Assembly (NCBI GenBank): GCA_963663765.2
Contig: CAXXUA010000013.1
Coordinates: forward strand, 224,001 to 288,000
Reading direction: 5' to 3'
Length of the DNA: 64,000 nucleotides
Source of the DNA: Candidatus Poribacteria bacterium
GTDB lineage: Bacteria > Poribacteria > WGA-4E > WGA-3G
Shown: in pieces, positions 1 through 64,000 of the stretch
How the letters are laid out: every line of letters begins with the position of its first letter
How positions within the stretch are numbered: the stretch's first letter is position 1
Position numbers and translations under genes: made by a program
Notes under the pieces: generated by a model
The model's input: only the letters and a program-made list of their open reading frames with translations
Database searches by the model: none
What the model was told of the DNA's origin: nothing

Positions 1-1227
1 ACCACTATTGATACGTTCAATCGCTTCATCTATGGTTTTGACATGGATGAGTCCTAAAACAGGACCGAAGATTTCAGTTTTTGCGATTTCCCCTTGTGGG
101 TCAATGTTTGACAGAACAGTAGGTCGCATGAAATTGCCATTTTCACAACCATTGATGCTTGGATATCGACCATCAACGAGCACCCGCGCGCCTGCATCTA
201 TACCAGTCTGAATTAATCCTTCAATTCGTTGCTTGCTATCCTGTGTGATGACAGGGCCCATCTCTACATTCTCATCCAATCCGTTGCCAACAACTCTATC
301 TGTTGCGACATCACTAATTGCATTTGGAAACCAGTTCTGTGCACCCCCAACAGCAAAGGCAAGTGATGCGGCGAGACAACGTTGTCCTGCACATCCGAAT
401 GCACTATCTGCTGTTGCATTAGCGGTAAACTCTGGATCAGCATCTGGTAGAACAATCAACGGGTTTTTCGCGCCGCCTTGACACTGAACACGTTTGCCAT
501 GTGCTGCGGCTTTAGCATAGATTGCTTTTGCAGTTGCAGTTGATCCGACAAAACTAATTGCGTGTATCTCAGGATGTTCCAAGATTGCATTAACTGTATC
601 CTGACCACCATTCACAAGATTCACAACCCCTTTTGGTAACCCTGTTTGTTCAAGGAGTTTAAATATCTTCTGCATGGTAAGTGGTACTTTCTCAGAAGGT
701 TTTACAATGTAAGTGTTCCCACAAGCAATGGCATAAGGCAGGAACCAGAAGGTTATCATTCCAGGAAAATTGAATGGCGCGATGACAGCACCAACACCTA
801 CGGGTTGGCGAATCATGAACTCATCGATTCCTGTAGAGATGTCTTCCAAATTAGCACCTTGCATCAATGTAGGAATTCCACATGCTACTTCAACGTTTTC
901 AATAGCACGTCGTATTTCTCCCTTTGATTCAGCAAGGGTTTTACCACATTCTAATGTAATCGTTTGTGCAATATCGTCAATATTCTCATCAAGCAAATTC
1001 TTGAGTTTGAATAGGTATTGAACTCGTTGGACAGGTGGTGTGCGTCTCCATTCATCAAAAGCAGATGTGGCAGCAGTAGCTGCTTGATGCACTTCTTCTG
1101 CGGGGGATAGTGGTACCAATGTTAGTACTTCACCCGTTGCGGGGTTTGTCACATCAAGCATTTCTGAGGACTCAGAACGCTGCCATGTGTTGTCAATATA
1201 GTTCAAAATGGGTGTTGGTTCATTCAT
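1..1227 (-). CDS. mmsA: CoA-acylating methylmalonate/malonate-semialdehyde dehydrogenase (3' end runs off the window edge)
   Basis: Absent from the ORF track because it has no stop in the window. Manual translation from ATG 1227 gives [35 protein letters not shown]..., with [14 protein letters not shown] and catalytic [10 protein letters not shown] motifs typical of MMSDH/IolA. Confidence 0.9.
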
Positions 1228-1267
1228 CAAAAATAATTACCTTTTGCTTAACGTAAGAAAACAGCCA

Positions 1268-2695
1268 TTAGTTCTGTTTTGCGAAGATTTCAAGAACTTT
1301 CATCTGCTCCATTGCAGCGACTACTTGCGGATCATGGACAATATCATCTTTTATGTTCTGTGTTTCTAATGCAATTGCAAACTTCAGAGCAATATCACTT
1401 AAGATGATCTGTTCTTCGGTGAGAGCGTCAGTTAACCTTCTATAAGTCCGCATTAGTTTTGCTGCTTGACGGTCATCGCGAGATGCATGTTCAGCGGAAT
1501 ATAATTTATCTAAGACATCATCCCCGTTTTCTTCAATAAAAGTTTTAATTTTTTGATGATTACGAAGTTTTATTTGCATTTGCTGTTCAGATCGACTAAA
1601 ATATGCGGTCTCAACGTCTGGTATGACACCGATTTTATCAATATCTACCCCACTGGGTGTAAAGTAACGCGCTACAGTTAGTTTTACGGCAGCTTTTGAA
1701 TCGCTGAGTGGGAAGACCTTCTGTACTGATGCTTTTCCAAAAGTTTTACTTCCCATGACGAGACCTCTGCTATGGTCTTTTATTGCACCGGCAACGATTT
1801 CAGATGCACTTGCACTCCCCCCGTTGACTAATACTATTAGTGGAAAATTGTCCCTTGCCTTACCTTCAGCATGAAAATCTTCTCTTTTTTCAATTCCCTT
1901 ACTATAGACAACGAGCTTGCCGGGTTCAAGAAAATCGCTTGAAATTGCAACAGCTGAACTGAGTAATCCACCAGGGTTAAAACGAAGATCAAGGATAATT
2001 CCTTTTACATTTTGTGCGATGAATTCTTCCAGGGCTTTGTCAATATCCTCTGGTGTAGTCTGTAAGAACTGATTAATTTTTAGATAACCGAGATTATCCC
2101 CGATTATTTCTTTCTCTACGTTTGGTATTCGTATAACCTCTCTCCTGATCGTAACCTCAATCGGTTGATTTACCTTTGGACGAATTAGGGTAATTGATAC
2201 AGAGGTTCCGGGTTCGCCACGTAGCAGGTCAACAGCCTCATCTAATGTCATGACTGCTGTAGATTCTCCATCTATCTGACTGATGATATCCCCATTTTGA
2301 ACGCCAGCAAGTGCAGCCGGATTTCCTTTGAAAGGTGTTATGACGGTGATCATATCATCACGCATGCCAACTGTCATGCCGAGACCACCGTAGTTGCCTT
2401 GGTTTTGTGTGCGAAATGTGAGGTAGTCAGGAATATATTGGCTATAAGGATCTAAGGTGCGGAGCATACCCCTGATTGCACCTTCCATCAATTCTTTTGG
2501 ATCAGTATTATCAAGATGTTCCTGTTCAACATAAGCCAATATTTCAGTAAAAAGCGATATATTCTCTAATAGATTGTCCTTATCTGTTTCACCGTTTTCA
2601 GTTTCTGCAGAAGTCCAGTTAATTTGAAGAGAAACTGCAATGAAAACTGTAAGTAGTATAATAAAAAAAGTATGTTTTTTCATTTTTGACTCCAT
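1268..2695 (-). CDS. ctpA: Carboxy-terminal processing protease, S41 family (PDZ + peptidase), with N-terminal signal/anchor
   Basis: LDPYS, YGGLG PDZ entry, DLRFNPGG, SASASEIVAG (catalytic Ser), KTFGKASVQ (catalytic Lys). Confidence 0.92.
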   Translation of the reverse strand: MESKMKKHTFFIILLTVFIAVSLQINWTSAETENGETDKDNLLENISLFTEILAYVEQEHLDNTDPKELMEGAIRGMLRTLDPYSQYIPDYLTFRTQNQGNYGGLGMTVGMRDDMITVITPFKGNPAALAGVQNGDIISQIDGESTAVMTLDEAVDLLRGEPGTSVSITLIRPKVNQPIEVTIRREVIRIPNVEKEIIGDNLGYLKINQFLQTTPEDIDKALEEFIAQNVKGIILDLRFNPGGLLSSAVAISSDFLEPGKLVVYSKGIEKREDFHAEGKARDNFPLIVLVNGGSASASEIVAGAIKDHSRGLVMGSKTFGKASVQKVFPLSDSKAAVKLTVARYFTPSGVDIDKIGVIPDVETAYFSRSEQQMQIKLRNHQKIKTFIEENGDDVLDKLYSAEHASRDDRQAAKLMRTYRRLTDALTEEQIILSDIALKFAIALETQNIKDDIVHDPQVVAAMEQMKVLEIFAKQN

Positions 2696-2713
2696 TTCTA
2701 TGTATAAACTTTT

Positions 2714-3211
2714 CTATCTATTTTTAATCAATTTGTTTGTTAAATTTCTTATACTTGTGTTATACGTAATGTAAAAAGCAACAATTACAGCAATAGCACC
2801 AAATACCAAATCAAATAATTCCATACGGTTTTTCATAAGTTCAAATTTAGAACTACTGAAATAGACATTTTCTGCAATAAGTTTTGCATCTTTCTCAACT
2901 ATTTTCCACTGTTCCATATATTGCTCAGTCAATTGTGAAATTGCATTCAAATGAACATCCAGATATTTTCCGACAAGAAAACCTATCACAGCGAAAATGG
3001 CTGCTCCGATAGAGACCAAAAACCAATGCATCTTCTCATCTGATTCAATTGCATTCACACATGTGAGTAGCATTCCTATTCCAGTGAACGCACCGATACA
3101 AACAGCGATAAAACCAAAGGTATTCCCAGTCAACTGTATGTATGTTGCCCAAAGTATGCCACCTAAGACTGCACCAATGAGTCCACCTAAAGGTGCAAAA
3201 ACAATTTTCAT
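2714..3211 (-). CDS. Hypothetical membrane protein (about 4 TM helices)
   Basis: Gly-rich hydrophobic segments; 4-nt overlap with the gatA stop suggests translational coupling. Confidence 0.7.
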
Positions 3212-4689
3212 TCGTTTCCTTCAGTAGAATGAATATCGGGTTTTTTCAGATGATGTTCAGTATTTTGCTCAAAAGAATAAGCAACTCGTAAGACTGATTC
3301 CTCTGCGAACGGTTTTGCAAGTAATTGTAGACCTATAGGTAAACCGTTTTTGGCAAAACCACAAGGTACGGAAATTCCAGGTAACCCCGCATGACTTGCT
3401 GGTGTCGTCATGACATCACACATATACATTTGTAAAGGGTCTGCTGTGCGTTCACCAATCTTAAATGCAGATGTAGGTGATGTTGGGGTTGCAATTACAT
3501 CAACTTTCTCAAAAGCATCATCAAAATCGGACTTTATTAGCGTACGCACCTTTTGTGCTTTTTTATAATATGCATCTTGATACCCCGTACTCAAGGCAAA
3601 AGTTCCAAGCATGATGCGTCTTTTAACTTCTTGTCCAAATCCTTCACTTCGTGTTTTCTTATACATATTGATTAAATCAGCAGGTTCTTCGGTTCTATAT
3701 CCGTAGCGAACTCCGTCATATCTTGCAAGGTTTGCACTTGCTTCTGCTGGTGCGATGATATAATATGTTGCTATTGCATAATCGGTATGAGGTAGAGATA
3801 TTTCAACGATAAACGCACCCAGTTTTTCTAATTCAGCGATAGCAGTATGCACACAGTCTGCTACATCGGTGTCTAATCCTTCAGCGAAATACTCCTTAGG
3901 AACCCCTATTTTCATTCCTTTTACATCATTGATGAGGAATTTCGTAAACTCAGGAACAGGAACATCAACAGAAGTTGAATCCATCTCGTCTTTACCACAG
4001 AGTGCGTTGAGAACCAATGCACAATCAGTTACATCTTTGGTAAATGGTCCGATCTGATCCAGTGAAGAAGCAAATGCGATAAGACCATAACGTGAAATCC
4101 GTCCATAAGTTGGCTTCATGCCAACAACCCCACAGAGAGCAGCAGGTTGACGAATAGAACCACCAGTATCAGAACCCAAAGACAATATTGCAGTGTCAGC
4201 TGCGACGACTGCTGCTGAACCGCCACTTGAGCCACCAGGGATCGCCGTCAAATCCCATGGATTGTGTGTGATTTGATATGCAGAATTTTCTGTAGAAGAC
4301 CCCATCGCAAACTCATCCATGTTTGTCTTGCCGATCATAACAACTCCTTGTTGGTTCAGTTTGTTCATGACGGTCGCATCATAAGGCGGGACAAAGTTCT
4401 CCAATATCTTTGAAGCACATGTTGTCCGAACACCTTTGGTGCATATTACATCTTTGATTGCAAAGGGTATACCCGCAAGAGGTGGCATATCATCACCATT
4501 TTGAAATCCACGATCTGCTACAGCTGCTTGTTCTAATGCGAGTTCTTCTGTTAATGTCAAATAACCTTTGACTTGTGATTCCACCTCCTTTATGCGTCTA
4601 AAGATAGACTCAGTTAATTCAACAGCAGTGATTTCGCGGGTCTTGAGTTTCTTATGTAATTCGTGTGCAGGTAATTGGTTTAGTGCCAT
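3208..4689 (-). CDS. gatA: Asp/Glu-tRNA amidotransferase subunit A
   Basis: Amidase signature [31 protein letters not shown]; [12 protein letters not shown]; [10 protein letters not shown]. Confidence 0.97.
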
Positions 4690-4703
4690 TCAGTTGCTGC
4701 TCC

Positions 4704-5000
4704 TTATGCAGTATCAATAACTCTGGGAACACCGAAATAACCTTCTTCTGCTTCAGGTGCATTCGCAAGTACTGCTTTCCGATTTAACGAAGTTTTTACA
4801 ATATCAGGTTTGGTTATATTATATTGCGGATGAATATGTGATGTCGGTGGAACGTCATCCGTATCCAATTCATTCAATTTACCAATATATTCCAAGATTC
4901 TGCTGAGTTGCTCTGTAAAATCTTGTGTCTCTTCCTCGTTGAAATCAAGCCGCGCTAAGTTTGCTACGTGGCTAACGCCATCAGTCGTTATTGTTGCCAT
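4704..5000 (-). CDS. gatC: Asp/Glu-tRNA amidotransferase subunit C
   Basis: VSHVANLARL...LNELDTDDVPPT...NAPE..EGYF.VPRVI; 98 aa, directly upstream of gatA. Confidence 0.95.
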   Translation of the reverse strand: MATITTDGVSHVANLARLDFNEEETQDFTEQLSRILEYIGKLNELDTDDVPPTSHIHPQYNITKPDIVKTSLNRKAVLANAPEAEEGYFGVPRVIDTA

Positions 5001-5026
5001 TTAATTGTATTCCTTTCACATTTAAT

Positions 5027-7186
5027 TTATGTTCCTGTCTGTAATGGTGCCAAAGCAGCAGCAAATCGTTTTGAACCCCCGCGGTCAAAACGTACAGTGA
5101 CAAAGGCATTCAACCCAGTACCACTTAGTTTTGTCACCTTACCACGTCCAAAACTCGGATGGATTACAATCTGTTCAACACTATACTTCTCTTCTGTTTC
5201 CTCAATGACATATTGGTTTTCTTGTTGAGAAAATGCTGAGTTGTATCTGTCAACGTGTTTTATCAGATGCGGTGAAATCTCGTCAATGAAACGTGATGGC
5301 ACTCTATATTCTGATCCACTCCAGGTTCTGCGTGATTGTGCATGCACAAGGAAAAGCTGTTCCTCTGCCCGTGTGATACCGACATAACACAATCTACGTT
5401 CCTCTTCTAAATCTGCTTCAGAATTGACGGAACGTTGATGAGGCATGTATCCTTCTTCCATACCGACTATAAAGACAAACGGAAATTCTAAACCTTTAGC
5501 ACTGTGTAAGGTCATCATCGTCACAACATTGGATTTATCCGTGTCATCGTCAGTATCCATTGTGTCAATATCCGCTATGAGTGCAACATTTTCCAAATAT
5601 TCAGATAGAGACGGGTCTTCAGCGATCATTTCATATTCGTAGACTGCGTTTAGCAGTTCTTCAATGTTCTCAACTCTGTTTTGGGCTTCAATTGTTCGTT
5701 GTCCTTTGAAGTTTTCAAGGTACCCCGTGGTGTCTAAGATATGTTCAAGCGCATCTGCGGGAAGATCAGTCTCGTCATATCCATCAAATATATTTGAGAA
5801 ACGACGGATTTTACCCTTTATTCCTGCATTTATTGTATCTATTTCGTCAACACGTTGTACTGCTTCAAATAGCGGTATATCTTCAACGTCAGCAAATTGC
5901 ATAAGCCGTTCAAGAGATGTTGCGCCAATACCACGACTGGGTACATTGATTATACGTCTGAGACTCAATGTATCACGTGGGTTGCACATAACGCGGAGAT
6001 ACGCGATAAGGTCCTTGATTTCCATTCGGTCATAAAAACCTAACCCACCAACAATCTGATAAGGAATATTAGCTGAACTAAGTGCCTCCTCAAAAATACG
6101 TGATTGTGCGTTTGTTCTATAAAAAATAGCAAAACCCTTGTATTCAACCCCTTCGGAGTACCAATCCTCAATCCTTGTCCCAACGTAACCGGCTTCGTCG
6201 CGCTCATCCATCGCTTCATAACAAGTGATCAGTTCCCCTTGTTCTTTCTCTGTCCACAGTTTTTTCTCTTTTCGTTCCTTGTTGTTTTGAACAACACTCC
6301 ATGCCGCTTCTAATATGTTCTTGGTTGAACGGTAATTCTGCTCTAAACGGAGTACTCGTGTGTTTGGAAAATGATCTTCAAATTTGAGTATGTTCTGGAT
6401 GTCAGCCCCGCGAAATCCGTAAATTGACTGGTCATCATCTCCCACTACGCATATATTCCTTTTATCACCTGATAGATAACGCACCAATTCATACTGGCAA
6501 TGGTTCGTATCCTGATACTCATCTACAAGCACGTACTCAAACTTATTCTGATAAAATTCAAGAACATCTGGGTAGTTTTTGAAGAGTCTTATAGTAAAGT
6601 TAAGCAGGTCATCAAAATCCAAGGCGTTGTTTTTTCGCAGTGTCTTCTGATATATTGGATATACTTTAGCCACAATCTTTTCATAGAAACCCTCAGCTGT
6701 GTTTTCATAAGAAGAAGGATTTATGAAACTGTTTTTTGCACTACTAATAAGGTCGTGAATTGTACGTGGATAATACTGTTTTTCGTCCAAATTGTACTGT
6801 TTTAGGATGTCCTTTACAACAGTGAGTTGTTCGCTTTTGTCAAATATGGTAAAGTTCCGGGTAAAACCGTCTAATTGTTCAATGTCTTTTCGCAGAATGC
6901 GCGCACAAGATGCATGGAATGTAGAAACCCATAGATTCCTGCTCGGTCCCTCTCCCAAGAGTGTATCCAATCGTTCTTTCATCTCATTTGCAGCTTTGTT
7001 TGTGAATGTAACAGCAAGAATACGAAATGCAGAAACTCGGTGATTTTTAATTAGATTTGCAATACGGTGAGTTATGACGCGTGTTTTTCCGCTTCCCGCA
7101 CCGGATAGGATAAGGAGAGGTCCTTGAGTGTGTTGGACAGCATCACGTTGGACATCGTTTAAGGAACTCAATAGATTGTCGGACAA
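5027..7186 (-). CDS. pcrA: ATP-dependent DNA helicase PcrA/UvrD
   Basis: GAGSGKT, VTFTNKAA, VDEYQDTN, GDDDQSIYGFRGA, LEQNYRST, TLHSAKGLEF, EEERRLCYVGITRA and a C-terminal HPSFGRG Tudor-like domain; TTG start with GAAGGAG RBS. Confidence 0.96.
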   Translation of the reverse strand: MSDNLLSSLNDVQRDAVQHTQGPLLILSGAGSGKTRVITHRIANLIKNHRVSAFRILAVTFTNKAANEMKERLDTLLGEGPSRNLWVSTFHASCARILRKDIEQLDGFTRNFTIFDKSEQLTVVKDILKQYNLDEKQYYPRTIHDLISSAKNSFINPSSYENTAEGFYEKIVAKVYPIYQKTLRKNNALDFDDLLNFTIRLFKNYPDVLEFYQNKFEYVLVDEYQDTNHCQYELVRYLSGDKRNICVVGDDDQSIYGFRGADIQNILKFEDHFPNTRVLRLEQNYRSTKNILEAAWSVVQNNKERKEKKLWTEKEQGELITCYEAMDERDEAGYVGTRIEDWYSEGVEYKGFAIFYRTNAQSRIFEEALSSANIPYQIVGGLGFYDRMEIKDLIAYLRVMCNPRDTLSLRRIINVPSRGIGATSLERLMQFADVEDIPLFEAVQRVDEIDTINAGIKGKIRRFSNIFDGYDETDLPADALEHILDTTGYLENFKGQRTIEAQNRVENIEELLNAVYEYEMIAEDPSLSEYLENVALIADIDTMDTDDDTDKSNVVTMMTLHSAKGLEFPFVFIVGMEEGYMPHQRSVNSEADLEEERRLCYVGITRAEEQLFLVHAQSRRTWSGSEYRVPSRFIDEISPHLIKHVDRYNSAFSQQENQYVIEETEEKYSVEQIVIHPSFGRGKVTKLSGTGLNAFVTVRFDRGGSKRFAAALAPLQTGT

Positions 7187-7225
7187 GAAATGTCTCCTTC
7201 GGTAAGGGTTGATGGTAATGTATAA

Positions 7226-7254
7226 AGTATACGCAATTTAGGTTTTGTATGCAA
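7226..7254 (-). promoter_or_regulatory. Putative sigma70 promoter for pcrA-gatC-gatA-ctpA
   Basis: Minus strand TTGCAT-17 nt-TATACT, about 40 nt upstream of the pcrA start. Confidence 0.55.
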
Positions 7255-7268
7255 GGAAATTGTTGGTA

Positions 7269-7297
7269 TTGAATTTATGGACAGAAAATGTTATAAT
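7269..7297 (+). promoter_or_regulatory. Putative sigma70 promoter (extended -10) for the dehydrogenase operon
   Basis: TTGAAT-17 nt-TATAAT with TG at -15/-14; divergent from the pcrA promoter. Confidence 0.6.
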
Positions 7298-7330
7298 TCA
7301 CCAATAGATTTGAGATAGTAGGTATCGTAA

Positions 7331-8371
7331 ATGAACAATTCGGTATTTCGTGTAGGTGTCACGCCAGATTTCCTCAAACCTGATAGCACTTCCGATTTAG
7401 ATAACATAGCAGGTCCACTGTTTGAAGAAGCAGGAATAGACTGGGAATATATTGAAGATAAAACTTCGACATTACATACAAAACAAATAAAAGACTATGA
7501 TGCACTATTGGTGTTAGGAGCAAAAATCACAGAAGAAACCCTTAACAACAATGAAAGACTTGCAATTATCGCAAGGTTTGGAGTCGGGTATGATAAAGTT
7601 GACGTTGCTGCATGCACTAAGTATGGTGTCTTACTGACAATTGCACCAGATGGTGTCCGAAGACCTGTCGCAACTTCAATTCTGACCTTTGTGCTATCTC
7701 TAAGTCATCAGTTGTTGAGAAAAGACAGACTCATCCGTTCGGGTAAATGGGAAGACACGAAAGACTTTATGGGTATGGGTTTAGTCGGCAAGACCCTCGG
7801 ACTTGTTGGTATGGGGAATATCGGTAAAGAGACATTCAAACTGGCAAAACCTTTCGGTATGCGTCATATTGCCTACGATCCATACATTTCTCCTGCAGAG
7901 GCAGCAAAGGTTGGCGTTGAACTTGTCAATCTGGATACTTTGATGCAAACCGCTGATTATGTTTGCATCTGCTGTCCGTTGAATGATGATACACATGAAC
8001 TTATTGATGCAAAGTGCATCAGCTTGATGAAACCGACAGCGTATCTGATTAACACTGCTCGCGGTCCCATTGTTGACCAAAAAGCACTCACAGACGCGCT
8101 TCAGCATCGACATATACAAGGAGCAGGTCTTGATGTCTTTGAACGAGAACCAATTGACGATGATGATCCACTCCTAAGTTTAGACAATGTTATCCTGACA
8201 CCACACAGTATCTGTTGGACCGACCAATGTTTTGAGGGGAACGGTAAGAGTGCTTGTGAGAGTATCATAAGTGTTGCTTCAGGACAATTGCCAAAGTATA
8301 TTGTGAACAGAGATGTAATTGACAATCCAATACTAAAGAAAAAACTCACGAACATAATAAATTCGCAATGA
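7331..8371 (+). CDS. D-isomer-specific 2-hydroxyacid dehydrogenase (SerA/GyaR-like)
   Basis: RFGVGYDKVD, Rossmann GMGNIG, NTARG (Arg), DVFEREP (Glu), TPHS (His). Confidence 0.9.
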   Translation: MNNSVFRVGVTPDFLKPDSTSDLDNIAGPLFEEAGIDWEYIEDKTSTLHTKQIKDYDALLVLGAKITEETLNNNERLAIIARFGVGYDKVDVAACTKYGVLLTIAPDGVRRPVATSILTFVLSLSHQLLRKDRLIRSGKWEDTKDFMGMGLVGKTLGLVGMGNIGKETFKLAKPFGMRHIAYDPYISPAEAAKVGVELVNLDTLMQTADYVCICCPLNDDTHELIDAKCISLMKPTAYLINTARGPIVDQKALTDALQHRHIQGAGLDVFEREPIDDDDPLLSLDNVILTPHSICWTDQCFEGNGKSACESIISVASGQLPKYIVNRDVIDNPILKKKLTNIINSQ

Positions 8372-8399
8372 TAAAACTACGATATAAAAGGTGTAATAA

Positions 8400-9524
8400 A
8401 TGGCTCATGCATACACTCCCGGACTGAAAGTTACCGAGGGGATGACGATACAAAAAAGAAGACGGCTTCCACTTGAAGGTGAAGTACTTGTTGAAACTGG
8501 TGTTGCTGTTAAGGCAGAGGATGTTGTTGCTAAAGCAGACCTACCCGGTAACGTGCAGTTGTTGAACGTAGCAAACCTGCTCAGCATTTCTCCCGAAGAG
8601 ATCGCTGAATACATGCTAAAACAGACAGGTGAGAAGATTTTAGAGAATGAAATTATTGCTTCCACAAAAGGGATTTTTGGACTTTTCAAATCACAAGCAC
8701 GTTCACCTATTGAAGGTACAATTGAGGCTGTATCTGATGTAACGGGACAAGTCATCCTGCGTGAACCCCCCATCCCAGTTGAAGTAAAAGCATACACAAA
8801 CGGAACTATAACAGAAACTATCCCAAATGAAGGTGTCACAGTGGAGACCTATGGCACTTATGTCCAAGGTATTTTTGGCGTAGGAGGAGAGACGTTAGGT
8901 GAGTTGGTTGTAGTCGTTGATTCTCCAAGTGACAACTTGCAAGTAGAGCAAATATTGCCTGAACACAAAGAAAAGATAATTGTTGGGGGTTCGCTTGTCG
9001 CAACCGATGTTATTCAGAAAGCCGTAGAAATCGGAGTCCACGGTATCATTGCAGGTGGAATAGACGATGCGGATTTACGACAACTTCTTGGATATGAACT
9101 TGGTGTGGCTATCACCGGATCCGAGGAACTCGGCATCACACTTGTTATTACCGAAGGTTTTGGCAGTATTGCTATGGCTGAACGCACTTTTGAACTGCTC
9201 AAAACCCGCGAAGGTATGAAAACCTCTATCAACGGTGCTACCCAAATACGTGCGGGTGTTGTCCGTCCAGAAATCGTAATTCCTTTCATTTCAGATGGTA
9301 ATGCTACAGACTCTGATGTGTCCGAAGGTACATTAGAGATTGGCAGTCCTGTGCGTGTGATTCGTGAACCGCATTTTGGTAAATTGGGACACGTCACTGA
9401 CCTCCCGATAGAACTGCAGCAATTGGAAACGGAAGCAGAGGTAAGAGTACTACAAGTGGAATTTGAAGATGGTGAAAAAACAACTCTCCCCCGCGCCAAC
9501 GTTGAAGCTATTGAAGAACGATAA
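8400..9524 (+). CDS. Conserved hypothetical protein with barrel-sandwich-hybrid-like repeats and a C-terminal KOW-like domain
   Basis: GEVLVETGVAVKAEDVVA and KQTGEKILENEIIA...SPIEGTI resemble lipoyl/RnfC-type barrel-sandwich motifs; C-terminal LEIGSPVRVIREPHFGKLGHV resembles KOW. Confidence 0.75.
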   Translation: MAHAYTPGLKVTEGMTIQKRRRLPLEGEVLVETGVAVKAEDVVAKADLPGNVQLLNVANLLSISPEEIAEYMLKQTGEKILENEIIASTKGIFGLFKSQARSPIEGTIEAVSDVTGQVILREPPIPVEVKAYTNGTITETIPNEGVTVETYGTYVQGIFGVGGETLGELVVVVDSPSDNLQVEQILPEHKEKIIVGGSLVATDVIQKAVEIGVHGIIAGGIDDADLRQLLGYELGVAITGSEELGITLVITEGFGSIAMAERTFELLKTREGMKTSINGATQIRAGVVRPEIVIPFISDGNATDSDVSEGTLEIGSPVRVIREPHFGKLGHVTDLPIELQQLETEAEVRVLQVEFEDGEKTTLPRANVEAIEER

Positions 9525-9536
9525 CTCTCATTTAAT

Positions 9537-10022
9537 CAGGATTTACGTACGAAATGGTAGGTGTGCTTTGTAAGCGCGCTGGCACATCAAGTCCTAACAG
9601 CACCAAGTCAACGGTATGAATGCCTTTTTGCATTCCCCGCCTATAAAGCGCCAAGGCAACGGTATGAATCATGAAGCATGCCACAAGCGCATGCTTCTTT
9701 AGGCATTCCCCACCTACCGTATGAGAAATATCTATTACCGAACTAATAAATTAATCTTCATATCAGAAACATCTTGTGACAAAAACTTCGCACACATATT
9801 AAGCAAATAATTGACAGTATACCTTATAACGTGATATGATATATAAATGTCAATTCAGATAGCATTCAAGATGAAAATGATGCAAATATCAGAAATTTTA
9901 TAGGTTTCCAGCGCGCTTACAAAGCACCAAATCAAGAAATCAACGGTATGAATCATGGAGCATGCCACAAGCGCATGCTTCTCTAAGCATGATACGCTTA
10001 CCGTTGGGGTGCGTAAGTCTTA
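9537..10022. repeat. Composite MITE-like repeat region
   Basis: Imperfect terminal IRs caggatttacgtac (9537) / gtgcgtaagtctta (10009-10022). Perfect 20-bp IR at 9563-9582 / 9908-9927. 42-bp direct repeat at 9657-9698 / 9941-9982 (1 mismatch) containing a gaagcatgc..gcatgcttc hairpin. First 46 nt match 45717-45762 at 40/46. Confidence 0.75.
9811..9840 (+). promoter_or_regulatory. Putative sigma70 promoter for the DegT-glpD genes
   Basis: TTGACA-18 nt-TATGAT with TG immediately upstream (extended -10). Confidence 0.45.
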
Positions 10023-10059
10023 TTAGAATATATAAATTGAATCCAAACAAAGCAAAATT

Positions 10060-11490
10060 ATGAACAAAGAAAATCAATCCATTCTCAAAACAGACATAAA
10101 AAACCTTCCTGCTGTTTTAGGAGGTATACCGGTCTTTGAAATTTCAGAGGAAAAACCATATCCAAAACTGGATCAATGGAAGCAAATCACTGAAGAAGAG
10201 GCTAAACTTGCTTATGAAATGACGTTACGTAACGAATTATCCGGCAAGTCTTCTACTGTAAGAGAATTTGAACATATATGGCGTGAACGGCATCAGACAA
10301 ATTTCACTATGAGTCTTATAAATGGAACTGCTGCCTTACATAGTGCAATGTTCGGTCTTGGTGTCGGTCCAGGTGATGAAGTGATCTGTCCGACCTATAC
10401 TTGGATGGCGTCTATTACACCTGCTCTAATGTTGATGGCTAGACCTGTCTTTTGTGAAGTTGACCCAAAAACGTTGCTCATTGATGTTGATGATGTCAGG
10501 AAACGGATCACATCGCTGACAAAAGCAATAGTTATAGTGCATCTTTGGGGGAATGTCTGTGATATGGATGCGCTCATGGAACTCAGCGAAGAAACAAACA
10601 TCCCAATAATAGAAGATTGTTCACACGCGCACGGAGCATCATACAAGGGAAAACCATGTGGAAGTATCGGCCATGTTGGCGCTTGGAGTTTGCAAGGAAG
10701 CAAAGCAGTAAGTGCCGGTGAAGGTGGCGTACTCGCAACTAACGATATCGCTGTTTTTGAACGGGCATGTCTATTAGGTCAAGTTAACCGAAGTATAGAT
10801 ACCATTGGTGAACCCGAATTAGACACTGCTGCCCTAAATTACCGACATCTTCCACCTATGGGTTTGGGTGTAAAGTATCGAGCACATCCATTGGCAATTG
10901 GGATTGCATCTATTCAATTGCAGAAACTTGACCAACTCAATGAAAACCGACGACAATATCTCAATGAAATCAATGATGGGTTAAAGGAAATTCCTGGAGT
11001 AGCTGCAATCAAGCGAAATGCTGGAACACAACCTGCTGGATACTTTGGATTTCCTATACATTATAAACAGGATGAAATGTATGGTCTTTCAGCACAAGTG
11101 TTTGCACATGCATTACGTAAAGAAGGTGTTTTGGCTAATAACAATACATTTCCCCTATTAGTTGGTGATGGTGAGCCAGTATTTTCTGGAAGCCTACCAA
11201 CGAATAGCAACCCATATCCATTATTACATACTTTACCGCTTTTTATGAATGGACTTGACTTATACACAAAGGGGCGCGGTTCTCTTTGCACATCTGATTT
11301 GGGTGGAGACTACCAAGGATATTCTCTCGGTGACTTACCCATTACAGAAAAAGTCTGTTCACAATTGGTTTTTCTACCACTCTTAACAAATCCGGTACCA
11401 AAAGCTGCTGAAAAGATACTTACCGCTATCCGAAAAATATCAAATCATGCAGAGTTATTAGTTAAAACCATGAAAAATAACCCTGTATAG
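10060..11490 (+). CDS. DegT/DnrJ/EryC1/StrS family PLP-dependent aminotransferase
   Basis: NGTAALH, GVGPGDEVI, IIEDCSHAHG, WSLQGSK (PLP lysine), GEGG. Confidence 0.9.
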   Translation: MNKENQSILKTDIKNLPAVLGGIPVFEISEEKPYPKLDQWKQITEEEAKLAYEMTLRNELSGKSSTVREFEHIWRERHQTNFTMSLINGTAALHSAMFGLGVGPGDEVICPTYTWMASITPALMLMARPVFCEVDPKTLLIDVDDVRKRITSLTKAIVIVHLWGNVCDMDALMELSEETNIPIIEDCSHAHGASYKGKPCGSIGHVGAWSLQGSKAVSAGEGGVLATNDIAVFERACLLGQVNRSIDTIGEPELDTAALNYRHLPPMGLGVKYRAHPLAIGIASIQLQKLDQLNENRRQYLNEINDGLKEIPGVAAIKRNAGTQPAGYFGFPIHYKQDEMYGLSAQVFAHALRKEGVLANNNTFPLLVGDGEPVFSGSLPTNSNPYPLLHTLPLFMNGLDLYTKGRGSLCTSDLGGDYQGYSLGDLPITEKVCSQLVFLPLLTNPVPKAAEKILTAIRKISNHAELLVKTMKNNPV

Positions 11491-11503
11491 ACTTTTTTAG
11501 AAC

Positions 11504-13231
11504 ATGTCATTAGAATTTTCAACAATAACACGAACTCATAATATAAATAAACTAAAGTCAGAACCATTAGACGTGTTGGTTATTGGCGGAGGGATCGTCG
11601 GTGCTGCTGTCATTCGGGATCTCACACTAAATGGAGGGATAAAAGTTGGTTTGATAGAACAATCAGATTTTGCCAGTGGCACGAGCGGTGCAAGTTCTCA
11701 ACTGATACACGGTGGTTTTCGTTACCTTGCTAAACGTGACATCAGTCTGGTAAAACAAGCACGAAAGGAAAGAGAAATCCTGCTGCATATCGCACCGAAC
11801 CTTGTGAAACCTATACCTTTAGCAATATTAAGGTACAAGGGTGACCCGTATCCACTTGCAGGAATTCAACTCGCCGCAAGATACTACAATCATCTCTCAC
11901 AATCTGATAATGCAGAAAAGTCTATGCTACTGCGAGATGTACAGAAGATACAAGACATGGTAGGTCCCGTCTCAACAGATTCATTAAAGGGATGTGTTGT
12001 CTTATGGGACAGCAAAGTAGATGATGCAAGGCTGACCTTAGCAACGCTCAAAGATGCTTATCAGAACGGAGGTATTGTAGCAAACTATGTTCAATTCCTA
12101 CGTTTTATTGACCAACCTAGTACATCAGTTGTACCACATAGAATAATTGCGAAGGATACTATATCGGATCAATGCTTTGAAATTACTGCAAAAAAAGTTG
12201 TCTCTACTGTAGGTCCGTGGACAGATCAGATTTGGTGTAAAGATCCAAGTTACGATGGAAAGCCGAGATTAGAGACAAAAAATGCAAAAGGCATACACAT
12301 AATATTACCGTCTTGTGTCGGTGGAAATAGCTCAATTCAATATGGTGTGATTGCAGTGACTCAAGCAGAAAAACACAAAAATGAAAAGCAACGCGCGATT
12401 TTTCTATTACCAGGTGAACACAATACCACTATTATCGGCACAACTGAAACCACGCCAGAAGGTGATCCAGAGTCTGCCCGACCATCTAAAGAAGAAATAG
12501 AGTATCTACTTACAGAAACACAACGAATTTTCCCAAGTATGTCATTTAATCGTAACTCAATAATTGGAACTTATGCAGGAGTCCGTCCTCTAATTGCTTC
12601 CAACAATTCTAAGAAAATAGACGAAAAAGGTGGTCGTAACTTTGTTTCAAGAGAACATATCATCACCGAAAGTCCAAGCGGCATCTTATATGTCTATGGT
12701 GGAAAACTAACAACGCACCGTCTAATCGCTGAAGAAACTACAGACTTAATAACAGAATTACTTGATGTTCCCCGTCACTGTAAAACTGCCGTCTGTCCCT
12801 TGTCAATTGCTATGTCAGAAGGTTTTACCTATCATAACCCAAACACTTCTCAAAGTTCTACTGATCAGCTTATGAAAAACTCTATCTCCGAAACTGATAC
12901 TGAACGTCTCTTCCAACGATATGGTAGCACTGGTTATCAGACCATCACAGAATTCATCAAGCAAGATGGCACACTCGCTGAACCTATTGCGCCTTCTCTG
13001 CCATACCTAAAGGCAGAGATCATTTATGCCTTTAGGGGGGAAATGGCTATCACATTAGAAGACCTGTTGTGGCGACGCACTCGAATTGGATGGACAAAAG
13101 GACAAGGTATAGACATTGCAACGAAAATAGCAGAGTTTATTGGTGAAAAGAACAACTGGACACAGGAGAAAGTAGAAGCTGAAGTTACAAACTACGTAAA
13201 CCGTATTAAGTGGTTAAATCGAAACCTGTAA
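11504..13231 (+). CDS. glpD: FAD-dependent glycerol-3-phosphate dehydrogenase/oxidase family protein
   Basis: GGGIVG, DFASGTSGASSQLIHGGFRYL, DDARL, GVRPL, SREH, GGKLTT, C-terminal EMA.TLEDLL.RRTR. Confidence 0.85.
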   Translation: MSLEFSTITRTHNINKLKSEPLDVLVIGGGIVGAAVIRDLTLNGGIKVGLIEQSDFASGTSGASSQLIHGGFRYLAKRDISLVKQARKEREILLHIAPNLVKPIPLAILRYKGDPYPLAGIQLAARYYNHLSQSDNAEKSMLLRDVQKIQDMVGPVSTDSLKGCVVLWDSKVDDARLTLATLKDAYQNGGIVANYVQFLRFIDQPSTSVVPHRIIAKDTISDQCFEITAKKVVSTVGPWTDQIWCKDPSYDGKPRLETKNAKGIHIILPSCVGGNSSIQYGVIAVTQAEKHKNEKQRAIFLLPGEHNTTIIGTTETTPEGDPESARPSKEEIEYLLTETQRIFPSMSFNRNSIIGTYAGVRPLIASNNSKKIDEKGGRNFVSREHIITESPSGILYVYGGKLTTHRLIAEETTDLITELLDVPRHCKTAVCPLSIAMSEGFTYHNPNTSQSSTDQLMKNSISETDTERLFQRYGSTGYQTITEFIKQDGTLAEPIAPSLPYLKAEIIYAFRGEMAITLEDLLWRRTRIGWTKGQGIDIATKIAEFIGEKNNWTQEKVEAEVTNYVNRIKWLNRNL

Positions 13232-13376
13232 TTCAATAGCTATGACTTTAGTATTACATTTATAGTAGATTTTAAAATTTACCTAAACACTTTATTCCAT
13301 ACCTTTAACAAACCAAACGAACTACGGTTGTGCTACAGAAATGTTCAAGAAATAATATGCTTTACCACAAAAAGAT

Positions 13377-14405
13377 ATGAAATGGCTACGATTTGGAAAT
13401 CCGGATTATCTCTTTATATTATGGGTAGGTTTACCACTTATTGTCTTGTTGCTTTTTTATGGACTACAAAAAAAGTGGAAAATGCTATTGCTTTTTCAAA
13501 GCAATGTGAGTCCTACACATCTTAAACGATTCAAAATTCAAGTGCTGTTATTAGGATTATGTTTTCTGTTTGTTTCAATTGCTATTGTCCATCCACAGTG
13601 GGGAATAAAGCCAGAAACTGTAGCAGAAAGGTTAGACATCATGCTTGCATTGGATATATCCACAAGCATGCTTGCAATAGATGAAAATGCCACCCGCAGA
13701 CTTACGCATGCCAAGAATACCATACTTGCTTTGTTGAACCGACTGGATGGTGAACGAATTGGTTTACTCTATTTCGCTGAGGCAAGCATTGTGGTATGTC
13801 CATTAACCACTGATGTTTCAACGCCCAGGGAAATATTATCAGCAATAACACCTGATACACTTGTTCACAGAGGCACTAATATCTCAAATGCTATTGAGAC
13901 CGCAACTGAACGGTTCATTTCGGCACAAGATGAATTAATAACGAGTAATACTGATGTTGGTGGACATAAAGTTGTGATCCTTTTCACAGATGGAGAGGAT
14001 CATGGTGACGATGCCATCGTTACAGCAAAAGTGGCGACAGAAGAGGGTGTTCATCTCTATTGTGTAGGAATTGGAGCATCAGAAAAATCAGTTCCGATAC
14101 CACTTGCAGATGAAAGCAAGGGATACAAGAGAGATGTAAACGGTCAACTGGTACTCACAATGTTAAATGAGGGTTATTTACAAGATGTTACAGAAGCGGG
14201 AGACGGTAACTATTATCACGCAAATGATGGTATAACAGATTTAATGAAGGACTTAGCGAACCTTGAAAAGCAGAAATATCAGACATCCGCTCACGGTGAC
14301 TTACAAGAAAGGTTTCAATGGTTTGTTGCGTTAGCCTTACTCTTACTTTTTAGTGAATTACTGATTCAGACAAAAATAAGAAACAGCGCGAGGATGCTAA
14401 ATTAG
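13377..14405 (+). CDS. VWA-domain membrane protein, BatB-like
   Basis: N-terminal RFGNP..L + TM + HPQWG; MIDAS DISTSM; PLTTD; GTN; TDGEDH; C-terminal ERFQWF TM. Confidence 0.85.
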   Translation: MKWLRFGNPDYLFILWVGLPLIVLLLFYGLQKKWKMLLLFQSNVSPTHLKRFKIQVLLLGLCFLFVSIAIVHPQWGIKPETVAERLDIMLALDISTSMLAIDENATRRLTHAKNTILALLNRLDGERIGLLYFAEASIVVCPLTTDVSTPREILSAITPDTLVHRGTNISNAIETATERFISAQDELITSNTDVGGHKVVILFTDGEDHGDDAIVTAKVATEEGVHLYCVGIGASEKSVPIPLADESKGYKRDVNGQLVLTMLNEGYLQDVTEAGDGNYYHANDGITDLMKDLANLEKQKYQTSAHGDLQERFQWFVALALLLLFSELLIQTKIRNSARMLN

Positions 14406-14437
14406 ATTTCTTATGCCGCTCATTTGTCGTAAACTGT

Positions 14438-15469
14438 TCATGTCTTTTTAGGTATTAACCCATCAGGTCTGAAGCGCATCAAGAGTATCAATATGATCCC
14501 AAAGATAAGATAACGAGCATCACCAAACTGGTTAGGAAGGACCCATCTGAGTACTTCTCCTAAGGATGCTAGTACTGCTCCGCCCATAATTGCACCTCTG
14601 ATGCTGCCCATTCCACCAAGGACAACCATGCAAACGATCAGGATGGACTCCCAGAACTCAAACGTCCCTGCACTTATACCTGCTCTGAATGGACCTAAAA
14701 ACGCACCACCCAGTGCCCCAATGGCAGCACTGATCGCAAAGGCAAGCAATTTATAACGACTGACATTGATCCCCATACTTTCAGCTGCCTGTTCATCCTC
14801 TCGGATCGCAACCCAAGCCCTACCAACCCTCGAATGAAGCAATCGATACGTTACAAAAACAACGATTGCAAGCAGTATGAAAATCTGATAATAGTAATGC
14901 CAAAGTTGATCAAGTTGTATATTGAAGATCTTCGGTGCAGGAATATCGTTTATCATGCCATCAATATCACCAATTAACCAATCCTCAACTTTTACAATAC
15001 GGAAGAGTAATTCAGCAAACCCAAAAGTTACAATAGCAAAATAATCGCCTGTTAGTCTTAACGTAGGCACGCCTCGCAAAAGTCCCCAGAATGCTCCATT
15101 TACCACAGCAATTGGGAGTGCTATCCAATAACTGATACCTAACCTTGTCATGAGAATACCTGCTGTGTATCCACCGACAAGGTAAAACCCAACATAACCG
15201 AGGTCTAATAATCCAGTAAACCCACAAACAATGTTTAATCCTACAGCAAGAAGCATGTATAAACATACTTCTATTACAGTACGGAGCATTGTATCTCCAC
15301 TTGGTATTGGAAGATAAATGCCCTGTTTTGTAAATAAGCCATAGATAAAATCTATCCCGTACGTAAACAGTGGGAATAGACAAATTACGAAAAAAAGAAC
15401 AATCGTTTTAGATGTGATCTTATTTCGCAATAGATTTTCTGTGTTGTTGGGTGTTATTTTATTTTCCAT
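14438..15469 (-). CDS. livM: Branched-chain amino acid ABC transporter permease, LivM-like
   Basis: GLNIVCGFTGLLDLGY, LRLTGDYFAIVTFGF, GRAWVAIREDEQAAESMGIN, VVLGGMGS. Confidence 0.92.
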   Translation of the reverse strand: MENKITPNNTENLLRNKITSKTIVLFFVICLFPLFTYGIDFIYGLFTKQGIYLPIPSGDTMLRTVIEVCLYMLLAVGLNIVCGFTGLLDLGYVGFYLVGGYTAGILMTRLGISYWIALPIAVVNGAFWGLLRGVPTLRLTGDYFAIVTFGFAELLFRIVKVEDWLIGDIDGMINDIPAPKIFNIQLDQLWHYYYQIFILLAIVVFVTYRLLHSRVGRAWVAIREDEQAAESMGINVSRYKLLAFAISAAIGALGGAFLGPFRAGISAGTFEFWESILIVCMVVLGGMGSIRGAIMGGAVLASLGEVLRWVLPNQFGDARYLIFGIILILLMRFRPDGLIPKKT

Positions 15470-15523
15470 AGGTTTCTGTATAAAATATTATATTCACTTT
15501 ATATGAAGATATTCTCAAAAAAG

Positions 15524-16420
15524 TTATGCGCGCGTCTTTGTAGATTTTCCGAGTAACCCCGAAGGTCGGATGAGGATCACAGCAATCATTATAATATAAG
15601 CAAAAGCTACCCTATAACTGGAATCAATATAACCTGCTCCAAGAACTTCTGCAAGTCCTATTATTAATCCTCCGAGCATGGCTCCAGTGATATTGCCTAT
15701 ACCTCCGAGTACAGCAGCTGCAAAGGCTGCAACACCTTTATAGTATCCCATCATTGGTTCAATTACTTCGCGTGTACCTACCATCACGCCTGCAACTGCT
15801 CCTAATGCAGAACCGATAGCAAAGGTTATTAAGATCACTTGGTTTGTATTGATACCCATCAGATTTGATGCGACTTTGTTCTGTGCACATGCACGCATTG
15901 CTTTGCCAATTTTTGTTAGGTGTATCATTCGATTCAATCCAAACATTAAAGCAAGTGCAAGCAGGATGATAAATAGATCAAGGTAAGGTAATGATGCGCC
16001 TCCTGGTAGGCTTATTGCGTTTTGGCTGTGAAAAAATGCAGGAAGCAGATCACTTGTTATAGTGCGTTGTTCTGCTTTCCAGATGAGTTGAGCAAGATTT
16101 TGTAAACCGATTGACATACCAATAGCAGTAATTAATGCTGATAGACGAGATGCGTTTCGTAGGGGACGGTATGCAATGACATCTATTATCATACCCAACG
16201 CTGCACAGAGTATCATGCTCATCGGTAGAGCTATCCAAAAGGGAACATTCAAGAATGTAACAAGTGTAAAAGCAAAATATGCACCAAACATGAAAATTTC
16301 ACCATGAGCGAAATTTATCAGTTGGATAATTCCATACACCATCGTATATCCCACTGCGATCAGTGCATATATTCCCCCAAGGACTAACCCATTCATTATC
16401 TGCTCTAATAATTGAGCCAT
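15524..16420 (-). CDS. livH: Branched-chain amino acid ABC transporter permease, LivH-like
   Basis: NGL..GGIYALIAVGYTMVYGIIQLINFAHGE, GKAMRA, AAVLGGIG, RPSGLLG. Confidence 0.93.
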   Translation of the reverse strand: MAQLLEQIMNGLVLGGIYALIAVGYTMVYGIIQLINFAHGEIFMFGAYFAFTLVTFLNVPFWIALPMSMILCAALGMIIDVIAYRPLRNASRLSALITAIGMSIGLQNLAQLIWKAEQRTITSDLLPAFFHSQNAISLPGGASLPYLDLFIILLALALMFGLNRMIHLTKIGKAMRACAQNKVASNLMGINTNQVILITFAIGSALGAVAGVMVGTREVIEPMMGYYKGVAAFAAAVLGGIGNITGAMLGGLIIGLAEVLGAGYIDSSYRVAFAYIIMIAVILIRPSGLLGKSTKTRA

Positions 16421-16487
16421 AATCTAAATTTCCCTAATGTCTGCATTTATAGTAGAATGCCAATTTGAACCATATATAGCAAAGCGT

Positions 16488-17678
16488 TTATTCCAACATC
16501 TGTACTTCTGCTGTATCAAATTTACCATCTTTCACGATTTTGACATAAGCGGGTTTATTGACGGTATCGCCATTTTTGTCAAAATAGGTTAGTCCGGTGA
16601 TGCCGGTATAACCTTCCTCTGGAGTATCTATATCAGCCAAATGGTCTCGAATAGCTTTTCGTTTGTCTTCGATAGAAGCATCCATTTTGTATGTATTTTC
16701 AATTGCTTCAGCAATCATACCTACAGCATCATACGACAAAGCAGCCCAAGTATCAGGTTCAACACCGTATTCAGTCTTGAAAACTTCCGCGACGTTTAGT
16801 GCTTTTTCTCCACCCGCACCAAACATGAAGGGAGTTGTAAGAAGCGTGCCTTCAGCTGCATCCCCAGCACTTTCTAAGAAATCCGGAGAATCAACGCCAT
16901 CTGCGCCAAAGAACCGAGAAGTAATCCCTGACTCACGTGCTTGCTTGACAATCAAACCAGCTTGACTATATAAACCTGAAATAAAGATAATGTCTGGATC
17001 TTTGGCTTTAATACTGGTAAGTTGAGCTTTAAAGTCTGTGTTGTCACGGTCATAAGATTCAGTAGCAACAACATTTAATCCAATTACTTTTGCTTCAGCT
17101 AAGAATGCGTCTGCTAAACCTTTTCCATAAGCATCATTATCGTAGAATACAGCAACCGAAGTCAGGTCGGTCAATTTATTTTTTATGTAATTTGCGATAA
17201 ATGATGCTTGAAAATCATCACGATACAGATTCCTAAACATCCAGTCGCTACCTTCACAAACCGTGACGTTTGTTGAACCGGGAGACAATGCTACGATGCC
17301 TTTCCTTCCATAGATTGTTTTACCTCTTAAAGAACAAGAACTGTTAAAGTGACCGATAACTGCAAGAATACGCGGGTTTGTAGAGATACGAGTCGCAACT
17401 GAAATTGCTTCCTTCTCTTTCCCCGTATCATTCTCAAAGTCAAGAATTAATTCCTTCTTGATGAATTCACCTTCATCATTCTTTTCATTAGTCTTGATTC
17501 CACCAGCGTCATTTATTTCTTTTGCCTTAAGACTTGCTCCCCGTTTAATCATTTCACCAAACGAAGCGTTGCTTCCAGTAAATGGTCCTGCAACAGCAAC
17601 CCTTATTTGGTCTCCAGCATCGCAGCCCCAGACCAACGCCAATGAAAATAATAACAATGCAATCAACCCATTTCTCAT
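16488..17678 (-). CDS. LivJ/LivK-type ABC substrate-binding lipoprotein
   Basis: Lipobox LVWGC; VAGPFTG..A.FG, INDAGGI, GHFNS, YGKGL, DFKAQLT, YDA motifs. Confidence 0.9.
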   Translation of the reverse strand: MRNGLIALLLFSLALVWGCDAGDQIRVAVAGPFTGSNASFGEMIKRGASLKAKEINDAGGIKTNEKNDEGEFIKKELILDFENDTGKEKEAISVATRISTNPRILAVIGHFNSSCSLRGKTIYGRKGIVALSPGSTNVTVCEGSDWMFRNLYRDDFQASFIANYIKNKLTDLTSVAVFYDNDAYGKGLADAFLAEAKVIGLNVVATESYDRDNTDFKAQLTSIKAKDPDIIFISGLYSQAGLIVKQARESGITSRFFGADGVDSPDFLESAGDAAEGTLLTTPFMFGAGGEKALNVAEVFKTEYGVEPDTWAALSYDAVGMIAEAIENTYKMDASIEDKRKAIRDHLADIDTPEEGYTGITGLTYFDKNGDTVNKPAYVKIVKDGKFDTAEVQMLE

Positions 17679-17682
17679 CTTA

Positions 17683-18474
17683 TTAGTACTCCCCTTTTTC
17701 TATAACAGATTTTTCAGCGATAACCTGTCTGAAGTCAAAATTAAATTTCAATTTTTCTTGTTTACCATCTGAGTTGACTAAAACAACTTCGGGTATAATA
17801 ATCCTCATTTCTGTAGTATCACGGTGTAGACGATCAAAAACGATAAGACCGCGCCGCTTAGCACCTTTGAACAATTTACCGCTTTCAAACAGACTTTGAG
17901 CTAAGACTTCACGACCTTCTTGCAATGCAGCAATATCCACATAGTTTTGATAGTATGGATAATATCTATGATTAGGGATATGGTACTGCGGATAGGGAGG
18001 AGTTTGAACTGCGTTCTGTTCTGGTTTTTCTAAGTTCCCATAAAGGTCTTCAAAGTAATCGAATGGAAGATTTGCGTACTGCGCACCATTTTTATCAATA
18101 AGCATTGCACTCTCTTCTACCAAGACCCGTGATGTCTTCAAATTGTGAATCGTTAATTCAAAGACTGTATAAATGGGTTCAACGTTTCCATTGTTACTAA
18201 CATATTGATATGGATTGCTGTGTGGGTTCTCCGTTAATGCAAAAATTTCTGCTTCATCAAGTGCTTCAATTGTTACTGCAACACCCTTTTGAACAACCGT
18301 GACAGCACCCGTTTCAGGATGAATTCTTGTGTTTGTTTGACCTTCAATCGGTTCAATGTATATGTCAACCGAGGGTTGTGGTACAACTGTACAACTCACA
18401 CACATTCCACCTAATAATACATAAATGACTATATGTGCAACTTTTGTTTTAATTCTTCTCAAGAATTGATACAT
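17683..18474 (-). CDS. Hypothetical lipoprotein (possible Ig-like/DUF4352-type fold), first gene of the liv operon
   Basis: Basic N-terminus, hydrophobic stretch and CVSC lipobox; pattern FELTIHN...LIDKNGAQY...GLIVF; 4 nt from the next gene. Confidence 0.65.
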   Translation of the reverse strand: MYQFLRRIKTKVAHIVIYVLLGGMCVSCTVVPQPSVDIYIEPIEGQTNTRIHPETGAVTVVQKGVAVTIEALDEAEIFALTENPHSNPYQYVSNNGNVEPIYTVFELTIHNLKTSRVLVEESAMLIDKNGAQYANLPFDYFEDLYGNLEKPEQNAVQTPPYPQYHIPNHRYYPYYQNYVDIAALQEGREVLAQSLFESGKLFKGAKRRGLIVFDRLHRDTTEMRIIIPEVVLVNSDGKQEKLKFNFDFRQVIAEKSVIEKGEY

Positions 18475-18515
18475 TATGGTTTTTGACCTCTACATTCTTT
18501 GAATATACAACTTAT

Positions 18516-18544
18516 ATTTTACACATTACAAGTTTGAATGTCAA
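18516..18544 (-). promoter_or_regulatory. Putative sigma70 promoter for the lipoprotein-liv operon
   Basis: Minus strand TTGACA-17 nt-TAAAAT, about 40 nt upstream of ATG 18474. Confidence 0.65.
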
Positions 18545-18661
18545 CGTTTTTATCACTTATATAAAGTTTTTCTATATATTATGGTCATATTATAGTCAGT
18601 ATAAAGTCTTTCAGGTTGAGTTTTTAGTTGCCAGTTTTCGGTTATCAATTTTTTTGTCGGT

Positions 18662-19043
18662 TTACGCGAGGAACGGTGTGTAAAGTTTTGGTTGCTGTGC
18701 GTACGTGCGTAGGGGCTGGGTCTCCCCGCCCGAACAGAGGCTTTATGCGTGCGCGGAAACCTCGCCCCTACGATGTCCACAGTTTTCTAACGTCAAGCAA
18801 ACTTGATATATGGTAGATTTTAGAATTAATTAGACATTACGGGTTTGTAGGAGTGAACTCCGATTACCGACTACGAGTGGCTTTGGTCGCGATTCGGAGA
18901 TTGCTCCTACAGAAAATGTGCCTCTTTAATTTCAAAGTTCACCATAAGTTGGACGGACTTTTTTTATATCAGGGTTTCTACAAAAACTTTACACACCCCG
19001 AGGAACGCAATTCGCGTAATCCGTGTAAACCGAGATTCAGACA
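18662..19043. repeat. Mosaic of GTAG-type REP-like inverted pairs inside an outer inverted repeat
   Basis: cgtaggggc (18708) / gcccctacg (18764-18772); tgtaggagtgaactccga (18846) / tcggagattgctcctaca (to 18911); outer IR ttacgcga..ggtgtgtaaagttttg (18662-18690) vs caaaaactttacacacc..tcgcgtaa (18980-19019). Confidence 0.75.
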
Positions 19044-19127
19044 GCACACATGCCAAAAACTTTACAGTTCTTAACGGTGTGATTCAATTGTATATAAGAA
19101 CAGATTTTCTGAATTATCATATGGGTT

Positions 19128-20369
19128 TTACTCATCACTTTTCTCAGTTGTTGCTAATTTCTGATATTGTGAGGATAAATTTTGCACAATTACACCCCAA
19201 ATACATGAAGCTACCATTGCAGTAATAGAAAATGCTTTTCCGGGTATAGTAGTCACAAACAGACGAACTAATTCAATGACACCTGCACTGCCCCCTTTGC
19301 TAAAACGGTATCCAAATGAATCTATTATCTGCTTAGCACGGTATCTTTCATCATAAGAAAGTGGCATGTAGAATAGTTCTTTACCTGCGCGAAATAGCGA
19401 GTAGTCAAGTGCTTTAAACGTTATATAGGAAATTCCTCCAGTTCTAAGTGATGGTCTTAGTGTGAGAAAGAAACCGTTAATGAGATGTACAAGTGGAATG
19501 AATATGTGAATTATACGAACAGAAATAAATCGTAGTGTTATAGGGACAACAATCAATTGTAGAACTGCAGAAATTGCACCTAGTCCAGCATAGAAATTAC
19601 CGTAATACGCACTCATTTCATCCTCATTGGTTATCTCTGTTTCAACTAATCCATTGAATCGGAGGTCAAGTACTGTAGAAATAAGTTGTGTAGTTAGGAT
19701 CAGTAGTCCAATGAAAACAAGGTATTTTGAACTAAAAAACGTCTTAACACCTAAGTGACCACGTTTTCCACCTTCTTCGGCAACACTCGGTTTTGGTTCT
19801 CCTGCAAATTTATATGCGATAACACCAAAGATAGCCGCGGGTATTAGTGATGCTGCAGTGAAAACGAGAAAGATTTCAGAACCTAAGGTTGTTGCCCATT
19901 TTCCTACAAGTAATCCCCCCGCGACAGAACCTACAGAAGCAATTGCACAGAATGGTCCGTTTATGGTTTTTGCTTGTTTAGATGAAAGGACACTGTTGAC
20001 AAATGACCAGAATTGTTCAATGATGATAACAATGTATGCTTCACGAAAGACATAGATTATGGCAGCAGCGAAGCGGTAACCCCGTAATAATGCAAAGTAA
20101 CTCCCTATAATTAAAGCTCCTGATAGAATTGAAGTTATCGCCAACGTGCGTGTTGCACCACACCAAGAAAGCAACCGGCCATAAATGTAAAGAAGCAGGA
20201 TGAGACTGGGCGGAACTGCCATCATTACACGGGGAAGATTCTCGGCTGTGTATGACGTAATGAAAAGTGAGTTAGATACTGCCCGGATAAATTCATAGCC
20301 ACACAAGAGAAAACTTGCAGCAGCAGAGATTGCAACAGCAGCAAAAAGGACACGTTTTGGAAACATCAA
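19128..20369 (-). CDS. NTT/TLC-family (ADP/ATP translocase-like) MFS transporter
   Basis: About 12 TM helices; FWSFVN...QAK; ALDYSLFRAGKELFYMPLSYDERYRAKQIIDSFGYRFSKG resembles the TLC/Npt C-terminal motif. Confidence 0.75.
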   Translation of the reverse strand: MMFPKRVLFAAVAISAAASFLLCGYEFIRAVSNSLFITSYTAENLPRVMMAVPPSLILLLYIYGRLLSWCGATRTLAITSILSGALIIGSYFALLRGYRFAAAIIYVFREAYIVIIIEQFWSFVNSVLSSKQAKTINGPFCAIASVGSVAGGLLVGKWATTLGSEIFLVFTAASLIPAAIFGVIAYKFAGEPKPSVAEEGGKRGHLGVKTFFSSKYLVFIGLLILTTQLISTVLDLRFNGLVETEITNEDEMSAYYGNFYAGLGAISAVLQLIVVPITLRFISVRIIHIFIPLVHLINGFFLTLRPSLRTGGISYITFKALDYSLFRAGKELFYMPLSYDERYRAKQIIDSFGYRFSKGGSAGVIELVRLFVTTIPGKAFSITAMVASCIWGVIVQNLSSQYQKLATTEKSDE

Positions 20370-20453
20370 GGAACTCTATCAAAGTAGTGGTAACAATTAT
20401 CACGGTATAATTCTTAATCAACACGAGAAAAACTTAGTGGGATTTCGATCCTA

Positions 20454-21272
20454 TTAGAATACATCTTCGTTGGGACGTGGGTTGTGTATCCAATGGCCGT
20501 TTGGATCGCTGCCTCTTGCAATAATTGCCCTTTGATTCCAATTGTTTGCAGCGTGTACGTCTGGTGGAACAAATCGCATTGTCAGTCCACATCGTCTTCT
20601 ATTTGAGGTATTCGGTTCTGAACCGTGCAATAGCAGATCAGAATGTAGTGACATCTGTCCTGCTTTCATCTCAAAATGCACGGGTGTCTCACCATACTTT
20701 TCAGGTTCATACACAGATTGACTCAATACGTTCTTTTCCTCAGCAGTACTTCGCTCAAACGCTATTTGCCCGTGCAGGTGTGATTTAGGAATAATAGTCA
20801 TAGCACCATTTTCAACAGAAGTGTCATCAATCGCCAACCACACAGTGACTGTTTTGCTCGGTGAAAGGGGCCAATAAGATGCGTCTTGATGCCAACTGAC
20901 TTGTTTGTCTTCCCCAGGCAGTTTACAGAAATAATGCGTTCCCCAACAGATCAGGTTTTCACCAAGTAGGTCTTGAACATAGTCCAGTATTCTGTCATCT
21001 GTAATAAGGTCGTGAATACCAGCACACCGTGTATGCCAACCGTTAATGGAATAACTGTTTCCACCATCTGCTAAGACTTTTTCCATCAAGCGGTTGAAAT
21101 ACTCACGGTGTTGTGTGATCTCCGACTCAGGAAAGACATCTAACGGACAGATAAAACCTTTTTCGTTAAAGTGCTGAATTTGGGTTTGTGTTAATGTTGA
21201 TGGTTTTGCGTTGTCAACGGGAAAGAATTGTAGTTTACGTTTGAGGTCAGGTAGTGCATCAGTGATTGGCAT
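20454..21272 (-). CDS. Phytanoyl-CoA dioxygenase (PhyH) family Fe(II)/2-oxoglutarate dioxygenase
   Basis: WHQD (HxD), TVWLAIDD..VENG, LLHGS.PN.S.RRR. Confidence 0.9.
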   Translation of the reverse strand: MPITDALPDLKRKLQFFPVDNAKPSTLTQTQIQHFNEKGFICPLDVFPESEITQHREYFNRLMEKVLADGGNSYSINGWHTRCAGIHDLITDDRILDYVQDLLGENLICWGTHYFCKLPGEDKQVSWHQDASYWPLSPSKTVTVWLAIDDTSVENGAMTIIPKSHLHGQIAFERSTAEEKNVLSQSVYEPEKYGETPVHFEMKAGQMSLHSDLLLHGSEPNTSNRRRCGLTMRFVPPDVHAANNWNQRAIIARGSDPNGHWIHNPRPNEDVF

Positions 21273-21358
21273 TTAGAATTCCTTTCTATTCTTTCTATTA
21301 TGTGAGAAAAAAGGGGAGAAAAAAGGACAGAGGTTATTCACTCCTAACAAGACTCATT

Positions 21359-22132
21359 CTAATGATGCCGTTTCGATTTAATAACACCCCATCGTGTAGC
21401 GAGTTTATTTTTAGGTTCTACTGCTGCAAAATCACCATCTTTAATCGTGTTGATCTCTTTTTCAGAAAGGATTCTATTAAACAGGTACACTTCGTCAATA
21501 GTTCCAGTGAAGAATTCCTGTCCTGGATGTCTTGCTCCTACCATAATTGAACCATCAATCTCATCAACCATTGGGTGTTTCTCACCATTACTCGCCTTTT
21601 GTCCATCATGGTAAAGAAGAACTTCAGTATTAACGTCGTAGGTTAAAGCGATATGTACCCAGTCAGTTGGTTGATTATCAGTGGTGATACTTCTTCTTGC
21701 CCAATTAGTTTGATTACGTGCATAGACATAGGTTTTCTGGTCCCCATTGTTAAAAATGACAGCCCATTTTAGATTTCCTGCTGCGACCATATAGTTCCAA
21801 TTTGATGCTTGGGTGTCCCCGCGTTTTACCCAAAAAGCAACAGAGAAACTTTCTCTCAACTGCAAAGTATCAGTAATTGGTATTTTAACGTGTTGTCCCT
21901 TAGTCCCATCAAATTCAAGTGCTTTTCCCCCAAATTGTCCATTAACCCTTGATGGATTTGCTATTAGCTCTCCATCATGTCCATAAGTAGAACTGTCCTT
22001 TGCTTTATCCCCTGATCCTTCCTCAAAAGACAAATATAATACCAAAGAATCATCATCAGGAGCAGCAAATAACGTTGTGTTGACTAAGAACAGAGTCAAT
22101 ATAGCTGCGAAAATCGCAATATTCTTTTTCAC
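21359..22132 (-). CDS. Secreted LamG/concanavalin-A-like domain protein
   Basis: Probable GTG start at 22132 (AGGAGGG RBS) rather than 22165; signal peptide; LVLYLSFEEGSG..AKDSS, GKALEFDG, WVHIALTYD, FTGTIDEVYLFNRILS; C-terminal AVEPKNKLATRWGVIK. Confidence 0.88.
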   Translation of the reverse strand: MKKNIAIFAAILTLFLVNTTLFAAPDDDSLVLYLSFEEGSGDKAKDSSTYGHDGELIANPSRVNGQFGGKALEFDGTKGQHVKIPITDTLQLRESFSVAFWVKRGDTQASNWNYMVAAGNLKWAVIFNNGDQKTYVYARNQTNWARRSITTDNQPTDWVHIALTYDVNTEVLLYHDGQKASNGEKHPMVDEIDGSIMVGARHPGQEFFTGTIDEVYLFNRILSEKEINTIKDGDFAAVEPKNKLATRWGVIKSKRHH

Positions 22133-22214
22133 CGGATTCCCTCCTATAATTAAGTGTCTATTCATAGGAAACTACTCGTCAGATTTCCCAGAAAATAAAG
22201 GATACATTCCGTAT

Positions 22215-23957
22215 TTAACAAGCACCACATTTCTTACATACTGTGGTATCACAAGATCTTGTCATATAACCTTTTTCGTGTTTGTTGAATTCAAGTTGTA
22301 GGAATTTCGGTTTTACGTTTAGGTCAAGATGATCCCATGGATTTACTTCGTTGAAATCGCGTTGTCTTAATGCGTAAAAGTCTGGTAATAACCCATTTTT
22401 TCTGAATGCGTTATTCCAAGACATTCCGCGTGCGATATCCAATATCACCCTACCAAGTCTTCGGTCACCGCGTGCAAACGCTGCTTCTTGATGTGCCATA
22501 CGAGCACTTGCGGATGATACTTTGATACTTCCGAGACTGTTGATTTCACGTTTTAAATAATCAAGTTTTTTTGCTATCGTTTTTGGGGGTTCCATTGCAA
22601 CCCACTGAAATGGTGTATGTGGTTTTGGAACCATAGGTGAAATAGTAAAACTGATGCGACCAATCTTACCAGTGCGTTTAGCATGTGGTAACAGGATTGT
22701 CCGCATCTCTCTTGCCATTTCAGCAATTGCAGTCACATCTTCTGGAGTCTCGTGGGGAACTCCGATCAGAAAATATAAACGTAGATTTAGGATGTCACGT
22801 TTGAGTGCTTCTTCAAAAACATAATAAAGACGTTCTCGGGGGATTGCTTTATTAACTACCTTTTGAAGTTCTTCAGTAGCTACTTCGGGTGCGATTGTGA
22901 TGGTACCCTGTTCGCTGTCAGCCAGTGCGTCAAGCAATGGGGTCTCAACCGTTTCAGCACGGAGAGAAGCACATGAAATACGGAAACCGTTGTCTACCAA
23001 ACCAGTAGCAATTTCATTTATCTGTGGGTGGTCGGAAATAGATGCCCCGACCAATCCTATTCTATCCGTGATACCTCTTGCTTTTTCTGCAAGTGCAAGT
23101 GTATTCTCAACAGAGCGATGTCTCGGCCATCGACGTGCGTAATCTGCAACACAGAAACGGCACTGTCTGCCACATCCACGAACAATCTCAATTAGATGTG
23201 CATTTGAAAACTCAGTGTTCGGTGTATGAATCTGGGTACAGGTTTGGACATCATCAAGAACTGGTACTGCAGCCGAACGTATTTTCTCTGGATAACCCGG
23301 CTTAGGGGATACCTCTTTTACACTTCCATCAGACTTGTAAGAGACCTTATAGAAACTTGGAACATAGAATCCAGGTTCATTGCCAAGAATTTTCAATAGA
23401 TCATCTTTCGGTGCATTTGACAATTTCCATTCGTGGAATTTATTCATGAGATCGTGGATGATCAGTTCAGCCTCACCTACGACAAAGACATCAATGAAAT
23501 CCGCAATTGGTTCGGGATTATATGAGATGTTAATTCCACCTGCGATGATGAGTGGATCCCAATCTGTACGTTCTTCGGCAATTTCTGGGATGTTGCCTAA
23601 TGCTAATGCTCGTGGGATATTGATATAATCAGATTCAAATGAAACTGAGAAACCGACTACATCAAAAGTATTTAGTGGACTCTGTGTTTCCAAAGAGAAG
23701 AGTGGTAATTTCTTCCTAACGAGTTCCTGAATATATTGAGTCTCTGGAATAAAGACTCGTTCACAAGCAGTATCTTTTCGCGAGTTTAAGGTAGCATGAA
23801 TTACCTGCAAACCTAAACTTGACATCCCAAGTTGATATGTACTTGGATATACAAGTGCAAATTTATTAGGTTTCCTAAAGTGTGTTGAGGTGCGTTCGTT
23901 TTCAAACGAGCTTTTTTCTGAATTTAGTAGTTCATACGTGTGTTCGCGTAAATCCAA
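22215..23957 (-). CDS. B12-binding-domain radical SAM protein (TIGR03960/YgiQ-related family)
   Basis: YPSTYQLGMSSLG, CERVF, NPEPIADFID, RGCGRQCRFC (CxxxCxxC), VPKPHTPFQW, C-terminal C..VC..CGAC. Likely TTG start at 23957 after AGAGGTG (track gives 23984). Confidence 0.85.
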   Translation of the reverse strand: MDLREHTYELLNSEKSSFENERTSTHFRKPNKFALVYPSTYQLGMSSLGLQVIHATLNSRKDTACERVFIPETQYIQELVRKKLPLFSLETQSPLNTFDVVGFSVSFESDYINIPRALALGNIPEIAEERTDWDPLIIAGGINISYNPEPIADFIDVFVVGEAELIIHDLMNKFHEWKLSNAPKDDLLKILGNEPGFYVPSFYKVSYKSDGSVKEVSPKPGYPEKIRSAAVPVLDDVQTCTQIHTPNTEFSNAHLIEIVRGCGRQCRFCVADYARRWPRHRSVENTLALAEKARGITDRIGLVGASISDHPQINEIATGLVDNGFRISCASLRAETVETPLLDALADSEQGTITIAPEVATEELQKVVNKAIPRERLYYVFEEALKRDILNLRLYFLIGVPHETPEDVTAIAEMAREMRTILLPHAKRTGKIGRISFTISPMVPKPHTPFQWVAMEPPKTIAKKLDYLKREINSLGSIKVSSASARMAHQEAAFARGDRRLGRVILDIARGMSWNNAFRKNGLLPDFYALRQRDFNEVNPWDHLDLNVKPKFLQLEFNKHEKGYMTRSCDTTVCKKCGAC

Positions 23958-24029
23958 TATACACCTCTTACCAAAAGCATTCAACCAATAATATCACATA
24001 CTGAATATGCAAGAATACAATATAACTGA

Positions 24030-25373
24030 TTAGTTTCTCCGTTTATCTCTTTTCTGTTGAACGCGAAGGAATGCAGGAATATCCCACTGTTTACCACGGT
24101 TCTGCTCTTGACCTTCCTCATTCTCTTGTTGATTATTCTCTGTTTCTTCTTGTTCAGCTCGTTGTTTGGGATTTGTCGGTCGATTTGAAGGTGTTCGCGG
24201 ATTAGGAGTACTTTGTGTGCCTTCGTTTCTTCTGTTTTGAGACTGACGATCCCAAGATGGTCGTGAAGTACTTGTTGGAGTCCGTGCTTCGGTATTCCTA
24301 ACCCGACTACCTTGTAGCATAGGATTCGGTTGTCCACCTTGAGGAGAATAACTACCAGCTTGTGGGTTATATCTAGTTGCTGTATTGTTCATTACATTTT
24401 CATCAGCAGGTGCATCAAAACCGGTTGCGATCACTGTTACCATCACTTCATCGTTGAGTTCTAATTCATCTCTATAAACTAAACCAAAGATCGGTTGTGC
24501 ATCTTCTGATGCTTCCACTATGACCTTCATGGTTTCATCTAATTCGTGCATTGTAAAATTAGGTGGTGAAGTTATATTGACTATCATACCCACTGCACCA
24601 GCAATACTGGTTTCTTCAAGCAAAGGTGATGAGATCGCTGCCACTGCTGCAGCATGTGCGCGGTTATCTCCTACAGCACTTCCCATACCCATCAATGCAG
24701 TACCAGCATCGCGCATCACTGTTTCTACATCAGCGAAATCAACATTAATTTCCCCAGTTTCTCTAATGATTTCGGAGATACTCTGAACACCATGTAGAAG
24801 AATCCTATCTCCCTCTTTGAATGCTTCAGGAATGGGTAGTTTTCTATCAAAAGTGTCAATCAAACGTTGGTTAGGTACGACTATGACAGAATCCGCACTA
24901 TCACGTAATTCTTTTAGTCCGATTTCTGCTTTTTCTGCGCGATGCCTTCCTTCAAAATCAAAAGGACGAGTTACAACACCAATAGTCAATGCTCCTTTTT
25001 CTTTTGCGAGTGAAGCAACAATTGGGGCTGCACCTGTACCAGTACCTCCCCCCATACCCGCAGCAACAAATACCATGTTTGCAGAATCAACAATACCCTG
25101 CAAACGTTCACGGTCCTCTTCTGCTGCCCGCCTACCGATTTCGGGATCTGCACCCGCACCTAATCCCTTAGTTGTTTGAACACCAATTTGTACCCGTTCG
25201 GCACCATGGCATGAATTGAGTGCTTGTGAGTCAGTGTTTACGGCATAAAACTCTATGTCAGTGAGGGCTGCTTCGATCATACGTCTGACAGCATTACCGC
25301 CTGCTCCACCTACACCGATAACCTTGATTTTTGCACTCGTATTGTTAATCTCTTCTTGTTCAAAATGAATCAT
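24030..25373 (-). CDS. ftsZ: Cell division protein FtsZ
   Basis: IKVIGVGGAGGNA, GMGGGTGTG, INVDFADV, long low-complexity linker, terminal DIPAFLR. Confidence 0.98.
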   Translation of the reverse strand: MIHFEQEEINNTSAKIKVIGVGGAGGNAVRRMIEAALTDIEFYAVNTDSQALNSCHGAERVQIGVQTTKGLGAGADPEIGRRAAEEDRERLQGIVDSANMVFVAAGMGGGTGTGAAPIVASLAKEKGALTIGVVTRPFDFEGRHRAEKAEIGLKELRDSADSVIVVPNQRLIDTFDRKLPIPEAFKEGDRILLHGVQSISEIIRETGEINVDFADVETVMRDAGTALMGMGSAVGDNRAHAAAVAAISSPLLEETSIAGAVGMIVNITSPPNFTMHELDETMKVIVEASEDAQPIFGLVYRDELELNDEVMVTVIATGFDAPADENVMNNTATRYNPQAGSYSPQGGQPNPMLQGSRVRNTEARTPTSTSRPSWDRQSQNRRNEGTQSTPNPRTPSNRPTNPKQRAEQEETENNQQENEEGQEQNRGKQWDIPAFLRVQQKRDKRRN

Positions 25374-25847
25374 ATTTAATTTCAGTCACCTTTGAACTAC
25401 ACATCCTTTTGTGCATCACTGCAGTATTACTACAGATTGATTTATCATTAGAATGTTGTTTAACCAACGGCAACCTACTTCCTCCTTTTTCATAAACACT
25501 TCATCCAGTTCCCCACAGTCAAAGTAAAATCTTACACACTGATGGTTTGCCACCCCCTTGTATAATTTCCAATCCTAAAAGCATACCTATATTAGCGTGA
25601 TTGTATTACATTTTGTAATCACTTTAACAATAAAATATATAATACTGTGTATTTTCGTGATTTGTATGTATTTCTTTTTTCATGAAGTTAATTGTAAGGT
25701 AATGCCATTAACTTGTAAAATTACACAATTTATTATACATTTAAAACATAATTAAATCAATATTAAGAATAAACATTCGCACAAATATTGTGCTTCTTCA
25801 GCAATTTCTGTTCTTAACAATAGGACGATCACCTTAGTATCTATATA

Positions 25848-27083
25848 TTAATATCCGAACCATTCCTTTATACGCCGAAAGAAACCTCCCATAAAACTTG
25901 AACTACGTCTAAGTGCTTGTTTCTGTTTTTCTTCACGTCGCAAAGTTTCACCATACATTGCCAAACCAAGACTTGTGGCATACATAGGATAATTTACACG
26001 GTCTGATAGACCCTTTAATTCCATTGGATATCCGACCTGTACACGAAGTTCTAATACTTGCTCAGCCAATTCTGTTAAACCATCCATGAGTGCAGTACCC
26101 CCTGTCAACACAAGTCCACCTGGCAGTTGCATTTCACCAATTTCCCTAGATATTCCTTCCAAAATCTCAACCATACGGTATTCAATGATCTGAGCAAGTT
26201 CATAACGACTAATAAATTTGGGAGGTGTAGAACCTGTTGTAATTGGTACAGGATTTGTGTCATCTTCTGGCACCCATGCTGTCCATGCACATCCCCGGTG
26301 AAGTTTTATTTCTTCAGCCATCGGTAAAGGAACTTTAAGGTATTGTGCAATATCATTTGTTACATGTTGACCTCCCACAGGTAGTACTACCACATGTTGA
26401 ATCGCATCTTCTTTGTAAATGATGATATCAGTTGTTTGGTCCCCAATATCGGCAAGAGCTACCCCAACTTCGCGTTCATCCCGTTGTAAGACTGCTTTGG
26501 CTGATGCAAGCGGTGTAACTGTGATGGTTTCTACACTTGGGATTTCCGAACTTTCAACACTGTTCAACAAACTCTGAATACCACTTGTGTTTCCAGTGAT
26601 TATATATGCATTTGCCTCTAAACGGGACCCCGACATACCAATTGGTTCTTTGATCCTATTGTCCATGTCAATTACGAAATTTTGCTCAATTACATGAAGA
26701 ATATCTTGTCCATCAGGGATCGCAGCAATTGTTCGAGCAGAATGTACAGCACGATCTACATCATCCTTAGTAATCTGTGATGGGTTCTTTACGGTTACAA
26801 CGCCGCGGGAAGTTTGTCCAAGTATATGTTCACCCGTAATACCCAAGCATACTACCTCAATGTTGATACCTGCCATGAGTTCCGCTTCTGTTATCGCTTC
26901 TCGAATTGCTTCTGCTGTCAGATTGATGTCAACCACTACTCCCCTACGCAAGCCTTTTGAACTTGCAGAGCCAACACCGATAATTTCCATCTGCCCATCT
27001 AAACTTGGAAGTGTATGACACACAACCGCAGAAATTTTACTTGAACCGATGTCTAATCCGGTGATTATGGTTCCTTTTGCCAT
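25848..27083 (-). CDS. ftsA: Cell division protein FtsA
   Basis: GLDIGSSKI, GLRRGVVVD, PIGMSG.RLE, GGQHVTNDI, VLTGG, amphipathic C-terminus FFRRIKEWF. Confidence 0.96.
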   Translation of the reverse strand: MAKGTIITGLDIGSSKISAVVCHTLPSLDGQMEIIGVGSASSKGLRRGVVVDINLTAEAIREAITEAELMAGINIEVVCLGITGEHILGQTSRGVVTVKNPSQITKDDVDRAVHSARTIAAIPDGQDILHVIEQNFVIDMDNRIKEPIGMSGSRLEANAYIITGNTSGIQSLLNSVESSEIPSVETITVTPLASAKAVLQRDEREVGVALADIGDQTTDIIIYKEDAIQHVVVLPVGGQHVTNDIAQYLKVPLPMAEEIKLHRGCAWTAWVPEDDTNPVPITTGSTPPKFISRYELAQIIEYRMVEILEGISREIGEMQLPGGLVLTGGTALMDGLTELAEQVLELRVQVGYPMELKGLSDRVNYPMYATSLGLAMYGETLRREEKQKQALRRSSSFMGGFFRRIKEWFGY

Positions 27084-28028
27084 TTAATTACTGTCCCCTC
27101 CTAAATAAAGTGTATCTTCATATCGCGCATCTATGTATTTATGTTTTTTAGGTGTTGTTGTTTTTTGTGTACCTTCATGTGGCTCTATGGATTCTGATGG
27201 TACTGACATGGTATTTTGCTGGATTCGGTGAGATTGTTGTCTAACAAACAAACCAATATGTCGGATTCCAGTTTTGATAGAATCAGCAGCGATCCAAATT
27301 GGGATGGGCATGTTATCAAAATGTAATATAATTTTTTGGAATTTGCGTGCATCAATTTTCCGAAGATCTTTTGCCAGTTTCGGTTCTTTAGATCTAACAT
27401 GCTTTAGAATTTCTATTCCTGTTTGTGTAGCAGAGGTACTCATCTGTTTGCCAATTTTAGGTAAATTTTCTCCTTCATCTACGATAAAAATCGTCTGATT
27501 GAATTGTGTAGGTATTATAGATTCTAACACATATCCCTTATCATCTATCAAGTAAAAATGTCTTTTATCGTCTGGTTTTTTATAAGAACTCTGCTTTTTT
27601 TTCATTTCTGAGGTATCCAATAATAAGAAATTTAGTCTTGCGTAAACTTTTCTTTCTGTTACTTCAATGGTAAGTTGACGTTTTGCTAAATTCTTGGTTA
27701 CCTCAACGTTTTTTAAATAACTCAGATTTTCTTTTAAGTATATCGCTGTTTGATATTCTGAATCTATGACGATATTGTCTAAATTATCACCAAGAACATC
27801 ATATATCTGTCCTTCAGTATAATGCAAATTTCCAAAAAGTGCAAATGATACATTTTCTATATTAAAGAATCCCAATATAATTTTACCAATAAACAACACG
27901 GTAATCAATAACATTCCTATAATGACTATTCGTCTGGCTCGGAAAGTAGATGTACGAACATGTTTGGGTTGAAATATTCTATGATTTGGTTCCCAATTTT
28001 TTACTTTTGTTTTCTTTAGAAATCTCAT
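27084..28028 (-). CDS. ftsQ: Cell division protein FtsQ/DivIB (divergent)
   Basis: Basic tail, single TM, POTRA-like FNIENV...GN...VEVTK...LTIEVTER, terminal YIDARY; located between murC and ftsA. Confidence 0.8.
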   Translation of the reverse strand: MRFLKKTKVKNWEPNHRIFQPKHVRTSTFRARRIVIIGMLLITVLFIGKIILGFFNIENVSFALFGNLHYTEGQIYDVLGDNLDNIVIDSEYQTAIYLKENLSYLKNVEVTKNLAKRQLTIEVTERKVYARLNFLLLDTSEMKKKQSSYKKPDDKRHFYLIDDKGYVLESIIPTQFNQTIFIVDEGENLPKIGKQMSTSATQTGIEILKHVRSKEPKLAKDLRKIDARKFQKIILHFDNMPIPIWIAADSIKTGIRHIGLFVRQQSHRIQQNTMSVPSESIEPHEGTQKTTTPKKHKYIDARYEDTLYLGGDSN

Positions 28029-28034
28029 AGTCTT

Positions 28035-29405
28035 TTAACCCAGATCCGTTGCACGTCTACTCAAAAAATCATGACCGACATTTACAATGTCTCCTGCCCC
28101 AAGTGTGATTACCAAGTCATTGGGTTGTGTAATTTCCATGAGACGTTCAACAACATCTGTCATGTGAGAAACATACATTACATTAGTATGTCCATGTGCT
28201 TTAATTGCCTTTGCTAAGTTTTCTCCTGTCACGTTTTCTATAGGTTTTTCACCTGCTCCAAATATTGACGTAACTATCAAAACATCTGCTTGATAGAATG
28301 AACGAGAAAATTCATCTGTGAGGTCACGCACGCGAGCATATCTATGCGGTTGAAAAACTGCAACAATACGTCGGTTATAACCTTCCCGGGCACCACGTAA
28401 AGCCGCTGTTAATTTTGCAGGATTGTGTGCATAGTCGTCAACAACCACTATATCATCTACCGTTCCTAATACTTCAAATCGCCGATGAACACCCTGAAAT
28501 GATTCTAGTGCATGCTGAATTTGGTCAAACGCAATATCCAATTCAAATCCTACTGCTATTGCTGCTAATGAATTTGATATATTATGTCGTCCAGGCATTT
28601 TCAGATGAACTATACCACATTCTTCACCATAGTAACGGACCCGATAATGAGAGGAAGGACCATCAATTACTATTTCCTCAGCAATCAGGTCAGCGCGTGT
28701 ATCAAGACCATAGGTCGTGAATTTCTTTTTTACCTTTGGGATAAGTTTCTGAATATTCTCTTGATCAAGACACAAAACAGCTCCGCCATAAAACGGTACT
28801 TTGTTGATAAATGTTAGAAACGTTTCTCCGATTTCTTCAATGTTGTTGTAATAGTCAAGATGATCCGCATCGACAGAAGTAACTACAGCAATAGTGGGAT
28901 AAATCATTTTGATTGAACCATAAGCCTCATCTGCCTCAATTACCATTACATCTCCATGTCCACTTCGTGCATTACTTCCATCAACCAACTTCCCACCAAC
29001 TACTACCGTTGGATCAAGTGAAGCTAATACAGCAGATGTCATAGCTGTAGTTGTAGTTTTGCCATGTGTACCACTGACAGCAATACTATATCGCATCCGA
29101 GTAATTTCATTCAACATCTCTGCTCCCATTATTATCGGGATTTTCGATAGCATCGCAGCTTGTAGTTCTGGGTTGTTATCTGGAATAGCAGGTGATCTGA
29201 CGACTACATCCGCACCATCAATATACGACGAGTCATGACCATACCAAATTTTAGCACCACATGATTTCAAATGTTCTGTGGTTACAGACTTCTTTATATC
29301 TGAACCTGATACTAGAAAGTCAAAGTCAAGAAGCACTTCCGCAATGCCACTTAAACCTGCTCCGCCTATACCAATGATATGAATATTTTGGGTTTTACCA
29401 AACAA
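28035..29405 (-). CDS. murC: UDP-N-acetylmuramate-L-alanine ligase
   Basis: IGIGGAGLSG, GTHGKTTT, DHLD, GVHRRFE, DDYAHNP, FQPHRY, GAGDI. Confidence 0.95.
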   Translation of the reverse strand: MFGKTQNIHIIGIGGAGLSGIAEVLLDFDFLVSGSDIKKSVTTEHLKSCGAKIWYGHDSSYIDGADVVVRSPAIPDNNPELQAAMLSKIPIIMGAEMLNEITRMRYSIAVSGTHGKTTTTAMTSAVLASLDPTVVVGGKLVDGSNARSGHGDVMVIEADEAYGSIKMIYPTIAVVTSVDADHLDYYNNIEEIGETFLTFINKVPFYGGAVLCLDQENIQKLIPKVKKKFTTYGLDTRADLIAEEIVIDGPSSHYRVRYYGEECGIVHLKMPGRHNISNSLAAIAVGFELDIAFDQIQHALESFQGVHRRFEVLGTVDDIVVVDDYAHNPAKLTAALRGAREGYNRRIVAVFQPHRYARVRDLTDEFSRSFYQADVLIVTSIFGAGEKPIENVTGENLAKAIKAHGHTNVMYVSHMTDVVERLMEITQPNDLVITLGAGDIVNVGHDFLSRRATDLG

Positions 29406-29468
29406 CGTAAATCTCCATCCTAAAGCTAAAATTCAATCTTTTCTAACGAAAGATAGTGATATTAGAGT

Positions 29469-30698
29469 TTACTTCACTAATGTAAGTTCATAAATTGACT
29501 TAGCGATCATATCACCTGCAAATGGACGACCCAAACTTAAACTTGAAGAACGCATTTCTTGAAATGTTTCTGTGTCTGTGATGATACGAAAAAACTCATT
29601 GACAAGTACATCGTGTTTTAACGTATCCTGTTCAAGCATTGTCGCTGCACCAGCATTTACAACCGTCTCGGCATTCTGTACTTGATTGTTTCCAATTGCA
29701 GCAGGCAATGGTATAAAAATTGCGGGAATACCACATGCGGTGACTTCAGATACTGTCATACCTCCAGCTCTACATATCATCAAGTCTGCAATACAATATA
29801 CCTCTTCTACCTGATTAAAGAAGGGACGAGTATGATGTGGAATTCCGTGTTTTGAATAAGCTTCCTTAACATCCTCTACATCTGATTCTCCGGTCTGATG
29901 TACTATTTGTATTTGTTTTGTCTTTGCACCAATAATAGACATAAAATGCCCATTATCCTTGTTTTGTTGAATATTTTTTACACGTTCTGCTATTAATGGA
30001 GACGCATTAATCATTGCTGAGTTTATCGCACGCGCTCCTTGACTGCCTCCCATGACAAAGACAGTTGTCAGATTAGGATCTAAACTATACTTGCTATATA
30101 TTTCATCTGTACGTGAACATTCTGTAATTTCTGGACGTATTGGATTACCAGTTATCTGTATAATGTTTTCAGGAAACCTGTGAGTTTTAGGTGGTAAAGC
30201 AAGGAATGCTGCCTTAGCAAAACAAGAGAGAATACTGTTCGTCAAACCAGGTGTTACATTCTGTTCCTGAATGGTTATCGGGATATCCAGTAACCATCCA
30301 GCAAATAGAACTGGTCCGGAAACGTATCCTCCAGTACCAATGACAACTTCTGGTTTGAATCGTTTTAAATGCTTAATTGACTGCAATAATCCTTTAATGA
30401 CCTTGATTATTACCGGAATCCACTTCAAAGTAAAACTACGTGGAAATCCTTCCACTTTAATGGGTAAAAACTGGTAACCTTGTTGTGGTACAAGGGTTGA
30501 TTCTAATCGGTCATCCCCTCCAATAAACACAAGGTCTACTTCTGGATTTAGTCGTTGAAGGGCTTGTGCGATACCGATCGCAGGATATATATGACCACCT
30601 GTACCACCCCCTGCAAGGACAATTCTATTCACGTACTTTTTACCCTCAAAATTATCTTTATCGTTTTCTTGTCTAAGTTGTTTTTCTATTATAGTCAC
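29469..30698 (-). CDS. murG: Undecaprenyl-PP-MurNAc-pentapeptide GlcNAc transferase
   Basis: GGGTGGHIYP, GTGGYVS, EQN..PGLTN, GNPIR, GGSQGA, CRAGGMTVSE. Confidence 0.96.
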   Translation of the reverse strand: MTIIEKQLRQENDKDNFEGKKYVNRIVLAGGGTGGHIYPAIGIAQALQRLNPEVDLVFIGGDDRLESTLVPQQGYQFLPIKVEGFPRSFTLKWIPVIIKVIKGLLQSIKHLKRFKPEVVIGTGGYVSGPVLFAGWLLDIPITIQEQNVTPGLTNSILSCFAKAAFLALPPKTHRFPENIIQITGNPIRPEITECSRTDEIYSKYSLDPNLTTVFVMGGSQGARAINSAMINASPLIAERVKNIQQNKDNGHFMSIIGAKTKQIQIVHQTGESDVEDVKEAYSKHGIPHHTRPFFNQVEEVYCIADLMICRAGGMTVSEVTACGIPAIFIPLPAAIGNNQVQNAETVVNAGAATMLEQDTLKHDVLVNEFFRIITDTETFQEMRSSSLSLGRPFAGDMIAKSIYELTLVK

Positions 30699-30798
30699 TT
30701 CTACATTTTAGTAGTTTGTATAGTTGGTTGACTTTTTTACAAAAACACTCTTATTTATTTCCCAGTTCTTTTAATACACTCTTATTGCCTATATTAGC

Positions 30799-31995
30799 TC
30801 AGCTTGATTTCAGTGAAGTTCTACTGGCACTACGTGATATGTTCAACAGTATTCCAACACTTACTAAACTAATTACAAGAGAAGAACCTCCATAGCTTAA
30901 AAATGGAAGTGTTATACCCTTTGTTGGAAGTAGTCCTGTTACAACACCGATATTTATAAACGCTTGCAATCCCAGAATAATGGTTAGACCTGTAGCAAAT
31001 AACCCACCAAAACGATTCTCAGTACGTCTTGCAATTGAAATTCCACGCCATATAAATATCATAAAGAGAATTATTACCACAGTCGCCCAAAAAAATCCTA
31101 ATTCTTCTCCCAAAATTGAAAAAATAAAATCTGTATGGGGATAGGGTAGATAGTTGATTTTAGCTGCACTGTCATCAAGTCCAACACCAAAAAACCCTCC
31201 CCATCTTAACGCATTCAATGAACGACCTAACTGATAACTCGCGGCATCAGGCGATAGCATAGTCGCCCAATAGTCTGTTAAACGCTTCAAACGGTAAGGA
31301 TTGCTAATGATGAACCCTGTTAGCACTGCACTTCCACTTCCAACTAACAAGAATGTATGAGAAAGACGAATTCCGCCGATGAAAAGTAGACTTCCAGCAG
31401 TTGCAGCTAAAAGTACTGCAGAACCAAAATCAGGTTGTTTTGCCACTAACCCAAACATAATTCCTATAATCAATACATTGGGGAGGACTCCATTAAAAAG
31501 GTTCTTTATACGTTCTGGATTACGGGCTAAGAAATGGGCAGTATGTATAATTAATGCTATTTTAGCAAACTCTACAGGTTGGAATCGGATACCTTTGAAA
31601 TAAATCCAACGTCTAAAACTACCTCCTTCCGCACCTTGAACGCTACTGCCGATCGGAGAAAATACAAGTGCAAGTAACACAAATGCAAGGAAAAGCAATT
31701 TATTGCTATGCTTCTCATAAAACCAATACGGAATGTAGGAAGCTACACCCATCCCTACTAATCCTATCAAACAGGCAACAACTTGTATCTTTAAATAGTG
31801 GTAATTGTTGTCATACTGCTTCGCAGAGAGGACATGTCCTGAACTATATACCATCACAATACCAAAACCGACCAAGATTAGAGTCACAACAAGTAAACCT
31901 GTATCTACTCTACCGAGATTCCTAATCTGCGGACGAGTTCTTTCAACTGGAATAACTGATTGATTGTCAAAACTGACTGTATTTTGATTTTGCAT
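30799..31995 (-). CDS. ftsW: SEDS peptidoglycan polymerase FtsW
   Basis: RRWI, FQPVEFAK, QPDFG, YLP.PHTDFIF..LGEELG, LPTKGITLPFLSYGGSS. Confidence 0.95.
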   Translation of the reverse strand: MQNQNTVSFDNQSVIPVERTRPQIRNLGRVDTGLLVVTLILVGFGIVMVYSSGHVLSAKQYDNNYHYLKIQVVACLIGLVGMGVASYIPYWFYEKHSNKLLFLAFVLLALVFSPIGSSVQGAEGGSFRRWIYFKGIRFQPVEFAKIALIIHTAHFLARNPERIKNLFNGVLPNVLIIGIMFGLVAKQPDFGSAVLLAATAGSLLFIGGIRLSHTFLLVGSGSAVLTGFIISNPYRLKRLTDYWATMLSPDAASYQLGRSLNALRWGGFFGVGLDDSAAKINYLPYPHTDFIFSILGEELGFFWATVVIILFMIFIWRGISIARRTENRFGGLFATGLTIILGLQAFINIGVVTGLLPTKGITLPFLSYGGSSLVISLVSVGILLNISRSASRTSLKSS

Positions 31996-32047
31996 TGATA
32001 CTTGATATCTCTTTCAGTAAAAAAGATTTTCTTATTTTTCTTATGGA

Positions 32048-33517
32048 CTACAGTGCGTTCACTATTTTGTTAAAAACTTCGCCGCGTTCTTTGTAATCAT
32101 TGAACATATCAAAACTAGCGTTTGCCGGAGATAGGAGTACAACATCACCTTGTATTGAATGCTCATAAGAATATTCAATTGCTTCATTCATTGTTGAAGC
32201 ATGATACATCTCAACATGACCAGCAAAAACCATTTCAATGTTTTTTGTGTGTTTTCCAAGCAATACCAAACATTTTACTTTGCTGCAAACTAATTCAATT
32301 AAAAGTGTATAGTCGTTGCCTTTATCATACCCTCCAATGATTAGAATGACACGTTTTTCGCTACCATCAGAATTTGTTGTAATCGCAACGGATTCAAGAG
32401 CAGCGCATGTTGATATGACGTTCGTTGCTTTTGAATCGTTTATGTAATCTACTCCATTGATAACGCGGACCTTCTCGTAAGCATGTTCAAGTGCAGGATG
32501 CGACCGTTTAAAACCACGAATAGCAGCTTGTATGCTTCTTGGTTTTACATTAAAAATGTTGCCAATAACAACTGCAGCAAGAAGATTTCTGATATTATGT
32601 GTTCCTGCTAACGGTGCATCAGCAATATTGCAAATCCTGTTTTCACTATTATTTTTTAGATTATAAATACCAATGTTATTTTCTGAATCTTTCTTTAGGT
32701 ATGTCACTGTATCGCTGCCTAAGGACTTACACAATGTCTTACTCTCAGTGTGTGCTTCAAGTGGAATATCCGTGAAATATGCTTTTTTTGCGTGAGTACA
32801 ATCAGAAAGACTCCTAACTTTCTTATCGTTTGCATTCAGTACTAACCAATCTGTGTTCTTCTGGTTTAGACAGATCTTCTGTTTCGCTTTGAAGTAAGAC
32901 TCCATCGTCTTGTGTCGATCCAGGTGATCGCGTGAAAAATTCAGTACGACACTAACATAGGGTTTAAAACTAATGGTACTCTCCAATTGGAAACTACTTG
33001 TTTCAACAACTGCAACATCCTTACTGGTTAATATCTCAACTTTACTGGCTAATGGGACACCAATATTTCCCGCTACGACAACATTAGAAGTGTTAGCATG
33101 TTCTCTTAGAATTGCAGCAGTTAATAATGTAGTTGTGGATTTACCTTTAGTGCCAGTTATAGCTACGATACGTGATTGACAAAGACTTGCCGAAACTTCC
33201 AATTCGCCTATAATCGGTATACCTATCTTCTTAGCAGTAACCAAAATAGGTATATCCAAGGGGACTCCTGGAGATACAACAATTAATTCAGCATCAGCAA
33301 TACAAGAACTTTCATGGGCTCCAAGGAATAATTGGATTGGGATACCGTCCAATTGGACTAATTCTTCTGATAATGAATCTGCATCACGACTATCGGTAAG
33401 GGTGATATGTGCGCCCTGTCCATATAATAACGTAGCAATTGCTATGCCACTACGATTAGCACCGAATATGGTTACCTGTTTACCTTTTAGATTGTCCAAG
33501 TTCGGTTTTTTTAACAT
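32048..33517 (-). CDS. murD: UDP-MurNAc-L-Ala-D-Glu ligase
   Basis: SPGVP, GTKGKSTT, GNIG.P, ETSSFQLE, DHLDRH, NDSKATN, LLSPA.ASFD.F..YKERG. Confidence 0.94.
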   Translation of the reverse strand: MLKKPNLDNLKGKQVTIFGANRSGIAIATLLYGQGAHITLTDSRDADSLSEELVQLDGIPIQLFLGAHESSCIADAELIVVSPGVPLDIPILVTAKKIGIPIIGELEVSASLCQSRIVAITGTKGKSTTTLLTAAILREHANTSNVVVAGNIGVPLASKVEILTSKDVAVVETSSFQLESTISFKPYVSVVLNFSRDHLDRHKTMESYFKAKQKICLNQKNTDWLVLNANDKKVRSLSDCTHAKKAYFTDIPLEAHTESKTLCKSLGSDTVTYLKKDSENNIGIYNLKNNSENRICNIADAPLAGTHNIRNLLAAVVIGNIFNVKPRSIQAAIRGFKRSHPALEHAYEKVRVINGVDYINDSKATNVISTCAALESVAITTNSDGSEKRVILIIGGYDKGNDYTLLIELVCSKVKCLVLLGKHTKNIEMVFAGHVEMYHASTMNEAIEYSYEHSIQGDVVLLSPANASFDMFNDYKERGEVFNKIVNAL

Positions 33518-33566
33518 ACACTCTGTTTGTTTGTAGTGGAAAGCATCTGATATTTACGTAAAAATG

Positions 33567-34685
33567 TTATCCTAATCTTAACGTACTCAACGCCAAGAGC
33601 ATTAAGATAAGTGCTACAATCCAAAAACGTATGACTACTTTCGATTCCTTCCATCCCGATAAAAGAAAATGAAAATGAAGAGGTGACATCTTGATTACAC
33701 GTTTTCCAAAGGTTCTATATGAGATAACTTGTGTAATGACTGATAAAGCTTCTGCTACAAAAATACCACCAACTATGATTAAAAGAAGTTCCTGCTTGAT
33801 GAGTAAAGCACATGTTCCAAGGGTTGCTCCAAGTGGTAATGAACCGGTATCACCCATGAACAGTTGAGCAGGATGCCCATTATACCAAAGAAAACCTAAA
33901 CCTGCTCCAGCCAATGATGCACAAAATATAGCAGTAACTTCTCCTCCAACAGGTAGGTGAGATAGGTTCAAATGTTCTGCAATTAGATCATGACTTGTCA
34001 TATACCCTAACGCTCCTATAGTCCCAGCAACGAAAAGAGTACATCCAATTGCTAATCCATCCATACCGTCTGTAAGATTCACGGCATTGGAAGTACCAAC
34101 GATAACTAAGGTAGCAAATGGTATAAAGAAAATTCCTAAAGTAGGTTGTAATGACTTAAAGAATGGTATATTTAGTACAGTACGACTTGTGGAATCATCA
34201 CCTTCTACAGGTCCCCATTGATAGAGATAAAACGCAATAGCTAAAGCACCAATTGTTTGGAGTAAGAATTTCTGCCAACCACGAAGTCCGAGTGATTGAT
34301 TTCTGCTAATTTTGCATATATCATCCAAAAATCCAAGACCTCCAAACCACAGTATCGTGAAAATCATGAGATAAATAAAGTGTTGATCTAATCTCGCCCA
34401 AAAGACTACCGAAATCAATACTGCAACAATGATCAGGATACCACCCATAGTTGGAGTACCTGCTTTAGTTTGGTCTTCACTGTGCCGTTGTGCTTTCTCT
34501 ACCTCCTCTTGAATATGTTCACCTATACGCAGCTGTTTCAACTTTCTTATCATAAACGGACCCAATACAAGTGATATAACAAGAGCTGTTGCAGTTGAAT
34601 ATACAGCGCGGAAAGTAATTGCCTTGAAAACGTCAAATGGTTGAAAATAGTTGCCAAGGTATTCATATAAAAGATGATAGAACAT
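33567..34685 (-). CDS. mraY: Phospho-N-acetylmuramoyl-pentapeptide transferase
   Basis: K.GTPTMGG, GFLDD..K, NAVNLTDGMDGL, PAQLFMGDTGSL. Confidence 0.95.
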   Translation of the reverse strand: MFYHLLYEYLGNYFQPFDVFKAITFRAVYSTATALVISLVLGPFMIRKLKQLRIGEHIQEEVEKAQRHSEDQTKAGTPTMGGILIIVAVLISVVFWARLDQHFIYLMIFTILWFGGLGFLDDICKISRNQSLGLRGWQKFLLQTIGALAIAFYLYQWGPVEGDDSTSRTVLNIPFFKSLQPTLGIFFIPFATLVIVGTSNAVNLTDGMDGLAIGCTLFVAGTIGALGYMTSHDLIAEHLNLSHLPVGGEVTAIFCASLAGAGLGFLWYNGHPAQLFMGDTGSLPLGATLGTCALLIKQELLLIIVGGIFVAEALSVITQVISYRTFGKRVIKMSPLHFHFLLSGWKESKVVIRFWIVALILMLLALSTLRLG

Positions 34686-34951
34686 TAGAATGACTTCTCT
34701 ACTATTTAAAGCGGAAAGTAAATATGTGACAAACTATCTTACAAAATATTTAGGTTATACCTTATTGAAACGTCTGGTTCTTTTTTCATAAAAACTAAAC
34801 TTGCTGCAGCGTTGATACCAGATAAGCTGACTGTTGTCAGTGGGAACTTGGATTCCAGACTACTTTCAAACACATAATTGGAAAGTTGACCATGACATAG
34901 ATACATACAATATTACCAAAAAATAAAATACAAAACTAAAATTCCACAGGT

Positions 34952-36172
34952 TTATTCAGTTTGTAAGTCGGTCTTCAGTTTAGAGAAACTCGTCCCTGCT
35001 TGACTTAACAAATTCGTTGAATAGGAATAGATTAACCGATTTTTTTCTTGATGTGTTTCTTTTGCAAGTACAACCAATTTTGAAACTAATTCTGGAAATG
35101 TCTTACCCGCCGGTTCCCATAAATAAAAACTTAATGATCCAGGGATTGTGTTAATTTCGTTAATAAATACTTCTTCTTCTTCACTTACCAAGAAGTCCAA
35201 TCGGGCAATTCCTGCACAGTCAAGCACTTGAAAAGCTAAAGTCGCAAGGTCTTGAATATGTAACGTCAATTCATCAGATATTGGTGCAGGAATTTTCCGT
35301 TGTGCTCCTGCCATCCCATTTGCAACTTCTGTACTTAACGTGTCATCTGCTTCGGCTTCAGATTCTGTATCTGTGTGGATATACTTGTCGTCAAAACTAA
35401 GAAAATCAGTGCTTGCAATCGGTTGTTCACATACTGATGCAGAAGGAGGATTTGTTCCCAACACCGAGCAATTGATCTCATAACCGTTTTCAACACCTTG
35501 TTCTACTATGATACGACGACAATACCTACATGCAAGTTCAATGGCATCCTTCAACGTATCAACATCTTTAACTTGACTTACACCAATACTTGACCCGCTA
35601 ATCGCAGGTTTTACATACATAGGAAATGAAATCTCTTCTTCAATAACTTTGAGTATATCCTCACTCACAGTATCCCAATCATTTTTTGTAAAAGGCACAT
35701 AAGGCACGATTGGAAGACCATTCTCATTAAGTATTGCTTTCATCATTGTTTTATCCATACCTACGCCCGAACCTATGACGCCTGCTCCAACATAAGGCAC
35801 ATTCATCATTTCAAGAAGTCCCTGAAGCGTACCATCTTCACCGTGGACACCGTGAATCGTAGGAAAGACAACATCAATTGACAGTTCCTTTTTTTTTGCA
35901 AACAAACTTGTGCGTCTTGGTAATACACAAAATCTTGCTTGCGTTTCAAATTCAATGGACACCTTGTCAAAGTCTACAGCCTGAGGTAAGTTTCCTTCAG
36001 TAAAAGTTTTCAACTCCGATAGAGTCTCTCCAGTCAACCAAGCACCATCCTTAGTAATATATATTGGCGTGACTTCATGACTTTCATCTAATGCTGCATT
36101 GACCTGATGTGCAGTGATAATAGATACTTCATGTTCAGGAGATCGACCTCCAAAAATAAGTGCTACGTTCAT
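34952..36172 (-). CDS. ddl: D-Ala-D-Ala ligase family ATP-grasp protein (atypical subfamily)
   Basis: FGGRSPEHEVS, HG.HGEDGTLQG, MDK, VKPA..GSSIG, ARLDF, NEINTIPG; followed by SLSFYLW instead of the canonical FT..S.YP. Confidence 0.88.
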   Translation of the reverse strand: MNVALIFGGRSPEHEVSIITAHQVNAALDESHEVTPIYITKDGAWLTGETLSELKTFTEGNLPQAVDFDKVSIEFETQARFCVLPRRTSLFAKKKELSIDVVFPTIHGVHGEDGTLQGLLEMMNVPYVGAGVIGSGVGMDKTMMKAILNENGLPIVPYVPFTKNDWDTVSEDILKVIEEEISFPMYVKPAISGSSIGVSQVKDVDTLKDAIELACRYCRRIIVEQGVENGYEINCSVLGTNPPSASVCEQPIASTDFLSFDDKYIHTDTESEAEADDTLSTEVANGMAGAQRKIPAPISDELTLHIQDLATLAFQVLDCAGIARLDFLVSEEEEVFINEINTIPGSLSFYLWEPAGKTFPELVSKLVVLAKETHQEKNRLIYSYSTNLLSQAGTSFSKLKTDLQTE

Positions 36173-36217
36173 TTTTTTATCCTTTATAGCAAGATATAAT
36201 TGCGAATAATATATCTC

Positions 36218-37849
36218 TTAAACTGTTTCATCATAATTGTCTGGTAGGTCATTCTCAAAAAGAACTACATCTCCCGGTTTCAATCTTTTTTCAAGGTGTT
36301 GTTGTGCTTCTTTTAAGTTTGCAACAACTAAAATTTGTTGCTCTGGATAGTTATCATCTTTTAGTCCAGCTTTAATGGGGACAGTCCTTGTTGGACCAAC
36401 AAGAATTACAAGGTCACATACCTTAGCTGCTTCAGAACCAAAACGCTTATTCTCTTCATATTCAAGTTCACCCAGTTCTACCATCCCTGGAGTAACCAAC
36501 ACCTTTTTTCCATTTTTTTCACTTACAAAATCTGAAAGCACTTCAAGTGCTGCTTTTGCGCCTTCTGGATTAGAATTGAAACTGTCGTCGATTACGGTTA
36601 CACCAGCACCACCAGCGATCAACTGCAAACGGTGTGGAACAGGTTCTAAACGTAGAAGAGCATCTTGAATTTCTTTCAATGACATACCACAATTGAGTGA
36701 AACTGTCATTGCTGCAAGGATATTTGAAACGTTATGTTTTCCAAGAAGACGGGTTGTTATTTCTACGGAACGCTCCTTTTCATCCTCTACTGTAAATGTT
36801 AATCCTTTCTCACTCTGTTTGATGTTACTGGTTTTCAAACTTATTGTTGAATTTCCATTCATGTTATATTCTAAACCATAACGGATTACAGGAACACGAT
36901 CAGTTTTATTAGCCAAACCTGCACATATTTCATTATCTACATTGATTACCGCAAGTCCATCTGTTGGTAAGGCTTCAATCAGCTCATATTTTGCACGTGC
37001 TGTATTTTCAAGACTCTTGAATCGTTCTAAATGCTGTGGTCCAACAGCAGTGAGAATGCCAATTTCTGGAGGTGCGAGACGACACAATTCTCTAATATCA
37101 CCACGCTTATAAGCTCCCATTTCAACAATAAAGTATTCATGAGTTGGCAACAAATCTCCTCTGATTACCTTACATATCCCCATCGGTGTATTGTAACTGT
37201 CCGGTGTCATCAATGTGATATATTTCTGTGACAAAATCTGATGAAGAATATATTTAGTACTTGTCTTTCCGTAGCTTCCAGTTATTCCAATGATTTTCGG
37301 TTGTAGTTTTCTTATACGTTTTCTCGCATCGCGTAAATATGCATTATTTATCATTTGTTCTAAAGGCCAAATCAGATAACTACTTACTACAAGAATGGGA
37401 ACAGTCAGTTCGCTGAAAAGAAAAATACCTATTCGCCAACGGTTTTCTGTCACAAAAACTGCAAGCAAAGTCGCAACAACAACCTGTAACAAAAGTGCTA
37501 ATGTGTAAAGACGTTTTGCACGCGATGTGAATACGAGGGGTTTTTTTACTGTGGTCTTTTTACGCCATATAACTCTATAGGTTTGCAATGTTGACCAAAT
37601 AAGACATAAAGTTACAAAAAGCCAATCGGTTAAGATTTTAGGGAAAATCATCACAACCGAAAGCAATATTACAACACTTAGAATCTCTAAGGTTTCAAAG
37701 CAATGTCTTATATGTGTTGTGCTCCATTTCAGGTATCGACCCGGTTTATACCCATCAAGTTGTAATATATGTAATCCACCAGTCGTCCTGATGACAGTCC
37801 TTATAAGACATAAAACAATGAGTATATAAAAAAATATATTGCTAACCAT
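36218..37849 (-). CDS. murF: MurF-like Mur ligase with an N-terminal multi-pass membrane domain
   Basis: About 170-aa hydrophobic N-terminus (LHILQLDGY..RY..W; KKPLVFTSRAKRL), then GITGSYGKTSTK, SYNTPMG, EMGA, HLERF, DDSFNSNP, GMVELG, FENDLPD. Confidence 0.85.
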   Translation of the reverse strand: MVSNIFFYILIVLCLIRTVIRTTGGLHILQLDGYKPGRYLKWSTTHIRHCFETLEILSVVILLSVVMIFPKILTDWLFVTLCLIWSTLQTYRVIWRKKTTVKKPLVFTSRAKRLYTLALLLQVVVATLLAVFVTENRWRIGIFLFSELTVPILVVSSYLIWPLEQMINNAYLRDARKRIRKLQPKIIGITGSYGKTSTKYILHQILSQKYITLMTPDSYNTPMGICKVIRGDLLPTHEYFIVEMGAYKRGDIRELCRLAPPEIGILTAVGPQHLERFKSLENTARAKYELIEALPTDGLAVINVDNEICAGLANKTDRVPVIRYGLEYNMNGNSTISLKTSNIKQSEKGLTFTVEDEKERSVEITTRLLGKHNVSNILAAMTVSLNCGMSLKEIQDALLRLEPVPHRLQLIAGGAGVTVIDDSFNSNPEGAKAALEVLSDFVSEKNGKKVLVTPGMVELGELEYEENKRFGSEAAKVCDLVILVGPTRTVPIKAGLKDDNYPEQQILVVANLKEAQQHLEKRLKPGDVVLFENDLPDNYDETV

Positions 37850-38108
37850 TTTTTTCAGAAAGTGCTTTTGTAAAACTATTGTTGTACCAATTCTGGGTTT
37901 TTGACTTTATAAAATATTCTTATGTAGACTAGAACAGATAAAACTGAATAATCACTAATTACGTTTCTAAATTTCTGAAATTAGATAACAAAAACGCAAT
38001 GAATTATGGTGCTACAAGAAACATCAGTAGCAACATAATTTATTGCGCGCCATGTTCAGTATATATATCAACAATAAACCAAATGCATCAATGAATACAA
38101 AGGATCGT

Positions 38109-38855
38109 TTATGCTAAAAAGTCTTCCACAATTTGACAAAATTGTGGAAATTGATCCAAATACGAGAAATGTCCCGCATCCTTTAGAACGACTAAAGCAG
38201 CATCAGAGATTTCCTCTTCCATGATTTTACCGTAAGATACTGGCGTGTCTTTATCGTTTTCTCCCCAAATTAATAACGTCGATGCTTGGATCTTGGGTAA
38301 ATATGGTCGTAAATCTTGGTTTACCGATTTCACCATAGTAGGTCGCATCGGTCCTGCTTCACGATAGTCTTTTGAACCTGCATGTCTTGAGATATTATCT
38401 GCTAATCTGTGTCCAACCGGACCCAAACGACGTAACAAGCGACCAAACTTTGCAAGACAGACCCGTATGTAGTATTTTGCTGAACGCGGAGGAATAATTC
38501 CTGCACTATCTACTAAAATCAACTTATCTACTTTTTCTGGTTCCGATGCTGCGATCACAATAGAGATTCTACCCCCGTAGGAATGTCCAATTAGATGGGC
38601 TTTGTTAATACCATGTTTTTTGAAAAATGAAGAAAGGAGGTTTGAATAATCACCAGCATCCCATGCTTTCGGTGGAATCTCACTCAATCCAAATCCAGGC
38701 AGATCTAAAACATATACTTGATAAGTATTTGATAACCTATCAAATACAGGTTTAAAACTGTTCGCTTCACCACCCCATCCATGTAGTAACACCACGGGAG
38801 TGCCGCTCCCTTTTACTTGATAGGCAACTTTTAAATCATCAATCTCTGTAAACAT
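38109..38855 (-). CDS. Alpha/beta-fold hydrolase
   Basis: HGWG oxyanion loop, DLPGFG, GHSYGG nucleophile, GENDKDTP (Asp), AGHF (His). Confidence 0.9.
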   Translation of the reverse strand: MFTEIDDLKVAYQVKGSGTPVVLLHGWGGEANSFKPVFDRLSNTYQVYVLDLPGFGLSEIPPKAWDAGDYSNLLSSFFKKHGINKAHLIGHSYGGRISIVIAASEPEKVDKLILVDSAGIIPPRSAKYYIRVCLAKFGRLLRRLGPVGHRLADNISRHAGSKDYREAGPMRPTMVKSVNQDLRPYLPKIQASTLLIWGENDKDTPVSYGKIMEEEISDAALVVLKDAGHFSYLDQFPQFCQIVEDFLA

Positions 38856-38876
38856 TTGAATATTTGTCTTATTCTA

Positions 38877-40439
38877 TCATATTGATGTTTGCATTGAATG
38901 TATTGGCTTCTGCGTCAATATTTCCATAGCAACTTCTCTATCATCAAAGGGGTATCTTTTTCCATGTATTTCCTGATAATTTTCATGTCCTTTTCCAGCA
39001 ATTACTACAACATCACCCGAATTTGCATCCATAATTGCCTTACGAATTGCCTCACGTCTCTCAGAAATACACATATATGCTGCATCATGTGGCAAATTTG
39101 ACACAATCTCTGATATGATTTCATCAGGATTTTCAGTTCGGGGATTATCCGATGTAATCACACTAATATCAGCAAGTTGCGTTGAAATTGAACCCATTTT
39201 CGGACGTTTCCCCCGATCACGGTCACCCCCACAACCAAACACAGAAATTAACTTCCCTTCAGTGATACCACGAGCTGCTGTTAAGACATTTTCCAAACCA
39301 TCAGGTGTATGTGCATAATCAACAATAACTGCAAAATCTTTGTTGTGAGTTCCATTCAAGTCTATACATTCAAAGCGACCTGGAACGACTGTCTTTGCAA
39401 GACCTTCTCTAATTGCCTTAGCACTACAGTTATATCGTATACCAACACCCATCGCAGCAAGTGCATTGCAAATATTATACTCACCAAGTAATCCCAATTC
39501 TGCTTGTATCTCTCTGTTGGTTATACCTGAAACATTAACATGGTTTTGTTCATTCAAAACCGCGGTGAATGCTAACTTTCTTAATGACAATTCAACATTC
39601 TTTGCAATTAAATCTGCTTTATTTTCAATGCCGTAAGTTAGAATATTCGCGTCAGAAATATGTTGTTTTATTTGTCCTGTTGCAGAAGAATCAGCATTTA
39701 ATATGGCTAATCCACCTTGACATAACTGCTCAAACAACATCAATTTTGCAGCAAGATATTTTTCCATTGTACTGTGATAATCAAGATGATCTTGTGTTAA
39801 GTTCGTAAACACCCCTGTGTCAAATGTAAGTCCAGCTAATCGATGTTGTGCAAGACCTTGAGATGAGGTTTCCATAACAACATGTTCTATTCCAGAATCG
39901 GCTATCTGTTTTAGAATAGCATGCAGTTGGAATGCGTCGGGTGTAGTCAATAGTGCAGGTAACTCTAATGGGGAAGGTTGGTTGTCGTTTGAACTCTTAT
40001 TGTCTATGTCAATCGTATGACCAACTGTACCTAATACAGCGGCTTTTAAACCGTATGCTTTCAAAATTCCATAGCACAAATGTGCTGTGGAAGTCTTACC
40101 ATTCGTTCCAGTTATACCTATTAACTTTAGGCTTTTCGCTGGATTGCTATACCAATTGGCTGCACAAAGAGCTTGTGCTATGCGACCGTTAGGAGTGACT
40201 ACATTTGTCACATCATTTGGTAGGTACTGTATGTTTTTCTCAGATATAATTACTCTCGCACCGTTTCTTATTGCACCCTCAATAAAACTATGTCCATCAA
40301 CATTCAAACCTTGGTAACAGATGAACGCAAATCCATGTTCAATTTTGCGGTGATCACTGACAACTCCGACAATTTCTGGATTACGATTCCCTGTGACCTC
40401 TCTAACTTCTATTCCTTCAAGAAGTTTATTGAGTTTCAT
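38877..40439 (-). CDS. murE: UDP-MurNAc-L-Ala-D-Glu-meso-DAP ligase
   Basis: GTNGKTS, LTTPD, METSS, FTNLTQDHLDYH, VDYAHTPD, FGCGGDRD, DNPR (meso-DAP-type motif), AGKGHE. Confidence 0.96.
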   Translation of the reverse strand: MKLNKLLEGIEVREVTGNRNPEIVGVVSDHRKIEHGFAFICYQGLNVDGHSFIEGAIRNGARVIISEKNIQYLPNDVTNVVTPNGRIAQALCAANWYSNPAKSLKLIGITGTNGKTSTAHLCYGILKAYGLKAAVLGTVGHTIDIDNKSSNDNQPSPLELPALLTTPDAFQLHAILKQIADSGIEHVVMETSSQGLAQHRLAGLTFDTGVFTNLTQDHLDYHSTMEKYLAAKLMLFEQLCQGGLAILNADSSATGQIKQHISDANILTYGIENKADLIAKNVELSLRKLAFTAVLNEQNHVNVSGITNREIQAELGLLGEYNICNALAAMGVGIRYNCSAKAIREGLAKTVVPGRFECIDLNGTHNKDFAVIVDYAHTPDGLENVLTAARGITEGKLISVFGCGGDRDRGKRPKMGSISTQLADISVITSDNPRTENPDEIISEIVSNLPHDAAYMCISERREAIRKAIMDANSGDVVVIAGKGHENYQEIHGKRYPFDDREVAMEILTQKPIHSMQTSI

Positions 40440-42292
40440 AAGTCCTCTCCATTTCTCACCAGAGTGTCATCAGAGAGTGGTGCAGACTTCCGTATCGAAT
40501 TCTCTTTATCCGTCTTATTCGTCTTTTCAGTTACATTATTTATGTTTCTGTTAGTCCTTTTTCTTGGACCGGTTTCAAGAAAACCTGTCCTTTCAATATA
40601 TTTTAGTGATTGCATTGCAATCCGCTTAAATACAGGTCCTGCAATTTGTCCACTAAATCTCGCTCCAGTAGGTTCGTCAAGCGTAACAATAATTGCAATC
40701 TTAGGATTATCAGCGGGAAGAAATCCCATAAAAGACATTACCTCTTTACCAGCACGATATCCCTTACCTTTTTCTGCTTTCTGCGCAGTACCAGTTTTTC
40801 CTGCTACACGAACTCCTTCTATTCTTGCCCTCTTGCCACTACCTTCTTCAACCACACCAACAAGAATCTCTGTCATTGTTCTGGCAATTTCTGGACGCAA
40901 TACTCTTCGTACATTTGCGGGTTTGTTCTTTTGTACTATATTACCGTGTGCATCGCGAATTTCCTTTGTGATATACGGACGCCGCAATATTCCACCGTTC
41001 GCAATGACTGCTAATGCATTCACCATCTGTAATGGCGTAACAGAGATACCTTGACCGAAAGGAACAGCTGCAAGTGAGTTTGTATCCCAATTCTTCAACG
41101 CATAGAGGTTACCCAGCTTTTCATAGGGTAGATCAACACCAGTCTTTTTTCCAAATCCAAACTGGTAAACATAATTCTGAAACGAGTCTATACCTAATTT
41201 CTGAACAATTTTTATCATGCCAATATTGCTTGATTTCTGGACGACTTCCGATAAGGACAGCCATCCTTTTTCTGATACATCCCTTATGGTACGACTGTTT
41301 GCCAGACGAAAACTACCATATTCACAGAATACAGCAGATTCTGGAGTCAAAACGTTTTCGTTAAGCACCGCTGAGGACGCAACAATCTTAAATATGGATC
41401 CCGGTTCAAATACATACCAAATACCCAAATTGCGTTTCGCTTCTTCACTGGCATTCGTCTGGTCATTTATGTCATAAGTTGGATAACTTGCCATCGCTAA
41501 TATTTCAGAAGTTTCTACAGCCAATACAATAGCTGTCCCTTTTGATGCATTCCATTCTTCACAACCTTTCTCAAGTTCCTTTTCAGTAATCCGCTGAATG
41601 TATCCATCAAGCGTAAGTACTACATTACAACCAGTATTATTAAGAGCATTTGTGGTAGATTGTGTACGTGTAGAAACAGGGGTTAATGCAGAAGCGTGCT
41701 CTATAAACGAAGGATGAAGATTTTCAAGATACTGGTCATACAAGAGCTCAACACCTTCTCCCTTCTTCTCATCATTAAGATAACCAATAACTTGTGAAGC
41801 CAATGTCTTTTTTGGGTACACTCGTCTGGGTTCAACTGAAATCTTCAGTCCGCGATGATTACTGGTAATGTTTCGAATTGCATCATACTTTTCATAGTCA
41901 ACATCCTTTTTGAGCCACACAAATTCTACGTACTTTTCGTTCTGCTTACGTTTCAACTTTTCAAGCAACACAGTTTTAGTTTCTTCCAAAATTGGCGCTA
42001 ATTCTGTTGCAACACTATACGCATTAGATTTAAGATTAAAGGTCTTTGGATCTACCGATACTGAAAGTGTATCTTGGCTGATACCTAACACACTTTGATG
42101 ACGGTCAAGTATTTTGCCTCGTTTGACGTCCTGTTTACCACGAATTCGCCAATCCTTTCGTGACAAAAACTCATCACTTAAGCCAGAATATTGAATCGTA
42201 AATAGTTTTCCTATTAACACAAGAAAACCTATCTGTAATACAATAAGCGTGAATACAAGCCGTCGTATTGAGAGGTGTGTGTTGTTTTTCAT
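40436..42292 (-). CDS. ftsI: Class B penicillin-binding protein FtsI/PBP3
   Basis: RG.I.DR, R.YP, EPGSIFK (SxxK), KSSN (SxN), GKTGTAQK. Confidence 0.94.
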   Translation of the reverse strand: MKNNTHLSIRRLVFTLIVLQIGFLVLIGKLFTIQYSGLSDEFLSRKDWRIRGKQDVKRGKILDRHQSVLGISQDTLSVSVDPKTFNLKSNAYSVATELAPILEETKTVLLEKLKRKQNEKYVEFVWLKKDVDYEKYDAIRNITSNHRGLKISVEPRRVYPKKTLASQVIGYLNDEKKGEGVELLYDQYLENLHPSFIEHASALTPVSTRTQSTTNALNNTGCNVVLTLDGYIQRITEKELEKGCEEWNASKGTAIVLAVETSEILAMASYPTYDINDQTNASEEAKRNLGIWYVFEPGSIFKIVASSAVLNENVLTPESAVFCEYGSFRLANSRTIRDVSEKGWLSLSEVVQKSSNIGMIKIVQKLGIDSFQNYVYQFGFGKKTGVDLPYEKLGNLYALKNWDTNSLAAVPFGQGISVTPLQMVNALAVIANGGILRRPYITKEIRDAHGNIVQKNKPANVRRVLRPEIARTMTEILVGVVEEGSGKRARIEGVRVAGKTGTAQKAEKGKGYRAGKEVMSFMGFLPADNPKIAIIVTLDEPTGARFSGQIAGPVFKRIAMQSLKYIERTGFLETGPRKRTNRNINNVTEKTNKTDKENSIRKSAPLSDDTLVRNGEDL

Positions 42293-42409
42293 TTATCTTT
42301 CTACTTTCTAAAAACTATGTCAACATGCTGATGAACCTTCAATAGTAATAAGAAACATGAGACAGGTTTCTAAATATTTCATAACATCTTCTTCTAAATT
42401 CAATATAAA

Positions 42410-42733
42410 CTACCTACCTAAGAGTTCTATCGGTTTTCCAGTGGGTTCAACCAAACCCAATTCTTCAGTTAACTCACGGACTCTTTCAACATCAACTAAC
42501 GCGTTTTCTTCTAATTCCAAACCTTGAATCTCATACTGAATTTTGCTTCTTTGTTCATCAAAAATAGGTCTTTGTTGTAATACAACCTGTTTAGCATACG
42601 ATGAAAACCAGATACTCGCTACAAAAACAAATAATGATAATCCAAGTACGATATAGACAAATAACATCGCTACTTTTGGTTCAGATTGCTGTTGTTCTAC
42701 AAACAGTTGAGTATAATTCCCCGAAGTACGCAT
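42410..42733 (-). CDS. ftsL: Cell division protein FtsL
   Basis: Single TM, coiled coil and RVREL.EELGL..P; between rsmH and ftsI. Confidence 0.75.
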   Translation of the reverse strand: MRTSGNYTQLFVEQQQSEPKVAMLFVYIVLGLSLFVFVASIWFSSYAKQVVLQQRPIFDEQRSKIQYEIQGLELEENALVDVERVRELTEELGLVEPTGKPIELLGR

Positions 42734-42794
42734 TATATAAACTTATACGTAGGTTTTAATAATTTGATACAAAGTTTTTACTCACAAATTTGTC

Positions 42795-43763
42795 TTATAA
42801 TCGGGTTGCGACACGTAATTTTGCACTACGTGCACGCGGGTTAGTACCAATCTCATTTTCTGATGGCAAAACCGGACGTTTTGTAACAATTTTCAAACGC
42901 TTCTTATGCTCACATATACAGATAGGTGTCTTCGGAGGACAAATACAACTTTTCGCACACTTTTGAAAATGATGCTTCACTATTCTATCCTCAAGCGAGT
43001 GAAAACTAATTACAATAAGAACTCCACCCGGTTTCAATACATTGACTGCACCCTCTAAACCACAAGATAGATTCTCAAGTTCCTTGTTCACCGAAATACG
43101 TAATGCTTGAAAAACTCGCGTTGCTGGATGAATGTTTCTACTCTTTTTTAGGCTTGATCGGATTGATCTTGACTTCGGCTTGTAATAAGAATATACATCT
43201 TCTACGATACCTGCAAGTTGGATAGTTGTTTTTACCGGTATTTTCTCACGTACAAAGACAATATTTTCTGCAATTTGCTTGGCATATCGTTCTTCACCGT
43301 ACTCTTTGAATATATCTGATAGTTTTTCAACAGGACTGTCGTTGATTATATCTGCAGCAGAAGTTGACATCTCAACATCCATTCGCATATCTAAAGGTCC
43401 TACTCGTTGAAAACTGAAGCCTCTATCAGCAGAATCAAGATGTAATGAAGACACTCCCAGATCCAACAATACACCATCTACTTCGCTAATCCCAAAGTCT
43501 AATAATAAGTTATGAATTTGGGCAAAGTTGCCTTTTACCAGACTGAACCGTTCCTTGTATAATTGCAACCTTTTTTTAGTGATTTCAAGCGCATGCACAT
43601 CAAGATCAATACCAATCAACCTACCATTCGGAGATGAATGTTCTAATATACACTGACTGTGTCCACCTAAACCAATGGTGGCATCTACATAAACGCCCTC
43701 CGATTTTGGTTTGAGAAAATCAATCACCTCATCTCGTAAAACTGGAATGTGTGATTCCGACAT
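42795..43763 (-). CDS. rsmH: 16S rRNA m4C1402 methyltransferase
   Basis: HIPVL, DATIGLGGH, DLGVSS, PLDMRM, HPATRVFQALRI, ISFHSLEDRIVK, NPRARSAKLR. Confidence 0.97.
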   Translation of the reverse strand: MSESHIPVLRDEVIDFLKPKSEGVYVDATIGLGGHSQCILEHSSPNGRLIGIDLDVHALEITKKRLQLYKERFSLVKGNFAQIHNLLLDFGISEVDGVLLDLGVSSLHLDSADRGFSFQRVGPLDMRMDVEMSTSAADIINDSPVEKLSDIFKEYGEERYAKQIAENIVFVREKIPVKTTIQLAGIVEDVYSYYKPKSRSIRSSLKKSRNIHPATRVFQALRISVNKELENLSCGLEGAVNVLKPGGVLIVISFHSLEDRIVKHHFQKCAKSCICPPKTPICICEHKKRLKIVTKRPVLPSENEIGTNPRARSAKLRVATRL

Positions 43764-43792
43764 ATTCTAACCTCACCATTTAACTATCATAT

Positions 43793-43809
43793 AGCAATAT
43801 TTATGCCAA
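43793..43809 (-). promoter_or_regulatory. Putative sigma54 (-24/-12) promoter at the head of the dcw cluster
   Basis: Minus strand TTGGCATAAATATTGCT has exact GG-N10-GC spacing; predicted +1 near 43782, just upstream of the GGTGAGG RBS and ATG 43763 of rsmH. Confidence 0.65.
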
Positions 43810-44024
43810 TATGTTGTTGTAGTCATATTCCTTTTGAATTGTACAAAACAATGGGAAACACACAGCATTTTTTATTGTATTTTATTAGTGACATTGTTAT
43901 AATGTTTAATGCAAACTATCGTCAGAATTCAACAAGAACTATCGCATAAATCAAACGGTTTTTCAGTTAAATAATACACAATCATTGTCAGAATATAAGT
44001 TTATTGCTACATGCGTAAAACACG

Positions 44025-44648
44025 ATGAGAATTGCAATCATGGGAGGCACCTTCAATCCTATACATTACGCACATTTGTTGAGTGCTGAACAAGTGCGTG
44101 AAGGATTAGAATTCAGCAAAATTATCTTTGTTCCCGCAGCTCGACCACCACACAAATTAAACCCAGAAATCATTGCTGCGGAGCATCGATATCAAATGGT
44201 CTTGCTAGCTACTGAAGACAACCCCTGTTTTGAAGTGTCACGAATTGAACTGGATCGTAAAGGCCCCTCATATACTATCCAAACAATTAAAGTATTACGC
44301 AGAATATATGGCGAAACAACCGATTTGGCATGGATCATCGGAGCAGATTCACTAATTGAATACAAAATATGGAAAGACTTTGATGAAGTACTTGAACAGT
44401 GCACTTTGATTGCAACAACACGACCAAATTACAACTTACAACAAGTTCCATTAGAAATATTAAATCGGGTTAAGACCTTTCAAATCACTGGGTTTGATAT
44501 GTCTGCAACTGCAATTCGACAACGTATCCGAAACAATATATCTATCCGTTACCTTGTCCCAGAAACAGTAGCAGATTATATAAACCAACATCAATTATAT
44601 AGGCCTGTCGGTCTTAGCAAAGAAAACACACATCAGAATATTAGATAA
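44025..44648 (+). CDS. nadD: Nicotinate-nucleotide adenylyltransferase
   Basis: GGTFNPIHYAHL, PPHK, SYTIQT, IIGADS...W, SAT.IR. Confidence 0.94.
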   Translation: MRIAIMGGTFNPIHYAHLLSAEQVREGLEFSKIIFVPAARPPHKLNPEIIAAEHRYQMVLLATEDNPCFEVSRIELDRKGPSYTIQTIKVLRRIYGETTDLAWIIGADSLIEYKIWKDFDEVLEQCTLIATTRPNYNLQQVPLEILNRVKTFQITGFDMSATAIRQRIRNNISIRYLVPETVADYINQHQLYRPVGLSKENTHQNIR

Positions 44649-44695
44649 AATAAAGCATACGCTTACACATCATAATTACTTGAAAGGATTTTACG

Positions 44696-44929
44696 ATGAA
44701 ACTCAAATGTAGTTTATGTGGAACACCTTATGAATTTGTCTATAAAAAAGAAAAAACTTTGCCAGAACACTTTCCATTTTGTAGTAACAGATGCAAGTCA
44801 ATAGATTTAGGAAAATGGCTAAACGAAGAATACATAATCAGTACACCACTACCTGAGGTAGAAGAATTAACTGATATTCAAAGACAAGTTCTTGATGTAT
44901 TAAAGGAAAAATCTGAAAAAAGTTGCTAA
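44696..44929 (+). CDS. yacG: DNA gyrase inhibitor YacG (zinc finger)
   Basis: CxxC...PFCSxRCKxIDLGKWLxEEY signature. Confidence 0.88.
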   Translation: MKLKCSLCGTPYEFVYKKEKTLPEHFPFCSNRCKSIDLGKWLNEEYIISTPLPEVEELTDIQRQVLDVLKEKSEKSC

Positions 44930-45604
44930 ATGATGAAACAATTAAAGGATATGACGAAAAATAAACCATTACCTGTAAACGGAAAAATACAATCATCGTT
45001 TCCTACAATAATTGAACTCAGGAAACAACCAAAGTCAATCGCTATACAGAATTATCTAATTGAAAAACTTGATCCTGAACGTTACGATCATGTCTTATCT
45101 GTTCAAGAGACGGCAGTGACGTTAGCTAAGCTACATAATGCTGATGTTCAAAAAGTCAGTGTCGCAGCACTCCTACATGACGTTGTAAAATGGATGACTG
45201 ACGATCAGTTGTATGCCGCTGTATCACGATACAATATAGAACTTGACCCAATTGAACAGAATATGCCTGCATTATTACACGCAATTGTAGGAGTGAAGTA
45301 TGCAATCGACTTGTTCCAAGTTACCGATTTAGATATTCTTGAAGCAATAAGATGTCACACAACAGGTAACGCATCAATGGGTATTACTGCAAAACTTATT
45401 TATGTCGCAGACTTTACCGAACCTACACGAGATTACATTGAAGCTGCCCAGGTGAGAAAACTTGCTGAAAAACATTTGAACCAAGCAGTTCATTATGTGG
45501 CACTAAGCAAAATCAAATTTTTGCTACAAAAGGGTTATATAATACATCCAAATACTATCCATACATACAACAGTACACTGGAAGAGAAAAATATTTCTTT
45601 TTGA
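44930..45604 (+). CDS. yqeK: HD-domain symmetrical Ap4A hydrolase YqeK
   Basis: RYDH..SV, LLHD..K, LLH..VG, AIRCHTTG, YVADFTEPTR; nadD/rsfS context. Confidence 0.88.
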   Translation: MMKQLKDMTKNKPLPVNGKIQSSFPTIIELRKQPKSIAIQNYLIEKLDPERYDHVLSVQETAVTLAKLHNADVQKVSVAALLHDVVKWMTDDQLYAAVSRYNIELDPIEQNMPALLHAIVGVKYAIDLFQVTDLDILEAIRCHTTGNASMGITAKLIYVADFTEPTRDYIEAAQVRKLAEKHLNQAVHYVALSKIKFLLQKGYIIHPNTIHTYNSTLEEKNISF

Positions 45605-45716
45605 CTATCATGGATTACCAAAAAGTTTTGACATACTTAGAACCGTTTTTTTAATGTAAACACTCACTGAAATAAGAGCTTAAAGAATTTATAGTAAAGC
45701 ATAAAATTACTTAGAC

Positions 45717-45837
45717 TAGGACTTACGCACCAAATGGTAGGCGTGTTTTGTAAGCGCGCTGGAAACATAAATAATGTTGAAATTTACATTATTTTCACAC
45801 AATTCTTGATTAAATCATGAAAACTGCATAAATCCTG
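45717..45837. mobile_element. 121-bp MITE with a 6-bp target-site duplication
   Basis: TIRs taggacttacgca / tgcataaatcctg (10/13 match) flanked on both sides by ttagac (45711-45716 and 45838-45843); homologous to 9537-9582. Confidence 0.75.
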
Positions 45838-45998
45838 TTAGACATTTCTTTAGTACAACCTGTTTGGTTGTGCAGAAACCGAACACAACAGAACAAGCTG
45901 TGATACAACACACGCAGTCTGTTAGGCTTGCTAAACGCATTGATCAATGTGTTAATGTAATTCTATAATTTACTATATATTGATTAGGAGAAGAAAAT

Positions 45999-46451
45999 AT
46001 GATGGAAAATAATAATACATTAGAAATTGTAAAAGCAGCCGCATCCGCTGCAGTAAGTCGCCGCGCACAAAATCCCGTAATTCTTGATCTACGCAAATTG
46101 GATTGTTTTACCGACTACTTCGCCATTTTTAGTGGGATATCTGATGTACAAGTTGAAGGAATATCCGAAGCTATCTTAGAAGAACTTCAGGAAAACTGGA
46201 AGCAAACACCTTGGCACCGAGAGGGAACAAATAAAGCTGATTGGATTCTATTAGATTATATAGATTTTGTTGTGCACATATTCTTAGATGAAACCCGTTC
46301 ATATTATAATCTTGAACGTCTGTGGGCAGAAGCTCCAAACATCCAAATCCCTGAAATGGATACAATTCCAACAATAGACGAACCACAAGTTTATGATGAA
46401 GATGAAATTGTCTTAGGTCTTGTTTCAGCTGAAGAGGGGGGACAGTCATAA
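45999..46451 (+). CDS. rsfS: Ribosome silencing factor RsfS (Iojap)
   Basis: ILDLR...TDYF, WILLDY.DFVVHIF..E.R.YYNLERLW; acidic C-terminal tail. Confidence 0.94.
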   Translation: MMENNNTLEIVKAAASAAVSRRAQNPVILDLRKLDCFTDYFAIFSGISDVQVEGISEAILEELQENWKQTPWHREGTNKADWILLDYIDFVVHIFLDETRSYYNLERLWAEAPNIQIPEMDTIPTIDEPQVYDEDEIVLGLVSAEEGGQS

Positions 46452-46509
46452 GAGGTTTGAAGACAAGTTCTCAAAAATCAAATCATAATTTGCAGATAGA
46501 CTCAAAAAA

Positions 46510-47244
46510 CTAATCAATATTACTTAAGAGAACTGTTACATTATCAGTACCTCCATAAGCAAGCGCTCTACTAATCAGGTTTTCACTCGCCGCCTCAAGG
46601 GATGGTGCTGTAGATATTATATTACGTGTTTCTGTGTCATTCGTAATAAGGTCATGCAAACCATCTGTACAAGCTAACACAATATCTCCAGGTGCAAGAG
46701 GAAATACATCTGACGCAAGCTTCACTTCAGGGGTTAATCCAATGGCTTGCGTTATGATATTACGTCTCGCATGAACACGACCTTCTTCAGGAGTAATTTC
46801 ACCCTTCTCTATCATCCTTTGTACTAATGAATCGTCTGTGGTTATTTGAATGAGAATATCATTATGGAGGACATACAACCGACTATCGCCAACATGCACA
46901 TAAGCCAAATAACTCGGTGTAACAAAACCTGCAGTCAAAGTCGTACCCATTCTTTGGTACTTCAACGATTCCTTACCCATAGCATATACACGTTCATTGG
47001 CTTCGGTAGCAAGTCTTTCCAAAATATTAAGACTATTTATAGGTCCCAAATCACTTACAGGATTAGCTGCTTCCGCCGTCCACTCCTCAAATATTTGAAG
47101 CGCAAGTTTACTCGCAATATCACCACGAGCATGACCACTCATACCATCAGCGATCGCAAACAAACGCTTCGATTCGTCAAAAAAATAGTAATCTTCGTTT
47201 CTTTCACGAAGATTACCTATATCTGTTTTAGCTATAAAATTCAT
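46510..47244 (-). CDS. PP2C-family Ser/Thr protein phosphatase (Stp1/PrpC-like)
   Basis: TDIG..RERNED, ADGMSGH..G..AS, MGTT, HVGDSR, RNIITQA, CTDGL, GGTDNVT. Probable ATG at 47244 (track start 47274 is TTG). Confidence 0.9.
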   Translation of the reverse strand: MNFIAKTDIGNLRERNEDYYFFDESKRLFAIADGMSGHARGDIASKLALQIFEEWTAEAANPVSDLGPINSLNILERLATEANERVYAMGKESLKYQRMGTTLTAGFVTPSYLAYVHVGDSRLYVLHNDILIQITTDDSLVQRMIEKGEITPEEGRVHARRNIITQAIGLTPEVKLASDVFPLAPGDIVLACTDGLHDLITNDTETRNIISTAPSLEAASENLISRALAYGGTDNVTVLLSNID

Positions 47245-47430
47245 CTGTTTATACCCTTCCCCTGAAACATTCAAATATTATAACGAAAACTATTTCAGTT
47301 TGTTTCATTTTGAACATAAAGTTATTAAGTTATTAAATAGAAAAATCAATTTATTTATTATGACTAATTATGGCTAATTATGCTGATTGGCTTGAACGGT
47401 ACACTAATCCTGTTCTTATAGTCATTATAG

Positions 47431-47649
47431 TACCAATTTTAAATAATATTTTCCCATTACGAAATCCAACTTTTATTGTTGGTTGGAGGAATCTATCTTC
47501 AGTAGGAGCGACCCGCGGAATACCTTCTACTAAATTTGACCTAATTTGTAGGTGCAGGTCTCCAGGGAATGCCAACATCCATTCATATCTGACGAATACT
47601 CTATCGCATTCATATCGTTGATTTGTACCTACAAACTTTAGAATTTGTA
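47431..47649. repeat. Degenerate MITE/REP-like element
   Basis: Imperfect TIR taccaattttaaa / tttagaatttgta; internal gtaggag..ttctac and tgtaggtgca..tgtacctaca pairs; 47483-47512 resembles 56524-56553. Confidence 0.5.
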
Positions 47650-47701
47650 ATGTCTAAAATATATGAGACATTAGAAAATCGTAATGACGACTCAAAAAAA
47701 C

Positions 47702-47730
47702 TTGACAAACACAAAAATACATGTTAAAAT
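47702..47730 (+). promoter_or_regulatory. Near-consensus sigma70 promoter
   Basis: TTGACA-17 nt-TAAAAT with TG extended -10 and an A-tract upstream. Confidence 0.7.
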
Positions 47731-48133
47731 AAATATAACATATAAAATATATTGAAAATTCATACAGATAAAAACATAAATATAAAAGTTTCCAAAAACT
47801 GAAAATATTTTTTCAAAATAAAGAAATATCACAATGAACATACACGTAGACAGACATAAGAGCAATTTATAAATGTTTCCAAGAAAAAGAAAAATGTTTT
47901 CATTTGAAAACATTTTGCAAGGATGGACGAAAAAACTGTATTATTTTATTCTTTGAAAGGCAGAGGTAAAGCGCAGTCGTATGTCTTTTGTAATATGATC
48001 ACAGTAAAAGATATCTTTTGTAACTCAAACAAAATAAAGATTAAATAAATATTTCTGTTATCCAATAGAGAAAAACGTCCGTAGGGACGGGATTTCCTTG
48101 TCCGAATACTACTTTACTATAAAGGAACTTTTG

Positions 48134-49186
48134 ATGTCAGATTCTACCAATATTCCTGATTTTCATAAACAGTCCCTCGTGATTGATTCACATAACGATT
48201 CCATCGTCGCACACATCCGCCGACGAAACATCAGTCTTGCAGACGAATACAAAAAGAACCCTAATCAACACAGCGGCACAATTGCTTATCTACGTGGACG
48301 AGTACCCTCAGAAGAAGATTCTATCGGCATTCAGCTCAATATACCAAAAATGCGTGAGGGAGGAATTGACGCTGCGTTCTTTGCTGTAGATGTAACACGC
48401 GCATGGAAAAATCATCTCTCCTATGCATTAGACGCTTTCGGGTGGTTCAGTACAGAGGTAGAAATCAACACCTCCGAAATTTCCATCATTCGCAATGCTG
48501 TAGACATTCAGAATGCTAAGGCTGATGGAAAAATCGCTGCTATACTCGCAATTGAAAACAGCGAAGCTGTGGAACGAAGTCTAAATATACTGAAGTCCCT
48601 TTATCTGCTCGGTGTGCGGTCTATCGGATTAACGCACAACCCAAACACATGGGCAGCATCGGGCAATGATGAAGGAGAAACCGGAGGAGGATTGACAAAA
48701 TTCGGTGTTCAGTTGGTGAAAGAAATGAATAGAATTGGAATGCTTGTAGATGTATCGCACATCAGTGAACGCGGGTTTTGGGATGTTTTAGATGTTTCTG
48801 ATGCACCCGTCATCGCCTCACATAGCAACTGCAAAACATTGTGCAACCATTCGCGTAATCTCACTAACGAACAACTTAAGGCAATTGCTGCCAACGACGG
48901 TGTGGTAGGCATCACCTTTGTACCAGGTTTCATCACGGTAGACGGTTGGAAAAAAACACCTACTTTCGCACAACTACTGAATCACATTGATTACGCAGTA
49001 GATATAGCAGGTATTGACCATGTAGGAATAGGTTCAGATTTTGACGGTGGCGGTGATTTACTCAAAGACGCAACTGAATACCCAAGAATCACTGATGGCT
49101 TAAAAGATCGGGGTTATTCAGATACAGCAACACAGAAAATTTTGGGAAGAAATATACTGCGTGTCTTTGAATCCGCATGTGGTTAA
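48134..49186 (+). CDS. Membrane dipeptidase, M19 family (amidohydrolase fold)
   Basis: DSHND, AIEN, GLTHN..N, GLT.FG..LV.EMNR.GMLVDVSH, ASHSN, RNL, GSDFDG. Likely ATG at 48134 after AAGGA (track start 48098). Confidence 0.92.
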   Translation: MSDSTNIPDFHKQSLVIDSHNDSIVAHIRRRNISLADEYKKNPNQHSGTIAYLRGRVPSEEDSIGIQLNIPKMREGGIDAAFFAVDVTRAWKNHLSYALDAFGWFSTEVEINTSEISIIRNAVDIQNAKADGKIAAILAIENSEAVERSLNILKSLYLLGVRSIGLTHNPNTWAASGNDEGETGGGLTKFGVQLVKEMNRIGMLVDVSHISERGFWDVLDVSDAPVIASHSNCKTLCNHSRNLTNEQLKAIAANDGVVGITFVPGFITVDGWKKTPTFAQLLNHIDYAVDIAGIDHVGIGSDFDGGGDLLKDATEYPRITDGLKDRGYSDTATQKILGRNILRVFESACG

Positions 49187-49268
49187 ACTATGAACCAGAG
49201 ATCAAAGAAAACTTCAACCCCCACATAAAATAAGAAAGCTTAGCAGAATTTATCTAAGGAAAATTCCT

Positions 49269-51152
49269 ATGAAATCAACATTTTCTACTCTGGTTATACT
49301 GTTTTTCTCATTCTTCTGTTTCACATATTACCCACTACCTGCATCTGCACAAGATTACACCAAATGGGAACTACCTCAAAATGCAAAGGTACGACTTGGA
49401 AAGGGAATGTTAATCGGAAATATCGCGTTTTCTCCTGATAGTTCACAGATAGCCGTCTGTTCAACCATCGGTGTTTGGATTTACGACGCAGTTAATGAAA
49501 AAGAACAACATCTCTTTAGAAAACATGCAGATAAATGGGTACGGTGTGTTGCATATTCACCTGATGGATCTACCATTGCAGTCGGTGATGGGGGGAGAGA
49601 TAACAAAAACTTATACTTGATTGATGCCACAACTGAAGAATTAATCACCAGACTAAAACATGATTATGGAAGCGTTTTTTCTGTTGCTTTTTCTCTCAAT
49701 GGAAATACCCTCGTCAGCGGAGGAAATAACTACATACGTATCTGGAATCTCAATACAATGGAAGAAATTGCTAATAATGTACATCCTAGGGGTAAGGTCG
49801 ATTCCATAGCCTTTTCTCCTAAGGGGAATACAATTGCAAGTGCTGACGATCAAAATGTATTCTTGTGGGATGCTACCTCTGGTGAGCAAAAAGCTACGTT
49901 CAGTGGTCATATTGCTCACGGACCAGGACAAATCTATTCTGTCGCGTTTTCTCCTGATGGGAAAACTGTCGCAAGTGCTGGTAAAGATAAAACCGTAATA
50001 TTATGGGATGTGGAAACTGAATCTATTCACCGAGTCCTTACTGGACATCGTGATGAAGTACTTTCTGTAGCATTTTCTCCTGATGGACAGATCATCGTTA
50101 GCGGATGTAAGAACAGTATAATAAGACTGTGGAACGCATCCACAGGTAGAGTCAAAGCTGCTCTCTCTGGACATAAAGGTGCAGTAAAATCAGTTGTGTT
50201 TTCACCTGATGGAAATTCTATAGCAAGTGCAAGCGAAGAGGATGGAACGGTAAAACTGTGGGATGTAAAAACAAGAAAAGTTAAACACACTTTTGATGGT
50301 CATTTGAGTTCTGTTCATGACATCGGTTATTCACCTGACGGCAAAATTATCGCTACTGACCATGATGAAAAACATTTATGTTTGTGGGATGCACAAACCG
50401 GACATCTCATTTCCAAACTTCTTAGTAATGAAAGCGATTCACTTGCATTTTCACCTGAAGGAAAAACTATCGTTGTGGGAAGAATCGATGGGTTAGGACT
50501 ATGGAATGTAGACACCAAAACGTATAAGCCAGTGCGCATCTCAAAAAAAGGAGTAGTATATTCAATTGCATATTCTCCAAATGGTAAAACTGTCGTCAGC
50601 GGAAGCGGAAATGAGTTGAATTTGTGGGATTTGACGACAAAAACACACATATCCACCCTTTCCGGGCATACCGATACAGTTCGTTCTGTCGTCTTCTCCC
50701 CCAGTGGAAACATAATTGCATCGGCAAGCGAAGACAAAACCTTACGTTTATGGAACGTAACCACTCAAGCTGAAAAAGGAATTCTAAATGGACACACTGA
50801 GAGAGTTCAAGCTGTTGCATTTTCTCCTGATGGTAAAAGACTTGTGAGTGGCGATATGGAAGGCGAAGTACGTTTATGGGATGCGACAACAGGAGAAGCA
50901 ATCTCTCTGCTTGCTAAACATGATTCGTTTGTACATTCAATCGCGTTTTCTCCTGATGGAAAAACCATACTTGGTGGAGGTGGGAATAGTTTTACAACAG
51001 TTTTGTGGGATGCAAAATCAGGTGAAATATTAGCAACCTTTGAAAAACATAACAGCACTGTCTACCATGCAATATTCTCTCCTGATGGTAAGACTATAGC
51101 CAGCACAGGACGGGATGGCGTAGTCCTGCTATGGGACAGTCCCACTGAATAA
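49269..51152 (+). CDS. Secreted WD40-repeat protein (14 blades, probable tandem beta-propeller)
   Basis: Signal peptide ending ASA|QD; 14 (A/V)FSPDG-like repeats with GH...WD boundaries. Confidence 0.92.
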   Translation: MKSTFSTLVILFFSFFCFTYYPLPASAQDYTKWELPQNAKVRLGKGMLIGNIAFSPDSSQIAVCSTIGVWIYDAVNEKEQHLFRKHADKWVRCVAYSPDGSTIAVGDGGRDNKNLYLIDATTEELITRLKHDYGSVFSVAFSLNGNTLVSGGNNYIRIWNLNTMEEIANNVHPRGKVDSIAFSPKGNTIASADDQNVFLWDATSGEQKATFSGHIAHGPGQIYSVAFSPDGKTVASAGKDKTVILWDVETESIHRVLTGHRDEVLSVAFSPDGQIIVSGCKNSIIRLWNASTGRVKAALSGHKGAVKSVVFSPDGNSIASASEEDGTVKLWDVKTRKVKHTFDGHLSSVHDIGYSPDGKIIATDHDEKHLCLWDAQTGHLISKLLSNESDSLAFSPEGKTIVVGRIDGLGLWNVDTKTYKPVRISKKGVVYSIAYSPNGKTVVSGSGNELNLWDLTTKTHISTLSGHTDTVRSVVFSPSGNIIASASEDKTLRLWNVTTQAEKGILNGHTERVQAVAFSPDGKRLVSGDMEGEVRLWDATTGEAISLLAKHDSFVHSIAFSPDGKTILGGGGNSFTTVLWDAKSGEILATFEKHNSTVYHAIFSPDGKTIASTGRDGVVLLWDSPTE

Positions 51153-51181
51153 GATGTCAATTTACATCAAAACAATTGCTA

Positions 51182-52174
51182 TCAGTCAATCATTTGACAA
51201 ATTGTATCCCATACCTCATCAACAGAAATCTTTTTCATACAAATGTTATCTTTACATTTATCTGTAAACTGTTTACAAGGACTACACGGCACATCATGAC
51301 GAATAACATGATGCTTCTCACCAATAGGTTGGAATTTTACATGATTACCAGGACCAAATAAGGCTAAAGTAGGGGTATTCACTGCAGTTGCAATATGCAT
51401 AGGACCAGTATCATTGGAAAGAAACAAATCACACTTTTCTATACAAGCAGCTAACTGCCGAAGATGGAGTACACCTGCAAAAGAATAGGATGGGTGTTGC
51501 ATCAGACTGGAAACGCTTCGAACAAGTTCCACCTCTTTCGGTCCACCAAATAGAATAACCTGAGCGTTGAATTCTTCCACAAGTCTATCACCAATAGCAG
51601 CAAAACGATCTGGCATCCATTCACGTAACTTCCAGCCTGCACCTGGGAATAGACCTATCTTTAAAGGAATCTCTGAAATACCTGCTTCTTCAAAGGTAAA
51701 ACACGCATCTGCGCGCTCAGTGTTTGATAGAAATATTTCTAATTGACGATCTTCGGCAGGAATACCAGCAGCACGCAATAGATCAAAATAGTGTTCCGTG
51801 GCATGTTTATTCCCCTGAACAGGAACACGAATGGTACATAACATACCCTTTCCGACACGTTCTGAGGCACCGCTGAAATACATTAGGAGTTCTGTCCGAA
51901 ACCTACGTTGAAAATCAAATGAAACTGCAAATTCACGTTGACGCAAAATACGAACAATCCGAAGCATCTCTTTTGTATCCTTGTCTTTGGCTGTCCGATT
52001 AAATTGAATGATCTCATTAAGGTGAGGGTTATTTCTAAGAACATCTGCTGATTGTTTAGCAACAAGCATCGCTAAATAAGCCTTGGGGTAGTGGGTACGG
52101 ATTGCACGAATAGCAGGGGTTGTCAACACAATATCTCCAAGAGAACTTAGCCGAATCAGTAATATCTTTTCCAT
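51182..52174 (-). CDS. GT9-family LPS heptosyltransferase (WaaF/RfaF-like)
   Basis: IRLSSLGDIV, PGAGW..REW, NDTGPMHIA, LFGP, C.PC...C..C..M. Confidence 0.9.
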   Translation of the reverse strand: MEKILLIRLSSLGDIVLTTPAIRAIRTHYPKAYLAMLVAKQSADVLRNNPHLNEIIQFNRTAKDKDTKEMLRIVRILRQREFAVSFDFQRRFRTELLMYFSGASERVGKGMLCTIRVPVQGNKHATEHYFDLLRAAGIPAEDRQLEIFLSNTERADACFTFEEAGISEIPLKIGLFPGAGWKLREWMPDRFAAIGDRLVEEFNAQVILFGGPKEVELVRSVSSLMQHPSYSFAGVLHLRQLAACIEKCDLFLSNDTGPMHIATAVNTPTLALFGPGNHVKFQPIGEKHHVIRHDVPCSPCKQFTDKCKDNICMKKISVDEVWDTICQMID

Positions 52175-52309
52175 AGTTCTGAGTCCATTTTTGTTGGTGC
52201 AAAAACTTTCACAACATCTGAAAACGCAAAATAATGAAGAAACTTATACATGCGACTAAAAAATATTATCCTTCTAAGAAATCTTCTGCAACATCAATGA
52301 TAAATTATA

Positions 52310-53503
52310 CTATTCATAAGAAAAACTGACAACCTGTTTCTCAATACCTTTCATCGTTGCATCAACAAGTGCTGTAATATCAAGTCCCGCTTCTGCTTTA
52401 TCTAATTCTGAAACAGAAGCATGCGTAGCAGGATGCTTTGGAACAAAAAGAGAACAACAATCTTGATGTGGTTGTGTGGATATTTCAAATGTACCAATCT
52501 CCTCTGCTTTAGCAATGATTTCAACCTTATCAAAACCAATAAGCGGACGGAGAATCGGCATTTCAGCAATTGCTTCAATAGACCGAAGGTTAGTAAGGGT
52601 CTGTGAAGCAACTTGCGCAAGGCTTTCACCCGTAACGAGTGCTTCCGCATCAACACGCGAAGCAACATGTTGTGCAATCCGAGTCATCATTCTACGATAT
52701 AGCAAAACCCTAAACGGTGTTGGTGTTTCTGTTACAATAATTTGTTGAAGGTCAGCAAACGGAACTAAATAAACTTCGCTTCTATAATTTGACTCTGACA
52801 AGATACGAGCCAACTCAATTACCTTTTCTAAAGATGCTTTATCCGTATACGGATAACTATAGAAGTGGATAAAAACCGCCTTAGCACCCCGCTTAATCAT
52901 TTGCCAAGCAGCAACAGGAGAATCAATACCACCAGACAACATCACAAGTATTTTACCACTAACACCAACGGGTAGACCACCTATCCCTCGCTGTTTATTT
53001 GTATAGATATAAGCATCTTTATGGGATATATTAACCCAAAATCGCAGATCAGGATTGTACATATCCGCTTGTGTACCTGTCTTTTTTATCAAGTACCCTC
53101 CTACTTCACTACTAATCTCAGGAGAAGTCAATGGGAATGCCTTATCGGTCCGTTTCGTTTCTACTTTGAGTGTCTCAAATGTCTTACCTTCTGTCAACTG
53201 AAGAGCGGTTTCTTTTATAGCTGTGATGTCCTTTTCTGTCCGATAAACAAGTTCAAAATGAGCGATACCCATGACACGTCGAAGACGGTTCTCAATTTCT
53301 TTATTATCAGTTTCATCATTTAGATAGACAACAATTCTATCGTGTAATCTTTTTACTTCTACAAAGTCAGTATCCCGTAAGGAGAGTTTTATATTCCGCG
53401 CAAGTTTCTTTTCAAAATACAACCTATTTTTGCCTTTTAGTGCAACTTCAGCATAATGAATGACATAGTACTTATCAGTAGATTTCATTTTATACCCATT
53501 CAT
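52310..53503 (-). CDS. thiI: tRNA 4-thiouridine synthase ThiI (no rhodanese domain)
   Basis: YAEVALKGKNR, THUMP domain, GGLPVG, SGGIDS PP-loop, GESLAQVASQT, RPLIGFDK, DCC. Confidence 0.95.
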   Translation of the reverse strand: MNGYKMKSTDKYYVIHYAEVALKGKNRLYFEKKLARNIKLSLRDTDFVEVKRLHDRIVVYLNDETDNKEIENRLRRVMGIAHFELVYRTEKDITAIKETALQLTEGKTFETLKVETKRTDKAFPLTSPEISSEVGGYLIKKTGTQADMYNPDLRFWVNISHKDAYIYTNKQRGIGGLPVGVSGKILVMLSGGIDSPVAAWQMIKRGAKAVFIHFYSYPYTDKASLEKVIELARILSESNYRSEVYLVPFADLQQIIVTETPTPFRVLLYRRMMTRIAQHVASRVDAEALVTGESLAQVASQTLTNLRSIEAIAEMPILRPLIGFDKVEIIAKAEEIGTFEISTQPHQDCCSLFVPKHPATHASVSELDKAEAGLDITALVDATMKGIEKQVVSFSYE

Positions 53504-53557
53504 GTTGGATCACTATGTATATCTTCTTAGATTGCAATATTGATAATTGCAGATAAT

Positions 53558-54244
53558 CTAAGAAATAACTGACTCTGTTAAACGAAAATGCAACTTCGCA
53601 ACATCACTCAAGGCTTCAATTCCATGTAATCTCACAAACGCTTTTCCTGCATCAACAACTTGGTATGATCCCCTGGGCAATGATATTTTATATTGCTGCG
53701 ACAACGCTTCAATACCTTTCAGGAATGCATCACGCGCAATAACGGACGCTGCAGCGACTGCAATGTCCCTTTCTGCTTTAGGTATCTCTAATATCTCTAT
53801 AACTGAATTATCTTGGTTATTTTCTTTCTCTATATATTTCTGTAGCTGCGTTTCAATTATACCGTTACTTGCAAACTGATCGATCAAAGCATGGTTTACA
53901 TCGTTCACATTAGTAAGTGTCTGAATTACCTCAATATGAAGATTCGCAAGCATCGTATTGAGATTATCTCCATTTTCTCGCAAGCACTTGTAGCGTGGAT
54001 TATATTCGTTTGGCATCACTTGAGCAACAGCGATATGTTCACAATGATGGTTCCACATCCAATCTGCCAGTTTTCTGATACGTGGATTTGAGACCTTTTT
54101 GCCATCAGTTATTCCTTGTGTCAAAAGTTCATCACGAATTTCACAATCAACATATACCCCCGCAACAACCAAGGGTCCAAAATAGTCTCCTTTACCTGCT
54201 TCATCTGTTCCTATCCATCTGTTCCAATTGTGTATTTCATCCAT
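53558..54244 (-). CDS. rnhC: Ribonuclease HIII (short form)
   Basis: IGTDEAGKGDYFGPLVV, IDQF, AVAAASVIAR, LPRG, AKLHF are the RNase HIII-type motifs. Confidence 0.8.
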   Translation of the reverse strand: MDEIHNWNRWIGTDEAGKGDYFGPLVVAGVYVDCEIRDELLTQGITDGKKVSNPRIRKLADWMWNHHCEHIAVAQVMPNEYNPRYKCLRENGDNLNTMLANLHIEVIQTLTNVNDVNHALIDQFASNGIIETQLQKYIEKENNQDNSVIEILEIPKAERDIAVAAASVIARDAFLKGIEALSQQYKISLPRGSYQVVDAGKAFVRLHGIEALSDVAKLHFRLTESVIS

Positions 54245-54251
54245 ATTTATG

Positions 54252-54851
54252 TTACAACTTATTTCCAGATTTACAAAGCGCTGCGAACTGTGTTACCTGA
54301 CGACCTACCGCTTTAACACGTGCTGCCAATTCAGAATCATGTAGGTTACCATCTTCATCAAACGCTTCAGACGCACAAGCAATAGATGCCTCTGTCGGAA
54401 TAACCCATGCACGCAATGTAGTTCCAACCGTCCTCAGCATTGACAATGCATTACCAGCACCTAATCTGCCACCAGAAACACCTATTAAACCAACAACCTT
54501 ATTCTCAAATTCATCATACCACATCAAATCTAATGCATTCTTTAATACACCGCTAAAACTTCCATGATACTCAGGTGTACCAAGCAAGATGCCCTGTGCA
54601 CATTTGACCTTTTCACGAAGTTTGATAACATCGTCAGGATATTGTGACACATCTGTAACTGATCCATAAAATATAAGCTGATATTGACTCAGATCTATCA
54701 ATTCTACTTCAGCACCAAGTTCTTTCGCACCAGCAAGAGCAATGGACAATGCTGCGTGGGTAGTACTCCCTTTCCGCAGACTCCCACACAGACCAATAAC
54801 ATTGATCTGTTCAACATCGGAATTCAGTTCATTGTGCTTATATTTACTCAT
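54252..54851 (-). CDS. NADPH-dependent FMN reductase
   Basis: GSLRKGS, TPEYHGSFSGVLKNALD, SGG..GA. Confidence 0.92.
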   Translation of the reverse strand: MSKYKHNELNSDVEQINVIGLCGSLRKGSTTHAALSIALAGAKELGAEVELIDLSQYQLIFYGSVTDVSQYPDDVIKLREKVKCAQGILLGTPEYHGSFSGVLKNALDLMWYDEFENKVVGLIGVSGGRLGAGNALSMLRTVGTTLRAWVIPTEASIACASEAFDEDGNLHDSELAARVKAVGRQVTQFAALCKSGNKL

Positions 54852-54985
54852 GATATTACTGCAATGTATGCCATAAAATTATTTGCAGATACCTCAATGC
54901 TGATATATTCTCTCTGATATTGTACCTATTATATACGAAACAAGGATAAAAAACAAGGATGTGAATTGGATTGAAAACTGATTAC

Positions 54986-55014
54986 TTGACAATTGCTTAA
55001 TTGTGCGTTAGAAT
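54986..55014 (+). promoter_or_regulatory. Putative sigma70 promoter for fumC
   Basis: TTGACA-17 nt-TAGAAT, about 57 nt upstream of the start. Confidence 0.65.
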
Positions 55015-55071
55015 TGCAGTCGTAAACACATTACATAATGACATTTTTGGATAATCTAAAATAAGAGGATA

Positions 55072-56466
55072 ATGATGAAGACACGAATAGAAAAAGACAG
55101 TTTGGGGGATGTAGAAGTTCCAGAAGAAGCATATTGGGGTGCACAGACACAACGCGCATACCAAAATTTTGATATCGGTGATGAATATTTTCCAACGACA
55201 TTCCTCCGTTCTCTTGCAATTATCAAGCATGCAGCTGCAACTGTTAATGCTGAACTTGGTGGGATTACATCTGAAATAGCGGACCTTATATGTCGTGCTG
55301 CAGATGATATAGCAAATGGGAGTCTTGCAGATCAATTTCCGCTACGGATTTGGCAAACTGGCAGTGGTACTCAGACACACATGAATATCAATGAGGTGAT
55401 AGCAAACCGAGCTAATGAACTTGCTGGGAAAGGTCTCGGTGTGAAATCTCCTGTACATCCCAATGACCATGTGAATCGTTCACAATCTACAAACGATGTT
55501 TTTCCTACTGCTATACATTTTGCGGTTGTGACGCAAATTGTTGAGCGTTTATTGCCTGCTACCGTTGACTTGCAAACAACTTTTGAGGAAAAAACTGAAG
55601 AATTCTCCGGGATTGTCAAGACTGGGAGAACACATCTGATGGATGCGACTCCGTTGACATTAGGTCAGGTCTTCAGTGGGTATGCACAGCAGTTAGCACA
55701 TGCACAACAAGCAATTAGTGACACACTTACACATTTATATGAATTACCTATAGGTGGGACCGCAGTGGGTACAGGATTAAATACACACTCAGATTATGCC
55801 GAAACTGTTGCTTCAGTAATTGCTGACCGGACTGGACTTCCTTTTGTTACTGCACCAAACAAGTTTGAAGCGATGGGAAGTAGAGATGCTTTAGTATCAG
55901 CAAGTGGTGCGTTGAAACGATTAGCGTGTGCATTGTATAAGATAGCAAACGACATTCGTTGGTTAGGGAGTGGTCCGCGTTGCGGAATCGGGGAATTGAT
56001 TCTCCCAGAGAATGAACCTGGAAGTTCTATTATGCCCGGAAAAGTTAACCCGACGCAGTGTGAGGCTATGACAATGGTGTGTGCTCAAGTTATTGGAAAT
56101 GATACAACAATTTCATTAGCTGGCAGCGCGGGTAATTTTGAACTGAACGTATTTATGCCTGTAATTGCTTTCAACAGTCTTCAGTCAATTCGGATATTAG
56201 CCGATGCGTGTGACGCATTTAGACAACACTGTATTGTCGGTATTCAAGCAAATAAAGCAGTCATTGATGGGTATCTAAACGCATCTTTGATGTTAGTAAC
56301 TGCGTTGACACCCAAGATAGGATATGATGCAGCTGCCAAACTTGCACAAAAAGCACATCATGATGGGTCAACTCTCAAGGAAGTGGCAATAGAGGAAGGT
56401 GTGTTGACTGATGAAGAATTCGATGCACTTGTTGTCCCTGGTGATATGGTTGCACCGAATTTATAG
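55072..56466 (+). CDS. fumC: Class II fumarate hydratase
   Basis: [44 protein letters not shown]. Confidence 0.97.
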
Positions 56467-56523
56467 TGATTAAGACCATTTCTAATTAATTTGTCTCATT
56501 TAGGAATTCTACATTTATTACTG

Positions 56524-56712
56524 TTGGAGGACCTCACTTCGGTAGGAACAACCTACCGGTCGCGACCGGTTAGTCGCCCCTACAAGAACCCACGACAATA
56601 GAATCTTATTTTTTAGAATTGGTATTACATGAGAGTATCTTGACTGAACCAAGATTTGCTGATAGTCAATGTCCTTTTCATATATGGCTTGATCCATAAA
56701 ATCTTGATTCAG
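56524..56712. repeat. REP/MITE-like mosaic between convergent fumC and rpoC
   Basis: gtaggaac..gcccctac pair containing the perfect palindrome accggtcgcgaccggt; tttagaattggta end (56612-56624); IR ctgaaccaagattt (56644) / aaatcttgattcag (56699-56712). Confidence 0.6.
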
Positions 56713-56724
56713 ATCTCACAATGT

Positions 56725-59700
56725 CTAACTCAACGTCTCTTCTATTTCATCAGTGGGTTCTGGAAGTTCTTCTGGTTCAGGATTCGGGATTGCATTGCTT
56801 GTAACCTCAAGTTCCCTCCATTCAGAGAAACCCGTTCCAGCAGGGATAAGTCGTCCAAGAATTACATTTTCCTTCAAACCTCTGAGTAGATCTGTTTGTC
56901 CTTCTACTGCTGCATCAGATAGTACTTTACGTGTTTCCTGGAAGCTGGCTGCTGAAATGAAACTCTCTGTACTGAGCGATGCTTTGCTAATGCTTTGTAA
57001 CACTGGTTTTCCTGTTGCCGGTTCACCCCCATCTTGTTCAATGCGTCTATTCTCTGCATGGAATCTGTGTCGTGGAACTTCATCATTAGCGAAGAATTCA
57101 GTATCACCTACAGACAGTATTTTTATCTTTTGCAACATCTGTCGCACTATTACTTCTACGTGTTTGTCGTTGATGGTATTGTTTCCGGGATAAACTGTTT
57201 GTACTTCATCAACGAGATAAGCCCAGACTGCTTCTTCACCCTCAATTGAATGTCCGTTGATGGTAGTTCTTCCGATTTCAAGGATATCGTGTGGGTTCAG
57301 GAAACCATCAGTAAGGGGTTGTCCAGCTTCAATCCAGTCTCCATCGTCTACACGCCTTTTTTCATCAGTAATAGAATAGAGTCTGCTTTTTGTTGCCCCA
57401 TCAACAATTCTGTATTGTGGCACACCTGCTTTTTGACCTGTGAGTTGGACATTCCCATCAATCTCTGCGATTTCTGCAGCGTCTTGCCGTTTAGGAGGAC
57501 GTGCTTCAAAGAGTCCTGTCACCCGTGGTATGCCTGCTACGATGTCAAGGTTAGTTGTTTTTTCGTGTAACTCTGCCAAAGCCTGCTGTGCCTTAACCTT
57601 TTCACCTTCTTTGAGTGTACCGGAATACCCGTTGGGAATCAAGTGAGATACTCTGGCACCGTTTGAGGTTACTATATCAATACGGAACCTTTCTTTTAGA
57701 TCATCAACTTCAACGCCTGGATACTGTTCATAAGCAGTGGCATATTCCCAATCTTTAAGCGTTTGTCCAACAGTCAGAGTGCAGTTTGGATGAATTATAT
57801 TGGTAACTTCATAAGTATTCTTTGATGTGGCTGCAGTTACTTTCTTATAGTCTGCATCACTTAGGAATTCATCAACTGTGAGTTCGGTTTCAGCATCATT
57901 AACCTTTGTTACCTTGAAGACGCGTTCTGTATCAAATCCTTTGTAAAGCCTCAATGCCCGTTTATACTCGGTTTCGTCTATACGTTCACCAACAGTAAGT
58001 TGACATTCGCTATGATGAACTGCCAGAATATGGTAATAAAGTTTGTATTCTGGCGGCGGCGTGTCAGTCTCACGATGTGTTTTTACCAATGCTTTGTATT
58101 CCGAGTCCATTAGTACTTCTTCAGAATCACTTTCTTCAGTTTCAGGTATATAGAGTTTTTCAAAGTCAAAACCTCTGTAGCTTCTTCGGAATTTGTTGGA
58201 TTCAGATTGTGTGATTCGTTCATCAACAGCAACGGGGAAATCTGGATGATGTATTGCCACGACTTGATACAATCTTTCAACTTCAAACGCTTCCTCGTTT
58301 TTTGCGACATTTACATCAAATCCTGGGTATTGCTTCATTAAAGCCTTTTTCTCAGTATCGGTAAGGAGGATTCCAGGTTCTAACTTACAGTCCGTATTGT
58401 GTATTGCTGTAATCCGATGTTTAAGTGGGTCTACCGTAACACCACTAAATTTCTCACGTAAAGTTTCTAAGTTTGCACTTTCAATGAGTTCCCCAGGTTT
58501 CAGTGGACAGTCAGGATGCGTAACTTTTGTAACTCGAAACTGTGGGTTTGATAGTTTCTGCACTTCAAATGACTTATTTTCTTCCTGCGTGCGGCGGACT
58601 TCTGCAACAGTTAGTTCTTGTCCCTTTTCAATATCAACATCATCATAGACTTCTTTTACGGTATAAACAGGGTCACCAAATTCAATGTGGTATTGACTTT
58701 CTTCTTCAGGAGTTAATAGATCACCTATACTATGTGGAAAGTCGGGATCACTTACAGTTTCGATTTTATACTTCATTTGTGCTTTTTCTTTATTATTTTT
58801 CTTTTGCAAGTATTCACTTTCGGTAAGGATGTCTCCCTTATTAGTTTGATAAACCCATTCACCGTCAAAGGGACGGATTTTAGCACGCCATTCTTCTGCT
58901 TTGCTTTCAGTCAAAAGTCTACCTGGTCTTAACGAGGTCTTTGGTTTTGATACACTGATGACGGGATAACGGGCTTCATTACAACGGAATAGTGCGTATT
59001 TCTGAGAATACACATGGTATTCTTGTTCCGTAAGGTACTGACCCACTATCAATGAAGCATCTTTATCAGAAGCTGCTTCAATAACATCCGGACGGTTAAT
59101 CTGTCTGACTTCGTAATAGACAGTTTCTACTTCAAAACCGGGATACCTTTCATTGTTTTCCTGCTTCTGTTTTTCTGTAAGGAGTTCTTCTGGTTGCAGT
59201 TTACATTCAGGATGTTGTACCGATCTGACCTTATATTTCGGTTGGTCTGGGTGTTCAGCGACTTGTTGTGCAATCCACAAACCACTTTCTTCACGAACGG
59301 TGCGGCCGGGTATATAGTCACGGAAGCGAACATTCCCCGATGCCTTTGCCAGAATTTTACGAGCAAGACGTTCACTCATATCTTCAACAACACCACCCGT
59401 GTGGAAAGTACGCATTGTCAACTGCGTGCCAGGTTCACCAATTGACTGTGCTGCAATAATTCCTATTGCTTCACCTACATTCACAAATTGCCCTGAAGTT
59501 AAATCTGAACCATAGCAGGTTGCACACGCACCTTTTTCTGCTTCACAAGTGAGAATGGACTTTACACGTACACTGGGTACATCTATATCTTCAATGTGTT
59601 GTGCCATCTGAGGTGTGATGATCGAATCAGTTTCTACTAATACTTCCTCTGTTTCAGGGTGAATTATTGGTTCGACCGCGACTCTACCACTAATCTTATG

Positions 59701-62337
59701 ATTAATGGTTCCTGAGTCCGTAGTGAATTTTAGGATACCATGTGTGGTGCCACAGTCTTCTTCAGTAATCATCACGTCTTGTGCTACATCTACGAGTTTA
59801 CGAGTTAAGTAACCAGAAGCAGCGGTTTTCATGGCGGTATCCACCAATCCCTTCCGAGAACCATAAGTAGATGTGAAGTAATCAAGAACATCTAAACCTT
59901 CACGATATGAAGATTGTATCGGTGAAGATAGAATTTCACCACTCTGTTTTGATTTCAATCCAACGATAGCACTGATTTGATTGAATGGGTTCTTGCGTGC
60001 GCGTGCACCACTGTCAGCCATTAGATGAACAGGACTAAATCCTTTTACTTCTTTTCCCTGTTCAACCAGTTGTGTTTCAGTTTCTGGCAACGCATCAAAA
60101 AGTGAATCCTGAATTTCAGAGACTGCATCATACCAGATCCGTATCTTTTCGTTCTCTAATTCTTCAAGCTCAAGATTTTCCTCTGTAGACAGGCGTTCAA
60201 TTTCAGAACTTGCTTTATTAAGGATTTCCATTTTATTATCAGGAATCAGGTAATCCCGAATACCAGGAGAAATCCCACTACGTGTCGCATATTCAAAACA
60301 CAGTGTCTGTAGACGATCTAACAGGGATACAGTTTCTGTAGTTCCCAGTTCATTAAAGCACCTTTTGACAAGTTCAGATAAACGTCTGCTACGTGCTTCT
60401 TCATTGAAGAACGGTATTTCAAGTCCAGTTGTTTCATCATTCCAAGTAAGTGATGAAGTTCCATTCGCTTTTGGAAGAACTTCATTGAAGATCACACGTC
60501 CGACAGTTGTCAATATAGGCTCGCGATGTCCTTTGAAATAGAGTATAACCGAATCGTGTAGTTTAAGAGTACCGCATCCATGAGCATGGGTAATCTCATC
60601 CACTGTTGCGTAGCGGCGCTTCGCCCATTCTTCCTTTTCTAATGATGAAAAGTTACCGTTAGATTTGGTTTCATCTGAGTTTTCTGAGTATGCTGCATTG
60701 AGTAATTCTGCGCGTTCAGTATGTTCTGGCAACGCTTTCGTTAAAAAACTTGCTCCCAAAATCATATCCAATTCTGGTACAGTAATGGGTTCTCCGTGTG
60801 AAGGTTTGAGGATATTTCCACTACTTAACAGTAACATCTTAGCTTCAGCGCGTGCCTCAATAGAGAGGGGGATGTGCACAGCCATCTGGTCACCATCAAA
60901 ATCTGCATTGAAAGCTTTACAGACAAGTGGTGGAATTCGTATAGATTTACCTTCAACAAGTACCGGCATAAATGCTTGGATGCCGAGTCTATGAAGTGTT
61001 GGCGGACGATTGAGCAATACCGGATGGTCAGCGATAACCTCTTCTAATGCTTCCCAGACCGGTGAATCCGGTGTGACGTGTTCAGTCATGTATTTTCCAC
61101 GTTTGATTGTCTGGACTTCACCTGCGGCTAATAATTTTTCTATTATAAATGGTTTGAAGAGTTCAACAGCCATCAATTTGGGAATTCCACATTGATGCAA
61201 TTCAAGTTCGGGTCCCACGACAATAACACTTCTACCGGAATAGTCAACCCGTTTACCAAGTAGGTTTTGACGGAATCGCCCAACTTTCCCTCGCAAAATG
61301 TCAGATAAGGATTTTAGGGCGCGTTTACCCGGTCCAGTAACTTGTCGACCATGTCGACCATTATCCAAAAATGCGTCTACTGATTCCTGAAGCATCCGTT
61401 TTTCATTTCGGAGGATGACTTCAGGGGAACGTAGGTCTATTAGTTTTTGCAGACGATTGTTCCGGTTTATCACGCGTCGATATAGATCGTTTAGGTCGCT
61501 TGTAGCAAATCTTCCACCTTCTAAAGAGACTAAGGGGCGGAGATCCGGACTGATAACGGGTAGGACATCAAGTATCATCCACTCTGGTTGCATCTGTGTT
61601 TTATTGAAACCTGCTACCATTCTCAATTTCTTAGAGAGTTTCATTTTTTTCTGACGACTGGAGGTTGCTTCAAGTTCTTCAGTGAGTTTTTCAACATCTT
61701 CAGAAAGAGTAGTCTTTTGTAGGAGTTCCTTAATTGCATCAGCACCAGTTCCTGCTCGGAACGAATCTGGGTGATCGCGCAATTTCTCCTCCATTTCGGA
61801 TTCAGTAAGTATATCTTTTTCAACCAATCCGCACTCCTCATTCATAACCTCAGTGACGATGAACGCTTCAAAATAGAGAATACGTTCTACGGCGCGTGAG
61901 GCAAGCTCAAGGAGGGTTCCTATTCGTGAAGGGATACCTTTAAAGAACCAAATGTGAGAGACAGGAGTAGCAAGTTTTATATAACCAAGCCGTTCACGTC
62001 GGACTTGTGATTTCGTAACCTCAACACCACATTGATCACAAATAAGTCCTTTGTGCTTAATTCGCTTGTATTTTCCACAACTACATTCAAAATCCTTTTG
62101 AGGTCCGAAAGTTGCTTCACAAAATAGACCTTGATGTTCAGGACGAAAACTTCTGTAGTTAATGGTTTCAGCTTTCTTGATTTCACCGCAATCGCAAGTA
62201 CCTTTTTCCGAGCACGACCATGTGTCATCAGCTGGATTCCTCCGTTTGCAAGAGGTGCGTTTCGCCCAATCTCTTATCGTTTCAGGAGATGCAATGCTGA
62301 TTGAAATACGATTAAATTGATTTTCTTTATCTGCCAT
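56725..62337 (-). CDS. rpoC: DNA-directed RNA polymerase subunit beta' (1870 aa, giant trigger-loop insertion)
   Basis: Zn finger [33 protein letters not shown], bridge helix, [39 protein letters not shown]. Confidence 0.98.
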
Positions 62338-62446
62338 TATAAATACTCCTTATAAGACATTTGAAAAACGGTTATCTGCTGTTGGATTCTGAAGACAATG
62401 ACGAATAATGGTTTAGTATATAATCAAATTCATTGAAAATATTGAA

Positions 62447-64000
62447 CTATTCAGAATCGTCGGTATTCCACGTCAATCTAAGAGGGGGTTCCTCTTCAAT
62501 CGGTTCCAGGGTATCTATCGTATGTAAGAGCGGGAAGCCTGCGTCAAGTAATGATGAATGCTCAGAATCAGCACCGTCACGATCACCTTCTGAGAGTTCT
62601 ACATTTAATCCCAGACTTTGCAGTTCTCTTACTAAGACATTGAAAGATTCTGGTGTCCCTGGTTTTAAGGGACTTTGTCCTTTCACAATTGATTCATAGA
62701 TTTTTGTTCTACCTTTTACGTCGTCGGACTTTATCGTCAACATCTCCTGAAGGGTGTGTGCTGCACCATACGCTTCCAATGCCCATACCTCCATTTCCCC
62801 GAGACGCTGTCCGCCATGTTGTGCTTTTCCACCAAGAGGTTGTTGCGTCACTAAGGAATAGGGACCTGTTGAACGTGCATGCATCTTATCTGCCACAAGA
62901 TGGTTTAACTTGAGGAAATATACATGACCGACAGTTACTTCCTGTCCGAACGGTTCACCAGTTCTACCATCAAAAAGGATGCTTTTACCAGTTTTCTTGA
63001 CGTTATCGGGTAAAACGGTTTTTGCTAACATTTCAAACACTTCTTCTTCTGTCGCACCGTCGAATACTGGTGATGACACATATAATCCGAGTTGGTGACA
63101 TGCTAATCCTAAGTGTATCTCAAGGATTTGACCAACGTTCATCCGAGAAGGTACACCAAGGGGATTTAAGACAATGTCTACGGGGGTACCATCAGGTAAA
63201 TAGGGCATGTCTTCCTCTGGTAATATTTTTGCAACAACACCTTTATTCCCATAACGTCCAGCCATTTTGTCACCGATAGATATTGGACGACGACTTGCTA
63301 CATAGACTTTTACAAGTTTTAATACTCCAGGCTTTAATTCTTCACCTGCTTCAAGTTTTTCCAAAGCCTCGTCTTTCTCCTCTGTATATGCATTGATTCT
63401 ACCAGATGCGAGTTCATGAAGACTCTTGATGTATGATGTAGCGTTAGTATCAGTAATCTGCAATGTTTCAAGTTCATTTTGTGAAAGAACATCCAGGTAT
63501 TCTCGCGTCAACACATCACCTGTTTGCAGCTGCCTAACTGATGCCGTGTTATCTTTTGCATCATCTTTATCATCAGTATCAAAAGTTGTTGGATACGCAA
63601 GTTCTTTGTTAGTTAAGGTTTCACGTAATTCTTCAACTAAACGTTCGGTGACCTGATCACACTGTTCTTTCCACGTTTGCTCAATTTGTTTGCGTAATGC
63701 TTCTTGCCGCCATGCAGTTTTCTCACTGTTTGGTGAAGTATGACGTGAGAAGACTTTAACATCAATAACAACACCTTCCACACCTGGTCGTGTGTATGCT
63801 GATGCGTCTTTTACCTCTTTGACTTTTTCACCGAAAATTGCACGAAGCAGTTTTTCTTCAGGACCATATTCACTTTCACCTTTTGGCGAAATTTTTCCAA
63901 CGAGGATGCTACCAGTACCTACGACACTCCCAACACGAATGATCCCCTCATCGTCAAGTTGGGCAAGACTACGTGCAGACATGTTTGGAATATCCCGGGT
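62447..64000 (-). CDS. rpoB: DNA-directed RNA polymerase subunit beta (C-terminal part; 5' end outside the window)
   Basis: Frame is open to the edge (TRDIPN...); [61 protein letters not shown]. Confidence 0.98.

Follow-up and report, generated by a model that had tools for sequence, protein, structure and literature searches.

An EstV-like hydrolase, a MurF with a membrane domain and a D-Ala-D-Ala ligase form a conserved module, here in the murF slot of a Poribacteria dcw cluster

The window analyzed here is a 64-kb stretch of DNA from a Poribacteria genome, in which three ORFs, all on the minus strand, lie between murE and mraY in the order murE, hydrolase, TM-murF, ddl, mraY. The upstream dcw neighbor, murE (38877-40439, minus strand), scores 545.6 bits with NF001126 (cut-off 373), and the downstream one, mraY (33567-34685, minus strand), scores 344.2 bits with TIGR00445 (cut-off 192). 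The first ORF (38109-38855) encodes an EstV-like alpha/beta serine hydrolase of 248 aa; the second (36218-37849) encodes a MurF of 543 aa, composed of a membrane domain and a ligase body (TM-MurF), and the third (34952-36172) a D-Ala-D-Ala ligase (Ddl) of 406 aa which, according to NF002528, TIGR01205, our alignment A3, AlphaFold2 and Foldseek, belongs to a distinct subfamily. A previous sequence-only reading of this DNA had described the same three genes between murE and mraY, with no canonical soluble murF or ddl in the cluster; the ORFs are found at these coordinates and no second MurF-type ligase or Ddl was detected within the 64-kb window.

The N-terminal membrane domain of MurF covers residues 1-165 (37355-37849, minus strand). 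Hydropathy and the AlphaFold2 model (pLDDT 92.2) both predict five membrane helices within residues 2-162; the helices of the model span residues 2-31, 53-68, 75-94, 109-132 and 138-182, and the predicted topology places the N-terminus out and the C-terminus in. Loops on one side of the membrane carry on average 5.4, 6.2 and 5.2 Lys plus Arg residues, versus 0.1, 0.3 and 0.4 on the other, a positive-inside pattern that is consistent across the 63 sequences compared. Hydropathy, model and loop charges thus agree with the multi-TM N-terminus of about 170 aa that had been proposed, and with the suggestion of a membrane-localised route, since they predict a membrane-embedded MurF. Two motifs are conserved on the cytoplasmic side, LHxLQLxxY (residues 26-34) and KKPLVxTxRAKR (residues 102-113), and residues Q30, Y34, T108, R110 and R113 are invariant in the TM-MurF alignment (A1). 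Residues 1-188 contain no Pfam domain, and the membrane domain gave no Pfam match even at E values up to 10; at E up to 0.001 it is matched by 248 representatives. An Atlas search gave, as a lead, a 173-aa cluster whose commonest phylum is Campylobacterota (score 0.89).

The ligase body comprises residues 166-543 plus the stop codon (36218-37354, minus strand), and includes Mur_ligase_M (PF08245, residues 189-383, E 8.3e-43) and Mur_ligase_C (PF02875, residues 406-531, E 3.4e-15), a P-loop GSYGKTS at 191-197 and the MurF-type motif DDSFNSNP at 421-428, which pairs with DDSYNAN of E. coli MurF 1gg4 (family form DDxYNANP). TM-MurF aligns with residues 97-410 of 1gg4 at E 2.1e-37, and among solved sequences its top seven matches (ten entries) are MurF, not MurC, MurD or MurE; likewise, the ten best Foldseek chains for the model are MurF structures, with about 370 aligned columns. 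The solved MurF chains align to TM-MurF only from their own residues 58-113 onward; in the case of 3zl8, residues 58-405 align with TM-MurF residues 159-532, so that the helix before the P-loop corresponds to the end of canonical domain 1. These data establish by sequence and fold that the protein is a MurF ligase, whose substrate would be UDP-MurNAc-tripeptide, and indicate, from sequence and model, that the canonical N-terminal domain is replaced by the predicted five-helix membrane domain. The TIGR01143 murF model is matched at its positions 60-403 only, with 262.7 bits, below the cut-off of 288.6; both this miss and the absence of the nucleotide-binding domain of canonical MurF were counted against the assignment of the standard substrate.

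The hydrolase matches Pfam Abhydrolase_1 at E 5.7e-29. Its Ser-Asp-His triad, already noticed as intact, is formed by Ser92 (within GHSYGG), Asp201 and His229, and is invariant in the 61 module hydrolases aligned (A2); in the oxyanion motif HGWG of the same 61 proteins G26 and W27 are invariant and H25 and G28 are conserved in at least 90%, while GSxDY at residues 160-164 is a motif of the family. Neither a signal peptide nor a membrane helix is evident. The top NCBIfam model is that of the EstV family lipase (NF058580), which gave 123.3 bits, under the equivalog cut-off of 300, but is matched nearly over its full length (positions 12-226 of 230), being also the sole model common to all 61 module hydrolases (61/61). 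The nearest solved chain is 6i8w (E 1.6e-29), which we take to be a membrane-bound phospholipase.

Between the hydrolase gene and TM-murF there is a spacer of 259 nt (37850-38108, minus strand), unusually long when compared with the family median gap of 16 nt. It contains, at about 37990-38048, a long hairpin and, after it, a U-run; the hairpin (-27.5 kcal/mol, z -5.45) was equalled by none of 200 shuffles, and its core is kept in the 821-nt spacer of locus L003.

Five Chloroflexota-type proteins, ranked highest of the longer hydrolase relatives among 46 matches, are TM-MurF::hydrolase fusions in which the hydrolase lies at the cytoplasmic C-terminus; the five form one clade. No fusion of Ddl to TM-MurF or to the hydrolase was found among 46 long Ddl relatives. 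Because the two genes are conserved side by side and are naturally fused, the hydrolase and TM-MurF are, as judged from their sequences, functionally coupled. Fused enzymes of peptidoglycan precursor synthesis, such as the MurC-Ddl of Chlamydiales and MurE-MurF, are likewise natural fusions that reveal cooperating steps; here, however, the partner of TM-MurF is a hydrolase and not an adjacent enzyme of the pathway. A different substrate could be imagined for such a pair: MurF might act on a lipid-linked tripeptide (Lipid I/II lacking D-Ala-D-Ala), with a membrane lipid or an intermediate bound to lipid as the substrate of the hydrolase. The replacement of nucleotide-binding domain 1 by an integral membrane domain with basic cytoplasmic loops and almost no periplasmic exposure would fit this idea, as would the fact that the hydrolase has its nearest relatives in lipolytic family V (closest solved chain, 6i8w); nevertheless, the order murE, module, mraY is the canonical order of the reactions and, in the alignment to 3zl8, the end of canonical domain 1 retains a match in the helix that precedes the P-loop, and we hold this explanation to be very improbable.

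The Ddl passes the cut-offs of NF002528 (344.8 vs 262) and TIGR01205 (289.5 vs 245.65), and both models are matched by 56/56 module Ddl at E up to 1e-20. In alignment A3 (56 sequences) 35 columns are invariant, the catalytic and specificity residues among them: E13, H107, S194/S195, K263, Y264, R324, D326, E339 and N341, which presumably correspond to E15, H63, S150, K215, Y216, R255, D257, E270 and N272 of DdlB. The Glu15-Ser150-Tyr216 triad of DdlB is tied to the synthesis of dipeptides rather than depsipeptides. The AlphaFold2 model (pLDDT 88.7) retrieves Ddl structures as its top Foldseek matches, with target-normalised TM-scores of 0.81-0.89 for the ten best chains.

Two regions had been singled out as unusual in this Ddl. 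The first is the NTIPGSLSFYLW loop that follows NTxPG and lines the second D-Ala site; by translation and by alignment to 3n8d and 2i87 it spans 35117-35152 (minus strand) and has four residues fewer than the loop of S. aureus Ddl. It had been placed at 35117-35161, so that the loop itself was correctly recognized but three extra residues upstream were included. Nor is it a peculiarity of one protein, since the short loop has the same length in every module Ddl row covering the region (57); it is found as well where the module adjoins mraY, and contains the invariant Tyr350. We therefore regard it, on sequence grounds, as a signature of the module Ddl subfamily. The second region is the omega loop, which in the family consensus is about 10 residues longer and has a conserved KGM-type motif. 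The acidic insert reported there is present as HTDTESEAEADDTLSTE, after Lys263-Tyr264 (residues 266-285; 35318-35377, minus strand); translation, pLDDT and a comparison of 57 loci, in which it varies in length and composition, being shorter in L003 and absent from L001 and L002, indicate that it is lineage-specific and predicted to be disordered, residues 269-285 having a pLDDT under 50. The short loop or the extended omega loop could alter the specificity of the second site, a point counted against a housekeeping role.

The conservation of both loops would also suit a module for an alternative stem peptide or for resistance, in which the ligase would make a non-standard dipeptide or depsipeptide, a dedicated MurF would install it and the hydrolase would remove the standard or wrong product. 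MurF is here dedicated to the ligase, a pairing also known from some van clusters. Moreover, a VanX-type M15 dipeptidase directly follows ddl in the Bacilli loci L019 and L022, as a replacement-dipeptide system would carry, and the hydrolase is of the esterase type, EstV being described as a short-chain carboxylesterase (PMC3741291), while the depsipeptide bond is an ester. On the other hand, this dipeptidase occurs in only 2 of 80 loci; Glu13, Ser194 and Tyr264 are invariant in 56 sequences, and the Ddl, while it and all 56 module Ddl match Ddl models, falls far under the cut-offs for D-Ala-D-Lac (193/550), D-Ala-D-Ser (219/520) and VanG ligases (223/495). No VanH, VanX, VanT or VanRS partner is linked within the 64-kb window, in Poribacteria and NC10 the slot taken by the module is the housekeeping one, and related Campylobacter genes appear in a list in an essential-genes section of PMC3229698. 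Thus the non-standard dipeptide of the sequence-only reading is not supported, and we give such a module a slim chance.

The search recovered at least 586 relatives. With order and strand unchanged, the three genes recur in 59 of the 68 related loci with room on both sides, which bear the labels of eight phyla; the median intergenic gaps are short (16 nt for hydrolase/murF and 26 nt for murF/ddl), as expected from the dedicated unit previously proposed. Conservation of the hydrolase linkage, which had been set beforehand as a test, was found: the gene lies upstream of TM-murF in 70 of the 75 loci with room, and also in L003, at 825 nt. In turn, ddl lies downstream of TM-murF in 63/72 loci with room; five loci lack the hydrolase and/or ddl beside TM-murF, and no fourth gene family is conserved in the neighborhoods beyond 10 loci. 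For the three genes, identity matrices computed over 50 loci are correlated with one another (Mantel r 0.82-0.84), a value matched by none of 999 permutations.

The slot between murE and mraY is also filled by the module in the three other Poribacteria loci (3/3) and in the NC10 locus L067, and only in these two groups does it take the murF slot of the dcw cluster. A dcw context was seen in 5/80 loci (three Poribacteria, NC10 and the Chloroflexota locus L060, where a MraY-type gene lies directly 3' of TM-murF), most loci being outside dcw. Groups in the TM-MurF tree mostly track taxonomy; a Bacteroidales clade falls within Bacillota, three Bacilli branch among Clostridia, and both nestings fit lateral transfer, into lineages that would normally have canonical genes. 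It could accordingly be argued that canonical murF and ddl lie elsewhere and that the module is an accessory set of paralogues for specialised, spatially restricted or condition-specific precursor synthesis. The 64 kb of the genome examined, the low frequency of dcw contexts and the two nestings would be in line with this, and so would the reported presence of H. pylori MurF in shape-determining membrane complexes. We give this explanation a small chance, considering that the murF position is filled exactly in four Poribacteria sequences and NC10 and that the tree mostly follows taxonomy. Furthermore, murF and ddl are commonly found outside dcw anyway in Firmicutes and Bacteroidota. For Bacteroidota the same is stated in PMC13726279.

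We consider it probable that the three genes are a conserved operon-type module which here performs, at the membrane, the usual final cytoplasmic step of peptidoglycan-precursor synthesis; a housekeeping, membrane-localised variant, and not an alternative stem peptide, is the most likely role of the module. The Ddl would make D-Ala-D-Ala, a product that we infer because the catalytic and specificity residues are intact, and the membrane MurF would join this dipeptide to UDP-MurNAc-tripeptide next to MraY, on the cytoplasmic side of the inner membrane. The two basic cytoplasmic loops of the five-helix domain would probably bind the nucleotide-sugar end, or pass the product to MraY. The EstV-like hydrolase, catalytically intact by its residues, would be a cytoplasmic partner of MurF, and our best guess is hydrolytic quality control or trimming of the dipeptide or pentapeptide precursor. 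The position between murE and mraY, with no other MurF or Ddl in the 64-kb window, supports the housekeeping role; the VanX-type dipeptidase of two loci, the many loci outside dcw, the five incomplete ones and the 64-kb extent of the DNA were counted against it. From the overall interpretation of the sequence-only reading, the dedicated unit, the membrane MurF and the parallel with Campylobacterota are retained, while the non-standard dipeptide is not.

When compared with canonical soluble MurF (E. coli 1gg4, P. aeruginosa 4cvk, A. baumannii 4qf5 and T. maritima 3zl8), TM-MurF shares the central and C-terminal domains, the P-loop, the DDxxNxNP motif and the murE-mraY position; canonical domain 1 (the first ~57-96 residues) has no counterpart, about 165 residues with five helices being found instead. 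The DdlA-type ligases (S. aureus 2i87/3n8d and Salmonella 3i12) have the same fold as the module Ddl, which keeps their catalytic residues (profile E 1e-102) but differs by its loop four residues shorter, its longer omega loop and the lineage-specific, acidic and putatively disordered insert. The van clusters (VanA/VanC with VanX, VanH or VanT) likewise combine a Ddl-family ligase with accessory genes; here, in contrast, ligase scores are far below the Van cut-offs, the window contains no linked dehydrogenase, racemase or VanRS, and the position is a housekeeping one.

A parallel already drawn in the sequence-only reading is with Helicobacter and Campylobacter, and is borne out by the C. jejuni neighborhood and by the EstV model. 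The EstV carboxylesterase of H. pylori (lipolytic family V) has in common with the module hydrolase the alpha/beta fold, the HGxG oxyanion motif and the Ser-Asp-His triad; module hydrolases are closest to the EstV model, whose basis is the H. pylori enzyme family, yet they differ in missing its cut-off (123 vs 300) and in carrying the family-specific GSxDY. EstV is described only by its in vitro activity, as a short-chain carboxylesterase (PMC3741291). The H. pylori MurF (HP0740) is likewise described as having N-terminal membrane helices, with four transmembrane domains (PMC9448923) versus the five predicted in Poribacteria; 2pvp, the H. pylori Ddl of known structure, matches the module Ddl only distantly (E 3e-24). 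In C. jejuni, as described in PMC5530802, the alpha/beta hydrolase Cj0796c adjoins murF (Cj0795c) and ddl (Cj0798c) lies just upstream, so that the order is ddl, hydrolase, murF instead of hydrolase, murF, ddl. Deletion of Cj0796c failed and its authors considered the gene possibly essential (same paper), which could also reflect a polar effect on murF; cj0795c and cj0798c themselves are in the gene list of PMC3229698 mentioned above, whose section deals with predicted and experimentally identified essential genes.

The dcw cluster of the window runs on the minus strand in the order mraW, a small ORF of ftsL size, ftsI, murE, an alpha/beta hydrolase gene, a Mur ligase gene, ddl, mraY, murD, ftsW, murG, murC, ftsQ, ftsA and ftsZ. 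Between murE (38877-40439) and mraY (33567-34685), and on the same strand, lie the hydrolase (38109-38855), the 543 aa ligase (36218-37849), a MurF here termed TM-MurF, and the 406 aa Ddl (34952-36172). The sequence-only reading had described a three-gene unit in the murF slot with no other MurF or Ddl in the cluster, and this observation is correct because the 64-kb window contains neither a further MurF-type ligase nor a second Ddl. Eight of the 120 listed rows of close relatives of the ligase carried an organism name, Candidatus Poribacteria in all eight. Most simply, and in our judgement probably, the unit is a membrane-tethered housekeeping version of the Ddl-MurF step that works next to MraY and has a catalytically intact hydrolase as its partner; that the three genes are accessory paralogues seems unlikely to us, a point in favour being that genome coverage amounts to 64 kb. 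The dcw cluster of the window is most likely normal and complete, murF and ddl forming a variant unit within it, and it gives no evidence for an exotic cell wall. Within the same cluster (27084-29405 and 43764-44930) murB is absent between murC and ftsQ, no ORF of mraZ size is found upstream of mraW on the minus strand, and ddl is placed ahead of mraY, not near ftsQ.

MurF is in textbooks a soluble cytoplasmic enzyme. In TM-MurF the central and C-terminal Mur ligase domains (residues 189-531) are of the ordinary kind; their best alignments are to solved MurF enzymes (E. coli 1gg4, residues 97-410, E 2.1e-37) and include the MurF-type motif DDSFNSNP. AlphaFold2 predicts the structure with confidence (pLDDT 92.2, pTM 0.91), and the model superposes on MurF structures across ~370 columns. 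In contrast, TM-MurF has nothing equivalent to the ~57-96 residues with which canonical MurF begins, the TIGR01143 match starting only at profile position 60 and scoring 262.7, below the cut-off of 288.6, and five hydrophobic helices occupy the place of that N-terminus. Among 63 full-length relatives the loops on one side of these helices contain on average 5.4, 6.2 and 5.2 Lys plus Arg residues and those on the other side 0.1, 0.3 and 0.4, therefore the predicted topology is N-out, C-in, with nearly nothing exposed outside. Two conserved motifs face the cytoplasm: helix 1 is followed by LHxLQLxxY, and helices 3 and 4 have KKPLVxTxRAKR between them. Residues Q30, Y34, T108, R110 and R113 are invariant. 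Pfam searches with the membrane domain of four members from different phyla gave no family, even at E values up to 10. Tethered at the membrane beside MraY, TM-MurF would perform the Ddl-MurF step, the conserved basic cytoplasmic loops perhaps substituting for the lost nucleotide-binding domain. The loss of domain 1 could also be read as a sign of a lipid-linked substrate for TM-MurF, the boldest of the options and one that we hold to be very improbable.

To assess the spread of the domain, the first 178 residues alone were searched against a library clustered at 50% identity, and 248 representatives matched at E values up to 0.001. Of the 150 matches listed from this total of 248, 65 were 480 aa or longer and all 65 had a P-loop at positions 175-260. 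The remaining 85 short matches were considered as a stand-alone membrane domain and rejected as such, being truncated fragments whose ends fall in the middle of a helix or within the P-loop; the P-loop directly follows the domain in 38 of these 85, and in 25 of the 30 that reach at least 230 aa. A pattern scan with one genome per species gave at least 590 matches, of which at least 586 were confirmed as relatives, and the best 80 of these were taken as the loci for comparison. Full-length TM-MurF ORFs were recovered from 74 of them, with phylum labels, some doubtful for MAGs, of Bacillota (47), Bacteroidota (17), Poribacteria (3), Chloroflexota (2) and Balneolota, Methylomirabilota (NC10), Actinomycetota and Pseudomonadota (1 each), and two unlabelled. 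Contigs labelled Staphylococcus and Senegalimassilia (loci L063, L064 and L080) nest in a Muribaculaceae/Bacteroidales clade of the TM-MurF tree and are probably mis-binned MAG contigs, and the row of locus L067 in this tree is a mis-called long ORF, while the true gene carries the motifs.

The window proteins were then mapped by tblastn on the best 80 of the at least 586 loci, where hydrolase, TM-murF and ddl keep their order and strand almost everywhere. The hydrolase lies no more than 700 nt upstream of TM-murF in 70 of the 75 loci with room for it (at 825 nt it falls beyond this limit in L003), ddl no more than 400 nt downstream in 63 of 72, and the trio is complete in 59 of the 68 loci where both flanks are long enough, with median intergenic gaps of 16 nt and 26 nt. 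Real exceptions are L011, L055, L044, L050 and L057, in which one or both partners are missing beside TM-murF. Pairwise identities of the three genes correlate strongly across 50 loci (Mantel r 0.82-0.84, reached by none of 999 permutations). This agrees with their being inherited together, although a correlation would arise anyway for genes of the same genomes. No fourth conserved gene or regulator was found in the best 80 loci, the next family being present in 10 loci of a single lineage. Within this set, enclosure of the module by murE and mraY is limited to NC10 and the three other loci from Poribacteria, and elsewhere its flanks are unrelated housekeeping genes. At L060:8608-9588, on a chromosome from Chloroflexota, TM-murF and ddl are separated by an MraY-type GT4 gene. 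Two loci from Bacilli have a VanX-type M15 D-Ala-D-Ala dipeptidase directly after ddl (L019:10110-10835 and L022:9930-10652), followed in L019 by a class B PBP.

The spacer between hydrolase and murF in the window (37850-38108) measures 259 nt, compared with the family median of 16 nt, and contains at ~37990-38048 on the minus strand a long hairpin and, after it, a U-run. Its fold has a z of -5.45, equalled by none of 200 shuffles, and the hairpin core is kept in the 821-nt spacer of L003; the structure resembles a terminator or attenuator lying within the dcw cluster. The 266-nt spacer between ddl and mraY has no unusual fold (z 0.94). Across the window no Rfam family was matched, and consensus scans for promoters (24 found versus 24.1 expected) and terminators (5 versus 4.1) gave chance numbers. 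Elsewhere in the window, RpoC is very long (1870 aa, 56725-62337), with its domain 5 spread over residues 814-1746, which implies a large insertion, and a WD40 repeat protein of 627 aa is encoded at 49269-51152. A D-isomer 2-hydroxyacid dehydrogenase (7331-8371) and an M19 membrane dipeptidase (48098-49186) lie ~27 kb and ~9 kb from the module, respectively, and were not counted as VanH and VanX analogues because they are unlinked to it.

The hydrolase has an HGWG oxyanion motif, the triad Ser92/Asp201/His229 and a family motif GSxDY, all of them fully or almost fully conserved across 61 sequences. Its best NCBIfam model is the EstV family lipase, the only model matching all 61 module hydrolases, on which the window protein scores 123, under the cut-off of 300; EstV is described in PMC3741291 as a short-chain carboxylesterase of H. 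pylori. The strongest new evidence on the hydrolase is a set of fusions: the best five of 46 hydrolase-like proteins longer than 434 aa (P0271, P0272, P0273, P0275 and P0276, two of them labelled Chloroflexota) join TM-MurF and hydrolase in chains of 804-892 aa. The membrane domain with both motifs comes first, then the MurF ligase, a low-complexity linker of 35-90 residues and the hydrolase at the C-terminus, which places the hydrolase in the cytoplasm; nor can the fusions be explained by read-through across genes in their usual order. All five fall into a single clade (SH-aLRT 93), thus probably reflecting one fusion event. The hydrolase would be a genuine, catalytically intact partner of the Ddl-MurF step. 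Ddl was fused to neither TM-MurF nor hydrolase among 46 long Ddl relatives, an absence that is weak evidence; these carry MurG, MurB, MurC, kinase/PASTA or GluRS fusions instead. Ddl fusions with MurG, MurB, an MFS transporter or a Ser/Thr kinase-PASTA protein (P0317-P0334) have architectures unrelated to the module.

Ddl has the fold of solved Ddl enzymes. Across the 56 Ddl sequences of the module there is no variation at Glu13, His107, Ser194/195, Lys263, Tyr264, Arg324, Asp326, Glu339, Asn341 and Gly345; we take these positions to correspond to the catalytic residues of E. coli DdlB together with its Glu15-Ser150-Tyr216 triad. The loop change and the acidic insert reported by the sequence-only reading are both real, but they differ in meaning. 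The loop NTIPGSLSFYLW, four residues shorter than that of S. aureus Ddl, has identical length in all 57 module Ddl rows reaching the region and is for this reason a signature of the subfamily, in which Lys-Tyr is also followed by an additional segment bearing a conserved KGM-type motif. The acidic stretch inside this segment, modelled as disordered, is restricted to the lineage of the window, with a shorter version in L003 and none in L001 and L002. An alternative dipeptide could be argued from the altered loops, the shortened one possibly affecting the second substrate site, and from the VanX-type dipeptidase after ddl, the latter in only two of the best 80 of at least 586 loci. By score, Ddl clears the curated D-Ala-D-Ala ligase models but stays far under every Van ligase cut-off, and the alternative stem peptide proposed earlier is not favoured; we judge it quite improbable.

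Beyond the membrane-tethered housekeeping variant, hydrolase, membrane MurF and Ddl may constitute one membrane-bound machine, in which a hydrolase step is required for making or checking the pentapeptide, or in which MurF acts on lipid-linked tripeptide; we consider this doubtful. The hydrolase might, for example, clear wrongly made termini, ester or non-D-Ala, ahead of their commitment by MraY. If a required hydrolase step or a lipid-linked substrate were true, a large unrecognised share of bacteria, H. pylori and C. jejuni included, would depart from the textbook E. coli way of finishing the precursor.

In open-licence PMC papers and bioRxiv preprints we found no description of the breadth of the module, the domain motifs, the Ddl signature or the fusions, and nothing on HP0739. 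The analysis shows a membrane-integral MurF with an undescribed N-terminal domain, outside any Pfam family, with 248 representatives at 50% identity and at least 586 loci; its companions are one particular subfamily of Ddl and a hydrolase with intact catalytic residues, to which it is fused in one lineage. The grouping in Helicobacter and Campylobacter named by the sequence-only reading is right and finds its counterpart in PMC5530802, according to which Cj0796c of C. jejuni is an alpha/beta-fold hydrolase adjoining murF (Cj0795c), with ddl (Cj0798c) just upstream of the pair. The authors propose a role in peptidoglycan synthesis for Cj0796c and, its deletion having been unsuccessful, regard the gene as possibly essential; cj0795c and cj0798c also appear in a gene list of PMC3229698, in a section on predicted and experimentally identified essential genes. 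In H. pylori, PMC9507126 and PMC12468929 assign MurF to membrane-spanning shape complexes, and PMC6501431 gives the size of HP0740 as 1485 bp. An arrangement of this kind has already been seen, without a mechanism. Since the same arrangement is reported for H. pylori and C. jejuni, where the hydrolase has been given no role and may be essential, the hydrolase is a concrete, testable candidate for an activity missing from the synthesis of peptidoglycan precursors; it might also serve as a narrow-spectrum drug target.

What the first reader, a model, noticed from the sequence alone, without database searches (positions are those of the whole stretch)
57547..59391. RNA polymerase beta' trigger loop carries a ~615-aa insertion built from ~13 tandem ~39-aa repeats
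Seen: about 615 aa lie between MRTFHTGG and DIVAGIPRV. The ends ([11 protein letters not shown]... and ...[38 protein letters not shown]) look like the two halves of one sandwich-barrel-hybrid motif (SBHM). Between them (57700-59235) are about 13 units with consensus Y-x-V-x-x-V-x-H-P-D/E-C-x-L-x-x-G-E-x-L-T-E-x-E-Y-x6-Y-x-G-F-E/D-V. Examples: [144 protein letters not shown]. Established: the known inserts at this site (E. coli SI3, cyanobacterial/plastid SI3) are SBHM arrays that move with trigger-loop folding and affect pausing and Gre access. Inference: this is a different architecture, a large mobile arm on the catalytic element made of another repeat type. Recurrent H-x2/3-C motifs (5 units) could bind metal or sense redox state. 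I do not recognise it as described.
Basis: partly seen in the sequence, partly recalled or inferred. Interest (0 to 1): 0.88.

Follow-up and report, generated by a model that had tools for sequence, protein, structure and literature searches.

The report
Giant repeat arm in RNA polymerase
In one family of sponge-associated Poribacteria the moving catalytic loop of RNA polymerase carries a 615-residue insertion made of about 13 copies of a small module copied from the enzyme's own N-terminal part, a build not described for this site.

Summary
rpoC (window 56725-62337, minus strand, 1870 aa) has exactly 615 residues between MRTFHTGG and DIVAGIPRV (57547-59391). They contain 11 clear and 2 degenerate ~38-aa units.

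It is not an SBHM. It is a copy of the conserved beta' N-terminal module called beta'-bD2, or 'sLC' (CATH 3.30.60.280). Evidence: hhalign 97.8 %, E 1.2e-12; the best fold matches are beta' chains at bD7, the paralogue of bD2. Its relation to BBM2/BEAN is unresolved (hhalign 48 %).

It is not an assembly artefact:
- The insert is found in 107 of 111 genomes of one Poribacteria family, always in frame. With the same query it is found in 0 of 64 genomes of the other families.
- Four sister-family genomes carry an ordinary ~200-aa SI3.
- Contigs from three studies span the region without gaps.
- dN/dS is 0.11.

Metal binding by the H-x2-C motif is not supported.

The likely role is SI3-like: a large acidic arm coupled to trigger-loop folding. 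This role is inferred, not shown.

Verdict: a new variant of a known kind.

The parts
56725..62337 (-). rpoC, RNA polymerase beta' subunit, 1870 aa
   Evidence: ORF. Translation. Pfam Rpb1 domains 1-5. TIGR02386, 1419 bits.
59392..59415 (-). N-terminal arm of the trigger loop, MRTFHTGG (residues 975-982), intact
   Evidence: Invariant in 20 of 20 aligned sequences.
59236..59391 (-). N-terminal half of the base SBHM (residues 983-1034)
   Evidence: BLAST to residues 109-156 of the sister-family SI3, E 1.7e-5. Four strands in the model. Part of the SBHM match to 4iqz_A and 2auk_A.
57694..59235 (-). Array of 11 clear and 2 degenerate sLC-like units (residues 1035-1548), each strand - 11-residue loop - short strand - helix - strand
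   Evidence: Unit HMM. Shuffle control. AlphaFold pLDDT 82. hhalign to beta'-bD2 97.8 %. Unit coordinates: 59122-59235, 58987-59115, 58855-58968, 58675-58770, 58555-58665, 58426-58539, 58309-58419, 58156-58269, 57922-58035, 57832-57918, 57700-57813. Degenerate remnants: 58771-58854 and 58036-58149.
57547..57693 (-). C-terminal half of the base SBHM (residues 1549-1597)
   Evidence: BLAST to sister SI3 residues 151-194, E 3e-4. Weak Pfam Apocytochr_F_C hit at 1548-1588, E 0.095. Foldseek match to the cytochrome f small domain, 40 residues, rmsd 1.2 A. SBHM match.
57520..57546 (-). C-terminal arm of the trigger loop, DIVAGIPRV (residues 1598-1606)
   Evidence: Conserved in alignment A1.
61753..61863 (-). 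The conserved N-terminal beta' module (residues 159-195; beta'-bD2, 'sLC'), the apparent parent of the repeat unit
   Evidence: hhalign of unit profile A2 against A4: 97.8 %, E 1.2e-12, 36 columns. The unit HMM hits this segment in P0001 and in 45 of 77 family beta' proteins. The PDB profile search hits the same site in B. subtilis beta', residues 141-162.
62447..64000 (-). 3' part of rpoB (beta), immediately upstream in the same operon. The full protein is 1356 aa, with one canonical BBM2-like module and none of the units.

Best explanation
This is a lineage-specific SI3-type insertion (beta'In6) in the trigger loop of the RNA polymerase beta' subunit of one family of Candidatus Poribacteria.

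Architecture. It is nested. One sandwich-barrel hybrid motif (SBHM), homologous to the second SBHM of E. coli SI3, joins the two trigger-loop arms. A loop of that SBHM hosts about 13 tandem ~38-residue strand-loop-strand-helix-strand modules. These modules are duplicates of the conserved beta' N-terminal domain bD2 ('small left claw', CATH 3.30.60.280).

Shown here: the placement, the repeat, its homology to bD2, the split SBHM, the restriction to one family, purifying selection, and the net charge of -26.

Inferred: because both ends are fixed to the trigger loop, the roughly 70-kDa acidic arm must move each time the loop folds onto the incoming nucleotide. As with SI3 in E. coli and cyanobacteria, it would then tune elongation rate and pausing, and probably limit or mediate access of other factors to the secondary-channel side of the enzyme. 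The array enters and leaves the SBHM at a single loop, so it must fold back on itself rather than form a simple straight rod.
For: Placement and size.

Repeats: 11 units at E < 1e-3, 0 in each of 200 shuffles.

Fold: model of the insert with mean pLDDT 82.3 (pTM 0.48), every unit strand - 11-residue loop - short strand - 10-residue helix - strand. The three-unit model has pLDDT 80.

Unit is sLC/bD2:
- Profile-profile match to the beta' N-terminal segment: 97.8 %, E 1.2e-12, 36 of 38 columns.
- Five of the six best PDB sequence hits of the unit profile are beta' chains at that same site.
- The unit HMM detects that segment in 45 of 77 family beta' proteins.
- PMC11515920 assigns bD2 to residues 139-191 and bD7 to residues such as 1155-1198, calls them homologous, and names both 'sLC'.

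Reality and selection:
- 107 of 111 genomes of family f1 carry it, 0 of 64 in other families with the same query.
- Insert length is 613-655 aa in 77 beta' proteins.
- Sister families have 198-203 aa and 0 units.
- Contigs of three studies span the stretch without gaps. One of them differs by 17 substitutions and no indel.
- dN/dS is 0.11 for the insert against 0.04 for the rest of the gene.

Acidic: net charge -26, pI 5.3.

SI3 function in E. coli and cyanobacteria: abstract of PMC11077087 as shown in a search listing; passages of the bioRxiv preprint 10.1101/2024.01.11.575193.
Against: - No functional data exist for this enzyme. The role in pausing or factor access is by analogy only.
- pTM is 0.48, so the overall shape of the arm is not predicted.
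- In relatives, the same units together with endonuclease domains occur at several other sites in beta and beta'. This fits opportunistic accretion at permissive surface sites as well as it fits an adaptive role.
- dN/dS of 0.11 shows constraint, but a need merely to fold without harming the trigger loop could explain it.
Confidence: 0.8

Rival explanations
1. The array is the fixed footprint of an in-frame selfish element. A nuclease-bearing cassette (REase_MTES_1575/DUF559 or HNH, plus self-folding sLC units) invades surface loops of rpoB and rpoC. The copy in this genome has lost its nuclease and persists because it is harmless, not because it regulates transcription.
For: In relatives, nuclease domains lie inside or beside arrays of the same unit:
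- P0084: MTES_1575 at 1328-1421, inside a 966-aa trigger-loop insert.
- L060: MTES_1575 and DUF559. L052: an HNH-like stretch. Both are in the loop of unit 2.
- P0004: MTES_1575 at 986-1090, followed by units, in a second insert between our residues 892 and 901.
- P0103: a beta' C-terminal fragment with MTES_1575 and units.

That second insert is present in only some species of the same genus. Six of the 77 beta' proteins scanned have units before the trigger loop.

Units also sit at beta-i4 and near the C-terminus of RpoB in other genera, and in TPR proteins, one of them with a nuclease-like N-terminus.
Against: - The trigger-loop array in this window has no nuclease domain.
- It is orthologous and nearly constant in length across the family (613-655 aa in 77 proteins).
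- It is present in 107 of 111 genomes and has dN/dS 0.11. This is the pattern of an old, fixed and constrained part, not a recent invader.
- Neither nuclease activity nor mobility was tested.
- An origin as a mobile element would not exclude a present function.
Confidence: 0.15
2. The units bind metal or sense redox state through the recurrent H-x2-C motif, making the arm a sensor that couples cellular state to catalysis.
For: The motif is H(H)P(D/E)C in 5 of 11 units here. Some of these His and Cys positions are invariant among 20 orthologues, for example C83, C355, H312, H480 and H554 of alignment A1.
Against: - Each unit has only one His and one Cys, too few ligands for a site.
- Of 201 units, 94 have both, 45 have His only, 18 have Cys only and 44 have neither.
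- Cys is replaced by F, L, I or T, and His by D, E or N. This is the pattern of a buried hydrophobic position and a polar cap.
- The parent module in sister families has the Cys but not the His, and E. coli has neither.
- No metal-binding family matched the insert.
Confidence: 0.04
3. The insert is an assembly or annotation artefact, such as a chimeric contig or a collapsed or expanded repeat.
For: The source is a metagenome-assembled genome, and repeats can mis-assemble.
Against: - There is no DNA-level repeat.
- The frame is open across the whole gene.
- The same insert, in frame with no internal stop, is in every one of the 37 same-genus rpoC matches listed.
- Contigs of three studies span 57200-59700 without gaps. 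One differs by 17 substitutions and 0 indels.
Confidence: 0.01

Closest known systems
E. coli SI3 (beta'In6 / beta' G-G' insert; PDB 2AUK, 4IQZ)
   Different: E. coli SI3 is 188 aa and made of two SBHMs only. Here there is one SBHM, plus a 514-aa array of about 13 non-SBHM modules nested in one of its loops.
Cyanobacterial and plastid Si3 (PDB 8EMB, 8H02, 8SYI)
   Different: The cyanobacterial insert is eight interdigitated SBHMs. This one is built from sLC-like modules, so it is an independent expansion from a different building block. No sequence similarity to it was found (0 PDB hits with the insert).
sLC ('small left claw') domains beta'-bD2 and beta'-bD7, CATH 3.30.60.280 (Alvarez-Carreno et al. 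2024, PMC11515920)
   Same: The unit is a sequence homologue of bD2. Its best structural matches are to bD7. Size is about 40 residues with the same order of secondary-structure elements.
   Different: Ordinary beta' has bD2 and bD7 as single conserved copies. The paper reports rare extra sLC copies only within bD2, bD4, bD5 and bD7, and only HABAS (SBHM) domains in the trigger-loop domain uD5 (sections 2.3 and 2.4 and passages read; its Table S4 could not be seen). A 13-copy array in the trigger loop is not described there.
BBM2 / BEAN modules of the beta subunit (E. coli beta-i4, SI1; PDB 3LTI, recalled)
   Same: Small alpha/beta modules that multiply as lineage-specific tandem inserts (one to six copies at beta-i4; passages of PMC2939025). 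In other genera of this family the units sit directly before the canonical BBM2 at beta-i4.
   Different: The canonical module has the TGE motif and is longer. Profile-profile match to the unit is only 47.8 %, E 1.9e-4, over 24 columns. A comparison with E. coli beta-i4 alone found nothing. The relation is left unresolved.

Membership tests
SI3 / beta'In6 trigger-loop insertion | Inserted between the two arms of the beta' trigger loop, after M-R-T-F-H-x-G-G and before the G-h-P-R-V helix | tested here: met
   Residues 983-1597 lie between MRTFHTGG and DIVAGIPRV. Sister-family inserts at the same point align to E. coli SI3.
SI3 / beta'In6 trigger-loop insertion | Contains SBHM domain(s) | tested here: met
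SI3 / beta'In6 trigger-loop insertion | Composed only of SBHM repeats, as described for known members | tested here: not met
   514 of the 615 residues are sLC-like units with a strand-loop-strand-helix-strand pattern. Hence a variant, not a typical member.
sLC domain (CATH 3.30.60.280; beta'-bD2/bD7) | Sequence homology to beta'-bD2 | tested here: met
   hhalign 97.8 %, E 1.2e-12, 36 of 38 columns. PDB profile hits at B. subtilis beta' 141-162 and the same site in four more beta' chains. The unit HMM hits the N-terminal segment in 45 of 77 proteins. The bD2 ranges in PMC11515920 are 139-177, 145-191 and 142-181.
sLC domain (CATH 3.30.60.280; beta'-bD2/bD7) | Same fold as bD7 | tested here: inconclusive
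BBM2 / BEAN | Sequence homology to the canonical beta-i4 module with the TGD/E motif | tested here: inconclusive
   hhalign 47.8 %, E 1.9e-4, 24 columns. The unit HMM hits one canonical module at E 2.7e-4. No match to E. coli beta-i4 alone. The units lack the TGE motif.
SBHM (for the repeat unit itself) | About 80-residue beta sandwich/barrel with the G-D/E hammerhead motif | tested here: inconclusive
   The units are about 38 residues and each contains a 10-residue helix. No SBHM chain is among the 50 listed VIA matches of the three-unit model. The SBHM matches of the full model begin and end in its two ends (model ranges 27-31 to 627-636). A family absent from a listing is not excluded.
Zinc- or metal-binding repeat | Three or four conserved ligand residues per site | tested here: not met
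   At most one His and one Cys per unit. Both are present in 94 of 201 units, with hydrophobic or acidic replacements elsewhere.

The most novel reading that the evidence does not exclude
The sLC arrays of this family are laid down by a kind of mobile element not yet described. It would be an intein-less, in-frame cassette: a PD-(D/E)xK (MTES_1575/DUF559) or HNH endonuclease together with self-folding copies of a module taken from beta' itself. It homes into surface loops of the essential rpoB and rpoC genes, even into the catalytic trigger loop, stays in the mature protein, and is later stripped of its nuclease. The 615-aa arm in this window would be a domesticated relic that has taken over the SI3 role. 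It would also be a second, independent route, besides the cyanobacterial one, to a giant trigger-loop domain. A relative reaches 966 aa, longer than the published 'largest known' insert.
Probability: 0.2. Interest if true: 0.85.

Novelty: new variant of a known kind. Interest (0 to 1): 0.66.

Why it matters
The trigger loop is the moving catalytic element of every cellular RNA polymerase. The papers I could read describe the domains inserted into it as SBHM-only and cite the 645-residue cyanobacterial Si3 as the largest.

This lineage shows that:
- An equally large insert, up to 966 residues in a relative, can be built from a different module.
- That module is a copy of a conserved part of the same subunit.
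- The same module has multiplied at several permissive sites of beta and beta' within one bacterial family, sometimes next to endonuclease domains.

This offers a natural experiment on how much mass the trigger loop can carry. It is also a case of convergent growth of SI3, and a possible view of how lineage-specific RNA polymerase inserts arise.

Tried and rejected
- phmmer of the 615-aa insert against PDB sequences: 0 hits.
- Foldseek against PDB, whole insert model: nothing at E <= 1e-3. The only confident local match was 40 residues of the cytochrome f small domain.
- Foldseek against PDB, three-unit model: nothing.
- ESM Atlas with residues 1262-1400: no usable hit.
- hhalign of the unit profile against E. 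coli beta 201-363 alone: nothing.
- hhalign of the unit profile, and of the bD2 profile, against the bD7 region: nothing.
- E. coli beta-i4 did not appear among the 50 listed VIA matches. This does not exclude it.
- The search for related loci in genome contigs found only 3 loci, all close relatives. The genome search was used instead.
- The Lane and Darst 2010 papers (PMC2813377, PMC2813324) are not held. Iyer et al. 2004 was not looked up. What it catalogued is known to me only through Opalka 2010, Cavalier-Smith 2006 and recall.
- Literature searches for a described Poribacteria RNA polymerase insert ('Poribacteria' + 'RNA polymerase' + 'insertion') and for BBM2 found nothing relevant to this site.
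- RNA-library contigs of run X10 cover only 11 of 30 bins. They do not show transcription.
- One hit of the large profile search, P0092 (Big_9/cadherin), is a false positive: 0 units by the unit HMM.

Full report
**What is there.** The region lies inside one long ORF, window 56725-62337 on the minus strand, 1870 aa. It is the RNA polymerase beta' subunit: Pfam Rpb1 domains 1-5 and TIGR02386 at 1419 bits. The 3' end of rpoB lies directly upstream. Downstream neighbours are ordinary housekeeping genes: fumarase, an FMN reductase, RNase HII, ThiI and a heptosyltransferase. MRTFHTGG is residues 975-982 and DIVAGIPRV begins at 1598. The 615 residues between them map exactly to 57547-59391. The trigger-loop arms are intact and invariant in 20 aligned relatives. 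On the plus strand across the insert there are only short ORFs of 63-106 aa.

**The repeat is real.** An HMM made from four units picked by coordinate found 11 matches at once and 13 after convergence. After re-training on 20 species (201 units), the window's insert has 11 units at domain E < 1e-3 and two degenerate remnants. The consensus is YRVTAVHHPDCPLKVGELLTEAEYKEAREQYKGFDVE. With the seed units removed, the seed HMM still finds 4 units. It finds none in 200 shuffles and none in the rest of beta'. There is no DNA-level tandem repeat, so the copies are old.

**It is not an artefact.**
- A protein search with the insert returned 80 hits, of which 79 are beta' proteins. Those that carry a name are named Candidatus Poribacteria. 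Insert identity ranges from 89 % down to 34 %.
- In 176 genomes of the phylum, the insert is found in 107 of 111 genomes of the window's own family (six genera) and in 0 of 64 genomes of the other families with this query. The four f1 genomes without a match are 81-90 % complete.
- The insert is 613-655 aa in the 77 beta' proteins that have both landmarks. Three fragments lacked the landmarks.
- Four genomes of two sister families have beta' of 1411-1434 aa with a 198-203-aa trigger-loop insert and no units.
- Contigs of three studies span 57200-59700 in one piece without gaps. Two are identical to the window and may be its source. The third differs by 17 substitutions and no indel.
- Against the closest genome, dN/dS is 0.11 in the insert and 0.04 in the rest of the gene.

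**What the unit is.** Each unit is predicted as strand, 11-residue loop (the HPDCPLKxGE stretch), short strand, 10-residue helix, strand. Four lines of evidence tie it to a conserved part of beta' itself.
1. A profile of 58 units (A2) searched against all PDB sequences gives beta' chains as five of its six best hits, all at one N-terminal site (B. subtilis 141-162, E 0.012).
2. Profile-profile comparison of A2 with that segment from this genome, four sister-family genomes, a close relative and E. coli (A4) gives 97.8 % probability, E 1.2e-12, over 36 of 38 columns. In the sister families this segment reads almost like the unit consensus.
3. The unit HMM, built only from trigger-loop units, detects the N-terminal segment in this protein and in 45 of 77 family beta' proteins.

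Alvarez-Carreno et al. 2024 (PMC11515920; sections 2.3 and 2.4 and passages read) define exactly these two places. They are beta'-bD2 (residues 139-177, 145-191 or 142-181 in their examples) and beta'-bD7 (1060-1103, 1155-1198 or 1255-1298). The paper treats them as homologous 'small left claw' (sLC) domains, CATH 3.30.60.280. The unit is therefore an sLC domain, closest to bD2.

**Relation to BBM2.** My first lead was BBM2. In those RpoB proteins the units stand directly in front of a canonical module with the TGE motif. The unit profile matches that canonical module only weakly: hhalign 47.8 %, E 1.9e-4, and one HMM hit at E 2.7e-4. I leave this relation unresolved and do not file the unit as BBM2.

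**Comparison with what is known.** In the papers I could read, trigger-loop inserts are described as SBHM-only. One says '2-5' SBHMs in many lineages (abstract of bioRxiv 2021.01.27.428476 in a listing). [quoted passage not shown] Only HABAS (SBHM) domains are reported within beta'-uD5, with rare sLC extras only in bD2, bD4, bD5 and bD7. The supplementary Table S4 of that paper, the Lane and Darst 2010 catalogues and Iyer et al. 2004 could not be seen. According to Cavalier-Smith 2006, Iyer et al. listed two BBM2 insertion sites in beta', but the sites are not named there. A three-unit profile searched against 1.84 billion representative proteins found only 20 proteins at E <= 1e-3. By Pfam these include beta' and beta proteins or fragments, three TPR proteins with units, several short unassigned pieces and one false positive. 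The module in this form is therefore very rare.

**How it probably works.**
- *Shown:* a roughly 70-kDa acidic domain (net charge -26, pI 5.3) is tied by both ends to the two arms of the trigger loop, through an SBHM homologous to that of SI3. It is kept in frame under purifying selection.
- *Inferred from SI3 in E. coli and cyanobacteria:* the arm must shift when the trigger loop folds. It should therefore influence nucleotide-addition rate and pausing, and may shield or bridge the secondary-channel, jaw and lobe side of the enzyme. The array leaves and re-enters the SBHM at one loop, so it must double back. Its overall shape is not predicted (pTM 0.48).
- *Rejected:* the metal or redox idea. 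There is at most one His and one Cys per unit. Both are present in 94 of 201 units, and the replacements are hydrophobic or acidic residues.

**A rival or complementary origin story.** In relatives, the same units occur with endonuclease domains.
- P0084 has a REase_MTES_1575 domain inside a 966-aa trigger-loop insert.
- Two genomes have MTES_1575/DUF559 or an HNH-like stretch in the loop of unit 2.
- Some species of the same genus have MTES_1575 plus units in a second insert between our residues 892 and 901.
- A C-terminal beta' fragment has both.

This suggests that in-frame nuclease-bearing cassettes helped to spread the arrays. The array in this window has no nuclease and behaves as an old, fixed part.

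**Verdict.** It is wrong in treating the unit as unrecognisable and in the metal idea. This is a new variant of a known kind: an SI3-type trigger-loop insertion built from sLC modules instead of SBHMs. Its function is still unproven.

Noticed in passing
P0084 (beta' of a relative, 2210 aa), residues 983-1948: The trigger-loop insert is 966 aa, with 13 units and a REase_MTES_1575 endonuclease domain at 1328-1421 inside it. This is longer than the 645-aa cyanobacterial Si3 that is cited as the largest known.
   Followed up: partly
L060:563-3181 (G154) and L052:560-3148 (G068), alignment A1 columns about 170-345: Two different nuclease-type stretches are inserted in frame in the loop of unit 2 of the trigger-loop array. 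One is MTES_1575/DUF559 (Pfam E 2.8e-26). The other is an HNH-like CxxC...HH...CxxC stretch that Pfam did not call. These inserts are 833 and 823 aa. L054 (G066) has 845 aa with no nuclease domain found.
   Followed up: partly
P0004-P0008 and P0030 (same-genus beta', 2241-2426 aa), between the positions of window residues 892 and 901: A second insert of about 375-560 aa is absent from this window. It holds 2-6 further units and, at least in P0004, a MTES_1575 domain at 986-1090. It is polymorphic within the genus.
   Followed up: partly
P0042, P0047, P0057 (near window residues 725-767) and P0073, P0079 (near residues 186-193): Further lineage-specific beta' inserts. The first group adds 370-420 aa with no unit or Pfam hit. 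The second group adds 100-150 aa next to the N-terminal sLC, where the unit HMM finds two copies.
   Followed up: no
L063, L064, L065, L066 (RpoB of genera g4, g2, g6, g3), about residues 233-460; L065 also 1375-1466: RpoB of other genera of the family carries 3-5 of the same units at the beta-i4 site, directly before the canonical TGE-motif module. One RpoB has two more near its C-terminus. The window genome's own RpoB (1356 aa) has none.
   Followed up: partly
P0093 (837 aa), P0095 (938 aa), P0100 (452 aa): The same units occur in TPR-repeat proteins outside RNA polymerase. P0093 also has a weak HSDR_N_2 (nuclease-like) N-terminal match.
   Followed up: no
window 62337-62200 (beta' residues about 25-55): The N-terminus of beta' has an extra Cys-rich stretch ([26 protein letters not shown]) ahead of the usual zinc-binding CxC...CxxC motif. 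It was not examined.
   Followed up: no
window 57683-57962, 58353-58511, 59081-59161: Short contigs of a metatranscriptomic library (run X10) match parts of the insert with 0-2 differences. This shows presence in an RNA library, not transcription.
   Followed up: partly
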